Positions 1 to 64,000 of a stretch of 64,000 nucleotides of DNA are shown piece by piece. Location: contig OZ255842.1 in assembly GCA_965277805.1 (NCBI GenBank), forward strand, positions 576,001 through 640,000. Direction: 5' to 3'. The notes under the pieces were generated by a model, which saw only the letters and a program-made list of their open reading frames with translations, was not told the DNA's origin and made no database searches. The position numbers and the translations under genes were made by a program. The DNA comes from Candidatus Lustribacter sp. (GTDB lineage: Bacteria; Vulcanimicrobiota; Vulcanimicrobiia; Vulcanimicrobiales; Vulcanimicrobiaceae). Positions within the stretch are counted from its first letter, which is position 1. Each line of letters opens with the position of its first letter.

Positions 1-2
1 CC

Positions 3-2168
3 GCAGCAGGGCACAACTTGCCGGCGCGGCTGACGTCGTTTATTGGTCGTGATGATGAGATGGCGGAGCTCAGAACGCTTTTGTTGGCGCATCGCCTCGT
101 AACGGTCACCGGCTCCGGCGGCGTCGGCAAGACCCGTATCGCCGTCGAAGCTGCGCGAGATCTTTTTAACGCGCGCTTTGCGGAAGCGCGGTTCGTCAAT
201 GTCGCGCCGGTGGAGTCGGGCGCTTTCCTTGCCGCGACGATCGCGGCCGCGCTCGACGTTCCGCTGCCGGAGGTAGCCGAACCGCTGCATGCGCTTGCGC
301 AGGGTCTAAAGACTCGGCGACTCGTGTTGATTCTCGATAACTGCGAGCATATCGTCGACGATGCTGCGGCTGCCGCCGTAACGATTCTGAGCGCTTGTCC
401 AAATGTGACGATCTTGGCGACGAGTCGCGAGCGGCTGGCAGTCGAGGGTGAACGCGTCTATCGTCTGCCGTCCCTTCCCGTACCGGATGGCACTCCCGCG
501 ACGATCGAGGAAGCGTGCACTTACGCGTCGTTTCGCCTGTTCGTTGAACGCGCGTCGTTGAGTGGTGCTCACTGGGTGCCGACCGCGACGAGCCTGAGGG
601 CCGGTGCCGAAATCTGCCGGCGACTCGAAGGGATTCCGCTAGCGCTCGAGCTTGCGGCAACGCGACTCGCGGTCCTCGGTCTTGAAGCGCTCAACGATCG
701 CCTCAAGGGACACTTCCTGACTACATCCGGTACGCGCGACCTCCCACAGCGTCAACAAACCATGCTGGCCACGATTGCCTGGAGCTACGATCTGTTGAGT
801 TCGCAAGAGCAGAACCTGCTGCAACGGCTAGCGGTATTTCGCGGCGGAAGCACGTTAGCGGCGGCGGCTGCCGTTTGCGACGATCGCATCGTCTCCGCTG
901 AAGATGTTCCGGACCTGGTTGCCGCCCTCGTCGGCAAGTCGCTGCTCTTTCCCATGATCGGCGAACCGGGGAGGTTCGTCATGCTCGAATCCGTTCGGGA
1001 ATTTGCGCTCGGCAAGCTGCACGAAGCGGGGGCATTCGATTCGGCGGCAAGGGCGCATGCTCTGTGGTTGGCAACGGTGGCCGACCGTGCGCACGAACTC
1101 TGGCTGGAGATCTCGCAGGAGCAATGGTGGGCTGAGTTCGCGCCCGAGCTAGACAACGTGCGCGCTGCGCTCGAGTGGTGTCTCAATAGCGATGCTGAGG
1201 GGGACATGCTCCTTGCCGGACGCATCTTGGGCGGCTTGCGCACGTTGTGGCTGCGCCGCAGCTGGCACGCTGAGTGTAACGCCTGGTGCACGGCTATTCT
1301 GCAGCGATTGGACGTCGAGCAGCATCCGATCGTCGCAGCTCGCGTTATGCGCGCTGAATTTCAATCGGCGCGAGGGGAGTCCAAGTTAGAAGCCGGCCGG
1401 CGGGCAATTCCGGTTTTCGAACAGATCGATGACCGCCGAGGCCTTACCTTGCTCTACGCAACGATGGCAGTGGATTTCGGTCGCTTCGAAGCGCTCAATG
1501 AGGCGGATCAGTTCATTTCGAAAGCCTTTGCGCTCGCTCGTCAAGAGAAGCTTCAAGGAACGTATGACTACGTTATTCTGCTCGAATTCCGTTGCCGGGT
1601 GCATCTACGGTTGGGACGGCTTCGGGCTGCCCGCGCCGATCTGACCAACGCAAAGCGAATTCGAATCACGATCGGGGAGAGAATTGACGCCCGAATACAA
1701 TTGACGTTGGAAGGGCTGGTCGAACTTGCAGAAGGCAATGTCCGGCGATCGGTGGAGCTCTTCAAAGCCTCCGTGGCCCAAGGTCTCCAGACCTCAAAAG
1801 CGCTAACGGAATCGCACGTTGCGCTGTGCGTTGCCCACCTCTTGCTCGCCGATATGGAAGCCGCGGAGAGCGGTGTACTGGAGGTTATGGAGTTGTCGCG
1901 CAACGCTCCATTTGACGTGATGAGTGCGGTGCTCTTGCGCGCCATGGTTCTGGCCGTTCGAGGCCGGCCGAGTGAGGCCGCTCGCTTCTTCGGTTTCGTT
2001 AAAGCAAACGGCCCTTGGGAGCTGCGTTCGCAGGCGGTGCTTCCTGGTGTGGACATCCTTACGAGGTCTCTGAACGAGCAGCTCCCGCCCGAAACGCTTG
2101 CCGAATTGATGGCCGAAGGGGCAGAGCTCGATGCGGATCGAGCTCTTGAAGAAGCCCTCGCCGGCTAG
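3..2168 (+). CDS. STAND/NB-ARC-like predicted ATPase with C-terminal TPR-like helical region (5' partial)
   Basis: Frame is open from the window edge (AAGHNLPARLTSFIGR). Walker A GSGGVGKT, Walker B LVLILDNCEH, motifs GIPLALELAA and RLAVFRGG. The N-terminal domain lies outside the window. Confidence 0.85.
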   Translation, partial: AAGHNLPARLTSFIGRDDEMAELRTLLLAHRLVTVTGSGGVGKTRIAVEAARDLFNARFAEARFVNVAPVESGAFLAATIAAALDVPLPEVAEPLHALAQGLKTRRLVLILDNCEHIVDDAAAAAVTILSACPNVTILATSRERLAVEGERVYRLPSLPVPDGTPATIEEACTYASFRLFVERASLSGAHWVPTATSLRAGAEICRRLEGIPLALELAATRLAVLGLEALNDRLKGHFLTTSGTRDLPQRQQTMLATIAWSYDLLSSQEQNLLQRLAVFRGGSTLAAAAAVCDDRIVSAEDVPDLVAALVGKSLLFPMIGEPGRFVMLESVREFALGKLHEAGAFDSAARAHALWLATVADRAHELWLEISQEQWWAEFAPELDNVRAALEWCLNSDAEGDMLLAGRILGGLRTLWLRRSWHAECNAWCTAILQRLDVEQHPIVAARVMRAEFQSARGESKLEAGRRAIPVFEQIDDRRGLTLLYATMAVDFGRFEALNEADQFISKAFALARQEKLQGTYDYVILLEFRCRVHLRLGRLRAARADLTNAKRIRITIGERIDARIQLTLEGLVELAEGNVRRSVELFKASVAQGLQTSKALTESHVALCVAHLLLADMEAAESGVLEVMELSRNAPFDVMSAVLLRAMVLAVRGRPSEAARFFGFVKANGPWELRSQAVLPGVDILTRSLNEQLPPETLAELMAEGAELDADRALEEALAG

Positions 2169-2974
2169 TGCGAAATCGTCTTAATTGCGTCTTCGATCGC
2201 GGCTACGGTGACTTCCGGATGCGCGATCATACTCGGATGGTCTCCGCCGGGAACGTGGTAGATTTTCGACTTAGCGCGTGTCGCGAATTTGAGCTGAATG
2301 GGTGGCGGAATGACTTTATCGGCATCGCCGATCACATACCAAGAGGGAATCGTCTTCCAACCCTCCGCATCCGGCGCTTTGTCCGTGAACGCGCGGAGGG
2401 TGAACGGCCGCTGGGTAGCAGCTAACCGAGCCGCCACATTCGCCGGTTCCGCCGACGCGAACACGAGCCCGAAGTATTTGGAATTGACGTACGTATCGGT
2501 ATCGGCACCGTCAGGCGTCTTAAGCGTAATCAAGAAATCCGCCGGCGCCGGCGGCGCGCTCGCGAGTTCTGATTGACACGATTCACCGCCGGCCGGCGCG
2601 AATGCATCGACGTAGACCAGCGCCTTCACATTTGGTGAGTTGGCCGAGGCGACGCTGATCACGGAACCGCCATACGAGTGGCCTACGAGAACGACGCGAC
2701 CGGGTATGGTTTTGAGGTAGGTCGAGATCACCGCCGCATCGGAGGCCAAACTGCGAAGCGTATTGGGCAGCGCGGTGACGGCATAGCCGTCCTTGAGCAG
2801 CAAGTCCACGACGCCGTTCCAGCTAGAAGAGTCCGCCCACGCACCGTGGACGAGGACGATCGTCGGCTTCACGGTTTGTGCTGACGCACCGCTTGAAGCG
2901 AGACCGAGCGTCGAGGCGAATCCGACCGTGCAGGCGAGCGCCGATAGCCGGGATAGAGTGCCGGTGAGTTTCAT
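2165..2974 (-). CDS. Secreted alpha/beta hydrolase
   Basis: Signal peptide ending ASA-Q, VHGAWAD, nucleophile elbow GHSYGG, C-terminal Asp and His (DKVI, GDHP). Confidence 0.9.
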   Translation of the reverse strand: MKLTGTLSRLSALACTVGFASTLGLASSGASAQTVKPTIVLVHGAWADSSSWNGVVDLLLKDGYAVTALPNTLRSLASDAAVISTYLKTIPGRVVLVGHSYGGSVISVASANSPNVKALVYVDAFAPAGGESCQSELASAPPAPADFLITLKTPDGADTDTYVNSKYFGLVFASAEPANVAARLAATQRPFTLRAFTDKAPDAEGWKTIPSWYVIGDADKVIPPPIQLKFATRAKSKIYHVPGGDHPSMIAHPEVTVAAIEDAIKTISH

Positions 2975-3025
2975 TTATGTGAAATCCTTACGCCATTGCG
3001 GCAGCATTGCAGATGAGTGCGGGAA

Positions 3026-3454
3026 CTAGCGCGATGCTAGCTCAGAATGGGTTGATGCCCAAGCGACAATTTTGTTATTTGCGGACTGCGGTTGCGTTGC
3101 GGCTCGGTATTGCCCCGGAGTAATGCCGGCATAGCGTACGAACTGACGCGTAAAGTAGCTGAGGTCGCTAAAGCCCGCGACTTCGCAGGCGCGCGCAACG
3201 GTGACGTCGCCGCTGCCGAGAAGACGTTGTGCCGCAATGACGCGGCGTCTGATGATCCACGCCGTAACGGGCAGCCCCGTCGATCGGCGGATGGTCGTCG
3301 TGAGATGGCTTGCGGAATAGCCGACGGCTGCCGCCACGTGGCGCAGACTGATCGCCTCTGAAAAGTGAAGTTCGATGAATTCCGCGACCCGTTCGTTAAT
3401 CGATGAATCGCCGCGCGCCGTGGTCCAGGTGTGAACGTCGAAAGTTGTTTGCAT
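3026..3454 (-). CDS. Small AraC-family transcriptional regulator (HTH domain only)
   Basis: AraC signature GFSDLSYFTRQFVRYAGITPGQYR. ATG at 3454 chosen because TACTAT lies just upstream. Confidence 0.85.
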   Translation of the reverse strand: MQTTFDVHTWTTARGDSSINERVAEFIELHFSEAISLRHVAAAVGYSASHLTTTIRRSTGLPVTAWIIRRRVIAAQRLLGSGDVTVARACEVAGFSDLSYFTRQFVRYAGITPGQYRAATQPQSANNKIVAWASTHSELASR

Positions 3455-3554
3455 CTTGGAGCAATAGTAGACGGCGGGCGCGGAGCCGGCCACGAACGAT
3501 TCGTACACATACCCCGTACACTTGCGACGGCGATTAGGCGGCACGGTTCCTGAG

Positions 3555-3590
3555 AAAAAAGCAGCGGCGCTGACTTCAGGCCGCTGCTTT
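3555..3590 (-). terminator. Intrinsic terminator
   Basis: Minus strand reads AAAGCAGCGGC-loop-GCCGCTGCTTTTTT, directly after the 3616-3936 gene. Confidence 0.8.
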
Positions 3591-3615
3591 CCGTATCAAC
3601 CCAAATCGGCGATCG

Positions 3616-3936
3616 TTAGTTGTTGGGATTCCCGTTATAGCCCGGGTAACGGGGCTCGAGGCGAAGTTCGTCCATAATGACGGTCATTGCAAACTGCGCC
3701 TTTGCCTTTTGCTGGGCGGTCATGTCTGCCATCGCGGCCGCCATCGCGCTGCGGATTTTGGCAACATTCACGGGGTGGCACAGAACCCGTGTATTTCGAA
3801 GCGTGGCATTCGGAGTTTCGTTCGTCTTCGCCGGTCGGCAAACGATGGGCCCGGTGACGGGCGCGGTCTGGGCAATCGCTAGCGCGGGAAGGCTCGAGGC
3901 GGCCGCGATTGCGGCCATGAGAATGAAGCGTTTCAT
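3616..3936 (-). CDS. Small secreted hypothetical protein
   Basis: Signal peptide MKRFILMAAIAAASSLPALAIAQ, two Cys, GGGAG RBS, TAGAAT upstream, terminator downstream. Confidence 0.75.
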   Translation of the reverse strand: MKRFILMAAIAAASSLPALAIAQTAPVTGPIVCRPAKTNETPNATLRNTRVLCHPVNVAKIRSAMAAAMADMTAQQKAKAQFAMTVIMDELRLEPRYPGYNGNPNN

Positions 3937-4090
3937 GATGATTCTCCCAAGATGGAAAGCGGCAGGGATATGACGGCATTCTAGGGCGGGGAGGCGAGAG
4001 AAGTAAGCGACGATTTTTCGCCGGACCCAATGATTTCACAAAGATCTTCGCATTGTTGTCAGCGGCGAAGGGGCTAACGTTGGCGAAGTC

Positions 4091-4765
4091 ATGTTTGATC
4101 TAAATCTCAACGGCAGGACCGCCGTCATCTCGGGATCCGCGGCCGGGATCGGCTTCGCCGCCGCGAGCGCGCTTACGGCGCTCGGCGCGCGTCCGAACGA
4201 AGTGTTCGTGCGTGCCCGATGCCGATATCCTGATCAACAACCCCGCCATCTTCGCGCCGCAGCCGTTCGAAGAAATATCCGACCTCGATTGGTTGCGGTT
4301 TCGGTCGAACGTGCTCAGCGGCGCAAGACTAACGCGCGCCTATCTAGCAGGTAGGCGGGGACGTAATTGGGGCCGCGTCATTTCGCCTCGAGCGAATCGA
4401 GGGTGCAGATTCCTCTCGAGGTGATCCATCACGGTGTCACCAAGACGGCGCAGATCGCGCTGGCCCGCGGTCTGGCCGAATCGGTTGCCGGGAGGGGTAT
4501 TACCGTCAATAGCGTCCTTCCCGCGCCCAAGCGTTCCGAAGGCCTTGGAACCTTCGTGCAGCAATTGGTCGAGCACGAGGGCATCAGCGGGGCGGAGATG
4601 GAGAAGCGCTTCTTCGAGACAGGCCGTCCGTCGCGTTCATCAAGCGGTTCCTCACGAGGGACGAGGTCGCAAACGCCATCGCATACTTGTTTAGGCCGGC
4701 TGCGTCGTGAACGACCGGATCGGCAATGCGCGTTGACGGCGGCACCGTTTCGCAGCATCCCCTAT
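4091..4765 (+). pseudogene. Degraded SDR oxidoreductase
   Basis: SDR segments lie in different frames: SGSAAGIG, DILINN, HGVTK (YxxxK Tyr lost), ITVNSVLP, MRVDGG. At least three frameshifts and an internal deletion. Confidence 0.85.
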
Positions 4766-6021
4766 CCTTCACGCCGGTGCGCGACCGGTTCCTCGACGAA
4801 TGCGACGCCGCGGCGTTCCGGTCCGATGATCGTCAGCACGAAGACGGCGACGAAGACGCCGATCATGATCGTCATCAGCGCCTGCGCATAATTCGCGCCG
4901 CCGCTCGGCGTTTGGAGCGTGGCGGCGTACGCGGCTTCGATCTGCGCCGAACCGGCGGAGATCAGGTTGCCGAGCTGGTAGGTGAAGCCGGGGAACGTTC
5001 CGCGCACGTCGCCGGGTGAGAGCTCGTTCAAGTGGGCGGGAATCACGCCCCACGCGCCTTGCACGAAGAACTGCATGAGGAAGCCGCCGACGGCGAGCAA
5101 CGCCGTGCTCGGCGCGTTCAGCCACAGCGGAATCGTCGCGGCGCCCAAAATGCACGCGAGCAGTATCGTACGTTTGCGGCCGAGCCGTTGCGAGAGGCCG
5201 CCGAAGAGCGTGCCGCCACAGATCGCGCCGATGTTGACGATGATCGTCACCAGCGCCACCGTGTGCGGATCGAATTGGCGCTGCTTGGTCAGGAACGTCG
5301 GATAGAGATCCTGGGAGCCGTGCGAGAGAAAGTTGAACGACGCCATCAGCAAGATCGCGTAGATGTAGAGGATCGGCTGTTTGAGGAACGAGGTCCAAAG
5401 GTTCAGCCGCTCGCCGATCGGTTTCGCCTGTCCGGCGCGCCACGACGGCGATTCTTCGACTTGCGAGCGGATATAGAGCACCAGCAGCGCCGGCAGCGCG
5501 CCGACGATGAACATGCCGCGCCACCCGATCGCTTCAAAGAACAAGCCGAACACCGCCGCCGCGATCAGATAGCCGGTCGCATAGCCTTGCTGCAAGATGC
5601 CCGACGCAACGCCGCGCGCTTTGGCCGGCAGCGTTTCCAGGGCGAGCGCCGCGCCCACGCCCCACTCGCCGCCCATCGCAATGCCGTAGAGGCCGCGTAA
5701 CACGATGAAGATCGTGAAGTTCGGGGAGAACGCGGTGGCAAATTCGATGATCGAGTAGATCAGCACCGAGGCCATCAGCGGACCGCGCCGGCCATACTTG
5801 TCGGCAAACATGCCGAAGATCAGCGCCCCGAGCGGTCGCAGCATCAGCGTGATCGTGATGGCGAACGCGACCTCGGGGATCGCGCGGTTGAAATCCGTCG
5901 CGATGCGCACGACGACGAAGGTGACGAGAAAGAAGTCGAACGCGTCGAGCGTCCAGCCGAGGAACGCCGCGATGAACGCGCGCCACTGTTTTCCGTCGAG
6001 CTCTCGGAGCGGAGCAAACAT
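4762..6021 (-). CDS. MFS carboxylate transporter (sialate:H+ symporter / JEN1-like family)
   Basis: About 12 TM segments, GWTLDAFDFF, ADKYGRR, family signature NFLSHGSQDLYPT. Confidence 0.9.
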   Translation of the reverse strand: MFAPLRELDGKQWRAFIAAFLGWTLDAFDFFLVTFVVVRIATDFNRAIPEVAFAITITLMLRPLGALIFGMFADKYGRRGPLMASVLIYSIIEFATAFSPNFTIFIVLRGLYGIAMGGEWGVGAALALETLPAKARGVASGILQQGYATGYLIAAAVFGLFFEAIGWRGMFIVGALPALLVLYIRSQVEESPSWRAGQAKPIGERLNLWTSFLKQPILYIYAILLMASFNFLSHGSQDLYPTFLTKQRQFDPHTVALVTIIVNIGAICGGTLFGGLSQRLGRKRTILLACILGAATIPLWLNAPSTALLAVGGFLMQFFVQGAWGVIPAHLNELSPGDVRGTFPGFTYQLGNLISAGSAQIEAAYAATLQTPSGGANYAQALMTIMIGVFVAVFVLTIIGPERRGVAFVEEPVAHRREG

Positions 6022-6068
6022 GCACGAACCCTCCCCTGCGGCCCTGCCTCGCAGCCGGCGAAAAGGCC

Positions 6069-6098
6069 TTGACATGTGACTAAATGGTCACATATAAT
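6069..6098 (+). promoter_or_regulatory. Consensus sigma70 promoter with embedded palindromic operator
   Basis: TTGACA (6069-6074), 18 bp spacer, TATAAT (6093-6098). Perfect inverted repeat ATGTGAC-N6-GTCACAT at 6074-6093. ATG follows 6 nt after the -10 box. Confidence 0.85.
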
Positions 6099-6104
6099 CG
6101 GCTC

Positions 6105-6857
6105 ATGGACGAAGTGTTCCGGGCCCTCGCGGACCCGACGCGCCGCAGCCTGCTGGACGAGCTCTTTAAAGAAGACGGCCAGACCCTCAGCGCCCTCGAG
6201 GCGCGCCTGACGATGTCGCGCTTCGGCGTCATGAAGCACCTGCGCGTGCTCGAAGACGCGGGCCTCGTCGTATCGCGCCGGCGCGGGCGCGAGAAGCTGC
6301 ACTTCCTCAACGCCGTTCCGATCCGCCTCATCCACGATCGGTGGGTGAGCAAATACGCCGCGCCGTTTGCCGCTGCGCTGAGCGACCTCAAGACCGATTT
6401 GGAGAAGACCGTGGAAAAAGTATTCGAGATCTATATCAAGACGACGCCCGACCGGCTATGGCAAGCGATCGTCGATCCCGAGCTGCGCGCGAAGTATTCG
6501 TTCGGACTCGGCGTCTATTCCGATTGGAAACCCGGCTCGAGCTACGAAGCGCGCAGCCCGAAAGCGCCGATGGCGATCGTCGAGGGCGAGAACGTCGAGG
6601 TCGATCCGCCGCGCAAGCTCGTGCAGACGTTTCGCGCGCTGTGGAGCGATGCGGTGAAGAGCGAAGGCAACACACGCGTCACGTGGGAGATCGAACCGGT
6701 CGCGGACTCGTGCCGGCTCACCGTCATTCACGATCAGCTGCGCGAAAACGCGAAGCCCGAAATGTACGGCGGCTGGCCGATGATTCTCTCCGGCTTGAAA
6801 ACACTGCTGGAAACCGGCGAGCTACTCACGACGCCGGGTTCATTGATGTATACGTGA
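6105..6857 (+). CDS. ArsR-family regulator fused to SRPBCC/AHSA1 domain
   Basis: VFRALADPTRR...KHLRVLEDAGLV wHTH, then IYIKTTPDRLWQAI...GWPMILSGLKTLLETG. Confidence 0.9.
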   Translation: MDEVFRALADPTRRSLLDELFKEDGQTLSALEARLTMSRFGVMKHLRVLEDAGLVVSRRRGREKLHFLNAVPIRLIHDRWVSKYAAPFAAALSDLKTDLEKTVEKVFEIYIKTTPDRLWQAIVDPELRAKYSFGLGVYSDWKPGSSYEARSPKAPMAIVEGENVEVDPPRKLVQTFRALWSDAVKSEGNTRVTWEIEPVADSCRLTVIHDQLRENAKPEMYGGWPMILSGLKTLLETGELLTTPGSLMYT

Positions 6858-6862
6858 CCATA

Positions 6863-7762
6863 TTAGCGGCGTTTGAGGGTGTCGAGTTCGTCCAGCGTTT
6901 TAGGCCAATCTGCTTTCAATAGGCGGGAGAGGCTGCGGTCGGCGAGGAGGCTGCCGTTGGTTTGGCAGCGGGCGCAATAGTTCGTTTCGTTGTCGGCGTA
7001 ACGGATGCGCTGGACGGGTTCGCCGCAGCGTGGGCACGGTTCGCCGAAGCGGCCGTGCACCGCAAAGTCTTTGCGGAACGCGGTGACGTGTTCGGGGAAC
7101 TCCTCCTTCGCTTCGGCATTCAGACGATCGATCCAATGTTGCAGCGTCGCGCGCGTTGCGTCGTAGAGGCGCTGCCATTCGGCATCGGTGAGTTTCTGCG
7201 TGCGCGTGATCGGCGAGAGCTGCGCGGCGTGGAGGATCTCATCCGAATACGCGTTGCCGATGCCGCTCACGATGCGCGGATCGGTCAGCGCGCGCTTGAG
7301 GGTGCGGTTCTCGATGCTGAGGGCCTGGCGAAACGCGGCGAGGTCGCTGGTGAAGACCTCGATGCCGCCGGGATCGATCTCCTCGAGCGCCTCCGCGCCG
7401 CGCAGCACGTGCAGCGATGCGCGCCGCTTCGTGCCGGCTTCGGTCAGCACGAGCGTACCGTGGGGGAAGTCGAACGCCGCGAGCGCGTTGCGGCCGCCAA
7501 GCTTGGCGTGCGGCGGGCGCCAGTGCAGGCGTCCCGCGATCATGAGATGCAGCACGAGCCACAGGTCGCCGTCGAAGCCGATTGCGATGCGTTTGCCGAT
7601 GCGTCGCAGTTCGCGCACCACCTGGCCCTCGACGCTTGCCAGCGGCGGGTCGGCGGTGCGCAGTAAGAACACGCTCGCGAGACGCACGCGTTCCAGCGGC
7701 TGACTGACGATGCGCGGTTCGAGCGCGCTGATGTAGGCGGAAATATCCGGCAGCTCCGGCAC
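6863..7762 (-). CDS. Fpg/Nei family DNA glycosylase/AP lyase
   Basis: GTG start at 7762 gives the catalytic N-terminal PELP. H2TH motif GIGNAYSDEIL, C-terminal zinc finger CPRC...CARC. Confidence 0.9.
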   Translation of the reverse strand: MPELPDISAYISALEPRIVSQPLERVRLASVFLLRTADPPLASVEGQVVRELRRIGKRIAIGFDGDLWLVLHLMIAGRLHWRPPHAKLGGRNALAAFDFPHGTLVLTEAGTKRRASLHVLRGAEALEEIDPGGIEVFTSDLAAFRQALSIENRTLKRALTDPRIVSGIGNAYSDEILHAAQLSPITRTQKLTDAEWQRLYDATRATLQHWIDRLNAEAKEEFPEHVTAFRKDFAVHGRFGEPCPRCGEPVQRIRYADNETNYCARCQTNGSLLADRSLSRLLKADWPKTLDELDTLKRR

Positions 7763-7819
7763 CGGCACGGGGTTCTGCTCCGCGGCCGGGAAGTCACCCC
7801 GCCAGGAGGGCACATCAGC

Positions 7820-8896
7820 TTGAAGTTTGGCTATTTCACGCTCAGCGACAACCGCTATCCGAACAACCCGCGGACGCCGGAGCGCTTCTTGCACGAGATC
7901 TTCGAGCAGGCCGTATACGCCGACGAGATCGGGTTGAACTCGGCCTGGATCGGCGAGCACCACTTCAACCTGCTCGGCATCAACCCGTGCCCCAACATCA
8001 TGCTTTCGGCGCTGGCCAGTGCCACGAAGAAGATCCGGCTCGCTCCGGCGGTCGTGCTGCTGCCCGTGCACCATCCGCTGCACGTAGCCGAAGAGTGGGC
8101 GACCCTCGACCAGCTCTCCGGCGGCCGCGTCGACTTCGCGGCCGGCCGCGGCTACGACCGCGCCGAGTACGACGGGTTCGGCATCTCGTTCGAGTCGACG
8201 GCCGAGCACTTTGCCGAGGGACTCGATGTCGTGTGGCGCGCGTGGACCGAGCCCGGCAAGTGGTCGCACCACGGCACGTTCTACAACTTCGATAACATCG
8301 AAGTGCGGCCGCGGCCGGTACAGCAGCCGCTGCGCCCGGTCATCGCGTGTTTCTCGCGGCCGACGATGGAACTTGCCGCCAAGCGCGATTGGAACATCAT
8401 CTTCGCGCCGTTTGCCGCCGCGATGGTCTACGGTTCGCTCAAGAACGCGGTCGACGCCTATGCGGAAGAGTGCGCCAAGCATGGCCGCGCGCCGCGCCAG
8501 TCGAGCTGCAGCTACTTCATCCACATCGCCGATGATGCGCAAGAAGAAGCCTACGGCCGCGAGTCGCTGCTGCGCTACTTCAAGGACGCGCTGGTCGCAG
8601 CGTTTCCGGCCGATGCGAAAACGGTGCCGCCGAGTTTGCGCTATTTCCTCGACATCGTGAAGATCCTCAACGATATGCGCGCGGAAGATCTTTCAGCGAA
8701 GTCGGTCCTGGTCGGACCGCCGGAAAAGATCATCGCCGACCTGCGCGAGGTCGAAGCCTCGGGCGTGAGCGAGGTCATCCTGTATTTCAACTACGGGCTC
8801 AAGCCGCACGACATGGTCAAAGATCAGATGCGGCGCTTCATGCGCGACATTGCGCCGGCGTTCGAGCCGGCTAGCGCAGCGCGTTCTGATAGATGA
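7820..8896 (+). CDS. Luciferase-like (LLM class) flavin-dependent oxidoreductase
   Basis: WIGEHHF, HPLHVAEEWATLDQLSGGRVDF; GGAGG RBS before the TTG start. Confidence 0.9.
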   Translation: MKFGYFTLSDNRYPNNPRTPERFLHEIFEQAVYADEIGLNSAWIGEHHFNLLGINPCPNIMLSALASATKKIRLAPAVVLLPVHHPLHVAEEWATLDQLSGGRVDFAAGRGYDRAEYDGFGISFESTAEHFAEGLDVVWRAWTEPGKWSHHGTFYNFDNIEVRPRPVQQPLRPVIACFSRPTMELAAKRDWNIIFAPFAAAMVYGSLKNAVDAYAEECAKHGRAPRQSSCSYFIHIADDAQEEAYGRESLLRYFKDALVAAFPADAKTVPPSLRYFLDIVKILNDMRAEDLSAKSVLVGPPEKIIADLREVEASGVSEVILYFNYGLKPHDMVKDQMRRFMRDIAPAFEPASAARSDR

Positions 8897-9824
8897 GATC
8901 TTTGGCGTCAAACCGATCCGGAATGAACTTATAGCGCGCCGACGCGTCGATTAAGGGCTGCAGGTTGGCCGGGTCGAGCTTCCAGCCTTGAAGCACGCGA
9001 ATCTTGCCGACGTCGCTCGACTGCACCATAGCGAACTTCGTCAACAGGCCGGCCGTCTCGGCATGATGCCCGTTCACGTAGATCGAGGCGTCGCGAATGA
9101 TGCGCATGAAGCGGTTGACGGCGTCGGGATTCTTCTGCGTGTAAGCGATCGTCGTGAACCACGCCGAATCGGTGTGGTGATTTCCGGTGGCGCTGACCGG
9201 ATCGCCGAGCGAGCGCACCGTCCCCGCTGCGAGTGCCGGCGCGAGGAAGGGCTGGATGAGCACGGCTGCATCGATGCGTCCGGCCGTGATCGCCGCCGTT
9301 ACCGAACTCATCGGCAGTTCGAGCAGCTTGACCGTGGATGAGTCGCCGCCGAACTTATCGACCCACGCGCGAACCGAAATCGAAAACGAGTCGTTGATGG
9401 CGGATACGGCAATCGTCTTACCGTTCAAATCGGGCCCGGGACGCAGCGTCGAGTCGGGGCGTACGACGACGTTCGCCGCCGGGTTTGAAACGTCGTAGTC
9501 GCCGGCCGCCGAGATCGCAACGATCGGCAGCCCGTGCACGTGCGCCGTGAGCAGTGAGATGACGCTCGACTTCCCGACGTCGAACGATCCGCCGACGACC
9601 GCCGAGGCCGCGGCCGCGCCGCTCGTGGCGCGCTCGAGCGTGGCGTCGAAGCCATTCTTACGGAAGATCCCGTTTTCCATCGCGTAGAGATATGGCGTCG
9701 CGGCGTCGTCGATCGCCGACGTCGCGCGAAGCGGAGTCAGCGCCTGAGCGCAAGCGCGCCGCGGCGCCAGCGCGACCGCGGCGGCGGAGCCGGCCAGAAA
9801 CGCCGAGCGGCGCAGCGCGCGCAT
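8871..9824 (-). CDS. ABC solute-binding protein, NitT/TauT/SsuA-like
   Basis: Tat-like leader LRRSAFL, DLNGKTIAV, GRIDAA; start overlaps the upstream stop codon. Confidence 0.85.
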   Translation of the reverse strand: MRALRRSAFLAGSAAAVALAPRRACAQALTPLRATSAIDDAATPYLYAMENGIFRKNGFDATLERATSGAAAASAVVGGSFDVGKSSVISLLTAHVHGLPIVAISAAGDYDVSNPAANVVVRPDSTLRPGPDLNGKTIAVSAINDSFSISVRAWVDKFGGDSSTVKLLELPMSSVTAAITAGRIDAAVLIQPFLAPALAAGTVRSLGDPVSATGNHHTDSAWFTTIAYTQKNPDAVNRFMRIIRDASIYVNGHHAETAGLLTKFAMVQSSDVGKIRVLQGWKLDPANLQPLIDASARYKFIPDRFDAKDLIYQNALR

Positions 9825-11089
9825 CAGAACTTGGTGGCGAGGTCCGGCTTCGTGGCGGCGCGCCACTCGGCATCGGGAGCGATCAGCCGGTCGAAGGACC
9901 GGATGTTCCGGTACGTCGCCGGATCGACTGCGCGCAGCGTGCCGCCGCGTTCGAGCGAGTCGAGCGCCTCGGTCAGCACTTGACGCAGCGTGATGATCGC
10001 GCGGTCCGTGGTGCCGAGATGTTCCTTCGAGCGGTCGACGATCGGCCCCATGCCTTCTTGCAGCGCGAGGTCTTGCGTATTGATGCCCTGGATGCCGGTC
10101 ATCGTTTTTTCTTTTTGAACTTTGCGATCGATTTCGTAATCGTTCGCCTTGTTCAAGCGCGAGCGGTAGTTCGCATCGAGGAAGTCACCACGGCCCAAGC
10201 GCGTCTCGCGCGCGCGGACCTTGTCGTGCTCGAACGGCCGCGCCGGATCGTGCGAGTAGCCGAAGCTGTAGACCCAGGTGTGTTCGTCGTCGATCGGCAC
10301 CCAGATGTGCCCGTCGATCGTCGGCCCGTCCGAACGGCGGCCGAAGGGCCCTTCGACCGTCGCGCGCATGTGGAACGAAGGCATGATGTAGTGATACCCG
10401 CGCACCCACGTGTTGTTGGTGAGTTTGCGAATGCCGGCGTAGGTGAAGCCGTAATCGGTCTTGTCGAGATGGATGTTCGCGACCAACTCGTCGTAGTTGT
10501 TTAGGAACGAGCGGTCGCCGATGTTCATGTTGTGCATGATCGACGCGTGCGTCGGGTCGATGCCGCCTTCGAGCGCCTGCAAGAAGTTGCAATCCTCGAA
10601 CGACTTCGAAACGTGACGGTGCGTCGCGGGCGTGCGCACGAGTTCGTGACCGGGCGGTTCCGGTTTGAGCTCCGGAGGGCCGAGGTAGGCCCAGATCATT
10701 CCGCCGCCTTCCCACGTGGGATACGCGTCGATAGTGACCTTCGTTTTAAACAGCGAATCCGGCGGCTCGGACGGCATGTCGACGCACGCGCCGTTGCGGT
10801 CGAACTTCCAGCCGTGGTACACGCAGCGCAGCCCGCAGTCTTCGTTGCGGCCGAAGAACATCGGCGCGCGCCGGTGCGGGCAGAACGCGCTGACGAGCCC
10901 CACCGCACCCTCGGTGTCGCGGAACGCGACCAAGTCTTCGCCGAGCAAGCGTACGCGCACCGGCGCGCCGTCGGGATCGGCGAGTTGTTCGGTGAGCAGC
11001 GCCGGCAGCCAATAGCGGCGGAACAGCTTGCCCATCGGGGTATCCGGGCCGACTCGGGTCAGGCGCTCGTTTTCGGCGGGTGAAAGCAT
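9824..11089 (-). CDS. Rieske non-heme iron oxygenase, phthalate 4,5-dioxygenase/LigX-like alpha3 type
   Basis: ENERLTRVGPDTPMG N-terminus, Rieske motifs CPH and CVYH, iron site EGGIDPTH..H, QDLALQEGMG, EHLGTTD. Confidence 0.9.
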   Translation of the reverse strand: MLSPAENERLTRVGPDTPMGKLFRRYWLPALLTEQLADPDGAPVRVRLLGEDLVAFRDTEGAVGLVSAFCPHRRAPMFFGRNEDCGLRCVYHGWKFDRNGACVDMPSEPPDSLFKTKVTIDAYPTWEGGGMIWAYLGPPELKPEPPGHELVRTPATHRHVSKSFEDCNFLQALEGGIDPTHASIMHNMNIGDRSFLNNYDELVANIHLDKTDYGFTYAGIRKLTNNTWVRGYHYIMPSFHMRATVEGPFGRRSDGPTIDGHIWVPIDDEHTWVYSFGYSHDPARPFEHDKVRARETRLGRGDFLDANYRSRLNKANDYEIDRKVQKEKTMTGIQGINTQDLALQEGMGPIVDRSKEHLGTTDRAIITLRQVLTEALDSLERGGTLRAVDPATYRNIRSFDRLIAPDAEWRAATKPDLATKF

Positions 11090-11117
11090 GGTCTCGTTTT
11101 CCCCGGTGAGGCGGGGC

Positions 11118-12068
11118 TTACCCGCGCAAGGCGCCCGGATAGATGACGTCGTGCACGTCGAATGCGACCGGGATCATCTTGTAGCGGGCCTGCGTGTCGA
11201 CCAGCGCTTGCATCTGCGCCGGATTGAAGCGCACGCCAAGCGGAATGCGCACCTTGAGCGGCTCGACGTCGACCTTCATGAACTTGGGCACGATGTCGGC
11301 CGTTTCCGCATGATGGCCATTGACGTAGGTCGCAGCCTGGCGCATCACGCGAATGAAGGCATCGATCACCGCGGGGTTCTTGGCAGCGAAATCGGCCGAC
11401 GTGAACCACGCCGATTGCATGAAGTGCGCACCGAGCGCGCTCGACGGATCGCCGATGATGCGGATTTTCGGATCCGACTTCGCCTGCTCGAAGAACGGCT
11501 GCACCACGATCGCGGCGTCGATGCGGCCGGTCGCGACCGCGGCGCTCGCCTGGCTCATTGGGATCTCCGTCAGCTTGAGCGTTGATGAATCGCCGCCGTG
11601 GGCATCCGTCCACGCGCGCGATGCAAGTGAGAAGAAGTCATTGAGCGCCGACACGCCGACCGTCTTGCCGTTGAGGTCGGCACCGGTTTTGATCGGACCG
11701 TCGGCGCGCGCGATCAAGCCGATTACCGGTGGCAAGGCGTTGTCGTATTCGCCGCCCGGCGCGATCCAGATCAGCGGCAGGCCGCGTGCATGCGCGGTGC
11801 AGAGCGACGTGACGCTCGACTTTGCAATTTGGAACGAGCCCCCGACCACGCCGGCGACGCTCGCGGCGCCGCTCGTCGCGCGCTGCAAATCCGCATCGAT
11901 GCCGTTCTTGCTGAAGAGGCCCGTTTGCACCGCCCAAATGAACGGCGTTGCATCATCGTCGATCGATGAAGCGGCATGAACGACGGCGGGCGTCGCGGAG
12001 AGCGCGGCGAGCGGCCGGCTCGCGGCAGCGAGGGCGGCCAACGACAAGACAAACGTGCTGCGTTCCAT
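11118..12068 (-). CDS. ABC solute-binding protein, NitT/TauT/SsuA-like
   Basis: Paralog of the 8871-9824 gene (IDDxATP, RATSGAA, DLNGKT). Confidence 0.85.
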   Translation of the reverse strand: MERSTFVLSLAALAAASRPLAALSATPAVVHAASSIDDDATPFIWAVQTGLFSKNGIDADLQRATSGAASVAGVVGGSFQIAKSSVTSLCTAHARGLPLIWIAPGGEYDNALPPVIGLIARADGPIKTGADLNGKTVGVSALNDFFSLASRAWTDAHGGDSSTLKLTEIPMSQASAAVATGRIDAAIVVQPFFEQAKSDPKIRIIGDPSSALGAHFMQSAWFTSADFAAKNPAVIDAFIRVMRQAATYVNGHHAETADIVPKFMKVDVEPLKVRIPLGVRFNPAQMQALVDTQARYKMIPVAFDVHDVIYPGALRG

Positions 12069-12133
12069 CTGGAAGTCGTTCGGCTGCCGGTTGGTTGACG
12101 ACCTGTTCTCGAATGGCCTAGTATCGTAAAGTC

Positions 12134-13429
12134 ATGACGGCCACCGCGCAACCTACGGAGATCCGCTCGCTTTTGCGGCTCGACGAAGGGTACGTGCATT
12201 CAGACGTGTACACCAGCCCCGCCATCTTCGAGCGCGAGATGGAGCAGATTTTTCATCGCGGCTGGGTGTTCGTCGGCCACGATTCCGAAATTCCGGAAAA
12301 CGGCGACTACGTGCTCCGCTGGATCGGCCGCCAATCCGTCATCATGAACCGCGACAGCCACGGCAACGTGCATCTGTTCATGAACCGGTGCCGCCACCGC
12401 GCGAACAGCGTCTGTCAATTCGAACGCGGTAACTCCGCGTTCTTCCGCTGCGCCTATCACGGCTGGACGTACAAGGATAGCGGCGAGCTGGTCGGCGTGC
12501 CGTACGCCGAGGGCGCGTACGAGCCGCCGCTCGACAAAGACAACTTCGCGCTAATCCCGACCCCGCGCATGGGAATCTACCGCGGTTTCGTATGGGGCTC
12601 GCTCGCGAGCGAAGGCCCGTCGCTCGACGATCATCTCGGCGTCTCGGCAAAGCGGGCCGTCGATCTGTTCTGCGATCACTCGCCGATGGGCGAAATCGAA
12701 GTGCGTCACGGCGCGACGAAGTCGGTTATCTACGCGAACTGGAAATTCCAAGGCGGCGACGGTTACCATCCGCCGTTCACACATCAAGCCGATTTCGGAT
12801 CGATCCGCGCGGCGCGCGAAGGCCGGCCGAACGCGCTGCTCGGCATGATCAAGAAAGATACGACGCTCTCGCGCGATCTCGGCAACGGCCACTTCTGTTT
12901 GGACATCCGCACGATGGGCCGCGGACCGCTGCCGGACAAGCCGTGGGCGAAAGAATACCTCGCCTCGATGGTCGACGCGTACGGCGCCGAGCGCGCGAAG
13001 TACATCATGGATAGCGGCGGACCGCACACGATCCTGATGCCGAACATCCAGCTGCTCAACCCTGACTTACGCGTGCTGCGCCCGATCGCCGCCGACCAAT
13101 TCGAGATCACCTTCTACTGTGCGTTTCTCAAAGGCGTGCCGAAGGAAGTCAACACCGCACGCGTTCGCCTCACCGAAAGCCGGATGGGTCCGGCGGGTAG
13201 CGTCAACGTCGACGACGTCGAGATGTTCGAACGCAATCAGCTCGGCATGCAGCAGCTCGTCGACCCGTGGAAGTTCATCGGACGCGGCATGGCGCGCGAG
13301 CACACCGACAACGACGACGCGACGCCCGAAGCGTATCGCTACGAGAACAGCCGTGCGGCGCACTACTCCGACGAGCTCACGCAGCGCGCGCAGCTGCGCT
13401 GGTGGGCCGCCCAGCTGGAGCGGGAGTAG
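12134..13429 (+). CDS. Aromatic ring-hydroxylating dioxygenase alpha subunit
   Basis: Rieske motifs NRCRHR and CAYHGW, iron ligands DGYH..FTH and DDVEM. Confidence 0.92.
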   Translation: MTATAQPTEIRSLLRLDEGYVHSDVYTSPAIFEREMEQIFHRGWVFVGHDSEIPENGDYVLRWIGRQSVIMNRDSHGNVHLFMNRCRHRANSVCQFERGNSAFFRCAYHGWTYKDSGELVGVPYAEGAYEPPLDKDNFALIPTPRMGIYRGFVWGSLASEGPSLDDHLGVSAKRAVDLFCDHSPMGEIEVRHGATKSVIYANWKFQGGDGYHPPFTHQADFGSIRAAREGRPNALLGMIKKDTTLSRDLGNGHFCLDIRTMGRGPLPDKPWAKEYLASMVDAYGAERAKYIMDSGGPHTILMPNIQLLNPDLRVLRPIAADQFEITFYCAFLKGVPKEVNTARVRLTESRMGPAGSVNVDDVEMFERNQLGMQQLVDPWKFIGRGMAREHTDNDDATPEAYRYENSRAAHYSDELTQRAQLRWWAAQLERE

Positions 13430-13927
13430 ATGCAGACGATCGAGCCGGACGTCACGTTCACGCGCGAGAGCGTCGAGACGTTTCTGTATCAAGAGGCGCG
13501 CTTCGCCGACGAAAATCGCTACGACGAGTGGCTCGCGCTCTGGACCGGGGATATCCGCTATTGGGTACCGGTGAACGTCGATGAGTACGATCCCGACGAG
13601 CACGTGTCGATCATCTTCGACAATCGCGAGCGTTTGCAAGACCGCATCACCCGGCTCAAATCGGGCGGGGCCTGGTCGCAAGAGCCGCAATCGCGCATGC
13701 GCCGCATCGTCTCCAATATCGAGATCGCGCCGGCCAAACGCGACGACGAACGGCTAACCGTTTCGAACTTCGTGTTGGGCGAACTGCGGCGCGGCCGTGA
13801 AGCGGTGTACTTCGCGCAGCAGAAGCACCGGCTGCGCCTAACGCCCGACGGCCTGCGGATGGCCGAGAAGACCGTGCTTCTCGTGAGGAACAACGAGCCG
13901 CTTCATAACCTTTCGTTCATCCTCTAA
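13430..13927 (+). CDS. Ring-hydroxylating dioxygenase beta subunit
   Basis: FLYQEARFADENRYDEWL, YWVP, RMRRIVSN; abuts the alpha subunit gene. Confidence 0.92.
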   Translation: MQTIEPDVTFTRESVETFLYQEARFADENRYDEWLALWTGDIRYWVPVNVDEYDPDEHVSIIFDNRERLQDRITRLKSGGAWSQEPQSRMRRIVSNIEIAPAKRDDERLTVSNFVLGELRRGREAVYFAQQKHRLRLTPDGLRMAEKTVLLVRNNEPLHNLSFIL

Positions 13928-13939
13928 TGCGCGGTGCGC

Positions 13940-14167
13940 ATGCGGCTTGAGAACGAGTTCGCATCGGTCGAGGTCGAACTGGACACGGGCGCTAACGGCC
14001 CGCGTCTGAAAATCACGGACTTGCGTACAGGACACGTCGGCTATCTCGACCCCTTCGAGCTGGAAACGCTGTCGTGGCTGGAAAAGGACGCGCTGGCACC
14101 ATTCTTTGACCCGTCGCGATCGCGCTGGAAAACGATCGAGGCGGGCGATCTCGAGGGTTTATCATAG
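13940..14167 (+). CDS. Small conserved hypothetical protein associated with dioxygenase genes
   Basis: ENEFASVEV...NGPRLKI...LDPFELETLSW; same strand, between the beta subunit and the monooxygenase. Confidence 0.7.
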   Translation: MRLENEFASVEVELDTGANGPRLKITDLRTGHVGYLDPFELETLSWLEKDALAPFFDPSRSRWKTIEAGDLEGLS

Positions 14168-15747
14168 CTAAGCGATTTCAGGTAATCATCGTGGGCGGCG
14201 GTCCGGTTGGTGTCGGCCTCGCGGTCGATCTGGGGCTGCGCGGCATCTCGTGCGCGCTCGTCGAGCGGCGCACGCAGCTGCAGAACATCCCCAAGGGTCA
14301 GAACCTCACCCCGCGCACGCTCGAGCATTTCTATTTTTGGGGCATCGCCGACAAGCTGCGCGCCGAGCGCATCATGCCCAAGGGCTATCCGATCGCGGGC
14401 ATGACCGCGTACGGCAACCTGATGAGCGAGTACTGGTACATCGTGCCGCAGCGCGAGCTCGTTCGCAAGTTCTACTTCGAAGACGTCGAGCGGCTGCCGC
14501 AGTACCTCACCGAAAAAGTGCTGCGTAACCGGATGGCCGAGCTGCCGAGCGTCACTAACTACTTCGGCTGGATGGCCGAGACGATCGCTCAAGACGCGAG
14601 CGGCGTGCGCGTCACGATCAGGGAGAGCGAAGGCACGCAGCGCGAGCAGCTCGAGGGCGACTACGTCGTCGGTTGCGACGGCGCGAACTCGCTCGTGCGC
14701 AGCCAGGCCGGGATCGAACGCGGCGGCGTGGACTTCGAGCAGATCATGGTGCTCGCCGTCTTCCGCTCGAAAGAGCTGCACGAAGCGCTGAAACGGTTTC
14801 CCGAACGCGGAACCTACAACGTGCTCGATCCCGATGCCAAGGGCTATTGGAACTTCTTCGGGCGTGTCGACGTCGGCGAGTCGTTTTTCTTTCATGCCCC
14901 GGTGCCGGCCAACACGACGAAAGACAACTACGACTTTCTCGCGCTCATTCAGCGCGTCGCGGGCTTTCCGGTGAAGGTCGAGTTCGACTACGTGGGGTTC
15001 TGGGATCTGCGCGTCGCGGTCGCCGATACGTATCAGGTGGGGCGCGTGCTCATCGCCGGCGATGCGGCGCACAGTCATCCGCCGTACGGCGGCTACGGGC
15101 TCAACAGCGGGCTCGAAGACGCGCGCAACCTCGGCTGGAAGCTCGCAGCGACGCTGCAGGGCTGGGGCGGACCCGGGCTGATCGATTCGTATAGCGAAGA
15201 GCGGCGCCCGATCTTCAAGGAAACGGGCGAAGATTTCATCGCGGCCGGCATCGAGGAGAGCGCGAAGTGGCTGCAACTGCACAACCCCGAGCGCGACAAA
15301 GCGGAGTTCGAAGCCGCCTGGGCCGCGCGCAAAGCGAAGGCCGGTTCGAGCATTACGAGCTACGAGCCCAACTACGAAGGCTCGCCGGTTGTGGCGGGGC
15401 CGCCCGGGGGCAAGAGCGGCGCGCACGGAACGCACACGTGGTCGGCCCGTGCAGGACACCATCTCGCGCCGCAACCGCTCTCATCGGGCAAGAACGTGTT
15501 CGAAGAACTCGGCGACGGCTTCACGCTGCTCGCGTTCGATGCGCCTGACGCCGGCGTGCAGGCATTCGAAGCGGCAGCGGCCGCGGCGAAGATCCCCTTG
15601 ACCGTGATTCGCGATACGTTCGCGGGCGGACGCGAAGCCTACGAGCAGCATCTCCTGCTCGTGCGGCCGGATCAGTTCGTCGGCTGGACCGGCGATGAGG
15701 CGCCCGCGGACATTCCGGCGCTGCTGGCAAAGGTCGTCGGGGACTGA
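14164..15747 (+). CDS. FAD-dependent aromatic monooxygenase (PheA/TfdB-like)
   Basis: VIIVGGGPVG, GCDGANS, GDAAH..PP.GG.GLN.G, C-terminal LVRPD thioredoxin-like domain. The start is probably ATA at 14164 (see findings). Confidence 0.88.
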   Translation: MAKRFQVIIVGGGPVGVGLAVDLGLRGISCALVERRTQLQNIPKGQNLTPRTLEHFYFWGIADKLRAERIMPKGYPIAGMTAYGNLMSEYWYIVPQRELVRKFYFEDVERLPQYLTEKVLRNRMAELPSVTNYFGWMAETIAQDASGVRVTIRESEGTQREQLEGDYVVGCDGANSLVRSQAGIERGGVDFEQIMVLAVFRSKELHEALKRFPERGTYNVLDPDAKGYWNFFGRVDVGESFFFHAPVPANTTKDNYDFLALIQRVAGFPVKVEFDYVGFWDLRVAVADTYQVGRVLIAGDAAHSHPPYGGYGLNSGLEDARNLGWKLAATLQGWGGPGLIDSYSEERRPIFKETGEDFIAAGIEESAKWLQLHNPERDKAEFEAAWAARKAKAGSSITSYEPNYEGSPVVAGPPGGKSGAHGTHTWSARAGHHLAPQPLSSGKNVFEELGDGFTLLAFDAPDAGVQAFEAAAAAAKIPLTVIRDTFAGGREAYEQHLLLVRPDQFVGWTGDEAPADIPALLAKVVGD

Positions 15748-15763
15748 GGTCCGGAGGATCTGA

Positions 15764-16168
15764 ATGAACACGTCTTCATATCAGGCTAGGCTGCGCGATA
15801 CGCTGAACTTGATCATTGCGGTCGCGGTGTTCATCGCACCGTGGTATAACGGCGATGACTTGTCCACGCACGGTTCCATTCGGCTCCGAATTCTGGCCAT
15901 CGCCATTGGTACCGTGTCACTCTGGATCTTGGTTCACCAACGGCACATGGCGGCAGAGTGCCTGAATGCGGCATTAGGCGCGGCGCTCATCACGACGCCG
16001 TACTGGCACGGGGGACTTGACGCAACGCGCCTGGACTCCGCCATCGCGGGCGCAGTGATCCTGGGCTTCTCGATCTCTTGCGCGATCCAAATCTCACGGG
16101 AGGTCGCGGCGGCGAATTTCGAGCGCTTCGGCGAATTCTCCATACGCTCCATGCCGCACCGGAACTAA
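15764..16168 (+). CDS. SPW-repeat-like small membrane protein
   Basis: Four hydrophobic segments with APW/TPY motifs; GGAGG RBS. Confidence 0.65.
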   Translation: MNTSSYQARLRDTLNLIIAVAVFIAPWYNGDDLSTHGSIRLRILAIAIGTVSLWILVHQRHMAAECLNAALGAALITTPYWHGGLDATRLDSAIAGAVILGFSISCAIQISREVAAANFERFGEFSIRSMPHRN

Positions 16169-17115
16169 GCGACGGTTCTCCCGCGGTAGTATGCCTCCGT
16201 TGCGGGGTGAAGTTTGAGGCTCGCGGGCAGCGCCGGACGCAAGCCGGAGAACGAGAAACCGAACGTGTTATCGAGGATACGTTCGTCTTCGAGTGCTGAG
16301 AGCACGGCCCGCACGACGTCGTCGGGCACGGTCGGAAACCCGTAGATGTAGTGTTGCCGCCAGCCGGCGACGGTGATGTCTTCGTCCACGCCGGGGAGCA
16401 GCCGTTGCGGTAAGGTGAGCTTCGTCGCGCCCCAATCGGCGTTGATCGAATCGAGGATCGCTTCGTCGAAGCGTAAGAAGCGCAGGTCGAGCAGCGTGGT
16501 TAAGTCGCGTGCCCAATCGGAACAGCCATTGAGGTAGAGGAAGAAGCCGTTGGCCGTGCCGTTCTCGGCGTACTCGCGCGTGCGGCTCTTCATGAGATTC
16601 GATCCGGTCGCGCTCGCGCGCTCGGCCGCCGTGCGTTGCGCGATCGGGTTCAGATCGGCGCCGCCCCACTCGGCCAAATTCGCGCGCGTGATACCGTGCT
16701 CGCGCATGATGCGCTCGATGTAAATGCCGACCAGATTATCGTCCGATGGAATCACGGCTTTCCAGGGATAGCGTCGCTCCGCGAGTTCCTTGAGCGACGC
16801 GATGCCGCTCGCGCGGTCGACGGCCGCTGCCAAGTAGTACGGAATGTTCAAGGGCGCAACGACGCACAACTCCGGAATCGTCTCGTTCGCAAACACGTCG
16901 AGTCCGCGCTGGGCCCAGTCGACAAACTGCGGCAGGGTTATCCCGAGCAGCGATTCCCCGCCCGCCACGGAGAACACGTTGCGCACGTTGCTCGAGCGCG
17001 TGTTGATATCGAGCTCCACGCCCTTATGCGCGAGCGCCGCCTTGAGCAGCTTCGCGCCTTCCCACCAGAACGACCCGATCCCGCTCGCCGCAAACGGTAT
17101 GCGCGCGACCGGCAA
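16165..17115 (-). CDS. TAXI-family (TRAP) solute-binding-fold protein lacking a signal peptide
   Basis: TAXI-like ends (GSFWW..G; SSNVRN; VPDDVV; LHPATEAYYR); TTG start abuts the LLM stop codon. Confidence 0.65.
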   Translation of the reverse strand: MPVARIPFAASGIGSFWWEGAKLLKAALAHKGVELDINTRSSNVRNVFSVAGGESLLGITLPQFVDWAQRGLDVFANETIPELCVVAPLNIPYYLAAAVDRASGIASLKELAERRYPWKAVIPSDDNLVGIYIERIMREHGITRANLAEWGGADLNPIAQRTAAERASATGSNLMKSRTREYAENGTANGFFLYLNGCSDWARDLTTLLDLRFLRFDEAILDSINADWGATKLTLPQRLLPGVDEDITVAGWRQHYIYGFPTVPDDVVRAVLSALEDERILDNTFGFSFSGLRPALPASLKLHPATEAYYRGRTVA

Positions 17116-18270
17116 TTAGACGGTGACGGGGGTGCGGGCGCGCAGTTGCGGGATGACGTCTTTCGCGAAGCGTTCGATGTTGCGCATCGTCGCTTCATGC
17201 GGCAGGGTGCCGAACTGCAGCAGCGCGAGGAAGTTGCCGAGGCCGAGCGTCTTCTCGTACTCCGCCAGCCGGTCACGCACGGTCGCGGCCGAGCCGCAGA
17301 TCAGCTGACCGCTCTCGATCAACTGGTCGATGGTGCGCTCGCTGCCGGTCTGGCCCGATTTCGCTTCCAGCACGGCATTGGCCGAGGCGAGGCTGAGGTA
17401 GCCGGGCGGGCGCACGATTTCCGGCGTCATGCGCAAGAACTTATTCGCAAACGCTTCGATGTGCGGCTTCGCTTCCTCGCGGGCCGCCGCGTCGGTCTCG
17501 CCCACGAACACGGGCGCCATCCAGCCGAGCTGTTCGGGTGTCGCGGTGTAGCCGGCTTTCTGCGCTTCGTCGCGATACATGTCGAGGAACTTCTTCACCG
17601 CTGCAACGGGGCTATAGGTTTGCAAGTAGGTGTACTTGCGTTCGGCCGCCGCCGCCCACACGATCGTTTCGCGGCTGCCCTGCGAAGGGATCCAGATCGG
17701 CGGATGCGGTTGCTGATACGGCCGCGGCCACGTGTTGACGTAGCGGAAGTCGTAGTGCTTGCCGCGCCAGTGAAAGGGCCCCGTCTCGGTCCACGCGCGT
17801 ACGATCAAGTCGTGCGCTTCACCGAAGCGCTCGTGTGAGAACGCCGGGTTCATGTTCCACGAGTGGTACTCGGCACCGATCCCGCGCACGAAGCCCGCGA
17901 TCAGGCGGCCGCCCGTGATGTTGTCGATCATCGCGAACTCTTCGGCGATCACGCACGGGTTGTTGACCAGCGGCAACGCGCGCCCGAGCACCGCAATGGT
18001 GCCGCGCGTGCGCCGCGCGAGGGCACCCGCGATTACGCCGGGCGTTGGCATGAGCCCGTACGCGTTCTGATGGTGTTCGTTGATGCCGAGGCCGTCGAAG
18101 CCGAGCTGATCGGCGTACTCGAGTTCGTCGAGGTAGCGGTTGTAGAGCGCGTGCCCTTTCACCGGGTCGTAGTAGCTGTTGGGCAGCGTCACCCACGCTG
18201 TTTCATAGTGGTCGGCGTACGACAGATCGAGATCCGCATACGGCATCAAATGGAACGCAATGAATTTCAT
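17116..18270 (-). CDS. LLM class flavin-dependent oxidoreductase
   Basis: MKFIAFHLMPY, NEHHQNAYG, AEEFAMIDNITGGRL, WPRPYQQPHPPIW; GAGG RBS. Confidence 0.9.
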   Translation of the reverse strand: MKFIAFHLMPYADLDLSYADHYETAWVTLPNSYYDPVKGHALYNRYLDELEYADQLGFDGLGINEHHQNAYGLMPTPGVIAGALARRTRGTIAVLGRALPLVNNPCVIAEEFAMIDNITGGRLIAGFVRGIGAEYHSWNMNPAFSHERFGEAHDLIVRAWTETGPFHWRGKHYDFRYVNTWPRPYQQPHPPIWIPSQGSRETIVWAAAAERKYTYLQTYSPVAAVKKFLDMYRDEAQKAGYTATPEQLGWMAPVFVGETDAAAREEAKPHIEAFANKFLRMTPEIVRPPGYLSLASANAVLEAKSGQTGSERTIDQLIESGQLICGSAATVRDRLAEYEKTLGLGNFLALLQFGTLPHEATMRNIERFAKDVIPQLRARTPVTV

Positions 18271-19043
18271 TTGAATCCTCCCTCGGCGAAGGCGGTAACG
18301 GCCGCGGCAAAGGCCTGCGGTTGTTCGAGGTGCGGCAAGTGACCGGCCGCGGCGATGATGCTCTTGCGCGCGCCCGCAATCGCGGCGGCGAACGAGTCGG
18401 CTTGGCGCGGCGGAAAAACCTTGTCCTGGTCGCCCCAGACGATCAACGCCGGAAGACGCAGCCGGTGCAGCCACTTGGCGAGTTGCGGATCGTAGAAGCG
18501 CGGACGCCAGGCGACGCGTGCGGTCATCAGCGCGTTCTTCGGCTGTTGCGCGCGAAATGCGTCATCCGAGGGTGCGTGGCGCACGTCGGTATACGATGCC
18601 TTCACCAGCGCATCGGGCGAGAGCATGAACGTATCGACGCCGTCTTCGACGAGCGGCAAGCCGGCCGCATCGACGAGCACGAGCGCGCGCAGGTCGCGCG
18701 TGTCGCGCAAGGCGAGCTCACACGCGATCCAGCCGCCGATACCGTGTCCGGCAATCACGACGTCGTGCAAGCCGAGCGTCTCGATGAATGCGCGGTAGAA
18801 GTGGGCGAGGTCGTCGATCGAGTCGAGCCACAGCGGCGTCGACGATTGGCCGAAGCCCGGATGATCGGGAACGATCACGTCGAAGCGCCCGGCCAGCTCG
18901 GCCATGAACGGTTGCCATTCGGTAAAGGCATCACTGCCGTGCAAGAACAGCAGCGGCGGCCCGGAGCCTCCGCGCAGGACGCTGACCTGTGCGCCTTCAA
19001 CCGTGTGCGTCGTGCGGCTTGCAGCCGCCGCTACGGAGCTCAT
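18267..19043 (-). CDS. Alpha/beta hydrolase-fold protein with Gly in place of the nucleophile Ser
   Basis: FLHG, PDHPGFGQS, elbow GHGIGG, WGDQD, AGHLPHLEQP. Confidence 0.85.
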   Translation of the reverse strand: MSSVAAAASRTTHTVEGAQVSVLRGGSGPPLLFLHGSDAFTEWQPFMAELAGRFDVIVPDHPGFGQSSTPLWLDSIDDLAHFYRAFIETLGLHDVVIAGHGIGGWIACELALRDTRDLRALVLVDAAGLPLVEDGVDTFMLSPDALVKASYTDVRHAPSDDAFRAQQPKNALMTARVAWRPRFYDPQLAKWLHRLRLPALIVWGDQDKVFPPRQADSFAAAIAGARKSIIAAAGHLPHLEQPQAFAAAVTAFAEGGFK

Positions 19044-19061
19044 GAAGGATGCCGTTCACCG

Positions 19062-20027
19062 ATGAGAGTTGAGAACCCCGCGACCGCGATGCCACGTTCG
19101 GCGGCCATGACGGCGATTGCCGGCGGCTTGCTCGCTGCGGCGCGGCCGGCGCTGGCGCAGTCCCCGCCGGCAACGGTGCGCATCGGCTCGATCGCGATCG
19201 ACGCGTCGGGTGAATCCTACTACGGCGTCGACAGCGGCATCTTCGCGGCGAACGGAATTTCGGCGCAGATCACGACACTCACGACGGGTTCGGTGATCAT
19301 CACCGCGGTGCTGGCCGGCGATCTCGACGTCGGCATTGCCAACCCGCTGCAGATCGCGACCGCCATCGCGCGCGGCATCCCGCTCATCATGCTGACTCCG
19401 GCTGCGCTCTACTCGTTGCGCGATGCGAACGCGAACCTCGTCGTCGCCAAGAACTCGCCCTTCAAAACGCCCAAGGATCTGGTCGGCGCAACGTTCGGCG
19501 TTTCGAGCCTGGCCGATTTCAACCAGCTCACGCTGCTCGCGTATCTCGATCTGAACGGCGTTCCGAAAGACAGCGTGCACTTCATCGAGCTGCCGTTCAG
19601 TCAGATCAGCGCATCACTCGAGCGCGGCACGATCCAGGCCGGGATCATCACCGAACCGTTCAAGACCGACGGCGTGCGAGCGGGCCAGATCCGCGACTTC
19701 GGCGACACGTATCTCACGATCGCGCCGGAGATCGCTCCGATCTATTGGTTCACGACCAAAGGCTGGATCCAGAAAAACCCCGACGTCGCGAAGCGCATGG
19801 TCAACGCGATCTACGCAACCGCGAAGTGGGCGAACACGCACACCAAGGAGTCCGGTGAAACGCTCGCGCGCATCGCCAAGATGGACCCGGCGATCGTCGC
19901 GAACATGAAGCGCCTCTATTTCGCGACGAACAACGACCGCAAATATACGGTCAACACGCTCGCCCTCGCCGGCCGTTACGGGATGCTGCCGCGTCCCATA
20001 ACGTTCGAAGAGTTCAGCGCCTTCTAG
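19062..20027 (+). CDS. ABC solute-binding protein, NitT/TauT-like
   Basis: Leader ending PALAQ; close paralog of the 37882-38850 gene. Confidence 0.85.
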   Translation: MRVENPATAMPRSAAMTAIAGGLLAAARPALAQSPPATVRIGSIAIDASGESYYGVDSGIFAANGISAQITTLTTGSVIITAVLAGDLDVGIANPLQIATAIARGIPLIMLTPAALYSLRDANANLVVAKNSPFKTPKDLVGATFGVSSLADFNQLTLLAYLDLNGVPKDSVHFIELPFSQISASLERGTIQAGIITEPFKTDGVRAGQIRDFGDTYLTIAPEIAPIYWFTTKGWIQKNPDVAKRMVNAIYATAKWANTHTKESGETLARIAKMDPAIVANMKRLYFATNNDRKYTVNTLALAGRYGMLPRPITFEEFSAF

Positions 20028-21118
20028 ACGCCGACCGTTTCCCGGTTGGTCGAGAAGCCTTCTTTGGCACCCAGCACCGCGAACGGCTGCGCGAGGTTCT
20101 CTTGCCAGAGCAGCGAGCCCATCGCGATGTTGAGCGGCGAATCCTGAATCGTCAGCTCGTACACCGGCTTGTCGTTGGAAGCGTGGTTGTGAATGCCCCA
20201 GCCCGGCGCTGAGAGCATCAAGTCGCCGGCCTTCCAATCGAAGCGCGTGCCCTCGACGATGCTGTAGCCGCTGCCTTCGAAGTAGTAGTTGATCGCGGCG
20301 GCGGTGTGACGATGCGGACGGTCGACGATGTTCGCCGGCCGCAGGCACATCGTGGCGAAGAAGTTGTGCGTCGTGCCGTTGGTGTGGCCGGTCGCCGGAT
20401 TGAACAGCAGGTACAGACGGCGTCCGCGGTACTTCTGTCCGAGCGCCTCGAGTTTGTCGAGATGCTCCTTGATCGACGCCCACTTCCAGAACAGCGACGT
20501 CGACGGAACGACGTCCGGGTTGACGAGTTTCTCATACGGCATGAGATACGCGCCGTCGGCGAGTTCGAACGTGCCGAACGGATTCTGATCGTGCTTTTCT
20601 TCCGACGGCCCGGCAGCCGGTGCGGGCTCGAGCGCTGAGGCCGGCGGATTCTCATCGACGATGTGGACGTTCATTTTTTCGAGCAGCGCCGCGTTCGAGT
20701 ACGTCAGACGCACTTGGCGATCGCCGGTTTTGTTCTCGATGACGTAGGCGTCCATCGACGGCGTGTTCCACACGTCGTGGCGATCGAACGTGAAGCGCTT
20801 ACCGGCAACGTTGGCCGTCCCCGATCCGTGAATGCAGAAGTTCACCTGACTCGAGTTGTGGCGGATCGGCGCGGTGCCTTCGCCGGGCAACAGAACGTCG
20901 AGCGAAACGCGAATCCCGGGCGCGAGACCGAGGCCGGGCTCTTTCGAATTCGGATGCACGATCAGCGCGCGCCGGCGGCCGTCGGCCGGACGCGGCAGCG
21001 CGCTAAGGCGCTCGATCTCCGCATCGATCGCTTCCTTCGGAATGATGACCGAAGGCCAAAGCGCGAGCGGCGGTGACGCCTCACCCGTGCGGTCGACGAA
21101 GAATTTCGAGTTATCCAT
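20024..21118 (-). CDS. Bicupin, gentisate 1,2-dioxygenase-like
   Basis: RRALIVHP..PGLG, two cupin domains, C-terminal PHRH...WGIHNH, TIQDSPL. Confidence 0.8.
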   Translation of the reverse strand: MDNSKFFVDRTGEASPPLALWPSVIIPKEAIDAEIERLSALPRPADGRRRALIVHPNSKEPGLGLAPGIRVSLDVLLPGEGTAPIRHNSSQVNFCIHGSGTANVAGKRFTFDRHDVWNTPSMDAYVIENKTGDRQVRLTYSNAALLEKMNVHIVDENPPASALEPAPAAGPSEEKHDQNPFGTFELADGAYLMPYEKLVNPDVVPSTSLFWKWASIKEHLDKLEALGQKYRGRRLYLLFNPATGHTNGTTHNFFATMCLRPANIVDRPHRHTAAAINYYFEGSGYSIVEGTRFDWKAGDLMLSAPGWGIHNHASNDKPVYELTIQDSPLNIAMGSLLWQENLAQPFAVLGAKEGFSTNRETVGV

Positions 21119-21125
21119 GGTGCAC

Positions 21126-22145
21126 CTACGTTTTGGCGGTTGAGTTGTAGCGGATCGGAACGTTCGTCCGTGCTGGTATTTCGCGACCCAGGCCGCGTTG
21201 CCGTGCTAGTTCGTGAATTTTGATCCCGAGCGCGAGGTCGGAGATCCCCATGCCCATCGCTTTGAAGAGCGTCACGTCGGCGCCGTCCGGGCGCGAAGCG
21301 TTCTCGGCGACCAGACGGCTCAAGGGAGCGATCGCATCCCACGCCGGCCCGCCGGCTGCGCCGTAGTACTCGCGGAATTCGCGCGAGAGCGTTTGAGTTT
21401 GCGGCACGCTGTCGGCGCTTACGATCGCGCAGCGCGTGAGCAGCTGCGGCTCGAACTCGGCGCGTTCCGGCACGATCGCCCCGACGGCGTTGACGTGCAC
21501 GCCGCGGGGTGCGCCGGCCGCGGTTAGCACCGGCGAGGTCGCCCGCGTGGCCAGCGTGATCACGTCGGTGCCGGCGAAGGCGTCATCGGCCGACGTCGCC
21601 TCGACCGCCTCGACGTCGGGGAACGTCGCCTTCAGCTTGGCGACGAGCGCCGCGCGGTTGGCCGGGGTCGGGCTCCAGACGCGCACGCGGCGGATGTCGC
21701 GGACCGCGAGCATGGCGGCTACCTGGGGCAGCGACTGTTTCCCCGAGCCGACGATCGTCATCTCGCGGGCATCGGCCCGGGCGAGCCGCCCGGTGGCAAC
21801 GGAGCTGATCCCGGCCGTCCGGAGCTGGCCGAGGGCGAAGGCCTCGATCACCGCCAGCACGGAGCCGTTCTGCGCGTCGAAGAGCAAGACGAGCGGGCCG
21901 GTTCCACCGGTCGTGTGGGTCCAGGTCTTGGTGCCGACCACCCCGGCGCCCGGCACGGCGGCCCCAATCGCGTGGAGCGTGTCGTGACCGTTAAAGGTGA
22001 CGACGGTTTTCGTCATGTTTTCCGCCGCGCCCGAGGGCTCGAGGCGGAGGGTCTCTTCGAGGGCGCTCAGCGCCAGGGGCAAGTCAACCAAGCTGACCAC
22101 GTCGGCTTCGCTGATCCAGATCGGATTCACACCGGTGCTATTCAC
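21126..22145 (-). CDS. Ornithine cyclodeaminase / mu-crystallin family protein
   Basis: GQLRTAG, GSGKQ, HVNAVGA, TLFKAMGMGISDLA. Confidence 0.9.
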   Translation of the reverse strand: MNSTGVNPIWISEADVVSLVDLPLALSALEETLRLEPSGAAENMTKTVVTFNGHDTLHAIGAAVPGAGVVGTKTWTHTTGGTGPLVLLFDAQNGSVLAVIEAFALGQLRTAGISSVATGRLARADAREMTIVGSGKQSLPQVAAMLAVRDIRRVRVWSPTPANRAALVAKLKATFPDVEAVEATSADDAFAGTDVITLATRATSPVLTAAGAPRGVHVNAVGAIVPERAEFEPQLLTRCAIVSADSVPQTQTLSREFREYYGAAGGPAWDAIAPLSRLVAENASRPDGADVTLFKAMGMGISDLALGIKIHELARQRGLGREIPARTNVPIRYNSTAKT

Positions 22146-22481
22146 CCTAGAGCGCCGGCTCCTTCGTCCCGGCGGCCCGGAGTGTGCGTCTCATTGCTGG
22201 TAATTGGTCCAGAAACTGCGACTTTAGGCGAGGAAGAAAGTTTCAGGACGCGAAGTGTTTTCGGCGAAGTCGCTGCCCTTGCCATGCGGGGACAAGCGGC
22301 GTTCGTTTGCAGTGCTCAGTCCGAAGCTGTACCTGGAGAGTTGCGACCTATTTATGAGGGGCGAAGCTCCAACGCGGCGACGGAACGCACGCAAGACCAC
22401 CTCGACGCGGTGCGTCGGATTAGGCGGAACAAAGAATTCGCCGGTTCGGCGGCACCAATCTATGGAGGCCTCTTAACTCGT

Positions 22482-24620
22482 ATGATCCGAAAGCTAACGA
22501 AAGCGGTCGGAGTCTTGCTGATGCTCGGGTTTATTACCCCGAGTCTCGCAATGGCCAATCCGACAACGGTCGCGGTAGCTCCGGCGGATACCACCGCCGC
22601 AAGTGCTACTGCTACGGCTGGTGCGACTGATGTCGCCCAAGCCGGTCCCCTCTCCGACGTCCCGCTGAACAGCTGGGCGTACGATGCCGTCGATCAACTC
22701 GCAAAAGACGGCATCATCAAAGGCTATCCCGACGGCACGTTCAAGGGCAACCGCCCGATGACGCGCTATGAAGCTGCAGTGCTGGCGTATCGCGCGGTCG
22801 ACATGATCGAAGCGCAGATCACCGCCGGTAAAGCCGTCGAAAAAGCCGACATCGATGCGGCCAACAAGCTCATCGCCGCGTATGGCGCCGAGCTCAAAGC
22901 GGTCGAACGTCATGTCGACGCACTGCAACAAGAAGCAGACGCGACGAAGACCGGCCTCGCAGCCACCGACAAGCGCGTTTCCGGTCAAGCCGGTCAGATT
23001 CAAGCGTTGAGCGACTTCGACAAGAAGGCGTACATCAAGTTCACCAGCATCGATACCGGCTTCGTTTACAGCGGTAACATCAACGGTAACTGCGGTAACG
23101 CAGCCGCCTACGGGCCCGCGTCCGGCAGCGCGTTCTGCGCGGCCAACGGTCCCGGCGCCGCGCTTCCGGCGGGCCAGCGCACGAACGGTTACAACCCGGC
23201 CGTCGGTACCGCTCCGGGCGGCAGCGCCTCGAGCCTTCCCATCGGTCAGGTCAACCGCGGCGTGAGCTTCATGTATCAGAAGGTCTCGCTGACTGGTACG
23301 CCCAGCCCGAACACCGCGTTCCTCGTCGAATTCGGCGACTCGGTCCGTCCGGTTCAAACGTCCGGATCGTCCAACAGCGCCAGCTCGAATGCGTATTGCA
23401 CGCCGTCGTCGGGGCAGAACTTCCTCAACGGCAACCTCGCGGAGCCGACGACGCTGTCGAACTGCTCGGCGACCAATGCCAGTGGTGCTGAATACAACAA
23501 CGGCGAACCCGGTGGTGCATTCGGTTACAACAACATCTGGATCCAAACGTCGATCCCGAACTCGGGTATCTACCTCCGCGCCGGCCACGTTCAAAACAAC
23601 GAAGGTCCGACCGGCGGCTCCTGGCTCGGCGGCGACTACTACTGGGGCGTGATGCTCGGCATCACCAAGGGTAACTTCAACGGGTACATCGGTGCCGGCG
23701 TCGGCAACAGTGCCTCGACGAACAACGCCTTGGACAACGAGCCCTACACGGCGCAAAACATGACGATCCAAGCCGATTACACGTTCCCGATCGCCCCGCG
23801 TGCCTCGATCAACCTTGGTGCCATGTACACCAACTACACCGGGTACAGCTCGAGTGAATGGGATCCGTCGGCCGTCATTTGCACCGGTGCGAACGGCGCA
23901 ACGCGTTACTTCGCGAACACCGCTGCCGTGCCGTTCTCGACCTGCGGAACCGCAACGTCGGGCGGCGTCACCCAGACCCTCACCCCGCTCACGTACGCTA
24001 ACGGTACGGCGATCACGGGTGCGTATCTGAGCGCCGCCAACAACAACAACACGATCTCCGGAACGGGTTGTTCGTGTATCCCCGGCACGACGCCGGGCAA
24101 CTACGTCTACAGCCTCAGCACCCCGGGTCTCGTGCTGACCGCGCCGATCTCGCAGATCGGTGCACATTTGATCTTCACGTATAACAACGCACGTCTCTAC
24201 CTCGCCGGTACCTACCGGTTCGGTAACGACCCCTACACCGGCAAGGCGTGGGTCGGCAATACGACGGGCGACTTCGTGTTCGATCTCGGTCCGTGGCGCG
24301 CCGGTCCGGGCAACCACGGGAAGCTCACGTATGAAGCGCAAGGCTTTGCCGCCGGCTTCAATGCCATGACCCAGAACGTCAACTACTTCGGCGGACCGAT
24401 TCTCGACAACACCTGGCAAACCGCTTTCGGCGGCGAGTACTGGGTCGAGACGGCGTTCAAGTACTGGGTTAGCGACAACGTCAACCTTGCGGTTGGTGTC
24501 GGTCGTTCCGGCTTGCTGCCGAACATTATCCTGCCTGCCGGCGGCCCGACGTGCCCCGGCTGCGTCATCAGTGGCTTCGGTCAGAACATGGCGTTCGCCC
24601 AGATGAACCTCAACTTCTAG
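22482..24620 (+). CDS. SLH-domain outer-membrane porin-like protein (OmpM/SomA-type architecture), copy 1
   Basis: Signal peptide, SLH motif SDVP..SWAYDAV...GIIKGYPDGTFKGNRPMTRYEAA, coiled coil, Gly/Asn/Tyr-rich beta region, terminal Phe, 10 Cys; GGAGG RBS. Confidence 0.85.
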   Translation: MIRKLTKAVGVLLMLGFITPSLAMANPTTVAVAPADTTAASATATAGATDVAQAGPLSDVPLNSWAYDAVDQLAKDGIIKGYPDGTFKGNRPMTRYEAAVLAYRAVDMIEAQITAGKAVEKADIDAANKLIAAYGAELKAVERHVDALQQEADATKTGLAATDKRVSGQAGQIQALSDFDKKAYIKFTSIDTGFVYSGNINGNCGNAAAYGPASGSAFCAANGPGAALPAGQRTNGYNPAVGTAPGGSASSLPIGQVNRGVSFMYQKVSLTGTPSPNTAFLVEFGDSVRPVQTSGSSNSASSNAYCTPSSGQNFLNGNLAEPTTLSNCSATNASGAEYNNGEPGGAFGYNNIWIQTSIPNSGIYLRAGHVQNNEGPTGGSWLGGDYYWGVMLGITKGNFNGYIGAGVGNSASTNNALDNEPYTAQNMTIQADYTFPIAPRASINLGAMYTNYTGYSSSEWDPSAVICTGANGATRYFANTAAVPFSTCGTATSGGVTQTLTPLTYANGTAITGAYLSAANNNNTISGTGCSCIPGTTPGNYVYSLSTPGLVLTAPISQIGAHLIFTYNNARLYLAGTYRFGNDPYTGKAWVGNTTGDFVFDLGPWRAGPGNHGKLTYEAQGFAAGFNAMTQNVNYFGGPILDNTWQTAFGGEYWVETAFKYWVSDNVNLAVGVGRSGLLPNIILPAGGPTCPGCVISGFGQNMAFAQMNLNF

Positions 24621-24638
24621 TCTTAGGACCAGAGCTGG

Positions 24639-24671
24639 AAAAGGGCTCCGCTTCGGCGGGGCCTTTTTTTT
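24639..24671. terminator. Bidirectional intrinsic terminator
   Basis: AAAA-GGGCTCCGC-TTCG-GCGGGGCC-T8 between convergent genes. Confidence 0.9.
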
Positions 24672-24743
24672 GTTCATGCTCGGCGACGTTGACGCTGCCA
24701 CTGCCGCAAGAATGCAATCCGCACATTACTCCTCGATGACTGG

Positions 24744-25418
24744 TCATCGCAAGAGCCCAAAGCGGTAACCCGCACCACGCACCGTATGCAGCAGCGAGGG
24801 AAGACTGTTGTTCGTGAGCTTTGTACGCAGCCTTCGTACGTACACATCGATGACGTTCGAGGTGACCTCGGCATCGTCGGTCCAGAGCGCAGCCTCGATC
24901 ATCGTGCGTGTCACCAGCAGACCTGCGTTTCGCATGAAATACTCGAGGTAGGCGACCTCTCGAGCCGTCATTTGAATCTCCGTGCCCGCTCGCGTTACGC
25001 GCCGCGTTGCAAGGTCTAAGACGACGTCCTCGACGCGCAGCTCGAGGCGCGGAGGAGCGGGCTCGCGCCGCGTGATCGACCGCAGCCGCGCGAGCAGTTC
25101 TCCGAAAGCGAACGGCTTTCTCAAGTAGTCGTCGGCGCCACCGTCGAGACCGGTGATTGCATCGGTAGCCGTATCGCGTGCCGTCAGCATGAGTACCGGC
25201 GTCCTAAAACCGCTCTTGCGCAGCGAAGAGAGCACCGCAAAGCCGCTCTTTCCCGGAATCATGACATCGAGCACGATGGCGTCGTGGTCCCCGCTCTGCG
25301 CGGCCAACTCGCCGCTTATGCCGTCATGCTCGACGGCGACCACGTGGCCTTCTTCCGACAATCCTTCGCGCAAGACGCCGGCAAGCACGACGTCGTCATC
25401 AATGATCAGGACTTTCAT
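24744..25418 (-). CDS. OmpR/PhoB-family response regulator
   Basis: IIDDD, LDVMIP, LTARD, GADDYLRKPF, wHTH SNVIDVYVRRLR, TVRGAGY. Confidence 0.95.
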   Translation of the reverse strand: MKVLIIDDDVVLAGVLREGLSEEGHVVAVEHDGISGELAAQSGDHDAIVLDVMIPGKSGFAVLSSLRKSGFRTPVLMLTARDTATDAITGLDGGADDYLRKPFAFGELLARLRSITRREPAPPRLELRVEDVVLDLATRRVTRAGTEIQMTAREVAYLEYFMRNAGLLVTRTMIEAALWTDDAEVTSNVIDVYVRRLRTKLTNNSLPSLLHTVRGAGYRFGLLR

Positions 25419-25430
25419 CGGTCGTTTCGC

Positions 25431-26819
25431 TTATGTGCGGTCCAGGACGCTTCGTAAAGTGAGCGTTACCTCGCCGTGCCCTTGCGGCGAATTCCTGATA
25501 TCGATCGTGCCGCCCCAGCTTTCGACTGCGGCGCGTGCGATCGGGAGTCCTAAGCCGCCGCCGTGCGGCGCCATCGCGGAACCGTCGCGCCATAAGCGAT
25601 CGAATGCATGCACCAATGCACTATTGCTGAACCCTTTGCCGGCGTCCCGAATAATCACGCGAACGCAGTCTCCGACGAGTCTCGATTCGACCTTGACGCG
25701 CCCTCCCGCCCGGCTAAACTTGATCGCGTTGTGAAGAAGAACCAAAAGCACGCGGTCGAACAGCGTCGGCTGCGTCACGGCACACGCCCTAATGGGCGAG
25801 ACCAGGTCGAACGAGATATCGCTGGCAGCAGCGACCGCTTCCATCCGGCTGACGACGGTGCTTAGCATCTGTCCCACATCGGTGACCGTTTCAGGCTCGG
25901 TGCGACAGTCCGTCTCGCCCAACATGAGGAGGGCATCGATGAGCCGATCCATTTGTGACACTTCCGACCTCACCGTTGCCAGCGTATCGCGGTACTTCTC
26001 GGCCGACCGTTCGCGTCGAAGCGCGATATCGACGCTCGCCATGATCACCGTAAGCGGCGCGCGCAAGTCATGCGACGCATTTGCGGTAAACCGCCGTTGC
26101 TCCCGAAATGCCGCGTCTAGGCGATCGAGCATACGATTAAAGGCAAGGCTAAGCTGCCGCAGCTCGCTATCTGCTTCGGGGTTGAGCCGGCGAGTCAGGT
26201 CGAAGGCTTCGATCTCGGCCGCGACTGCTGCCATTCCACGCAGCGGTTCAAGCGCACGGTGAACGACCGAATTCGCGACGAGAATTGCAATGGTCGATAT
26301 GGCCACCAGAAGGATGGTAAGAATCAATGCCGTGATGTGGAGATAGTCGTTAACGAAGTCCAGCGGGCGCCAAATCGCAATTACGGCCGGGCGGCGGCCT
26401 CCGACTGCGGCGCGCGAAAGCATGACGCGTAAGGTCCGTGGGCCATCCTCGACCGTGACGTAGCTCGAGGGGAGCATCGAACGGTTGGCCACCTGCGCAA
26501 CGGCAGCCGGCACCGGCCCACTGGTCCATGTAATAGAGCCATCACGCGAGATAATCGCAGCATTTTGGGCGTTGCTCAGCACAGAACGAAGCCACGCGGA
26601 TGCGCGTTCGTCGAGCGCCGCACCGCCACGATCGGTGATCGCGAGCAGCGCACGTGTCGATGTCGATAGGCGATGGTCGAGATCTGCCATGACGGCTCGA
26701 TCGACGGCCGCGAATGCCGTTAACGAAAAGATTACGAGGCCGGTAACGAACATGCCGATATACGTTAAGACCAGGCGTGCGCGCAGCGATACCGCCGGCT
26801 TTTCGCGAGCGTCTTTCAT
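25431..26819 (-). CDS. Sensor histidine kinase (2 TM, HAMP, HisKA, HATPase)
   Basis: H-box ANASHDLRAPL, N-box LLHNAIKF, DAGKG, GGGLGL; start position approximate. Confidence 0.9.
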   Translation of the reverse strand: MKDAREKPAVSLRARLVLTYIGMFVTGLVIFSLTAFAAVDRAVMADLDHRLSTSTRALLAITDRGGAALDERASAWLRSVLSNAQNAAIISRDGSITWTSGPVPAAVAQVANRSMLPSSYVTVEDGPRTLRVMLSRAAVGGRRPAVIAIWRPLDFVNDYLHITALILTILLVAISTIAILVANSVVHRALEPLRGMAAVAAEIEAFDLTRRLNPEADSELRQLSLAFNRMLDRLDAAFREQRRFTANASHDLRAPLTVIMASVDIALRRERSAEKYRDTLATVRSEVSQMDRLIDALLMLGETDCRTEPETVTDVGQMLSTVVSRMEAVAAASDISFDLVSPIRACAVTQPTLFDRVLLVLLHNAIKFSRAGGRVKVESRLVGDCVRVIIRDAGKGFSNSALVHAFDRLWRDGSAMAPHGGGLGLPIARAAVESWGGTIDIRNSPQGHGEVTLTLRSVLDRT

Positions 26820-26890
26820 TGTTCGATCGTCCCATCCCAAGCAAAAAATCCGCTATGCTCTACCATTGGAGGTCTCCTTCCGATGGGCCT

Positions 26891-26924
26891 CAGTCATCTG
26901 AGAGTCATGTAGGCGCCGCATTGT
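26891..26924 (+). promoter_or_regulatory. Pho-box-like direct repeat (OmpR/PhoB-type site) followed by a weak -10 box
   Basis: CAGTCAT-CTGA-GAGTCAT (11 bp period), then 10 bp, then CATTGT; lies between the kinase gene and porin copy 2. Confidence 0.55.
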
Positions 26925-27104
26925 GGGATCGCTGCGCAATCGGTCTGTATCTGGACGTTAGCGACCTATTCACGAGGGGCGAACTCCGATTCAGCAGAGG
27001 AACGCATGTAATGACCTCACCTCGACTCGGCGCGATAAATTGGCGGAAGAAAGAAATTTCACCAGTTTGTCGCCACCAATCTATTGGAGGCCTCCTAACA
27101 CGTT

Positions 27105-29198
27105 ATGATCCGAAAGCTAACGAAAGCGATCGGAGTTTTGCTTATGCTCGGGTTCATTACCCCGAGCCTTGCAATAGCCGATCCGACTGCTACGGCCGGC
27201 GCGACTGATGTCGCCCAAGCCGGTCCCCTCTCCGACGTCCCGCGAAATAGCTGGGCGTATGACGCCGTCGATCAACTCGCAAAAGACGGCATCATCAAAG
27301 GCTACCCCGACGGCACGTTCAAGGGCAACCGCCCGATGACGCGCTATGAAGCTGCAGTGCTGGCGTATCGCGCGGTCGACATGATCGAAGCGCAGATCAC
27401 CGCCGGTAAAGCCGTCGAAAAAGCCGACATCGATGCGGCCAACAAGCTCATCGCCACGTATGGCGCCGAGCTCAAAGCGGTCGAACGTCATGTCGACGCG
27501 CTGCAGCAAGAAGCAGACGCGACGAAGACCGGCCTCGCAGCCACCGACAAGCGCGTTTCCGGTCAAGCCGGTCAGATTCAAGCGCTGAGCGACTTCGACA
27601 AGAAGGCGTACATCAAGTTCACCAGCATCGATACCGGCTTCGTTTACAGCGGTAACATCAACGGTAACTGCGGTAACGCAGCCGCCTACGGGCCCGCGTC
27701 CGGCAGCGCGTTCTGCGCGGCCAACGGTCCCGGCGCCGCGCTTCCGGCGGGCCAGCGCACGAACGGTTACAACCCGGCCGTCGGTACCGCTCCGGGCGGC
27801 AGCGCGGGCAACCTTCCCATCGGTCAGGTCAACCGCGGCGTGAGCTTCATGTATCAGAAGGTCTCGCTGACCGGTACGCCCAGCCCGAACACCGCGTTCC
27901 TGATCGAATTCGGCGACTCGGTCCGTCCGGTTCAAACGAGCGGCGCGTCGAACAGCGCCAGTTCGAATGCGTATTGCGCGCCGTCGTCGGGGCAAAACTT
28001 CCTCAACGGCAACCTCGCGGAGCCGACGACGCTGTCGAACTGTTCGGGTACCAACGCCAGTGGTGCTGAATACAACAACGGCGAACCCGGTGGTGCATTC
28101 GGTTACAACAACATCTGGATCCAAACGTCGATCCCGAACTCGGGTATCTACCTCCGCGCCGGCCACGTTCAAAACAACGAAGGCCCGACCGGCGGCTCCT
28201 GGCTCGGCGGCGACTACTACTGGGGCGTGATGCTCGGCATCACCAAGGGTAATTTCAACGGGTACATCGGTGCCGGCGTCGGCAACAGTGCCTCGACGAA
28301 CAACGCCTTGGACAACGAGCCCTACACGGCGCAAAACATGACGATCCAAGCCGACTATACGATTCCGCTCGCGCGGCGTGCCTCGGTCAACATCGGTGCC
28401 ATGTACAACAACTACACCGGGTACAGCTCGAGCGAGTGGGATCCGTCGGCCGTCATCTGCACCGGTGCGAACGGCGCAACGCGTTACTTCGCGAACACCG
28501 CTGCCGTGCCGTTCTCGACCTGCGGAACCGCGACGTCGGGCGGCGTCACCGAGGCCCTCGCCCCGCTCACCTATGCCAACGGCACGGCGATCACGGGCGC
28601 GTATCTGAGCGCCGCCAACAACAACAACACGATCTCCGGAACGGGTTGTTCGTGTATCCCGAGCACGACGCCGGGCAACTACGTCTACAGCCTCAGCACC
28701 CCGGGTCTCGTGCTGACGCACCCCATCTCGCAGATCGGTGCACACCTGATCTTCACGTATAACAACGCACGTCTCTACCTCGCCGGTACCTACCGGTTCG
28801 GTAACGACCCCTACACCGGCAAGGCGTGGGTCGGCAATACGACGGGCGACTTCGTGTTCGATCTCGGTCCGTGGCGCGCCGGTCCGGGCAACCACGGGAA
28901 GCTCACGTATGAAGCGCAAGGCTTTGCCGCCGGCTTCAATGCCATGACCCAGAACGTCAACTACTTCGGCGGACCGATTCTCGACAACACCTGGCAAACC
29001 GCTTTCGGCGGCGAGTACTGGGTCGAAACGGGCATCAAGTACTGGGTCAGTGACAACATGTTCCTCGGCGCCGGCATCGGACGTTCCGGCTTGCTGCCGA
29101 ATGTGAGCCTGCCTGCCGGCGGCGTGACCTGCCCCGGCTGCGTCATCACCGGCTTCGGTCAGAACATGGCGTTCCTTCAGGCGAATCTCAACTTCTAG
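27105..29198 (+). CDS. SLH-domain outer-membrane porin-like protein, copy 2
   Basis: Near-identical to 22482-24620; lacks the ~15-aa Ala/Thr-rich N-terminal linker; same 10 Cys and terminal Phe. Confidence 0.85.
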   Translation: MIRKLTKAIGVLLMLGFITPSLAIADPTATAGATDVAQAGPLSDVPRNSWAYDAVDQLAKDGIIKGYPDGTFKGNRPMTRYEAAVLAYRAVDMIEAQITAGKAVEKADIDAANKLIATYGAELKAVERHVDALQQEADATKTGLAATDKRVSGQAGQIQALSDFDKKAYIKFTSIDTGFVYSGNINGNCGNAAAYGPASGSAFCAANGPGAALPAGQRTNGYNPAVGTAPGGSAGNLPIGQVNRGVSFMYQKVSLTGTPSPNTAFLIEFGDSVRPVQTSGASNSASSNAYCAPSSGQNFLNGNLAEPTTLSNCSGTNASGAEYNNGEPGGAFGYNNIWIQTSIPNSGIYLRAGHVQNNEGPTGGSWLGGDYYWGVMLGITKGNFNGYIGAGVGNSASTNNALDNEPYTAQNMTIQADYTIPLARRASVNIGAMYNNYTGYSSSEWDPSAVICTGANGATRYFANTAAVPFSTCGTATSGGVTEALAPLTYANGTAITGAYLSAANNNNTISGTGCSCIPSTTPGNYVYSLSTPGLVLTHPISQIGAHLIFTYNNARLYLAGTYRFGNDPYTGKAWVGNTTGDFVFDLGPWRAGPGNHGKLTYEAQGFAAGFNAMTQNVNYFGGPILDNTWQTAFGGEYWVETGIKYWVSDNMFLGAGIGRSGLLPNVSLPAGGVTCPGCVITGFGQNMAFLQANLNF

Positions 29199-29216
29199 TC
29201 TTAGGACCGGAGTTGC

Positions 29217-29249
29217 AAAAAGGGGCTCCGCTTCGGCGGGCCCCTTTTT
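29217..29249. terminator. Bidirectional intrinsic terminator
   Basis: A5-GGGGCTCCGC-TTCG-GCGGGCCCC-T5 between convergent genes. Confidence 0.9.
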
Positions 29250-29250
29250 G

Positions 29251-30204
29251 TTATTCTTTCTCCGGCTGATGCGGTAGCCGCGACGAATCGAAACTCGCTA
29301 ACCGTTCTCGATCGATCAAGGCTATGCGTCCGCGGACGCGGCGCAAAGCACCGGCTTGTTCGAGCTCGGCAACTGCGCGCGCTACGACCTCTTTGACCGT
29401 GCCGGTTGCCGTCGCAATCTGCGTCAACCGGAGCGAGGGAAGGTTTGCGGGATCGACCATCGAGAGCCCCTTTTCAATCGGAGCATATGGCCGAAGCACA
29501 CCTGCGACGCGCGCGATCAGTTTCTTCGACACATGCGACTGCACCAGCTCGGCAATGGTGCGAACCTGCTGCGCTGCCGCCGCGGCCAGCGCGAGCGCAA
29601 AGCGCGGATCGACCTCAGCCGCCTGTAGAACCTCCGCCCGCGGAAAGAGCAGCAGGTCTGCAGACTCCGCAAGGGTCGCGAAACGAGCGATCGTCGCCCC
29701 ACCGTCAAACAGCACGATGTTTCCGAAGACTTCGGTCTCGAGAGCTTCGAACAGAATCTGGTCGCGGCCGAACGGCGAGCCGACGATCGCAAATACTCGC
29801 CCCCTGCGCACCACGCCGAGGTACGGCCAATCGGACTCCTGTTCCGCGATCGTCGTCTTCCGGCGTACCGTCCGCGGCTCGGCGACCGATGCGAGCGATC
29901 TTCTGGTCGATTCGCTCGAGCCGGCAAAGATCGGGCAGCGGTGCATAAAGTGCGTGATGGAGCGCAAATCGCCGGGAGGAGCGAGCTTACGCAGCGCTAT
30001 TTCCCACCGCTCGCGCGCGAGCCGGCGCTGCGTCCACACGAACCGATGCGAGAACATCTTCTCGAAACGCCGGCGTAGCGGCCGCGGCTCGTAATCGTAG
30101 ATCAGGTGAAGCGTTTCGTCATCGCGCAGATCGGTAAACGCACCGCACACGACTCCGTGGCGCTCCCACACCGGCGTGCTCCGCAGATCCAGGACGCTGT
30201 CCAT
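29251..30204 (-). CDS. Crp/Fnr-family regulator with N-terminal DUF2249-like domain
   Basis: N-terminal LDLRSTPVWERH...DYEPRPL, cNMP-binding barrel (GRVFAI, EVFG), HTH TQIATATGTVKEVVARAVAELEQAG. Confidence 0.8.
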   Translation of the reverse strand: MDSVLDLRSTPVWERHGVVCGAFTDLRDDETLHLIYDYEPRPLRRRFEKMFSHRFVWTQRRLARERWEIALRKLAPPGDLRSITHFMHRCPIFAGSSESTRRSLASVAEPRTVRRKTTIAEQESDWPYLGVVRRGRVFAIVGSPFGRDQILFEALETEVFGNIVLFDGGATIARFATLAESADLLLFPRAEVLQAAEVDPRFALALAAAAAQQVRTIAELVQSHVSKKLIARVAGVLRPYAPIEKGLSMVDPANLPSLRLTQIATATGTVKEVVARAVAELEQAGALRRVRGRIALIDRERLASFDSSRLPHQPEKE

Positions 30205-30266
30205 CCGGAACTTTTCCCGGCCGGACACAGCTAGGGCCTGCCGATGCTCGGCCGCCTTCGCGCGAA

Positions 30267-30284
30267 TGATAACAAAAGTTACCA
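30267..30284. promoter_or_regulatory. FNR-like palindrome, site A
   Basis: TGA-TAAC-AAAA-GTTA-CCA between the divergent regulator and ClC genes. Confidence 0.6.
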
Positions 30285-30325
30285 AGCGGCGGCGAAACGG
30301 CGCGCGTTTGCTGAAGGCTACGACG

Positions 30326-32098
30326 ATGCACTCCGTCGCCGAGGTGACCCCGCTCCGCCGCTTGCTGCCGCTCGTCTTCCTCGATCGCGCGGGCAGTCAG
30401 CGCGTGCTGCTCGGCCGGTTCGAGGTCAGTCAGAACGCCATCGTCATTGCCGCCTCCCTCCTCATCGGCGCCGGCGGTGGATACGGTGCGGTCGGCTTCC
30501 GGCGGCTGATCGACTTCGTCAACTGGATCTCGGTGCAAATGATCGGCGGAGCGCTGAAGGCGCACCTCGGAGCGGCGTTCGTTATCGTTCCGCTGGTCGC
30601 AGGCGGTGCGTTCGTCGCATGGTTCGTGGCGCGGTTTGCGTCAGAAGCAAAAGGGCACGGCGTGCCGGAGGTGATGGCCGCAGTGGCTTTGCGTGGGGGC
30701 ATCATGCGGCCGCGCGTGATCTTCGTGAAGACCTTGGCTTCCGCGATATCGATCGGCGTCGGAGGCAGTTGCGGTCGCGAAGGGCCGATCGTGCAGATCG
30801 GCTCCGCGATCGGCTCCGTCATCGGCCAATGGCTGGGCGTGCCGGCGGCGGTGATGCGCACGCTCGTCGCATGCGGCGCTGCCGCCGGCATCTCCGCGAC
30901 CTTCAACGCCCCGATCGGCGGCGTGTTCTTTGCAAGCGAGATCATTCTCGGTGAGTTTGCCCCACGTTCGTTTGCCGCTATCGTTGTTTCGAGCGTTGCC
31001 GCGGCGGTCATCGGTCGTGCCTACCTCGGCAACCGGCCGTCGTTCGATGCCGGGGCGTTCACGCTCGTTTCGCCGCGAGAGTTATGGCTCTACGCGCTGT
31101 TAGGCATCGTGTGTGCGCTCTGGGCGGCATTTTTCGTACGCGGTCTCTATTGGGTCGAAGACCGTTTCGATGGCTTGTCGATTCCGCCGGCGCTGAAAGC
31201 GGCTGCCGGCTTCGGGCTCGTCGGCGTGATCGGGACGGCGTTTCCGCAAGTCCTGGGCGTGGGCTACGATCGCATGCAAGAGGTCTTCTACGAACACGTG
31301 CCGGCGATCCACGCGATCGCTCTCGCCGTGCTCAAGCCGCTGGCGACGTGGTTGACCATCGGCAGCGGCGGCAGCGGGGGCGTGTTCTCGCCGTCTCTCT
31401 TCACCGGCGCCATGCTCGGCGATGCTTTCGGCCGCATCGTACACGACGCGTTTCCAAGCTGGACCGGACCTGCTGCGGCCTACGGCCTCGTCGCAATGGC
31501 CGCCGTGTTTGCGGCGGCGGCCGAGGCGCCGATTACGTCGATCGTCATCGTCTTCGAGATGTCGGACAACTATACGATCATTCTGCCGTTGATGGTATGC
31601 ACGGTGCTGGCGTCGCTGGTCGGACGCCGTCTTGTCGGCGGCACGGTGTACGAACTGAAGCTGATCCGGCGTGGGATCGATTGGGCACGAGCAAGGCGTC
31701 CCGGCGATCTCCGGCACGTGCGCCTGGCGAGCGTGGTTCGAAGGCCCGATCCCACGGCGAACGTAGCTGAGCGCATCGAGGACGTCGCTCATGCGATTGG
31801 GGCATCGAATGAACTCGTGGTTCCGGTCATCGACGACGGACGACTTGCCGGTATCGTCACGGCGAGCGATCTCGCCGTCGCGGTGGCGACCGGAAGAGGT
31901 TCGCATCTCATCACGAGTATCACGCGGCCGGCTCGCGAAACGCTGCCTATCGACGCGACCCTCGAGCAAGCTGCGGCACTGCTCGCGGAGCCGGATACGC
32001 CGCTGCTTCCGGTGACCGGGCTCGACGGAAAACTGGCCGGCATCATCACCCGCCGAGACGTCTTGGATACGTATCGTAACTCGATCGAACGCAGTTGA
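30326..32098 (+). CDS. ClC chloride channel/antiporter family protein with tandem CBS domains
   Basis: GHGVPE, GREGP, FNAPIGG, GGVFSP, C-terminal CBS pair. Confidence 0.93.
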   Translation: MHSVAEVTPLRRLLPLVFLDRAGSQRVLLGRFEVSQNAIVIAASLLIGAGGGYGAVGFRRLIDFVNWISVQMIGGALKAHLGAAFVIVPLVAGGAFVAWFVARFASEAKGHGVPEVMAAVALRGGIMRPRVIFVKTLASAISIGVGGSCGREGPIVQIGSAIGSVIGQWLGVPAAVMRTLVACGAAAGISATFNAPIGGVFFASEIILGEFAPRSFAAIVVSSVAAAVIGRAYLGNRPSFDAGAFTLVSPRELWLYALLGIVCALWAAFFVRGLYWVEDRFDGLSIPPALKAAAGFGLVGVIGTAFPQVLGVGYDRMQEVFYEHVPAIHAIALAVLKPLATWLTIGSGGSGGVFSPSLFTGAMLGDAFGRIVHDAFPSWTGPAAAYGLVAMAAVFAAAAEAPITSIVIVFEMSDNYTIILPLMVCTVLASLVGRRLVGGTVYELKLIRRGIDWARARRPGDLRHVRLASVVRRPDPTANVAERIEDVAHAIGASNELVVPVIDDGRLAGIVTASDLAVAVATGRGSHLITSITRPARETLPIDATLEQAAALLAEPDTPLLPVTGLDGKLAGIITRRDVLDTYRNSIERS

Positions 32099-32100
32099 CG

Positions 32101-33093
32101 TCAATAGCGTTCGTCGACGATGACGCGTTTGGTGATCCAGATCAAGAGCCCGCCGAGGATCCCGACACCGAGTAAAAAGACGAGTGAGTCGAGTACGACG
32201 ATTCCGGTCGAAAGGCTTCCCCCGCAAAAGGCGATCACGCCGGCGACGGTGGCAAGTTCGAATCGCCTCAACGGGTTTGACGAGAACCCCGCGACATCGT
32301 TCGCCGTTGCCAAAACATCTTCAGGCGCCCAGCCGGACGTAGGGATCAGGTCTGCGATCTTTCCGTCGCTTCCCACGATGACCAGCGTATCACCGTGTAT
32401 GATGCGGCCCGGATCGGTTTCCAACGGATCGAGGGCGAATGAATCAAGCACGTTCTTGACCTGCGCCGGCTCGCCCGTGATGAGCGACCAGCGCGACGGA
32501 TCTGCACCGAACTGGCTCCCATACGCTGCGAGTACGGCCGGAGAGTCCGAAAGCGGGTCGAGCGTCATCTCCACGAGGTGGAAATGGCGCGGATCGAGCC
32601 GGTGCTGCAAGTACGCGAACTTCCCGCTGATCGCCGGGCAGATCGATCGATCCGGGCAGCGGGTGTAGATGAAACTCAACAAGAGCACCTTGCCGCGAAA
32701 GTCACGGAAACGCGTGCTGCGGCCGTCTTGTGCAACGAAGCGGTAATCCGGCAACTCATCGCCGCGCGCCAACACGTGCGTGATGAGACGGTTCGGCAAT
32801 CCGGGCACGAATTCGGCGGCCGCGTGCACGGCGTCCAGCGTGGCCGCACGCGGATCGAGATATGCATCGAAGGCCTCGCCGAGCTGCAAACGAGCGCTGC
32901 TTCGATACCGGCGCGTTTGCGAGGGGTACATCGCCGGGACGCCGTCGATGGCCGCCACGACGGCACCCCCGGCCGGAATCGCGAGGACGCGTCCGTGTAC
33001 GGGGATTGCCCGTTCTTCCGCTGCGCTCGCATTTGAAGCCGCCAGAGCGCTGACGAGCAAGAGGTTGATGGCCAGGGCGAATGCGATTCTCAT
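32101..33093 (-). CDS. SCO-family copper chaperone with N-terminal extra domain and C-terminal TM anchor
   Basis: Signal peptide, FIYTRCPDRSICP (Cx5C), TLDPLSD, IIHG. Confidence 0.8.
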   Translation of the reverse strand: MRIAFALAINLLLVSALAASNASAAEERAIPVHGRVLAIPAGGAVVAAIDGVPAMYPSQTRRYRSSARLQLGEAFDAYLDPRAATLDAVHAAAEFVPGLPNRLITHVLARGDELPDYRFVAQDGRSTRFRDFRGKVLLLSFIYTRCPDRSICPAISGKFAYLQHRLDPRHFHLVEMTLDPLSDSPAVLAAYGSQFGADPSRWSLITGEPAQVKNVLDSFALDPLETDPGRIIHGDTLVIVGSDGKIADLIPTSGWAPEDVLATANDVAGFSSNPLRRFELATVAGVIAFCGGSLSTGIVVLDSLVFLLGVGILGGLLIWITKRVIVDERY

Positions 33094-33710
33094 GACGCAG
33101 CTTGCTTCACTTCCGCCGCAAGTTCAGCCGGCGTGTCGCTCCAGTCGCCGTCACCGCGTATTCGGCCGTCCGGCCCGATGAAGACAACCGTCGAGCTGTG
33201 CGCCACGAGGTAGCCGAGCGCGCTGCCGTGCGCCGGGAGCGCTTGATGATAGACGTGATAGGCGGCATAGACGGGGGCGAGCTCTGCCTCCGTTCCGGTC
33301 AACCCGATGAACGACGGATCGAAGAGCCGAACGTATCTGCCGACAACGGCGTCCGTGTCGCGTTGCGGATCGACGGTGATGAAGACGACGTCGAACCGGG
33401 CTCCATTTGGACCGAGTTTGCGCTTCGCGCGCGCCAAAGCGGCAAGCGTCGCAGGACAGACGTCAGGACAATGCGTGTAGCCGAAGAAGAGCGCGACCGT
33501 CCGGCCTCGGAGGTCGGATAAGTGAAACGGCCGGCCGTATTGATCGATCAGCGTGAAGTTCGGCGCGAGGGTCCGCGGCGGTGCAAGCAGCAGCACGATT
33601 CCGGCGGCGATTGCGACGAGCAGAAGAAAACTCCCCGCGGCAATCGCGCGGCGGCGGCGGAAGAAGGGTTTCGCAGGCGCCGGGCGTTCTTCGTTCATGC
33701 GAACATTCAT
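33090..33710 (-). CDS. SCO1/SenC family protein
   Basis: N-terminal TM, FFGYTHCPDVCP, ITVDPQRD, YLVAHS. Confidence 0.93.
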   Translation of the reverse strand: MNVRMNEERPAPAKPFFRRRRAIAAGSFLLLVAIAAGIVLLLAPPRTLAPNFTLIDQYGRPFHLSDLRGRTVALFFGYTHCPDVCPATLAALARAKRKLGPNGARFDVVFITVDPQRDTDAVVGRYVRLFDPSFIGLTGTEAELAPVYAAYHVYHQALPAHGSALGYLVAHSSTVVFIGPDGRIRGDGDWSDTPAELAAEVKQAAS

Positions 33711-33750
33711 AGCTCACCGGGCCGCCGAGTACAAGCGCATCCGTCCGCGC

Positions 33751-33780
33751 GAAAAACGTTAACAATTGTTTCGTTTTTTC
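33751..33780. promoter_or_regulatory. AT-rich imperfect palindrome containing FNR-like site B
   Basis: GAAAAACG-TT-AACAATTGTT-T-CGTTTTTTC between the divergent SCO and desaturase genes. Confidence 0.6.
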
Positions 33781-33826
33781 ATAAACAATACGTCTCGCTT
33801 AAATATGCAAAACGAGGAGGAGCACG

Positions 33827-34456
33827 GTGCCTGAAGTCGGCACCGATTTGCGCATGGCCCAAGGTGTGAGACTGTTCGAAGACCCGCCGCGCTCGCTCGT
33901 CGGGGCCATCTGTGAGAGCCGTCTCAACTATTGGGCAGCGTACGCGGTGGATCTCAGTTGTCCGGCAATCTTCGCGTATCTTGGAATGCAGCACGCGGAA
34001 CGGTGGCCGGTCATCGTCCTCAGTTCGATGCTCGGCCTGGTGCTCTTCAGCCTGATCGAATACGCGGTCCATCGCTGGCTGCTCCACGATCTGAGAAGCG
34101 CCCTTGCAGATCTGCACGACGCGCATCACGCCAATCCCGAACGGACGTCTGCGTTCCTTTTCCCCACCAGCCTCTCGCTACTGATGCCGGCTTGGTTTCT
34201 GTTGAGGTGGGCGCACGTACCGGAGGCGTCGTATGTTCTGATGGGCCTTTCCGCCGGCTATGTCTCCTTCGACACGCTGCATCACATCGAGCACACGACA
34301 CGCATCAACCGGATTCCGTTCCGGTGGTTGAAACGCACATGGGCTTTCCATCGCGTGCATCACCGTCTCGATCGATGCAACTACGGCGTGATCACCCCGT
34401 TCTGGGATCACGTTTTTGGAACGCACCAGACACGGATCAAGAGGCTCCGACGGTGA
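33827..34456 (+). CDS. Fatty acid hydroxylase / sterol desaturase family protein
   Basis: His boxes EYAVHRWLLH, HDAHH, HHIEH, HRVHH, plus NYGVITPFWDHVFGT; GAGGAG RBS. Confidence 0.9.
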   Translation: MPEVGTDLRMAQGVRLFEDPPRSLVGAICESRLNYWAAYAVDLSCPAIFAYLGMQHAERWPVIVLSSMLGLVLFSLIEYAVHRWLLHDLRSALADLHDAHHANPERTSAFLFPTSLSLLMPAWFLLRWAHVPEASYVLMGLSAGYVSFDTLHHIEHTTRINRIPFRWLKRTWAFHRVHHRLDRCNYGVITPFWDHVFGTHQTRIKRLRR

Positions 34457-36968
34457 GCTCATCCGGAAGCGTTTCGATGGTCGCCGCATCGATCAGGCGC
34501 AGCGTGTAATGGGCGACGCGCGGGACGTAGACGCACGCAAGGCCCTTGTCCGTCGGCGGACAGTCCAGCCCCGGCGCGACGTACGCGCCGGTCGCGTCCT
34601 CCACCGCGTCGATGGCCGCGAGTCCCGTGCCGTACATGCGGCACATCGCGCTCGGCGTTGCGGGGCACGCGATCTGCGTCACCTCGGGTGCGCGAGCGAA
34701 GGTGCCCGGTAACGGTACCCAGTTGCTCCCGAGCCCTGTTGCCGCGTCGACGAGCTGCATCTGCAGCGTTCCGAAGGCTCGGTCGCGCAAGAGGTTGGGG
34801 TGGAGATCGATCGTGAGCGTGCCGGGCGTGCGCGCGTGGACGTCTGCATCCGCGACGGCCACGGCGGTCGGATCAGGGCGTGAGGCTTCGCAGGGTGTCG
34901 ACGGGGTCGCGCCGGCTTGCCGCACGCGCACGTTTACTTGGCGCGGAAGGGTGCCGCTCGCGCTCGCCAACGTAACGACGACGGGGCTCGTCGAGAGGTG
35001 AGGACCGGATGACGGATTGCCGAAGCCGGCCGCGGCAAGCCTCGGCCTCGGCGCGACGACCGTCAACGGAAAGACCTCGCCGCCCGTTCCGGCGTTGCTC
35101 GTAAGCTGGGCGGTTACGCGCTGGCCGATCGCGAGCCCGTCGCCCCCAAACGGAGGTCCATCGAAGCAGGCAGACGTGGCGCTCGAATTAGCTTCTTTCA
35201 CGTACGTCGCGCCGTTGGCGACGATGCCGCGGACGGTTTCCAGCCCTGAGCCGGCCAGACTGATGAATGCATCTCCCAGCGAAACGACGGCCGTTTTTGC
35301 ATCGACTTGCGCCGGCGGCGCCTGGATGCTCAGCGCTACCGATGCCTCAAAGGCTCGCCCGGACCGCGGGCCATCCTCGTAAAGGCGGATCTCCGCAGGG
35401 CCCGGCGAGATGCCCGTGAGAGAAGCGCTCAATTCGACCCGTCCCGCGTCGAGTTGCTTGGCGGTCAGCGCGATCGGCGCAGCGCTGCCGATTTGCATTT
35501 CCGCATGCGAGAGGCATGCTGCAGTTGCCGATGATGCGATGACATCCAGCGATTCGCCCGCTACCGGCGGATGGTGCGGAACGGTGGCGAGACTCCAGGG
35601 CCCATCCCCGGGAAACGCGAGCCGCATCGCCGCATTCTCCGGCGGCGAGACCGGGTCGAAGCCGAATCGGCCGCTCAAGGCGACGCTGTAGCCGCCGTCC
35701 GCGCTTGCTGCGAATCGCGACCGCTCGACGAGCGGCGCCGAGAGCGTGCGCGGATCGAGCGCGAGACGGTATGGGGCGTGACCGTCCGGCGAGACGAGCA
35801 GCGAAGCGCCGTTCACGTAGCGTGACGTGTGATCGAAGTGCAGCGGAATGGTGAAGCGGTCCGAACGTTCGCATACTCCGGTGCCCGGCGCATCGTTGAC
35901 GACCAGCGGCGCGTGTTCGGTCGCTTGGGGATCGCCGATCGTGAAAAAGAGCACGTCGGAGTAGGCTGCCGGCGGCCGGACGGTGGGTACCTTTACGCCC
36001 ATGAGCAGTTCGTCGCCTCGGGCTGCCGTTGGATCGGCGAGCGTGACGGTCGTCGGCAGATATTCGTATTCGAGATGCCCCGTCTTCACGAAGAGGTGCC
36101 AGACGGTCAGCAACGATGCGAGATACGGCGCGTATGTCAACGGCAGCGCAGCTCCGGCGACCCCGCCGAGGAACTGCGCTTGCGTCGGCGCGGCAAAGTT
36201 CGTTTGGTAGATGGTGGCATCCACGGCTTGCTGCACGCAGTTACTGACCTCTGCTGCCGGCTCGCCGGCGACGTAGCAGGCGTCGATCGTCGACGCGCTG
36301 ACTCCGAGGCTTTGCGCGACGCTTTCAACGCGGTACTGCTCCGAAATGGGATCCATGGATCCGCTTCCCAGTGAGGAGAGGAAGTCGCTCAGGAAGCTGT
36401 AGCGGTCGACCGCAGCATTGGTGCCTTGGGACATGTCGACGAAATCGGTCGGATGCGCGCCGACGTAATCGCGCACGCCGTCGACGCCCCGGGTTTTGGC
36501 GTCCTCCGGTATGAGAAAGAAAATCGGTATGCCGCGATAATCGCCGGCACCGTAAACGAAGTGAATACGGCCGGAAGCGGGCGCTGTTTTCGCCTTTCTG
36601 CGCGCGTTCGAAAAAAGCCGATCGGCCGGGCTGCTGCGTTCGAACAGCCAGTGTTGCCGCGCCGTTTCGGTAACGAACGCGACGTTCACGTGGTAGTTGA
36701 CGCTGCTCGGCGGCCGCCGGTAGTCCGGAAAGTCGAGGTCGACGATGTCGCCGGGCTTGAGCGCCGGCACGAGAGCCGCGGGCAACGTAACGGTTGTTTT
36801 GCCGACAATCCTCGTCACTGTGGCATCGATGTGCGATCCGGCCGCCGGACCGGCGCTGGCGGTAACGACGAATGGGACGCTCGGATTTCCCCCGGCGGCG
36901 GACGCCGGAAGCCACGGCATGACGAGCAGTGCGATGAAGACGGCCGACCAGCGGAGGCATGCAGACAT
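34437..36968 (-). CDS. Large secreted hypothetical protein (843 aa)
   Basis: Signal peptide ending ASA-A, long ORF with typical codon usage, Pro/Gly-rich beta-type segments, paired Cys. Confidence 0.8.
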   Translation of the reverse strand: MSACLRWSAVFIALLVMPWLPASAAGGNPSVPFVVTASAGPAAGSHIDATVTRIVGKTTVTLPAALVPALKPGDIVDLDFPDYRRPPSSVNYHVNVAFVTETARQHWLFERSSPADRLFSNARRKAKTAPASGRIHFVYGAGDYRGIPIFFLIPEDAKTRGVDGVRDYVGAHPTDFVDMSQGTNAAVDRYSFLSDFLSSLGSGSMDPISEQYRVESVAQSLGVSASTIDACYVAGEPAAEVSNCVQQAVDATIYQTNFAAPTQAQFLGGVAGAALPLTYAPYLASLLTVWHLFVKTGHLEYEYLPTTVTLADPTAARGDELLMGVKVPTVRPPAAYSDVLFFTIGDPQATEHAPLVVNDAPGTGVCERSDRFTIPLHFDHTSRYVNGASLLVSPDGHAPYRLALDPRTLSAPLVERSRFAASADGGYSVALSGRFGFDPVSPPENAAMRLAFPGDGPWSLATVPHHPPVAGESLDVIASSATAACLSHAEMQIGSAAPIALTAKQLDAGRVELSASLTGISPGPAEIRLYEDGPRSGRAFEASVALSIQAPPAQVDAKTAVVSLGDAFISLAGSGLETVRGIVANGATYVKEANSSATSACFDGPPFGGDGLAIGQRVTAQLTSNAGTGGEVFPLTVVAPRPRLAAAGFGNPSSGPHLSTSPVVVTLASASGTLPRQVNVRVRQAGATPSTPCEASRPDPTAVAVADADVHARTPGTLTIDLHPNLLRDRAFGTLQMQLVDAATGLGSNWVPLPGTFARAPEVTQIACPATPSAMCRMYGTGLAAIDAVEDATGAYVAPGLDCPPTDKGLACVYVPRVAHYTLRLIDAATIETLPDELTVGAS

Positions 36969-37014
36969 GGGAGGGTATTTTGATTCGCCAGCAGCGCGCT
37001 CATTGTGGCCGGAT

Positions 37015-37074
37015 CGTTGACATTTGTTATCAAATGCGACGTGAACGGCGATCGAACGTTGACTTTTGTTACTA
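37015..37074. promoter_or_regulatory. Tandem FNR-like sites C and D
   Basis: CGTTGACATTTGTTATCA (37015) and CGTTGACTTTTGTTACTA (37057), 42 bp apart. Confidence 0.6.
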
Positions 37075-37230
37075 GAAAAAAATTTCGTCTGAAAACGCCC
37101 TAGGTCAAGGATTCAAATCTGGGAACTAGCGGGGTAAGGCGCTGTTGCAGGTGGCGAAATGCTTGTCGGCTCGGACAAGATCGAACGTGCTTGCGATGTG
37201 ACCTTGCAAGTAGACGAAGGAGTACTGAAC

Positions 37231-37818
37231 ATGCACGTTTCGCGACACGTCCTGGGACTAACTCGCAAGCTATCTCTCGTGTCAGCCATCATTGCCGCGT
37301 GCGTCGTGCCCGCGGTAGCACAAACGAACCCCGGTACGACGCAAATGTCGCCTGCCGAGCGGGCATTCGTTACCAACATGCTGCAAATATCGCGCGGGCA
37401 AATCGCGCTGGCGACGCTTGCTCAGCAGCGTATGAACGACTCATCCGCGGCGGTTTCTTTCGACGAAACGGCCAGTGAATGGTATGCGTTCCGTTCGCAC
37501 CTTGCAACGCTTGCTGCAGCGGTAGGAGCTCCGTCTCCCGTTGCCCTCAGCGCAGCGCAACAGGCGATGCTCGCGCAGCTGCAAAGCGCGCCGAGATCGA
37601 GAGTCATCGGTCTATGGGTGAAGCTCGAGCGGCAAGGCGATCAGGCCGCGCTTGCGCAGATCCGCGCGCAACACGTCGCGGCTAATTCGCCGGTCGGGCA
37701 ATTCATCGCGTACGCGTCGCCTGAGTTAACGACCTACGACCAGGCGGGGTACGATCACGTTATGACTGCCCAGAGCGTGAGCCCGATGGTGCGGGCCGGA
37801 GCGTATAGCTGGAAGTAG
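37231..37818 (+). CDS. Secreted DUF4142-like helical protein
   Basis: AAGGAG RBS, signal peptide ending AVA-Q, SPAERAFV...QIALATLAQQR pattern. Confidence 0.65.
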   Translation: MHVSRHVLGLTRKLSLVSAIIAACVVPAVAQTNPGTTQMSPAERAFVTNMLQISRGQIALATLAQQRMNDSSAAVSFDETASEWYAFRSHLATLAAAVGAPSPVALSAAQQAMLAQLQSAPRSRVIGLWVKLERQGDQAALAQIRAQHVAANSPVGQFIAYASPELTTYDQAGYDHVMTAQSVSPMVRAGAYSWK

Positions 37819-37849
37819 CTCGCGCGGCCAAGCTGCATACCGGCGTGAA

Positions 37850-37875
37850 GAAGGCCTCAGTCGACTGAGGCCTTC
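37850..37875. terminator. Hairpin between convergent genes
   Basis: Perfect palindrome GAAGGCCTCAG-TCGA-CTGAGGCCTTC. Confidence 0.75.
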
Positions 37876-37881
37876 GCTCTT

Positions 37882-38850
37882 TTATGATGCGGGGAACGCA
37901 CTGTATTCCTCGAGCGTGACCGGACGCTGCAGGGCTCCGTACTTCGCCGCAACGGTGAGGATCGGCTCGACGTAGCGCCGCTCGAACGTCGTTGCGAAAT
38001 AGAGCCGCTTCATCTGCGCGATGGCAGCCAGATCCATCTTCGATGCCTTCGCGAGCATCGGCGCCGACTCGGCGGTGTGTGTGTTGGCCCACTTCGCCGT
38101 GGCATAGATGCCGGCAACGAGTTTTTTCGCGAGATCGGGATTCTTTTGCAGCCATGCTTTGGTCGTGAACCACACGACGACCGCGATCTCCGGTCCGACC
38201 GCGAGATAGGTGTCGCCGAAGTCGCGGATCTGTCCGGCCTTCACCGCATCGGACTTGAACGGTTCGGTGATGAAGCTCGCTTGCACGAGCCCGCGCTGCA
38301 GCGCGCCGCCGACCTGTCCGAACGGCAGTTCGACGAATTTCACGCTCTCGCGCGAAACGCCGTTGATGTCGAGCCACGCCAACAGGCTGATGTGGTTGAA
38401 GTCACCGAGCGAACCGACGCCGAACGTGGCGCCGGTCAAATCCTTGGGCCTCTTGAACGGCGAGTCTTTGGCGATGACGAGATTTGCGTTGGCGTCGCGA
38501 CGCGAGTAGAGCACGGCCGGTGCGATCATCTGCAGCGGGAGACCGCGCGCGATCGCCGCGGCGACCGTCATCGGATTTGCTTCACCCACATCCAGGTCAC
38601 CGCCCAGAACCCCGTTGAGAATGGTCGCACCGCTCGGCAGCAGCGTGACGGCCGGCGTGATGCCGTTCGCGGCGAAGATTCCGGAATCGGTGCCGTAGAA
38701 CGCCTCGCCCGTCGCGTCGAGCGCTTGCGCGCCGATCTTTACGACGGGCGGAGCGGTTTGCGCGAGCACGGGTCGCGCGGCAGCCGCAACGGCGGCGCCG
38801 GCAATGAGCGAGAGGGCAGTGGTACGGGTAGGCATCGCGAATTTTTTCAC
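37882..38850 (-). CDS. ABC solute-binding protein, NitT/TauT-like
   Basis: Paralog of 19062-20027 (ITEPFK, AGQIRDFGDTYL, IYATAKWANTHT, MKRLYFAT). Confidence 0.85.
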   Translation of the reverse strand: MKKFAMPTRTTALSLIAGAAVAAAARPVLAQTAPPVVKIGAQALDATGEAFYGTDSGIFAANGITPAVTLLPSGATILNGVLGGDLDVGEANPMTVAAAIARGLPLQMIAPAVLYSRRDANANLVIAKDSPFKRPKDLTGATFGVGSLGDFNHISLLAWLDINGVSRESVKFVELPFGQVGGALQRGLVQASFITEPFKSDAVKAGQIRDFGDTYLAVGPEIAVVVWFTTKAWLQKNPDLAKKLVAGIYATAKWANTHTAESAPMLAKASKMDLAAIAQMKRLYFATTFERRYVEPILTVAAKYGALQRPVTLEEYSAFPAS

Positions 38851-38874
38851 GCGAAGCTAACAAACTCCGCTACA

Positions 38875-39864
38875 TCAAAGTTTGAGCAGCCGGTCGGCGT
38901 TGCCGTGGGCGATCTTTATTTTGTCGTCGGGGCTCACCGGCAGTGAATCGAGGAACGCCGCGCCGATCGCGTTGCTCGCGAACGGATAGTCGACGGAGAA
39001 GAGGATGCGGTCGGCGCCGAACGTGAGGAGCGCGCCGAGAAACGGCGGCACCGTAAACCAGCCGCTCGTCGTTATCCACACCTGATCGAGGATCGTGCGG
39101 CTGACCGAGCGCGATAGCCCGGTCATCTTCTCGGGCAGCGTGTCGTCGCAGCGCGCGAGCGCGGCCGGTAAGCCTTCGCCCATGTGTCCGATGATGATCT
39201 TCAGCTTGGGATGACGGTCGAACGTACCCGCGAGCACCATGCGGAGCACGTGCACGGCGGTTTCGGCATGCCAGCCCCAGCCGGATGTTGCGAAGAAGTT
39301 CGAAACGGCGGGGCTGAAGCCGTCGTAGTAGGCGGCGCGTACGCTTTCGGGCGGCAGGCCGGGGTGGATGTAGATCGGGACGTCGAGGGTTTCGGCGCGC
39401 GCGAGAATCGGCGCGAACATCGGATCGTCGAGGAACTTCCCGTCGGTCGTGCCGCTAACGAGCGCGCCGCGCAGGCCGCACTCGCGCACGGCACGTTCGA
39501 GTTCGTCGGCCGCCGCCTCGGGTGCCGTCAGCGATAGATGCGCGAACGACGCATAGCGTTCGGGGCGTGCGCGCACGACGCCGGCCAGCGCATCGTTGTA
39601 GCGCTTGGCGAACGCGGGCGCCGCATCGGGCGGCAACAGCGCCGCGCCGAGACCGGGCACCGACAGCACCTGGACGCTGATGCCGCTTTCGTCCATCGAT
39701 GCGATCCGCATGTCGTCGACGTCTTCGAGTTCGGCCTTGACGCGAACCGCGCCGCCGCGATGATCGCGGGAGGCGTACGGACTCGACGCGAGCTCCGCGG
39801 CAAACGCCGGCAGCGAAACATGTTCTTCGAGAGCAACGACGCGCATGCGGACCGGTTCAAGCAT
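38875..39864 (-). CDS. Amidohydrolase_2 family, aromatic acid decarboxylase-like
   Basis: ALEEH, PIYIHP, WGWHAET, IGHMGEGLP, ITTSG, FSVDYPF. Confidence 0.9.
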   Translation of the reverse strand: MLEPVRMRVVALEEHVSLPAFAAELASSPYASRDHRGGAVRVKAELEDVDDMRIASMDESGISVQVLSVPGLGAALLPPDAAPAFAKRYNDALAGVVRARPERYASFAHLSLTAPEAAADELERAVRECGLRGALVSGTTDGKFLDDPMFAPILARAETLDVPIYIHPGLPPESVRAAYYDGFSPAVSNFFATSGWGWHAETAVHVLRMVLAGTFDRHPKLKIIIGHMGEGLPAALARCDDTLPEKMTGLSRSVSRTILDQVWITTSGWFTVPPFLGALLTFGADRILFSVDYPFASNAIGAAFLDSLPVSPDDKIKIAHGNADRLLKL

Positions 39865-39897
39865 GAAAAGCCCAACCCTGCGCTAAAATACGCGGGC

Positions 39898-41076
39898 ATG
39901 AATCTCGTCCATCGAATCGCGGCTGCCGTTCTGTGCGCAGCCTGGCTTGCTACGCTCGCACCGCCTGCAACTGCTGCGCCCGAACCCTACGAGATCAACG
40001 CGATCCTGTCGCTGACCGGTAATCTGGCATTCGTGGGTGCGGATCAGCAGCAAGCGCTCAAAGCGCTCGAAGGATTCGTCAACAAAAACGGCGGCATTGC
40101 GGGCCGGCCGCTGTCCTTCGTCATCGCCGACGATCAGTCCGATGTGAAGACATCGCTGCAACTGGCGCAAGGCTTGATTTCGAAAAAAGTGCCGATCATT
40201 CTCGGCCCGTCGAGCCCGCAAGCGTGCGCCGCGATCGCGCCGCTGCTCACCAACGGACCCGTGCTGTACTGCATCGCGAACGCCGGCTATCCGGTGACGG
40301 GCGGTTACGAATTCCTGACGCTCTTCGGATTCGATGTGCAGTTCGCGGTGACGCTGCGGTATTTCCGCATGCTCGGCTTGCACAAGCTGGCGTACATCAC
40401 CGCGACCGACGCGGGTGGTTTGGATGCCGAACGCGCGATTCTCGCCGCCGCGGCGTTGCCCGAGAACAAAGACATTCAGATCGTGGCGCGCGAGCACTTC
40501 GGCCAAGGCGACCTGAGCACGACCGCGCAGATGGCGCGCATCAAAGCGGCCAATCCCGACTTCATGATCGCGTGGGCGACCGGGACGCCGGCCGGCACGA
40601 TGTTCCGCAGCGCAAAGGACATCGGCGGCCTCGATCTGCCGATCACGACCTCACCCGGCAACCTCAACGCGGCGTTCTTCAAACAGTACGGTTCGCTTTT
40701 GCCGAGCAACCTGTACTTCGCGACGGTACCGTACTACGCGAACAACGCATTGCTCAACCCCGCGGTGAAGACCGCGATCGCGAACCAAACCGCGGCCCTT
40801 GCCGCCATCGGCGTCAAGCCGGACGGCCTTGCGATCGGCGCGTGGGACCCGGCCGTGTTGCTCGTCGATGCGTTGCGTAAGCTCGGCCCCGATGCCTCCG
40901 CGGCCAAGCTGCACGACTACCTCATCAACCTGCGCGGCTGGGTTGGAGTGAACGGCACCTACGACTTCCGCGCGAACCCGCAGCGCGGGCTCGGGCAAAA
41001 CAACGTCATCATGGTGAAGTTCACGAGCAGCGGCAACGTGGCCGCCAGCAAGTTCGGCGGCGTGCCGCTACGCTAG
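39898..41076 (+). CDS. Branched-chain amino acid type ABC solute-binding protein
   Basis: Signal peptide, SLTGNLAF.G, NKNGGIAGRPL, DDQSD, GVNGTYDF. Confidence 0.88.
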   Translation: MNLVHRIAAAVLCAAWLATLAPPATAAPEPYEINAILSLTGNLAFVGADQQQALKALEGFVNKNGGIAGRPLSFVIADDQSDVKTSLQLAQGLISKKVPIILGPSSPQACAAIAPLLTNGPVLYCIANAGYPVTGGYEFLTLFGFDVQFAVTLRYFRMLGLHKLAYITATDAGGLDAERAILAAAALPENKDIQIVAREHFGQGDLSTTAQMARIKAANPDFMIAWATGTPAGTMFRSAKDIGGLDLPITTSPGNLNAAFFKQYGSLLPSNLYFATVPYYANNALLNPAVKTAIANQTAALAAIGVKPDGLAIGAWDPAVLLVDALRKLGPDASAAKLHDYLINLRGWVGVNGTYDFRANPQRGLGQNNVIMVKFTSSGNVAASKFGGVPLR

Positions 41077-42828
41077 CGGCCCCGGGTTCTTGACGTACTT
41101 GTTTACGACCGCGTCCGCCATATGATAGGCGAGCGCGCCGACCGTTCCGGTCGGATTGTAGCCGGCGTTTTGCGGAAACGAACTCGCGCCGGTCACGAAC
41201 ACGTTTGAGACGTCCCACGTCTGACCGTACTTGTTGAGCACGCTCTGCGTGGGATCGCTGCCCATGATCGCGCCGCCGGTGTTGTGCGTGCTCTGATAGG
41301 GCACGACGCTATAGTGCGCTGCGAGCTGATTGATCACCGACTTGCTCGCGCCGGAAGCCTTCGCGATCTTCGCTAAGATGCCGGCCATGAAGGCCGACTG
41401 CTTATGCTCGTGCGGACCCCAATCGAAGGTCATGCGCAAGAGCGGCTGACCGTAGATATCTTTGTAGGTTGGATCGAGGTCGAGGTAATTGCCGCGATAG
41501 GCCTGCACGCCGCCCTGGGCGTTCATGCCGAACGCGCGATTGTAGTAGTGCGCAACGGTCTGTTTCCACTTCGCGCCCCAGCGCGGCGTACCGGGCGGCA
41601 CCGGGTGGAAGAGCACCGGCCGGCCGCCGTTCGTGTTCTGGCTAATGTCGGCGCCGCCGATGAAGCCGTAGGGGCTATGGTCGAAGTTGTCGCCGTTGAA
41701 GTCGTCGATCACGGTTCCGAGCGCGCCCGAACCCATGAACATGTTGAACACTTTGCCTTCGTCGAAGAAGAGCGTGCCGTTCGTGCCGGTCTGATAAGCG
41801 TAGTTTTTGCCGACGACACCGGTGTTCGTGACCGGATCGTACGGTTTGCCGATGCCGGAAAGCAGCAGCATGTGCACGTTGTTGAACGCGAAGGCGGTGA
41901 CGAAGATCATCGCGGCGGGCTGCGTCTGCTCGCGGCCTTGCGCGTCGAGATAGGTGACGCTGACGGCTTTCTTCTTCGAGCTGTCGAGGTTGATCCGAAG
42001 TACTTTGGAATTCGTGCGCAGCTCGAAGTTCGGCGACTTTCGCAGACTCGGCAAGAGCGTGGTCTGCATGCTCGCCTTCGCGCCCATCTCGCACGAGAAA
42101 CGCTCGCAGTAGCCGCAGTAGACGCAGAGCCCGAGCTGGTTGCCCTCGGGGTTCGTGTAGGGTTGCGATGAATTCGCCGACGGCTGCGGGAAGGTATGGT
42201 AGCCGAGCGACGTGCATGCATCGCCGAAGACCTTCATCGCATAGCTCTGCTTTTGCGGCGGGCTCGGGTACTCGCGCGAACGCGGGCCTTCGAACACGTT
42301 GCCGCCCGGAATGATCTTGCCGCGCAGGTTGCCGGCCTTGCCGGCGATGCCCGCGAGGTACTCGAACTTATCGTAATACGGCTCGAGCTCGTCGTACGTG
42401 ATGCCCCAGTCGGCCGACGTGCAATCCTCGCCCATGATCCCCGCACCGTAGCGCGCGATCGAACGGCTGCGCGTCTCGAAATCCCACGGCAAGAAACGCC
42501 AGGTCACGCCGTTCCAGTGCACGCCGGCGCCGCCGAGACCGTCGCCCGGCAAGAACGAACCCCACTGGCGCACCGGCAGCGCGGTCTCCGAGCGGTTGTG
42601 CCGGAACGTCAGCGTTTCTTTCGAGGCGTCTTGGAGCAGCTTGTAGCGGATGGCGTACGCCAGTTCGTCGTGCACGGCGGGGATCGCGAAATCCGGATCC
42701 GTATCGCGGTACTCACCGCGTTCGAGGCCGACGACCGTGTGCCCGGCCTTGGTGAGTTCGTTCGCGATGATGCCGCCGGTCCAACCGAATCCGATCGTTA
42801 CGGCGTCGACGGGTTTCAGCACGGCCAT
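41068..42828 (-). CDS. GMC oxidoreductase, gluconate 2-dehydrogenase flavoprotein-like
   Basis: GFGWTG, GGAGVHWNG, Cys cluster CVYCGYCERFSC, YQSTHNTGG, GYNPTGT. Confidence 0.9.
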   Translation of the reverse strand: MAVLKPVDAVTIGFGWTGGIIANELTKAGHTVVGLERGEYRDTDPDFAIPAVHDELAYAIRYKLLQDASKETLTFRHNRSETALPVRQWGSFLPGDGLGGAGVHWNGVTWRFLPWDFETRSRSIARYGAGIMGEDCTSADWGITYDELEPYYDKFEYLAGIAGKAGNLRGKIIPGGNVFEGPRSREYPSPPQKQSYAMKVFGDACTSLGYHTFPQPSANSSQPYTNPEGNQLGLCVYCGYCERFSCEMGAKASMQTTLLPSLRKSPNFELRTNSKVLRINLDSSKKKAVSVTYLDAQGREQTQPAAMIFVTAFAFNNVHMLLLSGIGKPYDPVTNTGVVGKNYAYQTGTNGTLFFDEGKVFNMFMGSGALGTVIDDFNGDNFDHSPYGFIGGADISQNTNGGRPVLFHPVPPGTPRWGAKWKQTVAHYYNRAFGMNAQGGVQAYRGNYLDLDPTYKDIYGQPLLRMTFDWGPHEHKQSAFMAGILAKIAKASGASKSVINQLAAHYSVVPYQSTHNTGGAIMGSDPTQSVLNKYGQTWDVSNVFVTGASSFPQNAGYNPTGTVGALAYHMADAVVNKYVKNPGPLA

Positions 42829-42830
42829 GA

Positions 42831-43628
42831 CTAGCGCACCCCCAGCGCTTTTTTCGCCAGCGCAACGTGGGTGTCCATATCGCTCATGCCGGACATGGCG
42901 GTTTCTTCCGAATGCTGCAAGTCGGCGATGCTCTGCGGTTGCACTTTGTACGGCACGTTGTGTTTCTCGACGAACGGATAGTACGCGGCTGCGGCGCCGG
43001 GGAAGCCGATCAGTTTCCAGCCGGCTTTGTTGCGATTGCCGCCATAGAGCGGATCGGCCCAGAAGCCCTCGATCGTGTTCGCGTAGAGCATCTCGAAGAA
43101 CGTTTTGGCCGGCACGGCATCGAAGCTGAGCTTGGCACCGTCGAGCGCCGTTAGGACGTCATCTTGGTGCGCGGCGGAAAGTTTATCGAACGTTTTGCCG
43201 TACGTCTTTTCGCAGTACGCGTTCGTTGCTGCGATGCCGAGGCGATACACTTGCTGCGGCGTGAGCGGCAGCTGGTATCCAAAGTCCGCCGGCGCGTCGG
43301 ATTGCCACGGTCCCGAGCGGTACATCTTGGCCGCGTAACCGAACTGCCCGCTGAGCTGCTGATCGATGTAGAACGCAACTCCCGCTTCGCGCCCGCCGGG
43401 CCCGAGCTCGTCCGTCGGAATCAATCGTTCGACCGCCGCTTCGACGAACGCCGATTCCGGCGAGGTGAGAAACGTGTACGCTTCGGGCTCGCTGCCGAGC
43501 GACGGCACGGGCGCCGGATGCTTCGGAACCGTCGCCGCCTCCGTTGCGGTTGTCGCCGGTATGGTCTCCGCAGCCACCACGGTCCCGACGAGTGCGACAA
43601 AGTCTTTCCGGCTAACGTGGTCCGGCAT
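42831..43628 (-). CDS. Gluconate 2-dehydrogenase subunit 3 (gamma) family
   Basis: Tat-like SRKDF, RLIPTDELGPG, EGFWADPLYGGN..GWKLIGFPG; GGAGG RBS. Confidence 0.9.
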   Translation of the reverse strand: MPDHVSRKDFVALVGTVVAAETIPATTATEAATVPKHPAPVPSLGSEPEAYTFLTSPESAFVEAAVERLIPTDELGPGGREAGVAFYIDQQLSGQFGYAAKMYRSGPWQSDAPADFGYQLPLTPQQVYRLGIAATNAYCEKTYGKTFDKLSAAHQDDVLTALDGAKLSFDAVPAKTFFEMLYANTIEGFWADPLYGGNRNKAGWKLIGFPGAAAAYYPFVEKHNVPYKVQPQSIADLQHSEETAMSGMSDMDTHVALAKKALGVR

Positions 43629-43700
43629 ACGGCGTCCTCCGCAACTGGTTGAAAGCTCTCCGGGCCAGGTTACCACCGCGGCGCCGTGAAGGCTAGTCCT

Positions 43701-43790
43701 ATGTTTCGGCGTCGCGCAGCCGTGACCGGCTACGATCCGAAGATCCTCACCCCCACCCTCGACCCCGACGAACTCGTAACGAAACTCTGA
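43701..43790 (+). CDS. Candidate 29-aa small ORF upstream of pirin
   Basis: MFRRRAAVTGYDPKILTPTLDPDELVTKL; its stop codon overlaps the GAGGT RBS of the pirin gene. Confidence 0.35.
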   Translation: MFRRRAAVTGYDPKILTPTLDPDELVTKL

Positions 43791-43797
43791 GGTCAAG

Positions 43798-44577
43798 ATG
43801 AGCGAACCCATGGTCCTGCCCCAACCCGTGTTCGACGTTCAACGAGCGGCGGAACGCGCGTCGTTCGATTTCGGCTGGCTGCGCACGAGCCACTCGTTCA
43901 GCTTTGCCGATTATTACGATCCGCGCAACGTGAACTGGGGCGCGCTGCGCGTGTTCAACGACGATCGCGTCGAAGGCGGCAAGGGCTTCGGCACCCATCC
44001 GCATCGCGATATGGAAATCGTGACCTACGTGCTCTCGGGCCGGCTCGAGCATCGCGACAGCATCGGCAGCCACGGCGTCGTCGGTCCGGGCGGCGTGCAG
44101 TTCATGAGCGCCGGCACCGGGATCCAGCACTCGGAATTCAACCACTCGCCAACCGAGGAATTGCACTTCTTGCAGATGTGGGTGCTGCCGGGCACGTTGG
44201 GCGTGAAGCCGCAATACGGCCAGATGGAATTCGGCTCCGAGGAGCGGCACGACACCTGGCTGCTCGTTGCGTCCGGCCAGCCCGGCCTCAGCGCGCCGGT
44301 TGCGCTCACGCAAGACGCGTCGTTCCGGGTGAGCCGTCTCTCCGACCACACGCTGCGCCACACATTCGATCCCGGACGGTTGGGCTTTTTCTTCGTTGCG
44401 TCGGGAACGATTGCGGCATCCGCGTTCGACAGCAGCGATGCCCCGGTCGGAACGCCGGTCGTGCTTCGCGACGGCGATGCCGTGCGGATCGCGGGGGTGA
44501 CGCGCTTTGAAATCAGCGGCGATGGTGAGGTCGCGCTGTGGGACGTGCCGCGGCCGCCCGACGGAGCGAACGACTAG
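43798..44577 (+). CDS. Pirin family protein
   Basis: HSFSFADYYDP, GFGTHPHRDMEI, MSAGTGIQHSE, LQMW. Confidence 0.95.
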   Translation: MSEPMVLPQPVFDVQRAAERASFDFGWLRTSHSFSFADYYDPRNVNWGALRVFNDDRVEGGKGFGTHPHRDMEIVTYVLSGRLEHRDSIGSHGVVGPGGVQFMSAGTGIQHSEFNHSPTEELHFLQMWVLPGTLGVKPQYGQMEFGSEERHDTWLLVASGQPGLSAPVALTQDASFRVSRLSDHTLRHTFDPGRLGFFFVASGTIAASAFDSSDAPVGTPVVLRDGDAVRIAGVTRFEISGDGEVALWDVPRPPDGAND

Positions 44578-44582
44578 CGCGT

Positions 44583-46226
44583 ATGGTCCAGCCCGAAGAA
44601 TTGATGAACGTGCCGCTCTTTGCGGCGATGGCACCGGAGTTGCGCGCGCGCATCGCATCGCGTTCAGCCGACCTCTACGTGGACAAAGACGAGTGGCTCG
44701 TGCACGAAGGCAGCGCACCGTACTTCTGGACCGTGCTCGAGGGCCAGGTCGAGGTGGTGAAGCGCGTCGGCGGCGTGTGGAGTCAGATCACCTACTTCGA
44801 GCCGGGCGAGTACTTCGGCGAGACGCCGCTGATGCTGGGCTCGGACTCATATGCTGCCGTGCGCGCGCTGACCCCGGCGCGTTTGATGCGCACCGATCCG
44901 GCCGACTTTCACCTCATGCTGACGGCGTCGACCGAAGCGGGTGCCGACGTCGCGCGCACGGTGGTTCGCCGCATCGACGCGCGGCGCGAGTTCTACGTCA
45001 ACTCATCCATGACCGAAGCCGCGATCGTCGGCGATCGCTATGATCTCGCCTGTCACGACATTCGCGACTTCCTCTCGCGCAATCAGATCGCGTACGAATG
45101 GCTCGACCCGAGCGATCCCGGCGATGCGGGCAGCATGCCGCCGGCCGCGCGCGACGCCTCGCGCTTTCCGGTCGTCATTCTGGCAAACGGCACGCGGCTC
45201 GAGCAGCCGACGCCGCGGGAGTTAGCTGAAGGGCTCAAGCTGCAAACGATGCCGAGCGTCGCGGCGTACGACGTCGCGATCATCGGCGGCGGCCCGGCGG
45301 GCCTCGCCGCAGCCGTCTACGGCGGGTCCGAAGGTCTCTGCACGATCATGATCGAGCGCGAGGCGCCCGGCGGTCAGGCCGGAACGTCGTCGCGCATCGA
45401 AAATTATCTGGGCTTTCCGGCTGGGATCTCCGGCGATGACTTGGCAAACCGCGCGCTGCAGCAAGCGAAGCGGTTCGAAGCCGAGATTCTCGTGACGCGC
45501 AACGTCACCGGGATCGAGTCGAAGGACGGCTGTCACACGATCGCGCTCGACGGCGGCGATCGGATGGAGGCGCGCGCGATCGTCATCGCGACCGGCGTTT
45601 CGTGGCGCACCCTCGACGCGGACGGCGCCGCTGATCTCGTCGGGCGCGGCGTCTACTACGGCGCCGCGCAAACCGAAGCGCTCGGCATGCGCGGCAAAGA
45701 CGTGTTCCTGATCGGCGGCGGCAATTCGGCCGGGCAGGCTGCGATGTTCTTCGCCAACTACGCGCGCAGCGCGACGCTGCTGGTGCGTGGTTCGTCGCTC
45801 GAGAAGAGCATGTCGTCGTATTTGATCAAGCAACTCGCGACCAAGCACAACATCAGCGTCGAAACGCGAACGGTTGTAGCGGCGGTGAGCGGGACCGCGC
45901 ACATCGAGACGATCACGACCCGGGTTGAGCCGGACGGGAACACGCAGACGCGTCGCGCCGACGGTTTGTTCGTATTCATCGGCGCGGATGCCGAAACGGG
46001 GTGGATCCCGGAGGTGCTCGACCGCGATTCGCGCGGCTATCTCAAGACCGGGCGCGATCTCGATACCTGGCCGCTTGCGCGTCCGCCCTATCCGCTCGAG
46101 ACGAGCGTCCCGGGGATCTTTGCCGCCGGCGACGTGCGCAGCGCGTCGGTGAAACGCGTCGCCTCGAGCGTCGGCGAGGGCAGCATGGTCATTGCGTTCA
46201 TCCACGAGTACCTCGCCGCGCTCTAG
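44583..46226 (+). CDS. cNMP-binding domain / thioredoxin reductase-like FAD oxidoreductase fusion
   Basis: N-terminal cNMP domain (GEYFGE), GGGPAG, GGQAGTSSRIENYLGFP, GGGNSAG, FAAGDV; the CxxC site reads YYGA. Confidence 0.9.
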   Translation: MVQPEELMNVPLFAAMAPELRARIASRSADLYVDKDEWLVHEGSAPYFWTVLEGQVEVVKRVGGVWSQITYFEPGEYFGETPLMLGSDSYAAVRALTPARLMRTDPADFHLMLTASTEAGADVARTVVRRIDARREFYVNSSMTEAAIVGDRYDLACHDIRDFLSRNQIAYEWLDPSDPGDAGSMPPAARDASRFPVVILANGTRLEQPTPRELAEGLKLQTMPSVAAYDVAIIGGGPAGLAAAVYGGSEGLCTIMIEREAPGGQAGTSSRIENYLGFPAGISGDDLANRALQQAKRFEAEILVTRNVTGIESKDGCHTIALDGGDRMEARAIVIATGVSWRTLDADGAADLVGRGVYYGAAQTEALGMRGKDVFLIGGGNSAGQAAMFFANYARSATLLVRGSSLEKSMSSYLIKQLATKHNISVETRTVVAAVSGTAHIETITTRVEPDGNTQTRRADGLFVFIGADAETGWIPEVLDRDSRGYLKTGRDLDTWPLARPPYPLETSVPGIFAAGDVRSASVKRVASSVGEGSMVIAFIHEYLAAL

Positions 46227-46259
46227 GACGATTGCCCGCCGCGCCGGCAGCGCGTCCCG

Positions 46260-46931
46260 CTAAGCCTCCCACAGCATCGCTCGCGCCCACGCCCCGCTGC
46301 AGCCTCGAAGTTTGACCGGCGTCGCCACAAACAAACGCTCGCGCCCGTCCATCACCTCATCCGGGAAAAACAGTTCCTCGGTGATGAAGCCGCCGTTGCC
46401 GAGAATGGCCCGGTGTGCCGGCCCGGCTTTCGCCGGATCGTCATAGCCGCCCATGCTGACCGCATCGATCCCGACGCCCTTGACACCGCGCGAAACGAGA
46501 AGTTCGGCTGCATCGCCGCCCAAGTAGACGTACTGCGTCAAAAAGTCCGCGGTGTTAGCGCGTTGCCGGCCGCGGCCGGTATTGAGCAGGGCGATCGACC
46601 CCGGCTTCAGGCGGTCCAGTTGCGATTCGAGATCCCGCGGCGCGATTGCGGTCCCCGGCGGCATGGCGCGGAGATCAAAGATGACGGCGGGGCCGACGTA
46701 CGTCTCGAGCGGTACCTCGTCGATCGTCGCGCCCCCGTCAAAGAAATGGTAGGGTGCATCGCAGTGCGTTCCGGTGTGCGTGCTCATCTCGACGATTTCT
46801 TTGTTGACGCCTTGAACGGCGAGCATGTAGAACAAGCGAATTTGCACCGGACGGGGCGAGGAGTCGGGGTACTGCGGACAGTTCGGGAAGACGGGCTGAC
46901 TGAGGTCGTAAATACGAGACGGCGGGTTCAC
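46260..46931 (-). CDS. Cyclase / kynurenine formamidase family metal-dependent hydrolase
   Basis: HTGTHCDAPYH, GVGID, AHRAIL...E. Confidence 0.9.
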   Translation of the reverse strand: MNPPSRIYDLSQPVFPNCPQYPDSSPRPVQIRLFYMLAVQGVNKEIVEMSTHTGTHCDAPYHFFDGGATIDEVPLETYVGPAVIFDLRAMPPGTAIAPRDLESQLDRLKPGSIALLNTGRGRQRANTADFLTQYVYLGGDAAELLVSRGVKGVGIDAVSMGGYDDPAKAGPAHRAILGNGGFITEELFFPDEVMDGRERLFVATPVKLRGCSGAWARAMLWEA

Positions 46932-47803
46932 GCGAGCACCTCACGAGCGAGCGCCGCAAAGGCATTGCCGTTACGTTTCAGATGCGCGCCGATGTCGCCG
47001 GTCCAAAGCGAGTCCGGCAGCGATTCTTCGGAAAAGATCTCGAGCACGTACGGACCCTCGTATCCGGCGCGTTCCGCCGCGGCCAGAAGTTCGCGCGTCG
47101 GAATCGTGCCCTCTCCGAGGCTGCGCCGGTCGGCATTCGAGCGCGGGCGCTGCCAATCGCTGATTTGCACGACGAAGATCTTTTCGCGCGCACGTTCGAT
47201 TGTCGCCAAAAGATCGGGCGTTTGAAAAATATTCCAGGTGTCGAGACAGATGCCGAGTTGGTTGTGATCGATGCGTTGCACCAACTCGAGCGCAGCATCG
47301 AGCCCCCAAATTGCCGTATCCGTATGAAAGAGCACCGGGTTGAGCGGCTCGAAAGCAAGCCGTACCCCAAGGTGCGCCGCACGATCGGCGAGCTGCGGCA
47401 GCACCTCGAGCAGCGTGGCGTACACCCGGGCGTTGTCGCCATTGGGCGCGGCGCCGCTGATGACGACGAACGGCGTCCCGCCGGGCACATACGGCGCGAT
47501 CCGTTCCATCGATCGCTCGAAATGCCGCACGCGCACGTACGGATCGAGCGGCGCCGGCGCGAGACTGTCGGGATAGACGGCGTGCACGGTCGGCTGAACA
47601 GACGAAATACGCAGGCCCGCGCTGACGACTGCTTCCAGCTGGGGAGCATAGTCGGCCCGGTCGAGCTTGAACTCGCAGATCTCGATCCATCCCGCGCCGG
47701 CACGCGGGTACTCGATGAGGTCGCGCTCAAACGGCCATGGCGTCGTCGTGAACTGGCTGATCCCGAACCTTGCGGCGACCGCCTGTTCTTGCAACAGATT
47801 CAT
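46928..47803 (-). CDS. Sugar phosphate isomerase/epimerase (TIM barrel)
   Basis: LAFEPLNP, CLDTWN, VQISDW, GEGTIP, VLEIFS. Confidence 0.88.
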   Translation of the reverse strand: MNLLQEQAVAARFGISQFTTTPWPFERDLIEYPRAGAGWIEICEFKLDRADYAPQLEAVVSAGLRISSVQPTVHAVYPDSLAPAPLDPYVRVRHFERSMERIAPYVPGGTPFVVISGAAPNGDNARVYATLLEVLPQLADRAAHLGVRLAFEPLNPVLFHTDTAIWGLDAALELVQRIDHNQLGICLDTWNIFQTPDLLATIERAREKIFVVQISDWQRPRSNADRRSLGEGTIPTRELLAAAERAGYEGPYVLEIFSEESLPDSLWTGDIGAHLKRNGNAFAALAREVLA

Positions 47804-47829
47804 CGGCCGGCCACGAACATACGAAGGCC

Positions 47830-48294
47830 ATGGCCGAAACGCTTACCGAAATCGAGAGGCGACGCAGCCTCAACCTGCGGCAGCTGCTCACGCGCTCGAC
47901 GCGCGCGGTAAACGAGCGCATCGTTGCCGCATTGCGGGCGCGCGGCTTTCCCGACGCTCGCGCGGCGCATGCCTCGGTGCTCGCAAATTTGGAGCTTCGC
48001 GGCAGCACCATCAACGAAATCGCAAGCCGTGCGCTGCTTCCCAAGCAGGCGATCAGCAAAATGGTGCTGGAGCTCGAGGAGTTCGGATATCTCGAGCGAT
48101 CGCGAAACGACCAAGACGGCCGTTCGGTCGTCGTGCGCTTCACACGAAAAGGACGGAAGCTGATGACTGCCACGTTCGACGTTATCGCCGGCATCGAACA
48201 TGCGGTGCAAGCACGCCTCGGACCGCGCCGTTATTCTGCCCTCCGGTCGTCGCTGATGCTGCTGCTCGAGGAAGATGTCGCGTCGGGCGATTAG
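47830..48294 (+). CDS. MarR-family regulator
   Basis: KQAISKMVLELEEFGYLER..DGRSVVVRFTRKG. Confidence 0.9.
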   Translation: MAETLTEIERRRSLNLRQLLTRSTRAVNERIVAALRARGFPDARAAHASVLANLELRGSTINEIASRALLPKQAISKMVLELEEFGYLERSRNDQDGRSVVVRFTRKGRKLMTATFDVIAGIEHAVQARLGPRRYSALRSSLMLLLEEDVASGD

Positions 48295-48311
48295 CGCATT
48301 GCAAGGGTCCA

Positions 48312-50753
48312 TTACACGTCCTGCCGGAGTTCGATCAAGCAAAAACCCTGGCTCTCCAATTCGATGGCTATTCCGCGCGATAATTGCGCGGCCGTAAACG
48401 CTCCCGAATCCGTCCACGCTCCGTGCAGGCTGTTGAACTGTTTCGACGCGTATGACCCCCGGAGCGCAGCTAGCGCTACGGCAGCGGTGACGGTGAGACT
48501 CGAGGTATTGCCCACAAAGACCATGATGCTGTCGCCGTCGCGCAAAGCGAGCGCGATAACGTCTTGACCTTCGATCGTCAGCGATGACGAAATGTCCGTC
48601 TCGAACGCCGTCGCTGCGTCTGCGCACCGAAAGGTCGCGTTCGTGTACAATCGCACGTCGGGAGCGCGCACGATGAACCAAGTGACGCTCACTCCGGCCA
48701 GTAGCAGGTCCCGCACACAGGTCCATTTCCATTGGGCGGCAAGGCGCGGGACGATCGTCGGGGTTCCTCCGGAAAGCTCGAGGCCGGCTGCACCTTCGAC
48801 TGCGGCCCATAAATAGCGCGGCGGAAACCAGGGCGAGAGCATCATGCCCTGATTCACGAGCGTCTCTCCGTGCAGCCATTCGGAGAACTGACCGGGGACC
48901 GTGTTATTGCGACGCGGGTCCTTCGCATAATGCCGGAAGCCGTTGCGGAGCGCCCACGCCATGTTCTCGCTGTTAAATCGAGCCGCCGCAAAGGCGTACC
49001 AAAAGGCAACGCCGACCCACACGCCGCCCAGCAGACCGTAGCCGTGCGTCGGCCCGTAATTGACGGCATCGCGGGGCACGGTTCGAATTCCCGCATCGCT
49101 CCAGAACTCGCGCGCGCTCAAGCGCGCGATGATGCCGGCAGCGACTGCGTCGTCGGCGACGCCGAACATGACCGGAAAGACGAGATCGGAGGTGATGTCG
49201 GTGCGCGGCGTCCCATCGAGTTGGATGTTCAGATAATAGAGACCGGTTGCCGCGTCGAACAGATGTTCATTGATTGCGTCTCGCAATGTATCGGCTGCCG
49301 ACTTGAAGGCGGCGCTCTCCGTGTGCTTCTCGAGAAAGCGTGCCATGTGAGAAACCGTGAGTAATGCCGCATAGCACTCGGAATTGAGCTCCGTCGTCGC
49401 GCCGGACAGGCGGTAGTCCTTGATCACGTTGCGCCAGCCGCAGATGCCCCAATCCGAGACGCCATCGGCGGTACACCAGACCAGGCCCTGATCGTTACGT
49501 TGCGAGAGAATGTATTTTGCAGCCTTGACGGCGCGGGGGTAGATGCGCTCGAGAAAGCTGCGTTCGCCGGTCGTGTTGAAGTGATGCCAGAGCGCAAGGA
49601 TTAAGAGCGGCGTGTTGTCGTTGATATTGAGTTTGTAATCCGACGTCTTTCCGGTGCGAACGTCATAGTACTCGACGACGAGCCCTTTGGCTTCAAGATG
49701 CTCGGCGTACCAGAGAAGCGAGGCTTCCGCAAATTCGGGGCAAATGTAATCCGCCCCAAACGCGAACCACGCCGTATCGCGGGCGACGCTGTTATTCGAT
49801 CGGCTGGGGTCGTTCACGAAGCACCACCCGGTCGGCGCGAGCAGCATCATTCGCAGCATGTTCGCCTTTGCCCAGAGCACGCCGGCATTGACCTCATGAT
49901 CGGGGGTAAGGACGACGGAACGGTTCAGAATGTCGTGGTAATGAGCCCGCGTTTCAGCGAGCGCATCGGACGCCGAGGGCAATCGGCTGATGAGGGAAAG
50001 TGCCCGTTTTTGACCTTCGAGTGAGAACGTTACGATGAAGGCAAATTGGACGCGCTCGCCGGGCTTGAGTGTGTGGCTGAGATGGAGCACGCCGAGCGGA
50101 TCGGTCGCCGGACTTTGGGCCGCGCCGCCCAGCATACCGGGTGAGGCGGGCGCGATCGCCTTGCCGTGGTCCATCGTGGTTTCCCAGCTCGTCACCGTCT
50201 CGGAGCACGTGATGACGCGAGCGAAGTCCGGGTCCGACTCGTTCCATGCAACGATCGCGTTACGTCGCTTGTCGAATTTCGAGTCGACATCGTGACCCAT
50301 CTCGCCGCGCAACTGCGCGAACGCGTACGTTCCGATGGCCCGCGAAACGTCGGTCGGATTTGAAAGCGTCATGGTGAAGTACACGGCGGGCGGGTCGACC
50401 TGGTCGTCGCGCGGCTTCGTACTGAGGACGAAAACGTCTTCGTGGACGGCGATTCCGTTGGAAAGCCTGAAAAAATGCTCTTGGTGCTCGGGGTGGATAC
50501 GAAACGTGCCCGGCAGAGCCGTGAGGGGAATGCCCGTCGTCTCATCCCAATGATGCGGCACCAACGTCCCGATCAGCGTCTTCCCATAGTCGCTCGAATA
50601 GATCTTTTCGATGGCACCGGTGGCCTTGACGATGCACACGCACTTGGGTCCGCCGAGCGTGCTGCCGGCTGCAACCTCGGTGTCGGGAAGGTCGTAGAAC
50701 GAACCGCGCTGGCCCGCACCGACGACCTCACTAAGCCGCGTCCCTTGGGTCAC
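48312..50753 (-). CDS. Glycoside hydrolase with (alpha/alpha)6 barrel (amylo-alpha-1,6-glucosidase/MGH1-like)
   Basis: VARDTAW, DNTPLLILALWHHF..TG, DGVSDW, GIRT, GGVW, GQFSEW; no signal peptide. Confidence 0.75.
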   Translation of the reverse strand: MTQGTRLSEVVGAGQRGSFYDLPDTEVAAGSTLGGPKCVCIVKATGAIEKIYSSDYGKTLIGTLVPHHWDETTGIPLTALPGTFRIHPEHQEHFFRLSNGIAVHEDVFVLSTKPRDDQVDPPAVYFTMTLSNPTDVSRAIGTYAFAQLRGEMGHDVDSKFDKRRNAIVAWNESDPDFARVITCSETVTSWETTMDHGKAIAPASPGMLGGAAQSPATDPLGVLHLSHTLKPGERVQFAFIVTFSLEGQKRALSLISRLPSASDALAETRAHYHDILNRSVVLTPDHEVNAGVLWAKANMLRMMLLAPTGWCFVNDPSRSNNSVARDTAWFAFGADYICPEFAEASLLWYAEHLEAKGLVVEYYDVRTGKTSDYKLNINDNTPLLILALWHHFNTTGERSFLERIYPRAVKAAKYILSQRNDQGLVWCTADGVSDWGICGWRNVIKDYRLSGATTELNSECYAALLTVSHMARFLEKHTESAAFKSAADTLRDAINEHLFDAATGLYYLNIQLDGTPRTDITSDLVFPVMFGVADDAVAAGIIARLSAREFWSDAGIRTVPRDAVNYGPTHGYGLLGGVWVGVAFWYAFAAARFNSENMAWALRNGFRHYAKDPRRNNTVPGQFSEWLHGETLVNQGMMLSPWFPPRYLWAAVEGAAGLELSGGTPTIVPRLAAQWKWTCVRDLLLAGVSVTWFIVRAPDVRLYTNATFRCADAATAFETDISSSLTIEGQDVIALALRDGDSIMVFVGNTSSLTVTAAVALAALRGSYASKQFNSLHGAWTDSGAFTAAQLSRGIAIELESQGFCLIELRQDV

Positions 50754-51517
50754 AGGCTGCCCGCGTGCTTCGTCATCCCGCCGTCGATGACGTAGGTGGC
50801 GCCGGTGATATAGGCGGCCGCCTCCGACGCCAGAAACACCACGACGCCCGCGATCTCTTCCGGTTTGGCCATACGCCCGAGCGGAATCTCGGCGAGCAGT
50901 GCCTCGTATTCTTTCGCGTTCGCTTTCAGAGCGGCGTCCATCGGCGTATCGACGGCCCCCGGCGCGACGTCGTTCACGGTAATGTGCTCCTTCGCGAGCT
51001 CGAGGGCGACGGTACGCATGAGCATTCGCACACCGCCTTTCGCCGCACAGTACGGAGCGTTGGTCGGCATCGGCAACTCTTCATGGACCGACGAGATGTT
51101 GATGATGCGGCCGCCGCGCTTTTGCTTGACCATTTGCTTGGCGGCGGCTTGGGTGCAGAGCCACACGCCGGCAAGATTGACGTCGATCACCTTCCGGAAG
51201 AGTTCGAACGGCGTCTCCAGGAACGGATGTTTTTGTTCGATTCCGGCGTTATTGATCAAGATGTCGACGCCGCCGAACGCATTTACGGCAGCGGCGACAA
51301 GCGACTCAACTTGCTCCGGATCGGCAACATCTGCGCCGGTCGCAATCGCGCGCGCGCCGAGATTTTCGATCTCCTCGACCACGGCGTTGGCCGGTGCGAC
51401 GTCGCCATGATAGTCGATGACCACCGCTGCGCCTTCGCGGGCGCACGCGAGCGAAATAGCTTTGCCGATTCCGGTATCGCCGCCGGTAACGATGGCGACC
51501 TTATCCTTCAGGTGCAT
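50750..51517 (-). CDS. Glucose 1-dehydrogenase-like SDR
   Basis: TGGDTGIG, NNAG, ISSVHE, YCAAKGG. Confidence 0.9.
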   Translation of the reverse strand: MHLKDKVAIVTGGDTGIGKAISLACAREGAAVVIDYHGDVAPANAVVEEIENLGARAIATGADVADPEQVESLVAAAVNAFGGVDILINNAGIEQKHPFLETPFELFRKVIDVNLAGVWLCTQAAAKQMVKQKRGGRIINISSVHEELPMPTNAPYCAAKGGVRMLMRTVALELAKEHITVNDVAPGAVDTPMDAALKANAKEYEALLAEIPLGRMAKPEEIAGVVVFLASEAAAYITGATYVIDGGMTKHAGSL

Positions 51518-52796
51518 GATCCTCCTCGGCCGTCAGACGGTCGGAAATCCAGGGCAGACGCGCGACGTCTCGAGCGAACAAACCGCTCACGGTCCAATCA
51601 CCGGCGACCCGCAGCTTGCGCGTTACGCCGGGCAACTGCGCGAGGTAATACGCGCGCCACATCAGCCACGCCGGAAGGCCGGCGATCATGTGGTTACCGG
51701 GCAACTGAGCCACGGCATCGCGATCGCCGAGCGAAGCCATCATGCCGAGCGGCAGATAGGTAAACGGCTTCAGCGGTTTGCCGGTTAATGAGGCGACGAT
51801 ATTTTGAGCGAGCAGCGGTCCCTCGCGCACGGCGTTTTGGGCCAGCGGAGACACGTCGCCGCCGCCGCGTTTGGGGATCCGGGCGCAGTCGCCGACCCCC
51901 CAGATGCCGGCGACCCCCGGAACCGCGAAGTCGCTCCCGACCACCAGGGCGCCGTGTTCCGAGGTTTGCAAGCCCGTCGTGCGCAGCAGCGGCGCCGGCT
52001 TTTCTCCGGCCGTCCAAACGATCGTGTGACAGTCGAAGCGTTTGCCGCTTTTCAGCGCGAGGCCATCGGCGTCGGCCGACGCGACGTCTTCGCCAAGCTC
52101 GATACGGACGTTGCGGCGGCGCAGAGAGGCCGCGGCGCGTTTCCCGAACCAGGGAGCGAGGTGCTCGAGCAGCCGTTTTCCGCTCTCGACGATCACGATC
52201 TCCGGGGTCAGGTCGTGTAAGGTGGGATAAAAACGATGCAGCCGCTTGAGATAGGCGGCAAGCTCGCCCCCGGCCTCAACGCCCGTAAAACCGCCGCCGA
52301 CGATAACGAAACGCAGCCACCGGTCGCGCTCGACGCGATCGCGCGAGGCGGCCGCCGCTTCGAACGCGCTGCCCACGCGGGCTCGCAGTTTTGCTGCGTC
52401 CGGCAACGTCTTGAGCAGATACGCGTGCTCGGCAATGCCGGGAATACCGTGCGTGCTCGACTCCGAACCGAGTGCAAACACGAGATGGTCGAAGGGCAGC
52501 GTCGTTTGCGCACCGAGTACGCGAAGGTCGATGGTCACGGCGCGCGAGGCAACGTCGACCGACGATACTTCGCCCACCACAACCTCCGCGCGTTTCAGGG
52601 CCACCCGCAGCGGTTGCACGATGGCGCGCATATCGAGCGTACCCGTCGCCACTTCGGGCAGCATCGGCGTAAAGAGCTGGAAATTCTCGCGGCTAACGAG
52701 TGTGATATGGGCGTCTGACGGAGCACGCCGTTCCAGCTCCTGCGCGGCAGTTACACCGGCAAAACCTCCGCCCAAGATAACGATCTTCGTTGCCAC
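51501..52796 (-). CDS. ndh: Type II NADH:quinone oxidoreductase family
   Basis: GGGFAG, FTPMLPEVATG, GGGFTGVE, GDCA, AQNA.REG, WRAYYL. Confidence 0.85.
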   Translation of the reverse strand: MATKIVILGGGFAGVTAAQELERRAPSDAHITLVSRENFQLFTPMLPEVATGTLDMRAIVQPLRVALKRAEVVVGEVSSVDVASRAVTIDLRVLGAQTTLPFDHLVFALGSESSTHGIPGIAEHAYLLKTLPDAAKLRARVGSAFEAAAASRDRVERDRWLRFVIVGGGFTGVEAGGELAAYLKRLHRFYPTLHDLTPEIVIVESGKRLLEHLAPWFGKRAAASLRRRNVRIELGEDVASADADGLALKSGKRFDCHTIVWTAGEKPAPLLRTTGLQTSEHGALVVGSDFAVPGVAGIWGVGDCARIPKRGGGDVSPLAQNAVREGPLLAQNIVASLTGKPLKPFTYLPLGMMASLGDRDAVAQLPGNHMIAGLPAWLMWRAYYLAQLPGVTRKLRVAGDWTVSGLFARDVARLPWISDRLTAEEDHAPEG

Positions 52797-52804
52797 GAAA
52801 ACCG

Positions 52805-53929
52805 TTAAACCTCGTACGCCGCCGCATCGCTGCGACGAAACTCGAGCCCAATCCCGGGTCGGAAGAGGTCCGGAGCCAGTGTGCCGTTCACCGGATCCGA
52901 AGGCCCATCGAAGAACATCTTCTCGATGCGCACATGATCGAAGAAGAACTCCATGTGGCGCAGCATTTTTGCGGCCGCAGCCGCGTGCACATGAAGGTAC
53001 GGCGCGCAGTGTGTCGAGAGCGGCACGAGGGCGCTCTGGCACAGGCCGTCGACGGCGAGAAAACCGGTAAAGCCTCCGCAACGCGTTGCATCCGCTTGAA
53101 GGACGTCGACGGTTCGCGCTTCGAGCATGCGCGCGTAGTGATACGGAGCGTAGCCATATTCGCCGGCCGCGACCTCCATGGTCGCGGGTGCGCGTTCACG
53201 CACCGCTGCCAAGCCCTGAAAATCCTGATGGTACACGGGCTCCTCGAACCAGGTCACGCCCGACGCCTCGAATTGGGAGGCGAGTTCGAGCGCTTGCTTT
53301 ACGGCGTACGCTCCATTGGCGTCAACGAACAGTTCCGCGCTCTCGCCGATCGCGTGCCGAGCGGCGGCAATCCGGCGTACGTCGGCACCGGGATCGCGAC
53401 CGATCTTCATCTTGACGCGCGGAATGCCGGCGGCAACCCAGCCGCTGAGCTGCGAGGTGAGTTCGGTAATATCGTACGAGGTAAACCCGCCGCTGCCGTA
53501 GACCGGAACGCGCTCGCGAGCCGTTCCGAGCAAGGCGGCGACCGGCATGTCCAGGAGTTTGCCGCGCAGATCCCACAGTGCGATGTCGACCGCCGATATC
53601 GCCATCGCGGTGATGCCCTCACGGCCGAGATTGCGAATCTTTGCAACCATGCTCGACCAGATCTCGCCGTGGGCGAACGCGTTCGCACCGACGACGACGT
53701 CGTGCAGGGTGTCGCGGATCAACGTCGCGGTTGCGGTGTCGGCATACGTGTAGCCAAGGCCGGTGCATCCGCCGGATTCGAGCTCAACGAGCACGAGCGT
53801 CGTCGCGTCCCAGACGTGCGTCCCGTCGGATTCATTCGGGCTCTCAGTCGGTACTCGGTAGGCCCGTACATCCATGCGCCGGACGGGCGCCGCGGTGCTC
53901 GAACGCGGACCCTGCACGCTCGACTTCAC
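52805..53929 (-). CDS. Mandelate racemase/enolase superfamily protein
   Basis: ESDGT..WD.TT, AVDIALWDL, KMK, DAN, EEP, GEYGY; GTG start overlaps the upstream TGA. Confidence 0.9.
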   Translation of the reverse strand: MKSSVQGPRSSTAAPVRRMDVRAYRVPTESPNESDGTHVWDATTLVLVELESGGCTGLGYTYADTATATLIRDTLHDVVVGANAFAHGEIWSSMVAKIRNLGREGITAMAISAVDIALWDLRGKLLDMPVAALLGTARERVPVYGSGGFTSYDITELTSQLSGWVAAGIPRVKMKIGRDPGADVRRIAAARHAIGESAELFVDANGAYAVKQALELASQFEASGVTWFEEPVYHQDFQGLAAVRERAPATMEVAAGEYGYAPYHYARMLEARTVDVLQADATRCGGFTGFLAVDGLCQSALVPLSTHCAPYLHVHAAAAAKMLRHMEFFFDHVRIEKMFFDGPSDPVNGTLAPDLFRPGIGLEFRRSDAAAYEV

Positions 53930-55716
53930 GGATGTGCCTCGTGCGGGAAGATGCCGGAGAGCAAGCTCTTGACCGATTGTCCGATGACCTGCATCTCGTT
54001 GGGGTCGCCTTTGACCAGCGCGGACGTTAGGTTCTTCGCTTGCTCGAACGAAATATGGGGCGGGATCATGGCCACGTTCGGATCGGTGTAGGCTTCGTAG
54101 ACCACGGGGCGATCGGCCGACAAAGCGGCGTCCCACGCCGGCCCGACGTCCTCGGGGCGATCGACGCGGATTCCCCGCAGGCCGATCGATTCTGCATATC
54201 TCGCGTACGGGAAATCGGGCAGTTGTTGTGAGGCGTCGAACTTCGGGTCGCCGGACTCGATTCGCATCTCCCACGTAACCTGGTTGAGATCGCGATTGTT
54301 GAGCACGAGGATGATCAGGCGCGGGTCCGACCATCGCTTCCAGTATTTCGCGATGGTGATCAGTTCGGCGTTGCCGTTCATCTGCATCGCACCATCGCCC
54401 GTCATTCCGATGGCCACGCGATCGGGAAAGCAGAACTTCGCGGCGATGGCGTACGGCACGGCCGGACCCATCGTCGCGAGGCTGCCCGAGAGCGAATACT
54501 TCATCCCGCGGCGCATTTGAAGATCGCGCGCCGACCAATTCGCCGATGTGCCGGCGTCGCCGCTCAGAATACAGTCGTCCGGCAGACGTGCTGAGAGTTC
54601 GGTAAAGACGCGTTGCGGGTTCAGCGGCTCCGCGGCATCCAGGGCGCGCGCATGAGTCACGTCGTTCCACCGTGCGCGCTTTTGCGCGATGCGGTTGCGC
54701 CATGTCGGATCGGCTTTTTGCGTCAGGAGCGGCAACAACGACCGCAGTGTCGCCGCCGCATCGCCGATGAGGTTGACTTCGTTGGCGAACCGCATCGAGA
54801 GATTCTTGCCGTCAAGGTCGATCTGGACGCCGCGCGCTTGGCCCGCCTTCGGTAGAAACTGGGCGTACGGATATGTCGTACCGACCATCAAGAGGGTGTC
54901 GCACGATGCCATCATGTCTGAACTCGGTTCAGTACCAAGAAGACCCAATGTGCCGGTTACATACGGGAGGTCGTCGGGAAGCGCGGCTTTACCAAGCAAC
55001 GCCTTTGCGACGCCGGCCCCTAACCGATCGGCGACGGCCATCACCTCATCGGCCGCCCCGAGGGCGCCGGCACCGATCAGCATGGCAACGCGTTCACCGG
55101 AGTTGAGGATTTCGGCAGCCGCGGCCAGATCGTATTCGGCCGGGATAACGACCGGCGCGCTGTAGCCGATACCCGACTGGAGTGTATTCGCGGCGTGCGG
55201 CGGATGTTCGACGGCATCCATTTCTTGAATGTCTTTGGGCACGATGATGCAGGTGACGCTCCGTGTTGCATGAGCGATGCGAAAGGCGCGGTCGACGATG
55301 TGGCGCGCCGCCGTCGGGCTGGAAATCTGGTAGACGTACTCCGACGCTACGTCCTTGAAAAGATTGACCAGATCAACTTCCTGCTGGTAGTTACCGCCGA
55401 GCGCCGTCGTCGCCGCTTGGCCGACGATTGCAACAACCGGGCGATGATCCAGTTTTGCGTCGTAGAGGCCGTTCAACAAGTGGATCGCGCCGGGACCGGA
55501 CGTGGCCAAGCAGCAAGCGACCTCGCCGGTATACTTCGCGTCGGCGGTCGCCATAAAAGCGGCCATTTCCTCATGCCGCACCTGAACGAAATCGATCTTA
55601 CCGTCGAGCCGGTCGAAGGCGCCCATGATCCCGTTGATGCCGTCGCCCGGATAACCGTAGATACGGCGAATCCCCCAAGCGTGAACCCGTTGTAGGATGA
55701 AATCACTGACAGTCAT
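53926..55716 (-). CDS. ThDP-dependent enzyme, pyruvate oxidase/PoxB-like
   Basis: YGYPGDGING, RHEE, TSGPG, ThDP motif GDGAMQMNG...NN; AGGAG RBS. Confidence 0.92.
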   Translation of the reverse strand: MTVSDFILQRVHAWGIRRIYGYPGDGINGIMGAFDRLDGKIDFVQVRHEEMAAFMATADAKYTGEVACCLATSGPGAIHLLNGLYDAKLDHRPVVAIVGQAATTALGGNYQQEVDLVNLFKDVASEYVYQISSPTAARHIVDRAFRIAHATRSVTCIIVPKDIQEMDAVEHPPHAANTLQSGIGYSAPVVIPAEYDLAAAAEILNSGERVAMLIGAGALGAADEVMAVADRLGAGVAKALLGKAALPDDLPYVTGTLGLLGTEPSSDMMASCDTLLMVGTTYPYAQFLPKAGQARGVQIDLDGKNLSMRFANEVNLIGDAAATLRSLLPLLTQKADPTWRNRIAQKRARWNDVTHARALDAAEPLNPQRVFTELSARLPDDCILSGDAGTSANWSARDLQMRRGMKYSLSGSLATMGPAVPYAIAAKFCFPDRVAIGMTGDGAMQMNGNAELITIAKYWKRWSDPRLIILVLNNRDLNQVTWEMRIESGDPKFDASQQLPDFPYARYAESIGLRGIRVDRPEDVGPAWDAALSADRPVVYEAYTDPNVAMIPPHISFEQAKNLTSALVKGDPNEMQVIGQSVKSLLSGIFPHEAHP

Positions 55717-55752
55717 GGCCGCGCGAACTCCTCGATGGCGAATATAGTCATC

Positions 55753-55778
55753 ATACCCGACTAATTTTTGTAACAAAC
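55753..55778 (-). promoter_or_regulatory. SigB/SigF-type promoter for the leftward operon
   Basis: Minus strand reads GTTT-N16-GGGTAT, 36 nt before the ATG at 55716. Confidence 0.65.
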
Positions 55779-55804
55779 GGATGCCGCGACAAGAAAGTGG
55801 GTAA
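55779..55804 (+). promoter_or_regulatory. SigB/SigF-type promoter for the rightward operon
   Basis: GGATG-N15-GGGTAA, 34 nt before the GTG at 55839. Confidence 0.5.
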
Positions 55805-55838
55805 GGACCGCGTAATCACCGATCCTTCGGAAGAAGCC

Positions 55839-56792
55839 GTGACCGAAAAATCTCCGGAACCACCGCTGCTACAAGACGCCCAAGCAATCGCCAAAGAGAT
55901 ACGTGAGGGGCGTTTCCAGCGCTGGCTTTCCCTCATTGCGGGTGTGTCGAGCGTTTTGAGCGGTCTCGAAGTGGCCTACGAACACTATCGGGGCGGGTAC
56001 AGCCGTCGGATCATGGTGACGCCCGTGATCCTGAGCGCAGCGCTCGCGGTAACCGGAGTTGCCGGATTTCGCAGTGCGCGTTCGGCGCGTGTCTTGCTGC
56101 CCTTCGTTTCGGCCGTAACGGCGCTCGACGCGTTGACCGGTTTTTATTTTCATGTTCGCGGCATCGCGCGCAAACCGGGTGGCTGGCGTTTGCCTGTTGT
56201 GAACATCGTCATGGGCCCGCCGATCTTTGCGCCTCTTCTATTCGCGACGAGCGCCTATTTGGGCTTAATCGCCTCGCAAATGAAGCGGTCCGATACGACT
56301 GAAGGCGGCGGGCTTCCGCTCGCTGCGCATGCGCGACACTGGACGACGCGCCTGGGCGCAAAGCATGAAGCGATCGACGCGGAGCAAGACCTGCGTGAAG
56401 GGCGTTTCCAAAAGCACCTCGCAGTTGCGACGGTCATCGCGGCGGGCTTTAGCGGCTTTGAGGCCTGGTACTCCCACTACAAGAGCAACTTCCGCAATCG
56501 CGCGCAGTGGACACCGGTCGTCATTGCTCCGTTGCTCATGGTCGCCGGAGGCGGTGCAATCGCAAGCGTTCGCACGGCGCATACGTGGTTACCGGCCATT
56601 TCAGCCGTCGCCCTCATCGACGGCTCCGTCGGCTTTTTCTACCACGTTCGCGGCGTGCTCCGGCGGCCCGGCGGTCGTGCGTTACTCTTCTACAACGTCA
56701 TCTACGGGCCGCCGATCTTCGCGCCGTTACTGTTCGCCGCGAGCGGCTTTCTCGGACTATTGGCGAGCCTGCTGCGGAGAGAGCACGAGTGA
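55839..56792 (+). CDS. Internally duplicated membrane protein (2 x ~4 TM) with conserved His residues
   Basis: Both halves carry REGRFQ, E..Y.HY, TPV, GF..HVRG, PGG and GPPIFAPLLFA. Confidence 0.8.
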   Translation: MTEKSPEPPLLQDAQAIAKEIREGRFQRWLSLIAGVSSVLSGLEVAYEHYRGGYSRRIMVTPVILSAALAVTGVAGFRSARSARVLLPFVSAVTALDALTGFYFHVRGIARKPGGWRLPVVNIVMGPPIFAPLLFATSAYLGLIASQMKRSDTTEGGGLPLAAHARHWTTRLGAKHEAIDAEQDLREGRFQKHLAVATVIAAGFSGFEAWYSHYKSNFRNRAQWTPVVIAPLLMVAGGGAIASVRTAHTWLPAISAVALIDGSVGFFYHVRGVLRRPGGRALLFYNVIYGPPIFAPLLFAASGFLGLLASLLRREHE

Positions 56793-57556
56793 ACGAAAAC
56801 GATACCGAGGATCCGCGCCCGATCGATCCACGCACGGGCTCACCGCTTCGTGCTCTCACGCAGCCGGGCTACTATCCGGACTTCAGCACGCTTGCGCAGC
56901 AAAAATATTGGGATCCGAAGACGCGTTCGGTCATCCTGGATCGCGTGCATAACGTCCCGGCTTCGCGGTTTTTCGACGCGGGCCAAACGCGATTGCTCGA
57001 GGCGATCTGCGCGCGTCTTGTCCCGCAAGACGACCGCGACGACGCCCATCGCATTCCGATCGTCCCGCAAATCGATCGCCGGCTAGCTGACGGCGACGGC
57101 GATGGGTACCGCTATGAGGACATGCCCCCCGATTCAGAAGCGTATCTCCTCGGTCTTCAAGCAATCGACGAGTCGGCCCAACGCTTGTACGGCCGCGCCT
57201 TCATCCTGGCCGCATTTTCACAACAGGACGACCTCTTGAAGTCGCTGCACGACGGAAAGCCGCTCTTCGATCACCCGGTGTGGCAGCGGCTGCCGGTCAA
57301 ACGGTTCTGGATGCTGCTCCTTTCAGATTGCATCGAAGCGTATTACTCGCATCCATACGCGTGGGACGAGATCGGCTTCGGCGGACCGGCGTACCCGCGC
57401 GCATACATTCGGCTGGAGAACGGCGAGCCCGAGACCTGGGAAGTGGACGAGGTGCGCTACCTTTGGGCGGCGCCGCTTTGGTCGGCATCATCTGACGCGG
57501 TGACGTCCGGCGACGCCGATCATTACGGTGCAGCCGGACAGGGCGGTTCACATTGA
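56789..57556 (+). CDS. Gluconate 2-dehydrogenase subunit 3-like protein, no export signal
   Basis: RLVPQD, DGYRYEDMP.D, YYSHPYAWDEIGFGGPAYPRAY; GTGA overlap with the upstream gene. Confidence 0.85.
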   Translation: MNENDTEDPRPIDPRTGSPLRALTQPGYYPDFSTLAQQKYWDPKTRSVILDRVHNVPASRFFDAGQTRLLEAICARLVPQDDRDDAHRIPIVPQIDRRLADGDGDGYRYEDMPPDSEAYLLGLQAIDESAQRLYGRAFILAAFSQQDDLLKSLHDGKPLFDHPVWQRLPVKRFWMLLLSDCIEAYYSHPYAWDEIGFGGPAYPRAYIRLENGEPETWEVDEVRYLWAAPLWSASSDAVTSGDADHYGAAGQGGSH

Positions 57557-59298
57557 AGGGGCCGCTCGGTGGAGCGTTCGAGGGCGCTGCGGGTAAACCG
57601 CACATGCTCGGATCGCTGCAGAAACTCGACGTACCGATGCGGCATTTTGCGCCTGACGACGAGGTCGACTACGCGATCGTCGGCACCGGAGCCGGAGGCG
57701 GCGTGCTTGCACAACGGCTTGCGCGAGCCGGGTTTCGCGTCGTTGCATTCGACGCTGGTCCGTTATGGGATACCGAACGCGATTGGGTCAGCGATGAAAA
57801 AGGCGCGCATAATTTGTATTGGAACGATCTGCGGGTTACCGGCGGTGACCATCCGCTCGCGTTCGGCGCGAACAATAGCGGCAAAGGCGTCGGGGGCGGC
57901 ACGGTGCACTGGGCCTCGTTCACGCCGCGCTTTCATCCATCGGATTTTCACACCTTTACGCTCGACGGCGTCGGCGCCGATTGGCCGCTGACGTATGACG
58001 ACCTCAAGCCGTACTACGAACTGCTGGAGTTAGAACTTCCGGTTGCCGGGCCGGCGCACTACCCCTGGGGCGATCCGCATGGCTATCCATATGCACCGCA
58101 CCCGATGGGCGGCGTCGGCGACGCGCTTATTCGAGGATGCACGTCGCTCGGCATCGGCGTGTCCGCGGGCGGTCCGGTTGCCATACTTAGCGCATCGCGC
58201 GGCGACCGACCGCACTGTATCTATCGCGGCTTCTGCATCCAAGGCTGTAAGGTTGGGGCGAAGGCGAGCACGTTGATCACTCACGTGCCCGACGCCATCG
58301 CACATGGCGCGGAAATCCGGCCCAACAGCATGGTGTCGCGGGTGCTCATGGGAAAAGAACGGCGCGCGACCGGAGTCGCATACTTCGATGCCGACGGCAA
58401 GGAACACGTGCAGCGCGCCCGGGCCGTTGTCGTCGCGGGATATGCCATCGAAACGCCGCGCTTATTGCTCAACTCGGCGTGCGACGGCTTCGAGAATGGT
58501 CTCGCGAATTCGAGTGACACCGTCGGGCGCTACCTCATGGCCCAGGCCGGAAACGTCATCGCCGGACGTTTCGACGATCCGATACGCATGTACAAAGCCC
58601 CGCCGGCCCACGCCCTCACCGAGGAATTCTACGAGACCGATCCCAACCGCGGCTTCGCGCGCGGCTTCGCAATTCAAACCGTCGGCCCGCTCCCAATTGC
58701 GTTTGCGAAGCAATTGGCAAACGCCAAAGGCGACTGGGGTTGGAGCCTGCGCCGCGACATGATGGATTACAACCACTGGGCGGCATTCGGCTTTCTCGGC
58801 GAAATCTTGCCGCATGCGGAGAACCGCGTGCAGCTTGCGGACGACCGTGACCGTTTCGGGATCCCGGTCGCCAAAGTAACGTTCAGCTTGCACGACAACG
58901 ACACGAAGCTGATCGAATTCGGCAAGCGCAAGACGATGGAGATCATGTCGGCAGCCGGTGCTCGCGAGGTCGTACAGGAGGCGCGCTACGCGCACCTGGT
59001 CGGCGCTGCGCGGATGGGAACCGATCCCGCAACGTCCGTCGTCGACGGGTTGGGCCGCACCCATGACGTCGCGAATCTGTTCATCTGCGACGGTAGCATC
59101 TTGCCGACGCAAGGCTCGGCGAATCCAGGGTTGACGATCATGGCGCTTGCGGCCCGTATCGCCGACCACTTGATTTGTGCCGGCGACGACGTGTTTCGCA
59201 CAAAGCGTCTTCCGATGAAAGCAACGCCGATTCGCCACGATCTTTCGCCGCCGGATACCTGGGGCCACGGCATGACTCGGATTCCGAAGCAACGCTAA
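57553..59298 (+). CDS. GMC oxidoreductase flavoprotein
   Basis: GTGAGGG, GVGGGTVHW, Cys cluster CIYRGFCIQGC, AHLVGAARMG, SANPGLT. Confidence 0.92.
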   Translation: MKGPLGGAFEGAAGKPHMLGSLQKLDVPMRHFAPDDEVDYAIVGTGAGGGVLAQRLARAGFRVVAFDAGPLWDTERDWVSDEKGAHNLYWNDLRVTGGDHPLAFGANNSGKGVGGGTVHWASFTPRFHPSDFHTFTLDGVGADWPLTYDDLKPYYELLELELPVAGPAHYPWGDPHGYPYAPHPMGGVGDALIRGCTSLGIGVSAGGPVAILSASRGDRPHCIYRGFCIQGCKVGAKASTLITHVPDAIAHGAEIRPNSMVSRVLMGKERRATGVAYFDADGKEHVQRARAVVVAGYAIETPRLLLNSACDGFENGLANSSDTVGRYLMAQAGNVIAGRFDDPIRMYKAPPAHALTEEFYETDPNRGFARGFAIQTVGPLPIAFAKQLANAKGDWGWSLRRDMMDYNHWAAFGFLGEILPHAENRVQLADDRDRFGIPVAKVTFSLHDNDTKLIEFGKRKTMEIMSAAGAREVVQEARYAHLVGAARMGTDPATSVVDGLGRTHDVANLFICDGSILPTQGSANPGLTIMALAARIADHLICAGDDVFRTKRLPMKATPIRHDLSPPDTWGHGMTRIPKQR

Positions 59299-59357
59299 GC
59301 GAGGCGAGCCCGGCGACGACGGGCGAACTGCGCGAGCGAGCTCACGGCGACGCCGCC

Positions 59358-60251
59358 GTGTCCGTGAACTACGTCGTGCTCGTCATTGCGTCTTGCGTCA
59401 TCGCAACGCTCGGGCTTCTCGAGAACAGCGTCGCCGTGATCATCGGGGCAATGATCATCGCCCCGCTGATCGGTCCCATCCAGTCATTTGCGTTCGCCGG
59501 TGTCGACGGCGACGCGATTCTGTTGCGCAAATCGCTCACTGCCGCCGCGATCGGTGCGGTCATGTCGATCGCGATCTCATGGCTCATTGCGGCGCTCGTG
59601 GCGCTCCCGGCCTACGGTTCGGAAGTCGCAGCACGCACGCGGCCGAACGTCCTCGATTTGGTGATCGCGCTAGCCGCCGGCGGCGTCGCCGGGTACGCAC
59701 GCATTCGTCCATCGATTGCGAGTACGGTGGCGGGGACGGCAATCGCCGTTGCGTTGATGCCGCCCTTGTGCGTCGTTGGGCTCTTACTGGGTGCGCGAGC
59801 GTGGCAAGAGGCGATCGGCGCCGCGCTGCTTTTCGGCACGAACTTTCTCGGGATCGGGCTCGCGTGTATGATCGTGTACGCCGTCGCGGGTCGATTCGAA
59901 CGTCACAGCCGCTCGACGCTGATCGTGACGGCGGTCGTGGGGATCGCGATGACGTTTCCGCTTGCGGCAAGCTTCCTCGAGATCGCGCGCGAGTCACGAA
60001 TTGAAGCGGAGATCCGCAACGAACTCGTTTCCGACACCGTAACGTTTCAGCGAACGCGGCTCATCGGCGCGACATTCGATTGGTATGCGAACCCGCTTCA
60101 AGCCCGGTTGGACGTCAGTTCCGGAAGCGCGATTTCCGCGTCCCAGGTGCGCGATTTGGAGGCGTTCTTAGGCCGCCGCATCGGCCGGCCGGTCAAACTC
60201 GTACTCGAAGTGAGCCGCTACGATGTCGTGACCGACAGCGGGCATGAATGA
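59358..60251 (+). CDS. DUF389-family membrane protein (start uncertain)
   Basis: IATLGLLENSVAVIIGAMIIAPL, ARTRPN..DL.IALAAG, GTAIAVALMPPL. Confidence 0.85.
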   Translation: MSVNYVVLVIASCVIATLGLLENSVAVIIGAMIIAPLIGPIQSFAFAGVDGDAILLRKSLTAAAIGAVMSIAISWLIAALVALPAYGSEVAARTRPNVLDLVIALAAGGVAGYARIRPSIASTVAGTAIAVALMPPLCVVGLLLGARAWQEAIGAALLFGTNFLGIGLACMIVYAVAGRFERHSRSTLIVTAVVGIAMTFPLAASFLEIARESRIEAEIRNELVSDTVTFQRTRLIGATFDWYANPLQARLDVSSGSAISASQVRDLEAFLGRRIGRPVKLVLEVSRYDVVTDSGHE

Positions 60252-60278
60252 CCAATGAGCCGGCGACGCTATGGCTTT

Positions 60279-60689
60279 CTATTCCGTCGCAAGTGCCTGC
60301 GCTGCGGGTGCGGGTCGGCGCACCAGCAAGTTGAGTCCGGCCAGCACGACGGCGCCAGCGAGGGCAGCCCAGGTAACAGCCGGCGTGACGTAGGCCGACA
60401 AGCCCAGCGCGCGGTCGAGCGAGATGGCGCCCAGGTCGAATGCCGGGGCCAGCGCGGCGGCGACGTAGAGCGTGTTCAGCTCGTAGCCGCCGTTCGCCGC
60501 GGCGAAGCCCTTGCTGAAGTGGACCGAGACGATCGCCACGACCATGATCATGACGATGAGGGCCGGTCCGATCGGACCGCCGAGGCCCAGGACGGTGAGG
60601 AGACCGCCGCCGAGTTCGGCGCCGGCGGCGCCCAGGACGAAGAGTTTGCCCGGCCTCCAGCCGAGCTGCTCGAAGAAGCCGGACGTGCC
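60279..60689 (-). pseudogene. 5'-truncated DoxX family gene
   Basis: The frame begins abruptly at GTSGFFEQLGWRPG right after TGA TAA; AELGGG, VHFSKGF..NGGYE are present but the first TM and its HG.QK motif are missing. Confidence 0.75.
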
Positions 60690-60694
60690 TTATC

Positions 60695-61071
60695 ATGGCA
60701 TCTGAACCTACGTCAAGTAGCCTGGCTACGGATGATAGCCGGATCGATGTGGCCTTCTGCCCGCGCTTCCATAAAGCCATCGAACTGATCGGCAAGCGCT
60801 GGACCGGCGCCGTCATCCGCGTGCTGCTCGCCGGCCCCCCCGCTTCAACGAGCTGCTGGCGTCCGTGCCCGGTATGTCCGACCGGCTATTGACCGAGCGT
60901 CTGCGCGAACTCGAAGCGGAGCAGCTGATCCGCCGCGACGTCCAGCCCGGCTCGCCGGTGCGCGTCGTCTATTCGCTTACGTGCGCAGGCGCCGAGCTGC
61001 AGGTTGCTCTCGACGCGGTCGGTCACTGGGCCGAGCGCTGGATCGATCCGCCGGCCGCACCCGACGTATAG
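60695..61071 (+). pseudogene. Frameshifted HxlR-family regulator
   Basis: CPRFHKAIELIGKRWTG in one frame and RFNELL..VPGMSDRLLTERLRELE...VVYSLT in another; the shift is at a C7 run (60835-60841). Confidence 0.8.
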
Positions 61072-61105
61072 GCATTACCGGCCGCCTTCTCATATTCTCT
61101 CCGGC

Positions 61106-62188
61106 ATGACGAAAATTCGCGAGTTCATGACGGGCTGGGAAGGTGACACCCAGATTCAGATGACCGGTTGGACCGAGCGCACGAAAGAAGGCCTGCGCGG
61201 CACCGCCAAAGGCAAGCGCAAACCGCCCAACCTGCGCCCGTTCGATCTCATTCGCGCGCCGCATCAGCCGGTGCCGCTGCTCGCGAACGAAGACATGCGC
61301 GTCAGCGTCGATTCCGCCGCCGGTCCCGCGCTCTTCTTTCACCGCAACATCAACTTCGACGAGACGATCTTTCAGTTCGCCGGAACGAGCCGCGTCGAAA
61401 CCGAGATGGGCGTCGAGACGCTCGCACCGGGCGAGATGCTGCTGATCCCGCGCGGGATCGCGCATCGCAGCATCGGCGACAAAGATTCGCTGCGCCAGAT
61501 CGTGCACGTTCGCGACGCAATCACGGCCGTGATGGGCGAAGAGCTCTGCACGAGCCGCACGCAGTTCGAGCTCACGCGCATCGGCGGTCCGGATTACTCC
61601 GCCGCCGCGGCCGTTCCGGCACCGAGCGGCACCGTAATCGAGAAGATGTTTATCTGGGATGACGATCCGGCCGATGCGACCGAGGTCGAGCGGCAGGCGA
61701 GCGAGATGGTCGGCGTCGGCAGCACCGAGCGCGACAAGAAGATCAGCGCCGTGCGCCGGCTGCGGCCCTTCGATCTGTTCGAAGACGTCACCGGACGCAA
61801 AGGGCCCGGGCCGAAGTTCATGTCGTCGAACAACGCAATGTTTGAAGTGTATAACACGGTCGGCGAGCAGTTCGCGTTTCACCGCGCGCTCGAGAGCGAA
61901 GAGTTCGGCCTACAGTTCATGGGCGATAACACCAACATGTCCGAGTTCGAAGAGTCGTTCCCGATGACGCCGGGCGCGTGGTTCCTCATTCCGCTTGGCA
62001 TCGCGCATTCGGTCAAAGATTGCAAGCCTGATTTCCGGCGCATGGTGATCTACTCGCGCTTTCCGTTCAAGGTGCTGGCGGATGAATCGATGCACTTGAT
62101 CGAGAGCCGCTTCGACGTGCGCGAAACGGTGCTGGAAGAAGCGCCGTGGCATGCGGCCTCGCGCGAGCTCGCCGGCGCGACCGCGTGA
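61106..62188 (+). CDS. Bicupin, homogentisate dioxygenase-like double-stranded beta-helix protein
   Basis: Two repeats: RPFDL..FHRN..DE..FQ..IPRGIAH and RPFDL..FHRA..EE..LQ..IPLGIAH. Confidence 0.7.
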   Translation: MTKIREFMTGWEGDTQIQMTGWTERTKEGLRGTAKGKRKPPNLRPFDLIRAPHQPVPLLANEDMRVSVDSAAGPALFFHRNINFDETIFQFAGTSRVETEMGVETLAPGEMLLIPRGIAHRSIGDKDSLRQIVHVRDAITAVMGEELCTSRTQFELTRIGGPDYSAAAAVPAPSGTVIEKMFIWDDDPADATEVERQASEMVGVGSTERDKKISAVRRLRPFDLFEDVTGRKGPGPKFMSSNNAMFEVYNTVGEQFAFHRALESEEFGLQFMGDNTNMSEFEESFPMTPGAWFLIPLGIAHSVKDCKPDFRRMVIYSRFPFKVLADESMHLIESRFDVRETVLEEAPWHAASRELAGATA

Positions 62189-63360
62189 ACGTCGTCCGGC
62201 AACTTCTGGCGGCAGCGACCGCCGCGGCGATCGCGTTGACGACGGCATCGGCCGCGCCCGATCCGTTCGTGATTCCGGTCATCCTCAACGGCACCGGAGC
62301 GAACGGCTACGCCGGGCAAACCGAAACGGCGGCGCTGCACGTCTTCGAAGATTATTATAACAAGCACGGCGGTATCAACGGACGGCCGATCCATTTCACG
62401 ATCTACGACGATCAGACCGAACCGCGCGTCGCGGTTCAACTCGCCAATCAGGTGCTCGCGGCGAATCCGAAGCCGCTTGTCGTGCTCGGTTCGGGACAGG
62501 TTGCGACGTGCGCGGCGATGGCGCCGCTGTTCGAAAACGGTCCGGTGAACTATTGCTTCACGCCCGGCTTTTCACCGAAGCCCGGCGGCTACGTTTTCTC
62601 CGCCTCGGCGTCACTCGAGAAGATACTACCGGCGCAAGTGCGCTTCGCTCGCGGCCGCAATTGGAAGCGCATCGCCAACGTTTCGGTCACGACGGCGACT
62701 GGTCAATCGGCCGACTTCTATCTCAAGTACGCGATGGGATTGCGCGAGAACCGCGGCATGGAACTCGTCTTCAACGAGGCGTTCAATCCGGCCGACATCA
62801 GCGTCAGCGCGCTCGTTTCGCGCCTGAAGACCACCAACGCCCAAGCGATCATCACGCCGGCGTCGGGCGCCGCTTTCGGCACGCTCTTGCGCGCGCTCAA
62901 CGATGCCGGGGTTCATTTACCCGTGTTGACGTCGGCGGCGAACGAGCAACCCGATCTCTTGAAACAGTACACCGGCTTCTTGCCCACCGAGACGTACTTC
63001 AACGGTATGTTGTATTACGCGCGCGACGCGATCGGCAATGGGCCGCTGCGCGACCAGATCGACACGTTCTACTCGGCCTTCAAGGCCTCAGGCGCGCCGT
63101 ACACGCCCGACAGCGGTCAGGCGTGGGATCCGGCGCTGATCGTGCTCTCCGGTTTGCGCAAGCTCGGCCCCAAGGCCACGGCAGCCCAACTGCGCGATTA
63201 CATCGCCGGCCTGCACGGCTTCGCAGGCTCGAGCGGGTTCTACGATTTCCGCAGCAACGACCAGCATGGCCTCGATTCGGACGCCGTGATCTTCGTGCGC
63301 TGGGATCCGAAGAAGGGCGACTTCTTCAACGCCTCGCGCCGCGGCGGCGCCCCGCTTTGA
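62185..63360 (+). CDS. Branched-chain amino acid type ABC solute-binding protein
   Basis: Signal peptide, NKHGGINGRPI, DDQT, AWDPA...LRKLGP; paralog of 39898-41076. Confidence 0.88.
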   Translation: MNVVRQLLAAATAAAIALTTASAAPDPFVIPVILNGTGANGYAGQTETAALHVFEDYYNKHGGINGRPIHFTIYDDQTEPRVAVQLANQVLAANPKPLVVLGSGQVATCAAMAPLFENGPVNYCFTPGFSPKPGGYVFSASASLEKILPAQVRFARGRNWKRIANVSVTTATGQSADFYLKYAMGLRENRGMELVFNEAFNPADISVSALVSRLKTTNAQAIITPASGAAFGTLLRALNDAGVHLPVLTSAANEQPDLLKQYTGFLPTETYFNGMLYYARDAIGNGPLRDQIDTFYSAFKASGAPYTPDSGQAWDPALIVLSGLRKLGPKATAAQLRDYIAGLHGFAGSSGFYDFRSNDQHGLDSDAVIFVRWDPKKGDFFNASRRGGAPL

Positions 63361-63376
63361 TGAAGGTCCGCTGCAC

Positions 63377-64000
63377 GTGAGCGGCTTGGAGAGCTGGAAG
63401 CTTCCGGGCAACGTGGTTCCGCCGGTTACGCCGTTCGATGCGGACGGCAACGTCGACTACGCGCGTTTGCAGCGCGAGATCGACTGGGTGGTCGCATCGT
63501 CACGTCCGGCCGCGATCTGCGTGGCCGGTGTCGAGGCGCAAGAGTATCAGTATCTTTCCGACACGGCGCGGCGCGAATTGATTCGGGAAACGATCGCTGC
63601 GATCGGCGGCCGGGTGCCGGCACTGGTCGGCATCTCGCACGCATCGTACCGGCGCTCGATCGACTTGGCGTCCCTCGCGCACCAGTTGGGCGCGTCGGCC
63701 GTGCAAGTGCTGCTGCCGAACCGTCCGTCGGGCGGCGCAGCGACCACCGGCGAGATCGTCAAGTACTACGAAGCGATCGTGCATGAGAGCGCGTTGCCGG
63801 TCGTCGCCTACCATAACCAAGGTCCGGGCGCCGATCTCGGCGTGCCCGCGTTGATGGAAGTGCTCTCGATCCCCGGCGTCGTGGGGTTGAAGGAGAGCTC
63901 GCGCAATCAGCGTTTCCTCGCGAACTTGCTGCGCGAAGCGCAAACGCGCAAGCTCGGACGGATCTTCACCACGCTCGAAGTGCTGCTCGGGACGCTGATC
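63377..64000 (+). CDS. Dihydrodipicolinate synthase / N-acetylneuraminate lyase family aldolase (3' partial)
   Basis: Not in the ORF track because it runs off the window. VTPFDADGNVDY, GRVPALVG, LPVVAYHN, Schiff-base Lys in GLKESS. Confidence 0.88.
   Translation, partial: MSGLESWKLPGNVVPPVTPFDADGNVDYARLQREIDWVVASSRPAAICVAGVEAQEYQYLSDTARRELIRETIAAIGGRVPALVGISHASYRRSIDLASLAHQLGASAVQVLLPNRPSGGAATTGEIVKYYEAIVHESALPVVAYHNQGPGADLGVPALMEVLSIPGVVGLKESSRNQRFLANLLREAQTRKLGRIFTTLEVLLGTLI

Follow-up and report, generated by a model that had tools for sequence, protein, structure and literature searches.

The window, the whole 64,000-nucleotide stretch of DNA analysed here, encodes an eight-helix membrane protein, a Gluconate_2-dh3-family small subunit and a GMC-family flavoprotein in consecutive genes. 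In related genomes the three genes occur together strictly, and in some lineages the first two are fused. On balance, we favour a reading in which the three genes are co-translated into a membrane-bound, cytoplasm-facing dehydrogenase that reduces quinone in a complex II-like manner, and in which His pockets near the outer face of the membrane are not the first electron acceptor.

To our knowledge, FAD/3Fe-4S dehydrogenases of the kind of B. cepacia FAD-glucose dehydrogenase (BcGDH) were previously known only from the periplasm, where their electrons leave via a tri-haem cytochrome c. Direct-electron-transfer biosensors rely chiefly on enzymes of this kind. In the window, this known catalytic core appears to have been shifted to the cytoplasmic side, together with a membrane subunit of no named family. 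An electron route through the membrane subunit, if established, would represent a new type of entry point into bacterial respiratory chains, and would account for a conserved set of five genes in soil phyla that are abundant but poorly understood.

Table 1 Features of the module in the window.
Feature	Position	Strand	Details
Enolase-superfamily (mandelate racemase / acid-sugar dehydratase-like) enzyme	52805..53872	-	best solved relative 3cyj_A
PoxB-like thiamine-diphosphate flavoenzyme	53926..55716	-	NCBIfam PRK08273; divergent from membrane gene
Eight-helix (2x4) membrane protein, unnamed family	55797..56792	+	331 aa; alternative start GTG 55839 equally possible
Membrane protein repeat 1, residues 26-164	55872..56288	+	GRFQR, E58, H63, D111, G115, H119, N136, GPP, AP
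Membrane protein repeat 2, residues 190-328	56364..56780	+	GRFQK, E222, H227, D275, G279, H283, N300, GPP, AP
Small subunit, Gluconate_2-dh3 family	56789..57556	+	Pfam PF13618, E 1.4e-26
GMC-family FAD dehydrogenase, catalytic subunit	57553..59298	+	Pfam GMC_oxred_N, GMC_oxred_C
Cx5Cx3C, predicted 3Fe-4S ligands C205, C211, C215	58216..58248	+	numbering from ATG 57604

A duplicated membrane protein

An earlier note on this DNA had described two His-bearing repeats with an invariant GPPIFAPLLFA motif. The halves of the membrane protein indeed align with 43% identity over 139 residues at an E-value of 5e-42, which places the duplication far beyond chance. The motifs YEHY and FHVRG of one half return as YSHY and YHVRG in the other, and GPPIFAPLLFA is present twice. 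In the AlphaFold2 model (mean pLDDT 85.8, pTM 0.81) each repeat forms four helices, the fourth of which is kinked at GPP.

The protein has more than 4201 homologues. It matches no family in Pfam or NCBIfam, and 67 members of its family match no Pfam family at its cut-off. The Pfam SPW repeat (PF03779) scores 15.4 bits against the window protein, below the cut-off of 31.5, and gives weak matches in 29 of the 67 members (best E 0.0017). Foldseek found nothing in the PDB at E ≤ 1e-3, a sequence-profile search of the PDB gave chance matches only (E > 0.6), and the ESM Atlas returned only clusters labelled 'hypothetical'. The wide structural search with VIA retrieved generic helical bundles, save for 3d19 and 3dby, a 'conserved metalloprotein' of Bacillus cereus with a duplicated four-helix bundle. 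This best structural match (3d19: Z 15.7, rmsd 3.5 Å, 232 residues aligned; 3dby: Z 15.2; next entry: 9.0) is a soluble protein of 4–5% identity, and helical models typically reach a Z of about 14 by arrangement alone. SdhCD/FrdCD, NarI, FdnI/CybH and cytochrome b561 are absent from the top lists of Foldseek and VIA, which leaves a relation possible. A literature search with subscription journals outside its coverage returned no paper on the membrane partner or the gene module. By these comparisons, the membrane protein appears to be outside every described family.

The flavoprotein and its small subunit

The GMC gene starts either at TTG 57553, overlapping the small-subunit stop (TTGA), or at ATG 57604. 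Its product, a GMC-fold protein with the FAD-binding GxGxxG, is related to the solved structures 6a2u_B (E 5.7e-56, residues 37–540) and 7w2j_A, the large subunit of fructose dehydrogenase (E 3.7e-55); about 35 conserved residues at its C-terminus extend past the 6a2u alignment. The segment HCIYRGFCIQGC matches, column by column, TCCGNNNCMPIC of the BcGDH alpha subunit (6a2u_B), and the three Cys aligned with the BcGDH cluster Cys are kept in 40/40 GMC orthologues, which supports the reading of Cx5Cx3C as a putative 3Fe-4S motif. The BcGDH authors identify the BcGDH Cys as cluster ligands and likewise see a parallel to complex II (PMC6719666). A second report describes the BcGDH cluster as the point where electrons leave for the electron-transfer subunit, haem 3 being 7–8 Å away (PMC9727119). 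The window flavoprotein would likewise carry FAD and a 3Fe-4S cluster at its surface. The absence of a CxxCH protein also held: none is encoded in any stop-to-stop frame of at least 80 aa between positions 50000 and 64000, and among 80 related loci only one has a frame that contains CxxCH at least twice.

The stop codon of the membrane gene (TGA, 56790–56792) overlaps the start of the small-subunit gene (GTG, 56789) by 4 nt (GTGA). The small subunit has neither a twin-arginine motif nor a hydrophobic N-terminus, and the combination of an RR motif with a hydrophobic stretch was detected in 0/72 orthologues. Together with the family match (Table 1), these features confirm the coupling to a signal-less small subunit.

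BcGDH (6a2u), Gluconobacter fructose dehydrogenase (7w2j) and gluconate 2-dehydrogenase are also encoded by three adjacent genes, and share with the window a GMC subunit with FAD and Cx5Cx3C as well as a Gluconate_2-dh3 small subunit. Their small subunit carries a Tat signal, while that of the window does not. Their third subunit is a multi-haem cytochrome c, in place of which the window encodes a membrane protein that is polytopic and has no relation to cytochrome c. Finally, these enzymes are periplasmic, whereas the window enzyme is probably cytoplasmic.

In two clusters, P0271/P0274 and P0375/P0391, natural in-frame fusions link the membrane protein through its C-terminus with the small subunit. 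P0271 (599 aa) and P0274, which stem from two sources, are distinguished by 3 residues; P0375 (548 aa) and P0391 do not differ over their common stretch and possibly represent a single data set. P0271 and P0375 are 54% identical, and their linkers differ, both of them without a hydrophobic segment. The fusions are rare, amounting to two clusters among thousands of homologues, and are known from protein sequences alone. As natural in-frame fusions, they support the presence of the membrane protein and the small subunit in a physical complex. In the AlphaFold2 model of P0375 (pLDDT 80.9, pTM 0.56) the placement of the domains is not confident and the docking face is unreadable. Five further candidates (P0126, P0194, P0272, P0273 and P0253) look like frameshifted run-ons and were set aside, as was P0146, an isolated case of PaaX joined to one repeat.

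Conserved residues and topology

For residue conservation, 247 homologues were aligned and 230 of them, all full-length, were kept and counted. The His conservation that the earlier note had put up for checking is nearly complete, with H63, H119 and H227 present in all 230 sequences and H283 in 229. G115 and G279 are located four residues N-terminal of H119 and H283, and an Arg follows two positions after each TM3/TM7 His. The helices also contain conserved acidic residues (E58 in 224/230, E222 in 230/230, D111 in 226/230); D111 is lost in the most distant family members, and D275 is replaced by Asn in 46 of the 230 homologues. Further conserved positions precede TM1 (G38 in 227, F40 in 226, Q41 in 224 and R42 in 219 of 230) and TM5 (G202 in 226, F204 in 225). 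The most conserved residues are grouped at one face of the protein, which is the outer face in our preferred reading.

Both faces consist of about one third K/R, and the positive-inside rule is therefore uninformative. We infer an N-in/C-in topology because the C-terminus can be fused to the cytoplasmic small subunit and because several homologues have cationic N-tails, which are long and strongly cationic in P0187, P0198 and P0238. The conserved positions ahead of TM1 and TM5 agree with this orientation. In it, the four His would come to lie at the outer face together with E58/E222, N136/N300 and the kinks at GPP, opposite the flavoprotein cluster. The His pockets would then be about 30 Å from the flavoprotein, and a His-ligated haem in them could not directly accept the 3Fe-4S electrons. 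Two observations count against calling the His face outer. A conserved face is the expected site of a partner or cofactor, and the His-side loops, with a mean of 13.4 K+R vs only 0.12 D+E, are unusual for the periplasm and would fit the cytoplasmic side. P0121 and P0122 were not used as topology evidence, as their extra N-terminal hydrophobic segment is doubtful and possibly an upstream ORF extension.

The opposite orientation (N-out/C-out) would turn the His to the cytoplasm, where each bundle, or the interface of the repeats, would bind a quinone or a haem b with two His ligands within electron-tunnelling distance of the 3Fe-4S cluster, making the protein a b-type cytochrome anchor. We consider this unlikely, although much of the conservation is in its favour: the four His themselves, the spacing of Gly and Arg around them, and the conserved, most cationic His-side loops, which would suit docking of a cytoplasmic partner. 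The position of the His, on the first and third helix of an up-down bundle, is compatible with bis-His ligation as in cytochrome b. The average N-tail is not net positive either (6.1 K+R vs 6.6 D+E). However, two diverged fusions connect the C-terminus to a signal-less small subunit without a hydrophobic segment in the linker, and K/R-rich N-tails, which reach 40–140 residues in some homologues, are hardly exportable. A weaker argument is that no haem-protein family or fold was matched. A complex prediction with the GMC subunit, two haem molecules and residues 25–331 of the membrane protein, the small subunit being left out, yielded ipSAE values of 0.19 and 0.12, too low for a verdict (mark 0.32). 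The earlier note had proposed that the membrane protein is an anchor that takes the place of cytochrome c. Synteny, gene overlaps and fusions uphold its part as a dedicated partner of a cytochrome-less GMC/small-subunit pair, but the proposed haem beside the cluster is not supported, since the fusions and the cationic N-tails would put the His on the far face.

Proposed electron transfer

In the cytoplasm-facing dehydrogenase that we prefer, the eight-helix subunit would stand in for the tri-haem cytochrome c that is associated with the membrane in the periplasmic enzymes, since no c-type haem protein can be made in the cytoplasm. The small subunit, having lost its Tat signal, would serve only as a structural partner. 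The soluble pair may dock at the cytoplasmic face through contacts with the two GRFQR/K helix extensions, which protrude there, and with short Arg-rich loops. At this interface the 3Fe-4S cluster would pass its electrons to (mena)quinone, as the 3Fe-4S cluster of succinate dehydrogenase does; no quinone site is recognisable at the sequence level. The pocket of His, Glu, Asp, Asn and GPP in each four-helix bundle would be located near the outer face and would not be the first electron acceptor. Its possible ligands are a distal haem b or a metal; alternatively, the pocket could be a path for protons.

The likeness to complex II would be functional, with a cytoplasmic flavoprotein, a terminal 3Fe-4S cluster, a small helical anchor and quinone reduction. 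Anchors of complex II have 3+3 or 5 helices, while that of the window has 2x4, and no relation in sequence or fold was found. In addition, the conserved His of the window anchor are confined to a single face of the membrane, which is probably the distal face.

A conserved gene neighbourhood

A relative of the membrane protein was found in at least 582 species genomes, and the module occurs on many soil metagenome contigs as well. Synteny was counted on the 80 best of these genome loci. The small-subunit gene is directly downstream of the membrane gene in 78/80 loci and a GMC gene, 67–94% identical, is present in 74/80, every miss of either being a contig that ends first. Of the 61 pairs of membrane and small-subunit genes that could be measured, 44 share a 4-nt overlap. 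Single-repeat forms of about 140–165 aa show the same gene order in metagenome contigs (small subunit in 72/80, GMC in 59/80); on contigs over 5 kb, the counts are 43/43 and 42/43.

Two further enzymes, which the earlier reading had omitted, belong to the module. A relative of the TPP enzyme is encoded in 67/80 loci, mostly on the same strand and directly upstream of the membrane gene, and an MR-like relative is found within 6 kb of it in 64/80. The commonest order, seen in 25 loci, is MR-like, TPP, membrane, small and GMC on one strand. Recurrent neighbours comprise the TPP enzyme, the MR-like enzyme, an SDR, an M24 protein and a VKOR-like protein, with no dedicated transporter among them.

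The open reading frame of the window TPP enzyme was listed up to 55776, while the family start fits ATG 55716. All three TPP-enzyme domains are present (Pfam). The protein reaches 994 bits with PRK08273 (cut-off 724) and 381 bits with the E. coli PoxB model PRK09124 (cut-off 792), so that it fits the former, although E. coli PoxB (3ey9, E 1.8e-86) is its nearest solved relative. Unlike E. coli PoxB, it is genetically linked to the membrane protein and the GMC enzyme. The MR-like enzyme is closest to 3cyj_A, an uncharacterised MR/MLE protein (E 1.4e-116), and is closer to acid-sugar dehydratases and cycloisomerases (E ~1e-42) than to mandelate racemase (3.5e-28). It reaches the cut-off of no NCBIfam model.

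The presence of these two enzymes in the neighbourhood suggests that the substrate of the module is a 2-hydroxy acid, a sugar or a sugar acid. The substrate would be oxidised to a 2-keto compound and this would undergo oxidative decarboxylation, both steps feeding the quinone pool. The mandelate pathway consists of a racemase, a membrane-bound 2-hydroxy-acid dehydrogenase and a TPP decarboxylase, and by analogy the module would combine a TPP enzyme and a membrane-bound dehydrogenase with an enzyme of the MR superfamily. The dehydrogenase of the mandelate pathway is an FMN enzyme, whereas that of the window is of the GMC/FAD-FeS type, and its TPP enzyme belongs to the oxidase (PoxB) type and is no benzoylformate decarboxylase.

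It is conceivable, although quite unlikely in our estimate, that the 2x4-helix protein represents a new class of respiratory anchor, in whose outer half the invariant His/Glu/Asp pockets form proton half-channels or contain a distal cofactor and couple quinone reduction by the cytoplasmic FAD/3Fe-4S dehydrogenase to a proton gradient, and that it also serves the PoxB-like TPP protein as a second quinone-reducing enzyme. If true, this would constitute an undescribed membrane-bound route from 2-hydroxy acid to 2-keto acid and on to oxidative decarboxylation, common to Acidobacteriota, Vulcanimicrobiota, Verrucomicrobiota, Chloroflexota and the carriers of single repeats.

We find it very unlikely that the membrane protein is a non-redox conduit attached to the enzyme, either an importer of anionic hydroxy acids or a proton path, with a flavoprotein that reduces quinone alone. 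PoxB binds membranes without an anchor, and PoxB or choline dehydrogenase could serve as precedents for quinone reduction at the membrane surface. The conserved E58, E222 and D111 inside helices, with His and Asn at one face, the strongly cationic character of both faces and the lack of a dedicated transporter among the recurrent neighbours would all suit such a role. The architecture is a poor fit, as two separate four-helix bundles are not known as a transporter design and the best structural matches are generic four-helix bundles. The 1:1 fusion with the small subunit suggests a structural subunit instead, and two acidic positions are not fully kept, D275 being Asn in some homologues and D111 being lost in the most distant members. 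That the genes are mere neighbours, with a membrane protein of unrelated function and no complex, is scarcely credible, given their co-occurrence at every locus with enough flanking DNA, the 4-nt overlaps, the natural fusions and the conservation of the gene set across at least four phyla in both single- and double-repeat architectures.

The electron transfer proposed for the cytoplasm-facing dehydrogenase is directly testable in Acidicapsa isolates. Among the carriers, Acidicapsa species are cultured, and Edaphobacter and Granulicella are represented by MAGs only.

Conservation of the three-gene feature

The membrane protein, the Gluconate_2-dh3 small subunit and the GMC flavoprotein form a three-gene feature that is real and widespread. 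The stop codon of the membrane gene and the start of the small-subunit gene share the sequence GTGA, and a TTG codon at which the GMC gene may start overlaps the stop of the small-subunit gene. One genome per species was scanned, yielding 582 loci, and the best 80 of these were analysed; they come from Vulcanimicrobiota, Acidobacteriota, Verrucomicrobiota, Chloroflexota and other taxa. The small subunit lies directly 3′ of the membrane gene in 78 of the 80 loci, the GMC gene is present in 74, and every locus missing either one is a contig that ends before it. The 4-nt overlap of the membrane and small-subunit genes recurs in 44 of 61 pairs. Across the 80 loci, identity to the window proteins is 67–94% for the GMC protein, 54–79% for the membrane protein and 45–78% for the small subunit.

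Half-size homologues of the membrane protein with a single repeat also exist. Their metagenome contigs keep the same gene order (small subunit 72/80, GMC 59/80); among contigs longer than 5 kb (n = 43), the small subunit is present in 43 and GMC in 42. Three genomes (G201, G202 and G204, carrying loci L061, L042 and L007) contain the membrane and small-subunit pair in two copies at separate sites.

Features of the window and of related loci
Feature	Sequence	Position	Strand	Remarks
Second GMC + Gluconate_2-dh3 pair	window	41068-43811	-	
NDH-2-like pyridine-nucleotide-disulfide oxidoreductase	window	51501-52700	-	same strand as and directly downstream of MR-like gene
MR-like and TPP enzyme genes	window	52805-55716	-	divergent
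Membrane protein	window	55797-56792	+	331 aa; alternative start GTG 55839 (choice of the earlier note)
Small subunit	window	56789-57556	+	255 aa; Pfam Gluconate_2-dh3
GMC flavoprotein	window	57553 or 57604 to 59298	+	581 or 564 aa; Pfam GMC_oxred_N/C
Conserved GMC C-terminal tail	window	~59170-59298	+	residues ~541-581; consensus RRxLSPPxTWGxGVPRL
DUF389 membrane protein	window	59175-60251	+	overlaps the region of the GMC gene at its 3′ end
Same-frame, single-TGA junctions	L026, L037, L048, L160, others			membrane and small-subunit genes
SDR and VKOR-like genes	L006-L013, L020-L022	~5400-6010		
SDR and VKOR-like genes	L039, L040, L062, L075, L076			downstream of GMC
GH15/glycogen-debranching-like genes	L010	2063-4453		
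GH15/glycogen-debranching-like genes	L053	10816-12585		
GH15/glycogen-debranching-like genes	L033	9533-11737		

A duplicated membrane protein with invariant histidines

The earlier note had described a duplicated, His-bearing membrane protein, and both features are borne out: its halves are 43% identical over 139 residues (E 5e-42), and H63, H119 and H227 are present in 230/230 and H283 in 229/230 of the full-length homologues retained from 247 aligned. Across the same 230 sequences, position 58 is always acidic (Glu in 224, Asp in 6), E222 never varies and D111 is kept in 226; little or no variation is seen in G115, N136 or the GPP and AP motifs. A GRFQR/K motif precedes helices 1 and 5 (G38 in 227, F40 in 226, Q41 in 224, R42 in 219). 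The confident AlphaFold2 model (67-row alignment, pLDDT 85.8, pTM 0.81) has four helices per repeat, the fourth broken by GPP.

The family is large, with more than 4201 proteins at E ≤ 1e-3 among 8000 candidates and 683 representatives at 50% identity. No Pfam or NCBIfam family is assigned to the membrane protein; weak, sub-cut-off matches to the Pfam SPW repeat occur in 29/67 members (best E 0.0017). Source annotations, where given, are hypothetical or stray automatic labels, with no named family, and literature searches found no paper on this membrane partner. Foldseek against the PDB returned nothing at E ≤ 1e-3. In a structural search against representatives, the top matches were the soluble duplicated four-helix-bundle "metalloproteins" 3d19 (Z 15.7, 232 residues aligned) and 3dby (Z 15.2), scores to be read knowing that helical models attain about Z 14 through arrangement alone; only generic four-helix membrane bundles followed (Z ≤ 9).

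The catalytic pair

The closest solved relatives of the GMC protein are the alpha subunit of the B. cepacia FAD-glucose dehydrogenase (BcGDH; 6a2u_B, 5.7e-56) and the large subunit of fructose dehydrogenase. Its Cx5Cx3C motif, a spacing that the earlier note linked to the 3Fe-4S cluster of FAD glucose dehydrogenases, is invariant in 40/40 orthologues and aligns with the cysteines that hold this cluster in BcGDH (PMC6719666). Two further observations of that note also stand: frames of at least 80 aa at window positions 50000-64000 encode no CxxCH protein, and a Tat-like N-terminus is absent from the small subunit of the window and from all 72 orthologues. From these sequences we infer that the enzyme probably remains in the cytoplasm. 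The catalytic pair is clearly related to that in BcGDH, fructose dehydrogenase and gluconate 2-dehydrogenase, but the defining Tat small subunit and cytochrome c subunit of those complexes are missing here. In BcGDH the cluster lies at the surface, with haem 3 of cytochrome c 7–8 Å away; the cytochrome c subunit contacts alpha as well as the small subunit (PMC9727119).

The C-terminal tail of the GMC protein, with P549 and G556 invariant in 40/40, falls outside the part alignable to BcGDH alpha and may mediate docking to the membrane subunit.

The second GMC pair in the window has a small subunit with a Tat-like N-terminus (SRKDFVALVGTVVAA), a flavoprotein with a different Cys pattern (Cx2Cx2Cx4C, CVYCGYCERFSC) and no adjoining cytochrome c gene.

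Fusions, topology and proposed mechanism

A search among longer relatives revealed in-frame fusions of the membrane protein and small subunit. Fusion P0271 (599 aa) differs from P0274, from a second source, by 3 residues; P0375 (548 aa) lies on a 257-kb contig and is matched exactly by P0391 from another source. P0271 and P0375 share only 54% identity, and their linkers, which are of different length and sequence, both lack a hydrophobic stretch. At several unfused loci the two genes lie in one frame with a single TGA between them, so that loss of this codon would be enough to fuse them. At one such locus, L037, no start codon follows the TGA ahead of the conserved PGYYPGF motif; an error in assembly or read-through of the stop may explain this junction.

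Since they are fused naturally, the membrane protein and small subunit belong together, and the fusions would place the membrane-protein C-terminus on the small-subunit, cytoplasmic side. With eight helices, the N-terminus and inter-repeat linker would therefore be cytoplasmic too. Long K/R-rich N-tails in homologues P0187, P0198 and P0238 agree with this. The His-side loops, which are the most conserved, count against it, with 13.4 K+R and hardly any acidic residues; the opposite face is just as cationic, so the charge rule gives no decision. Overall, the sequences make an N-in/C-in topology probable. In that orientation the four His and the GPP kinks, together with E58/E222 and N136/N300, would sit on the outer face or close to it, an estimated 20 or so helix residues, roughly 30 Å, from the cytoplasmic boundary, judging from helix positions in the AlphaFold2 model.

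On balance we lean towards the trio being a cytoplasm-facing, complex II-like quinone reductase, although the searches showed no sequence or fold relation between this membrane protein and the anchors of complex II. The FAD of the GMC protein would oxidise the substrate, the 3Fe-4S cluster would pass the electrons on to quinone where the soluble pair meets the anchor's cytoplasmic face, and the outer-face pockets would serve some other role. The earlier note had instead proposed a membrane partner that replaces cytochrome c as a haem-b or quinone-binding anchor. The pairing holds, through synteny, gene overlaps and fusions, but haem next to the cluster requires the opposite topology and is unlikely. 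That the membrane protein is a conduit for substrate or protons seems more doubtful still.

The wider module

Two more genes are part of the module. A PoxB-like TPP enzyme (NCBIfam PRK08273; nearest structure E. coli PoxB, 1.8e-86) is present in 67 of the best 80 loci, and is frequently next in the single-repeat contigs. An MR-like enzyme of the enolase superfamily (nearest structure the uncharacterised 3cyj, 1.4e-116, then acid-sugar dehydratases) is present in 64. The most frequent order, in 25 loci, is MR-like, TPP, membrane, small and GMC on the same strand, from which the window differs. Linkage with PoxB-type and MR-type enzymes may point to a 2-hydroxy/2-keto acid or a sugar acid as the substrate. 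Distribution within phyla is patchy: the module occurs in 12/201 sampled genomes of the window's phylum, in one family only, and in 6/401 of Acidicapsa's phylum.

The NDH-2-like protein of the window has TIGR03169 as its best NCBIfam match, under the cut-off, and the DUF389 protein has no counterpart among the best 80 loci. Two genes absent from the window, for an SDR dehydrogenase and for a small membrane protein of the VKOR family, accompany the module in 23/91 long loci. One VKOR-like representative has CRKY at the CxxC position of VKOR, and in about 10 loci 8–14 nt are shared between the VKOR-like gene and the start of the membrane gene. In some loci, GH15 glucoamylase/trehalase-like and glycogen-debranching-like genes flank the module, which hints at a link with sugars.
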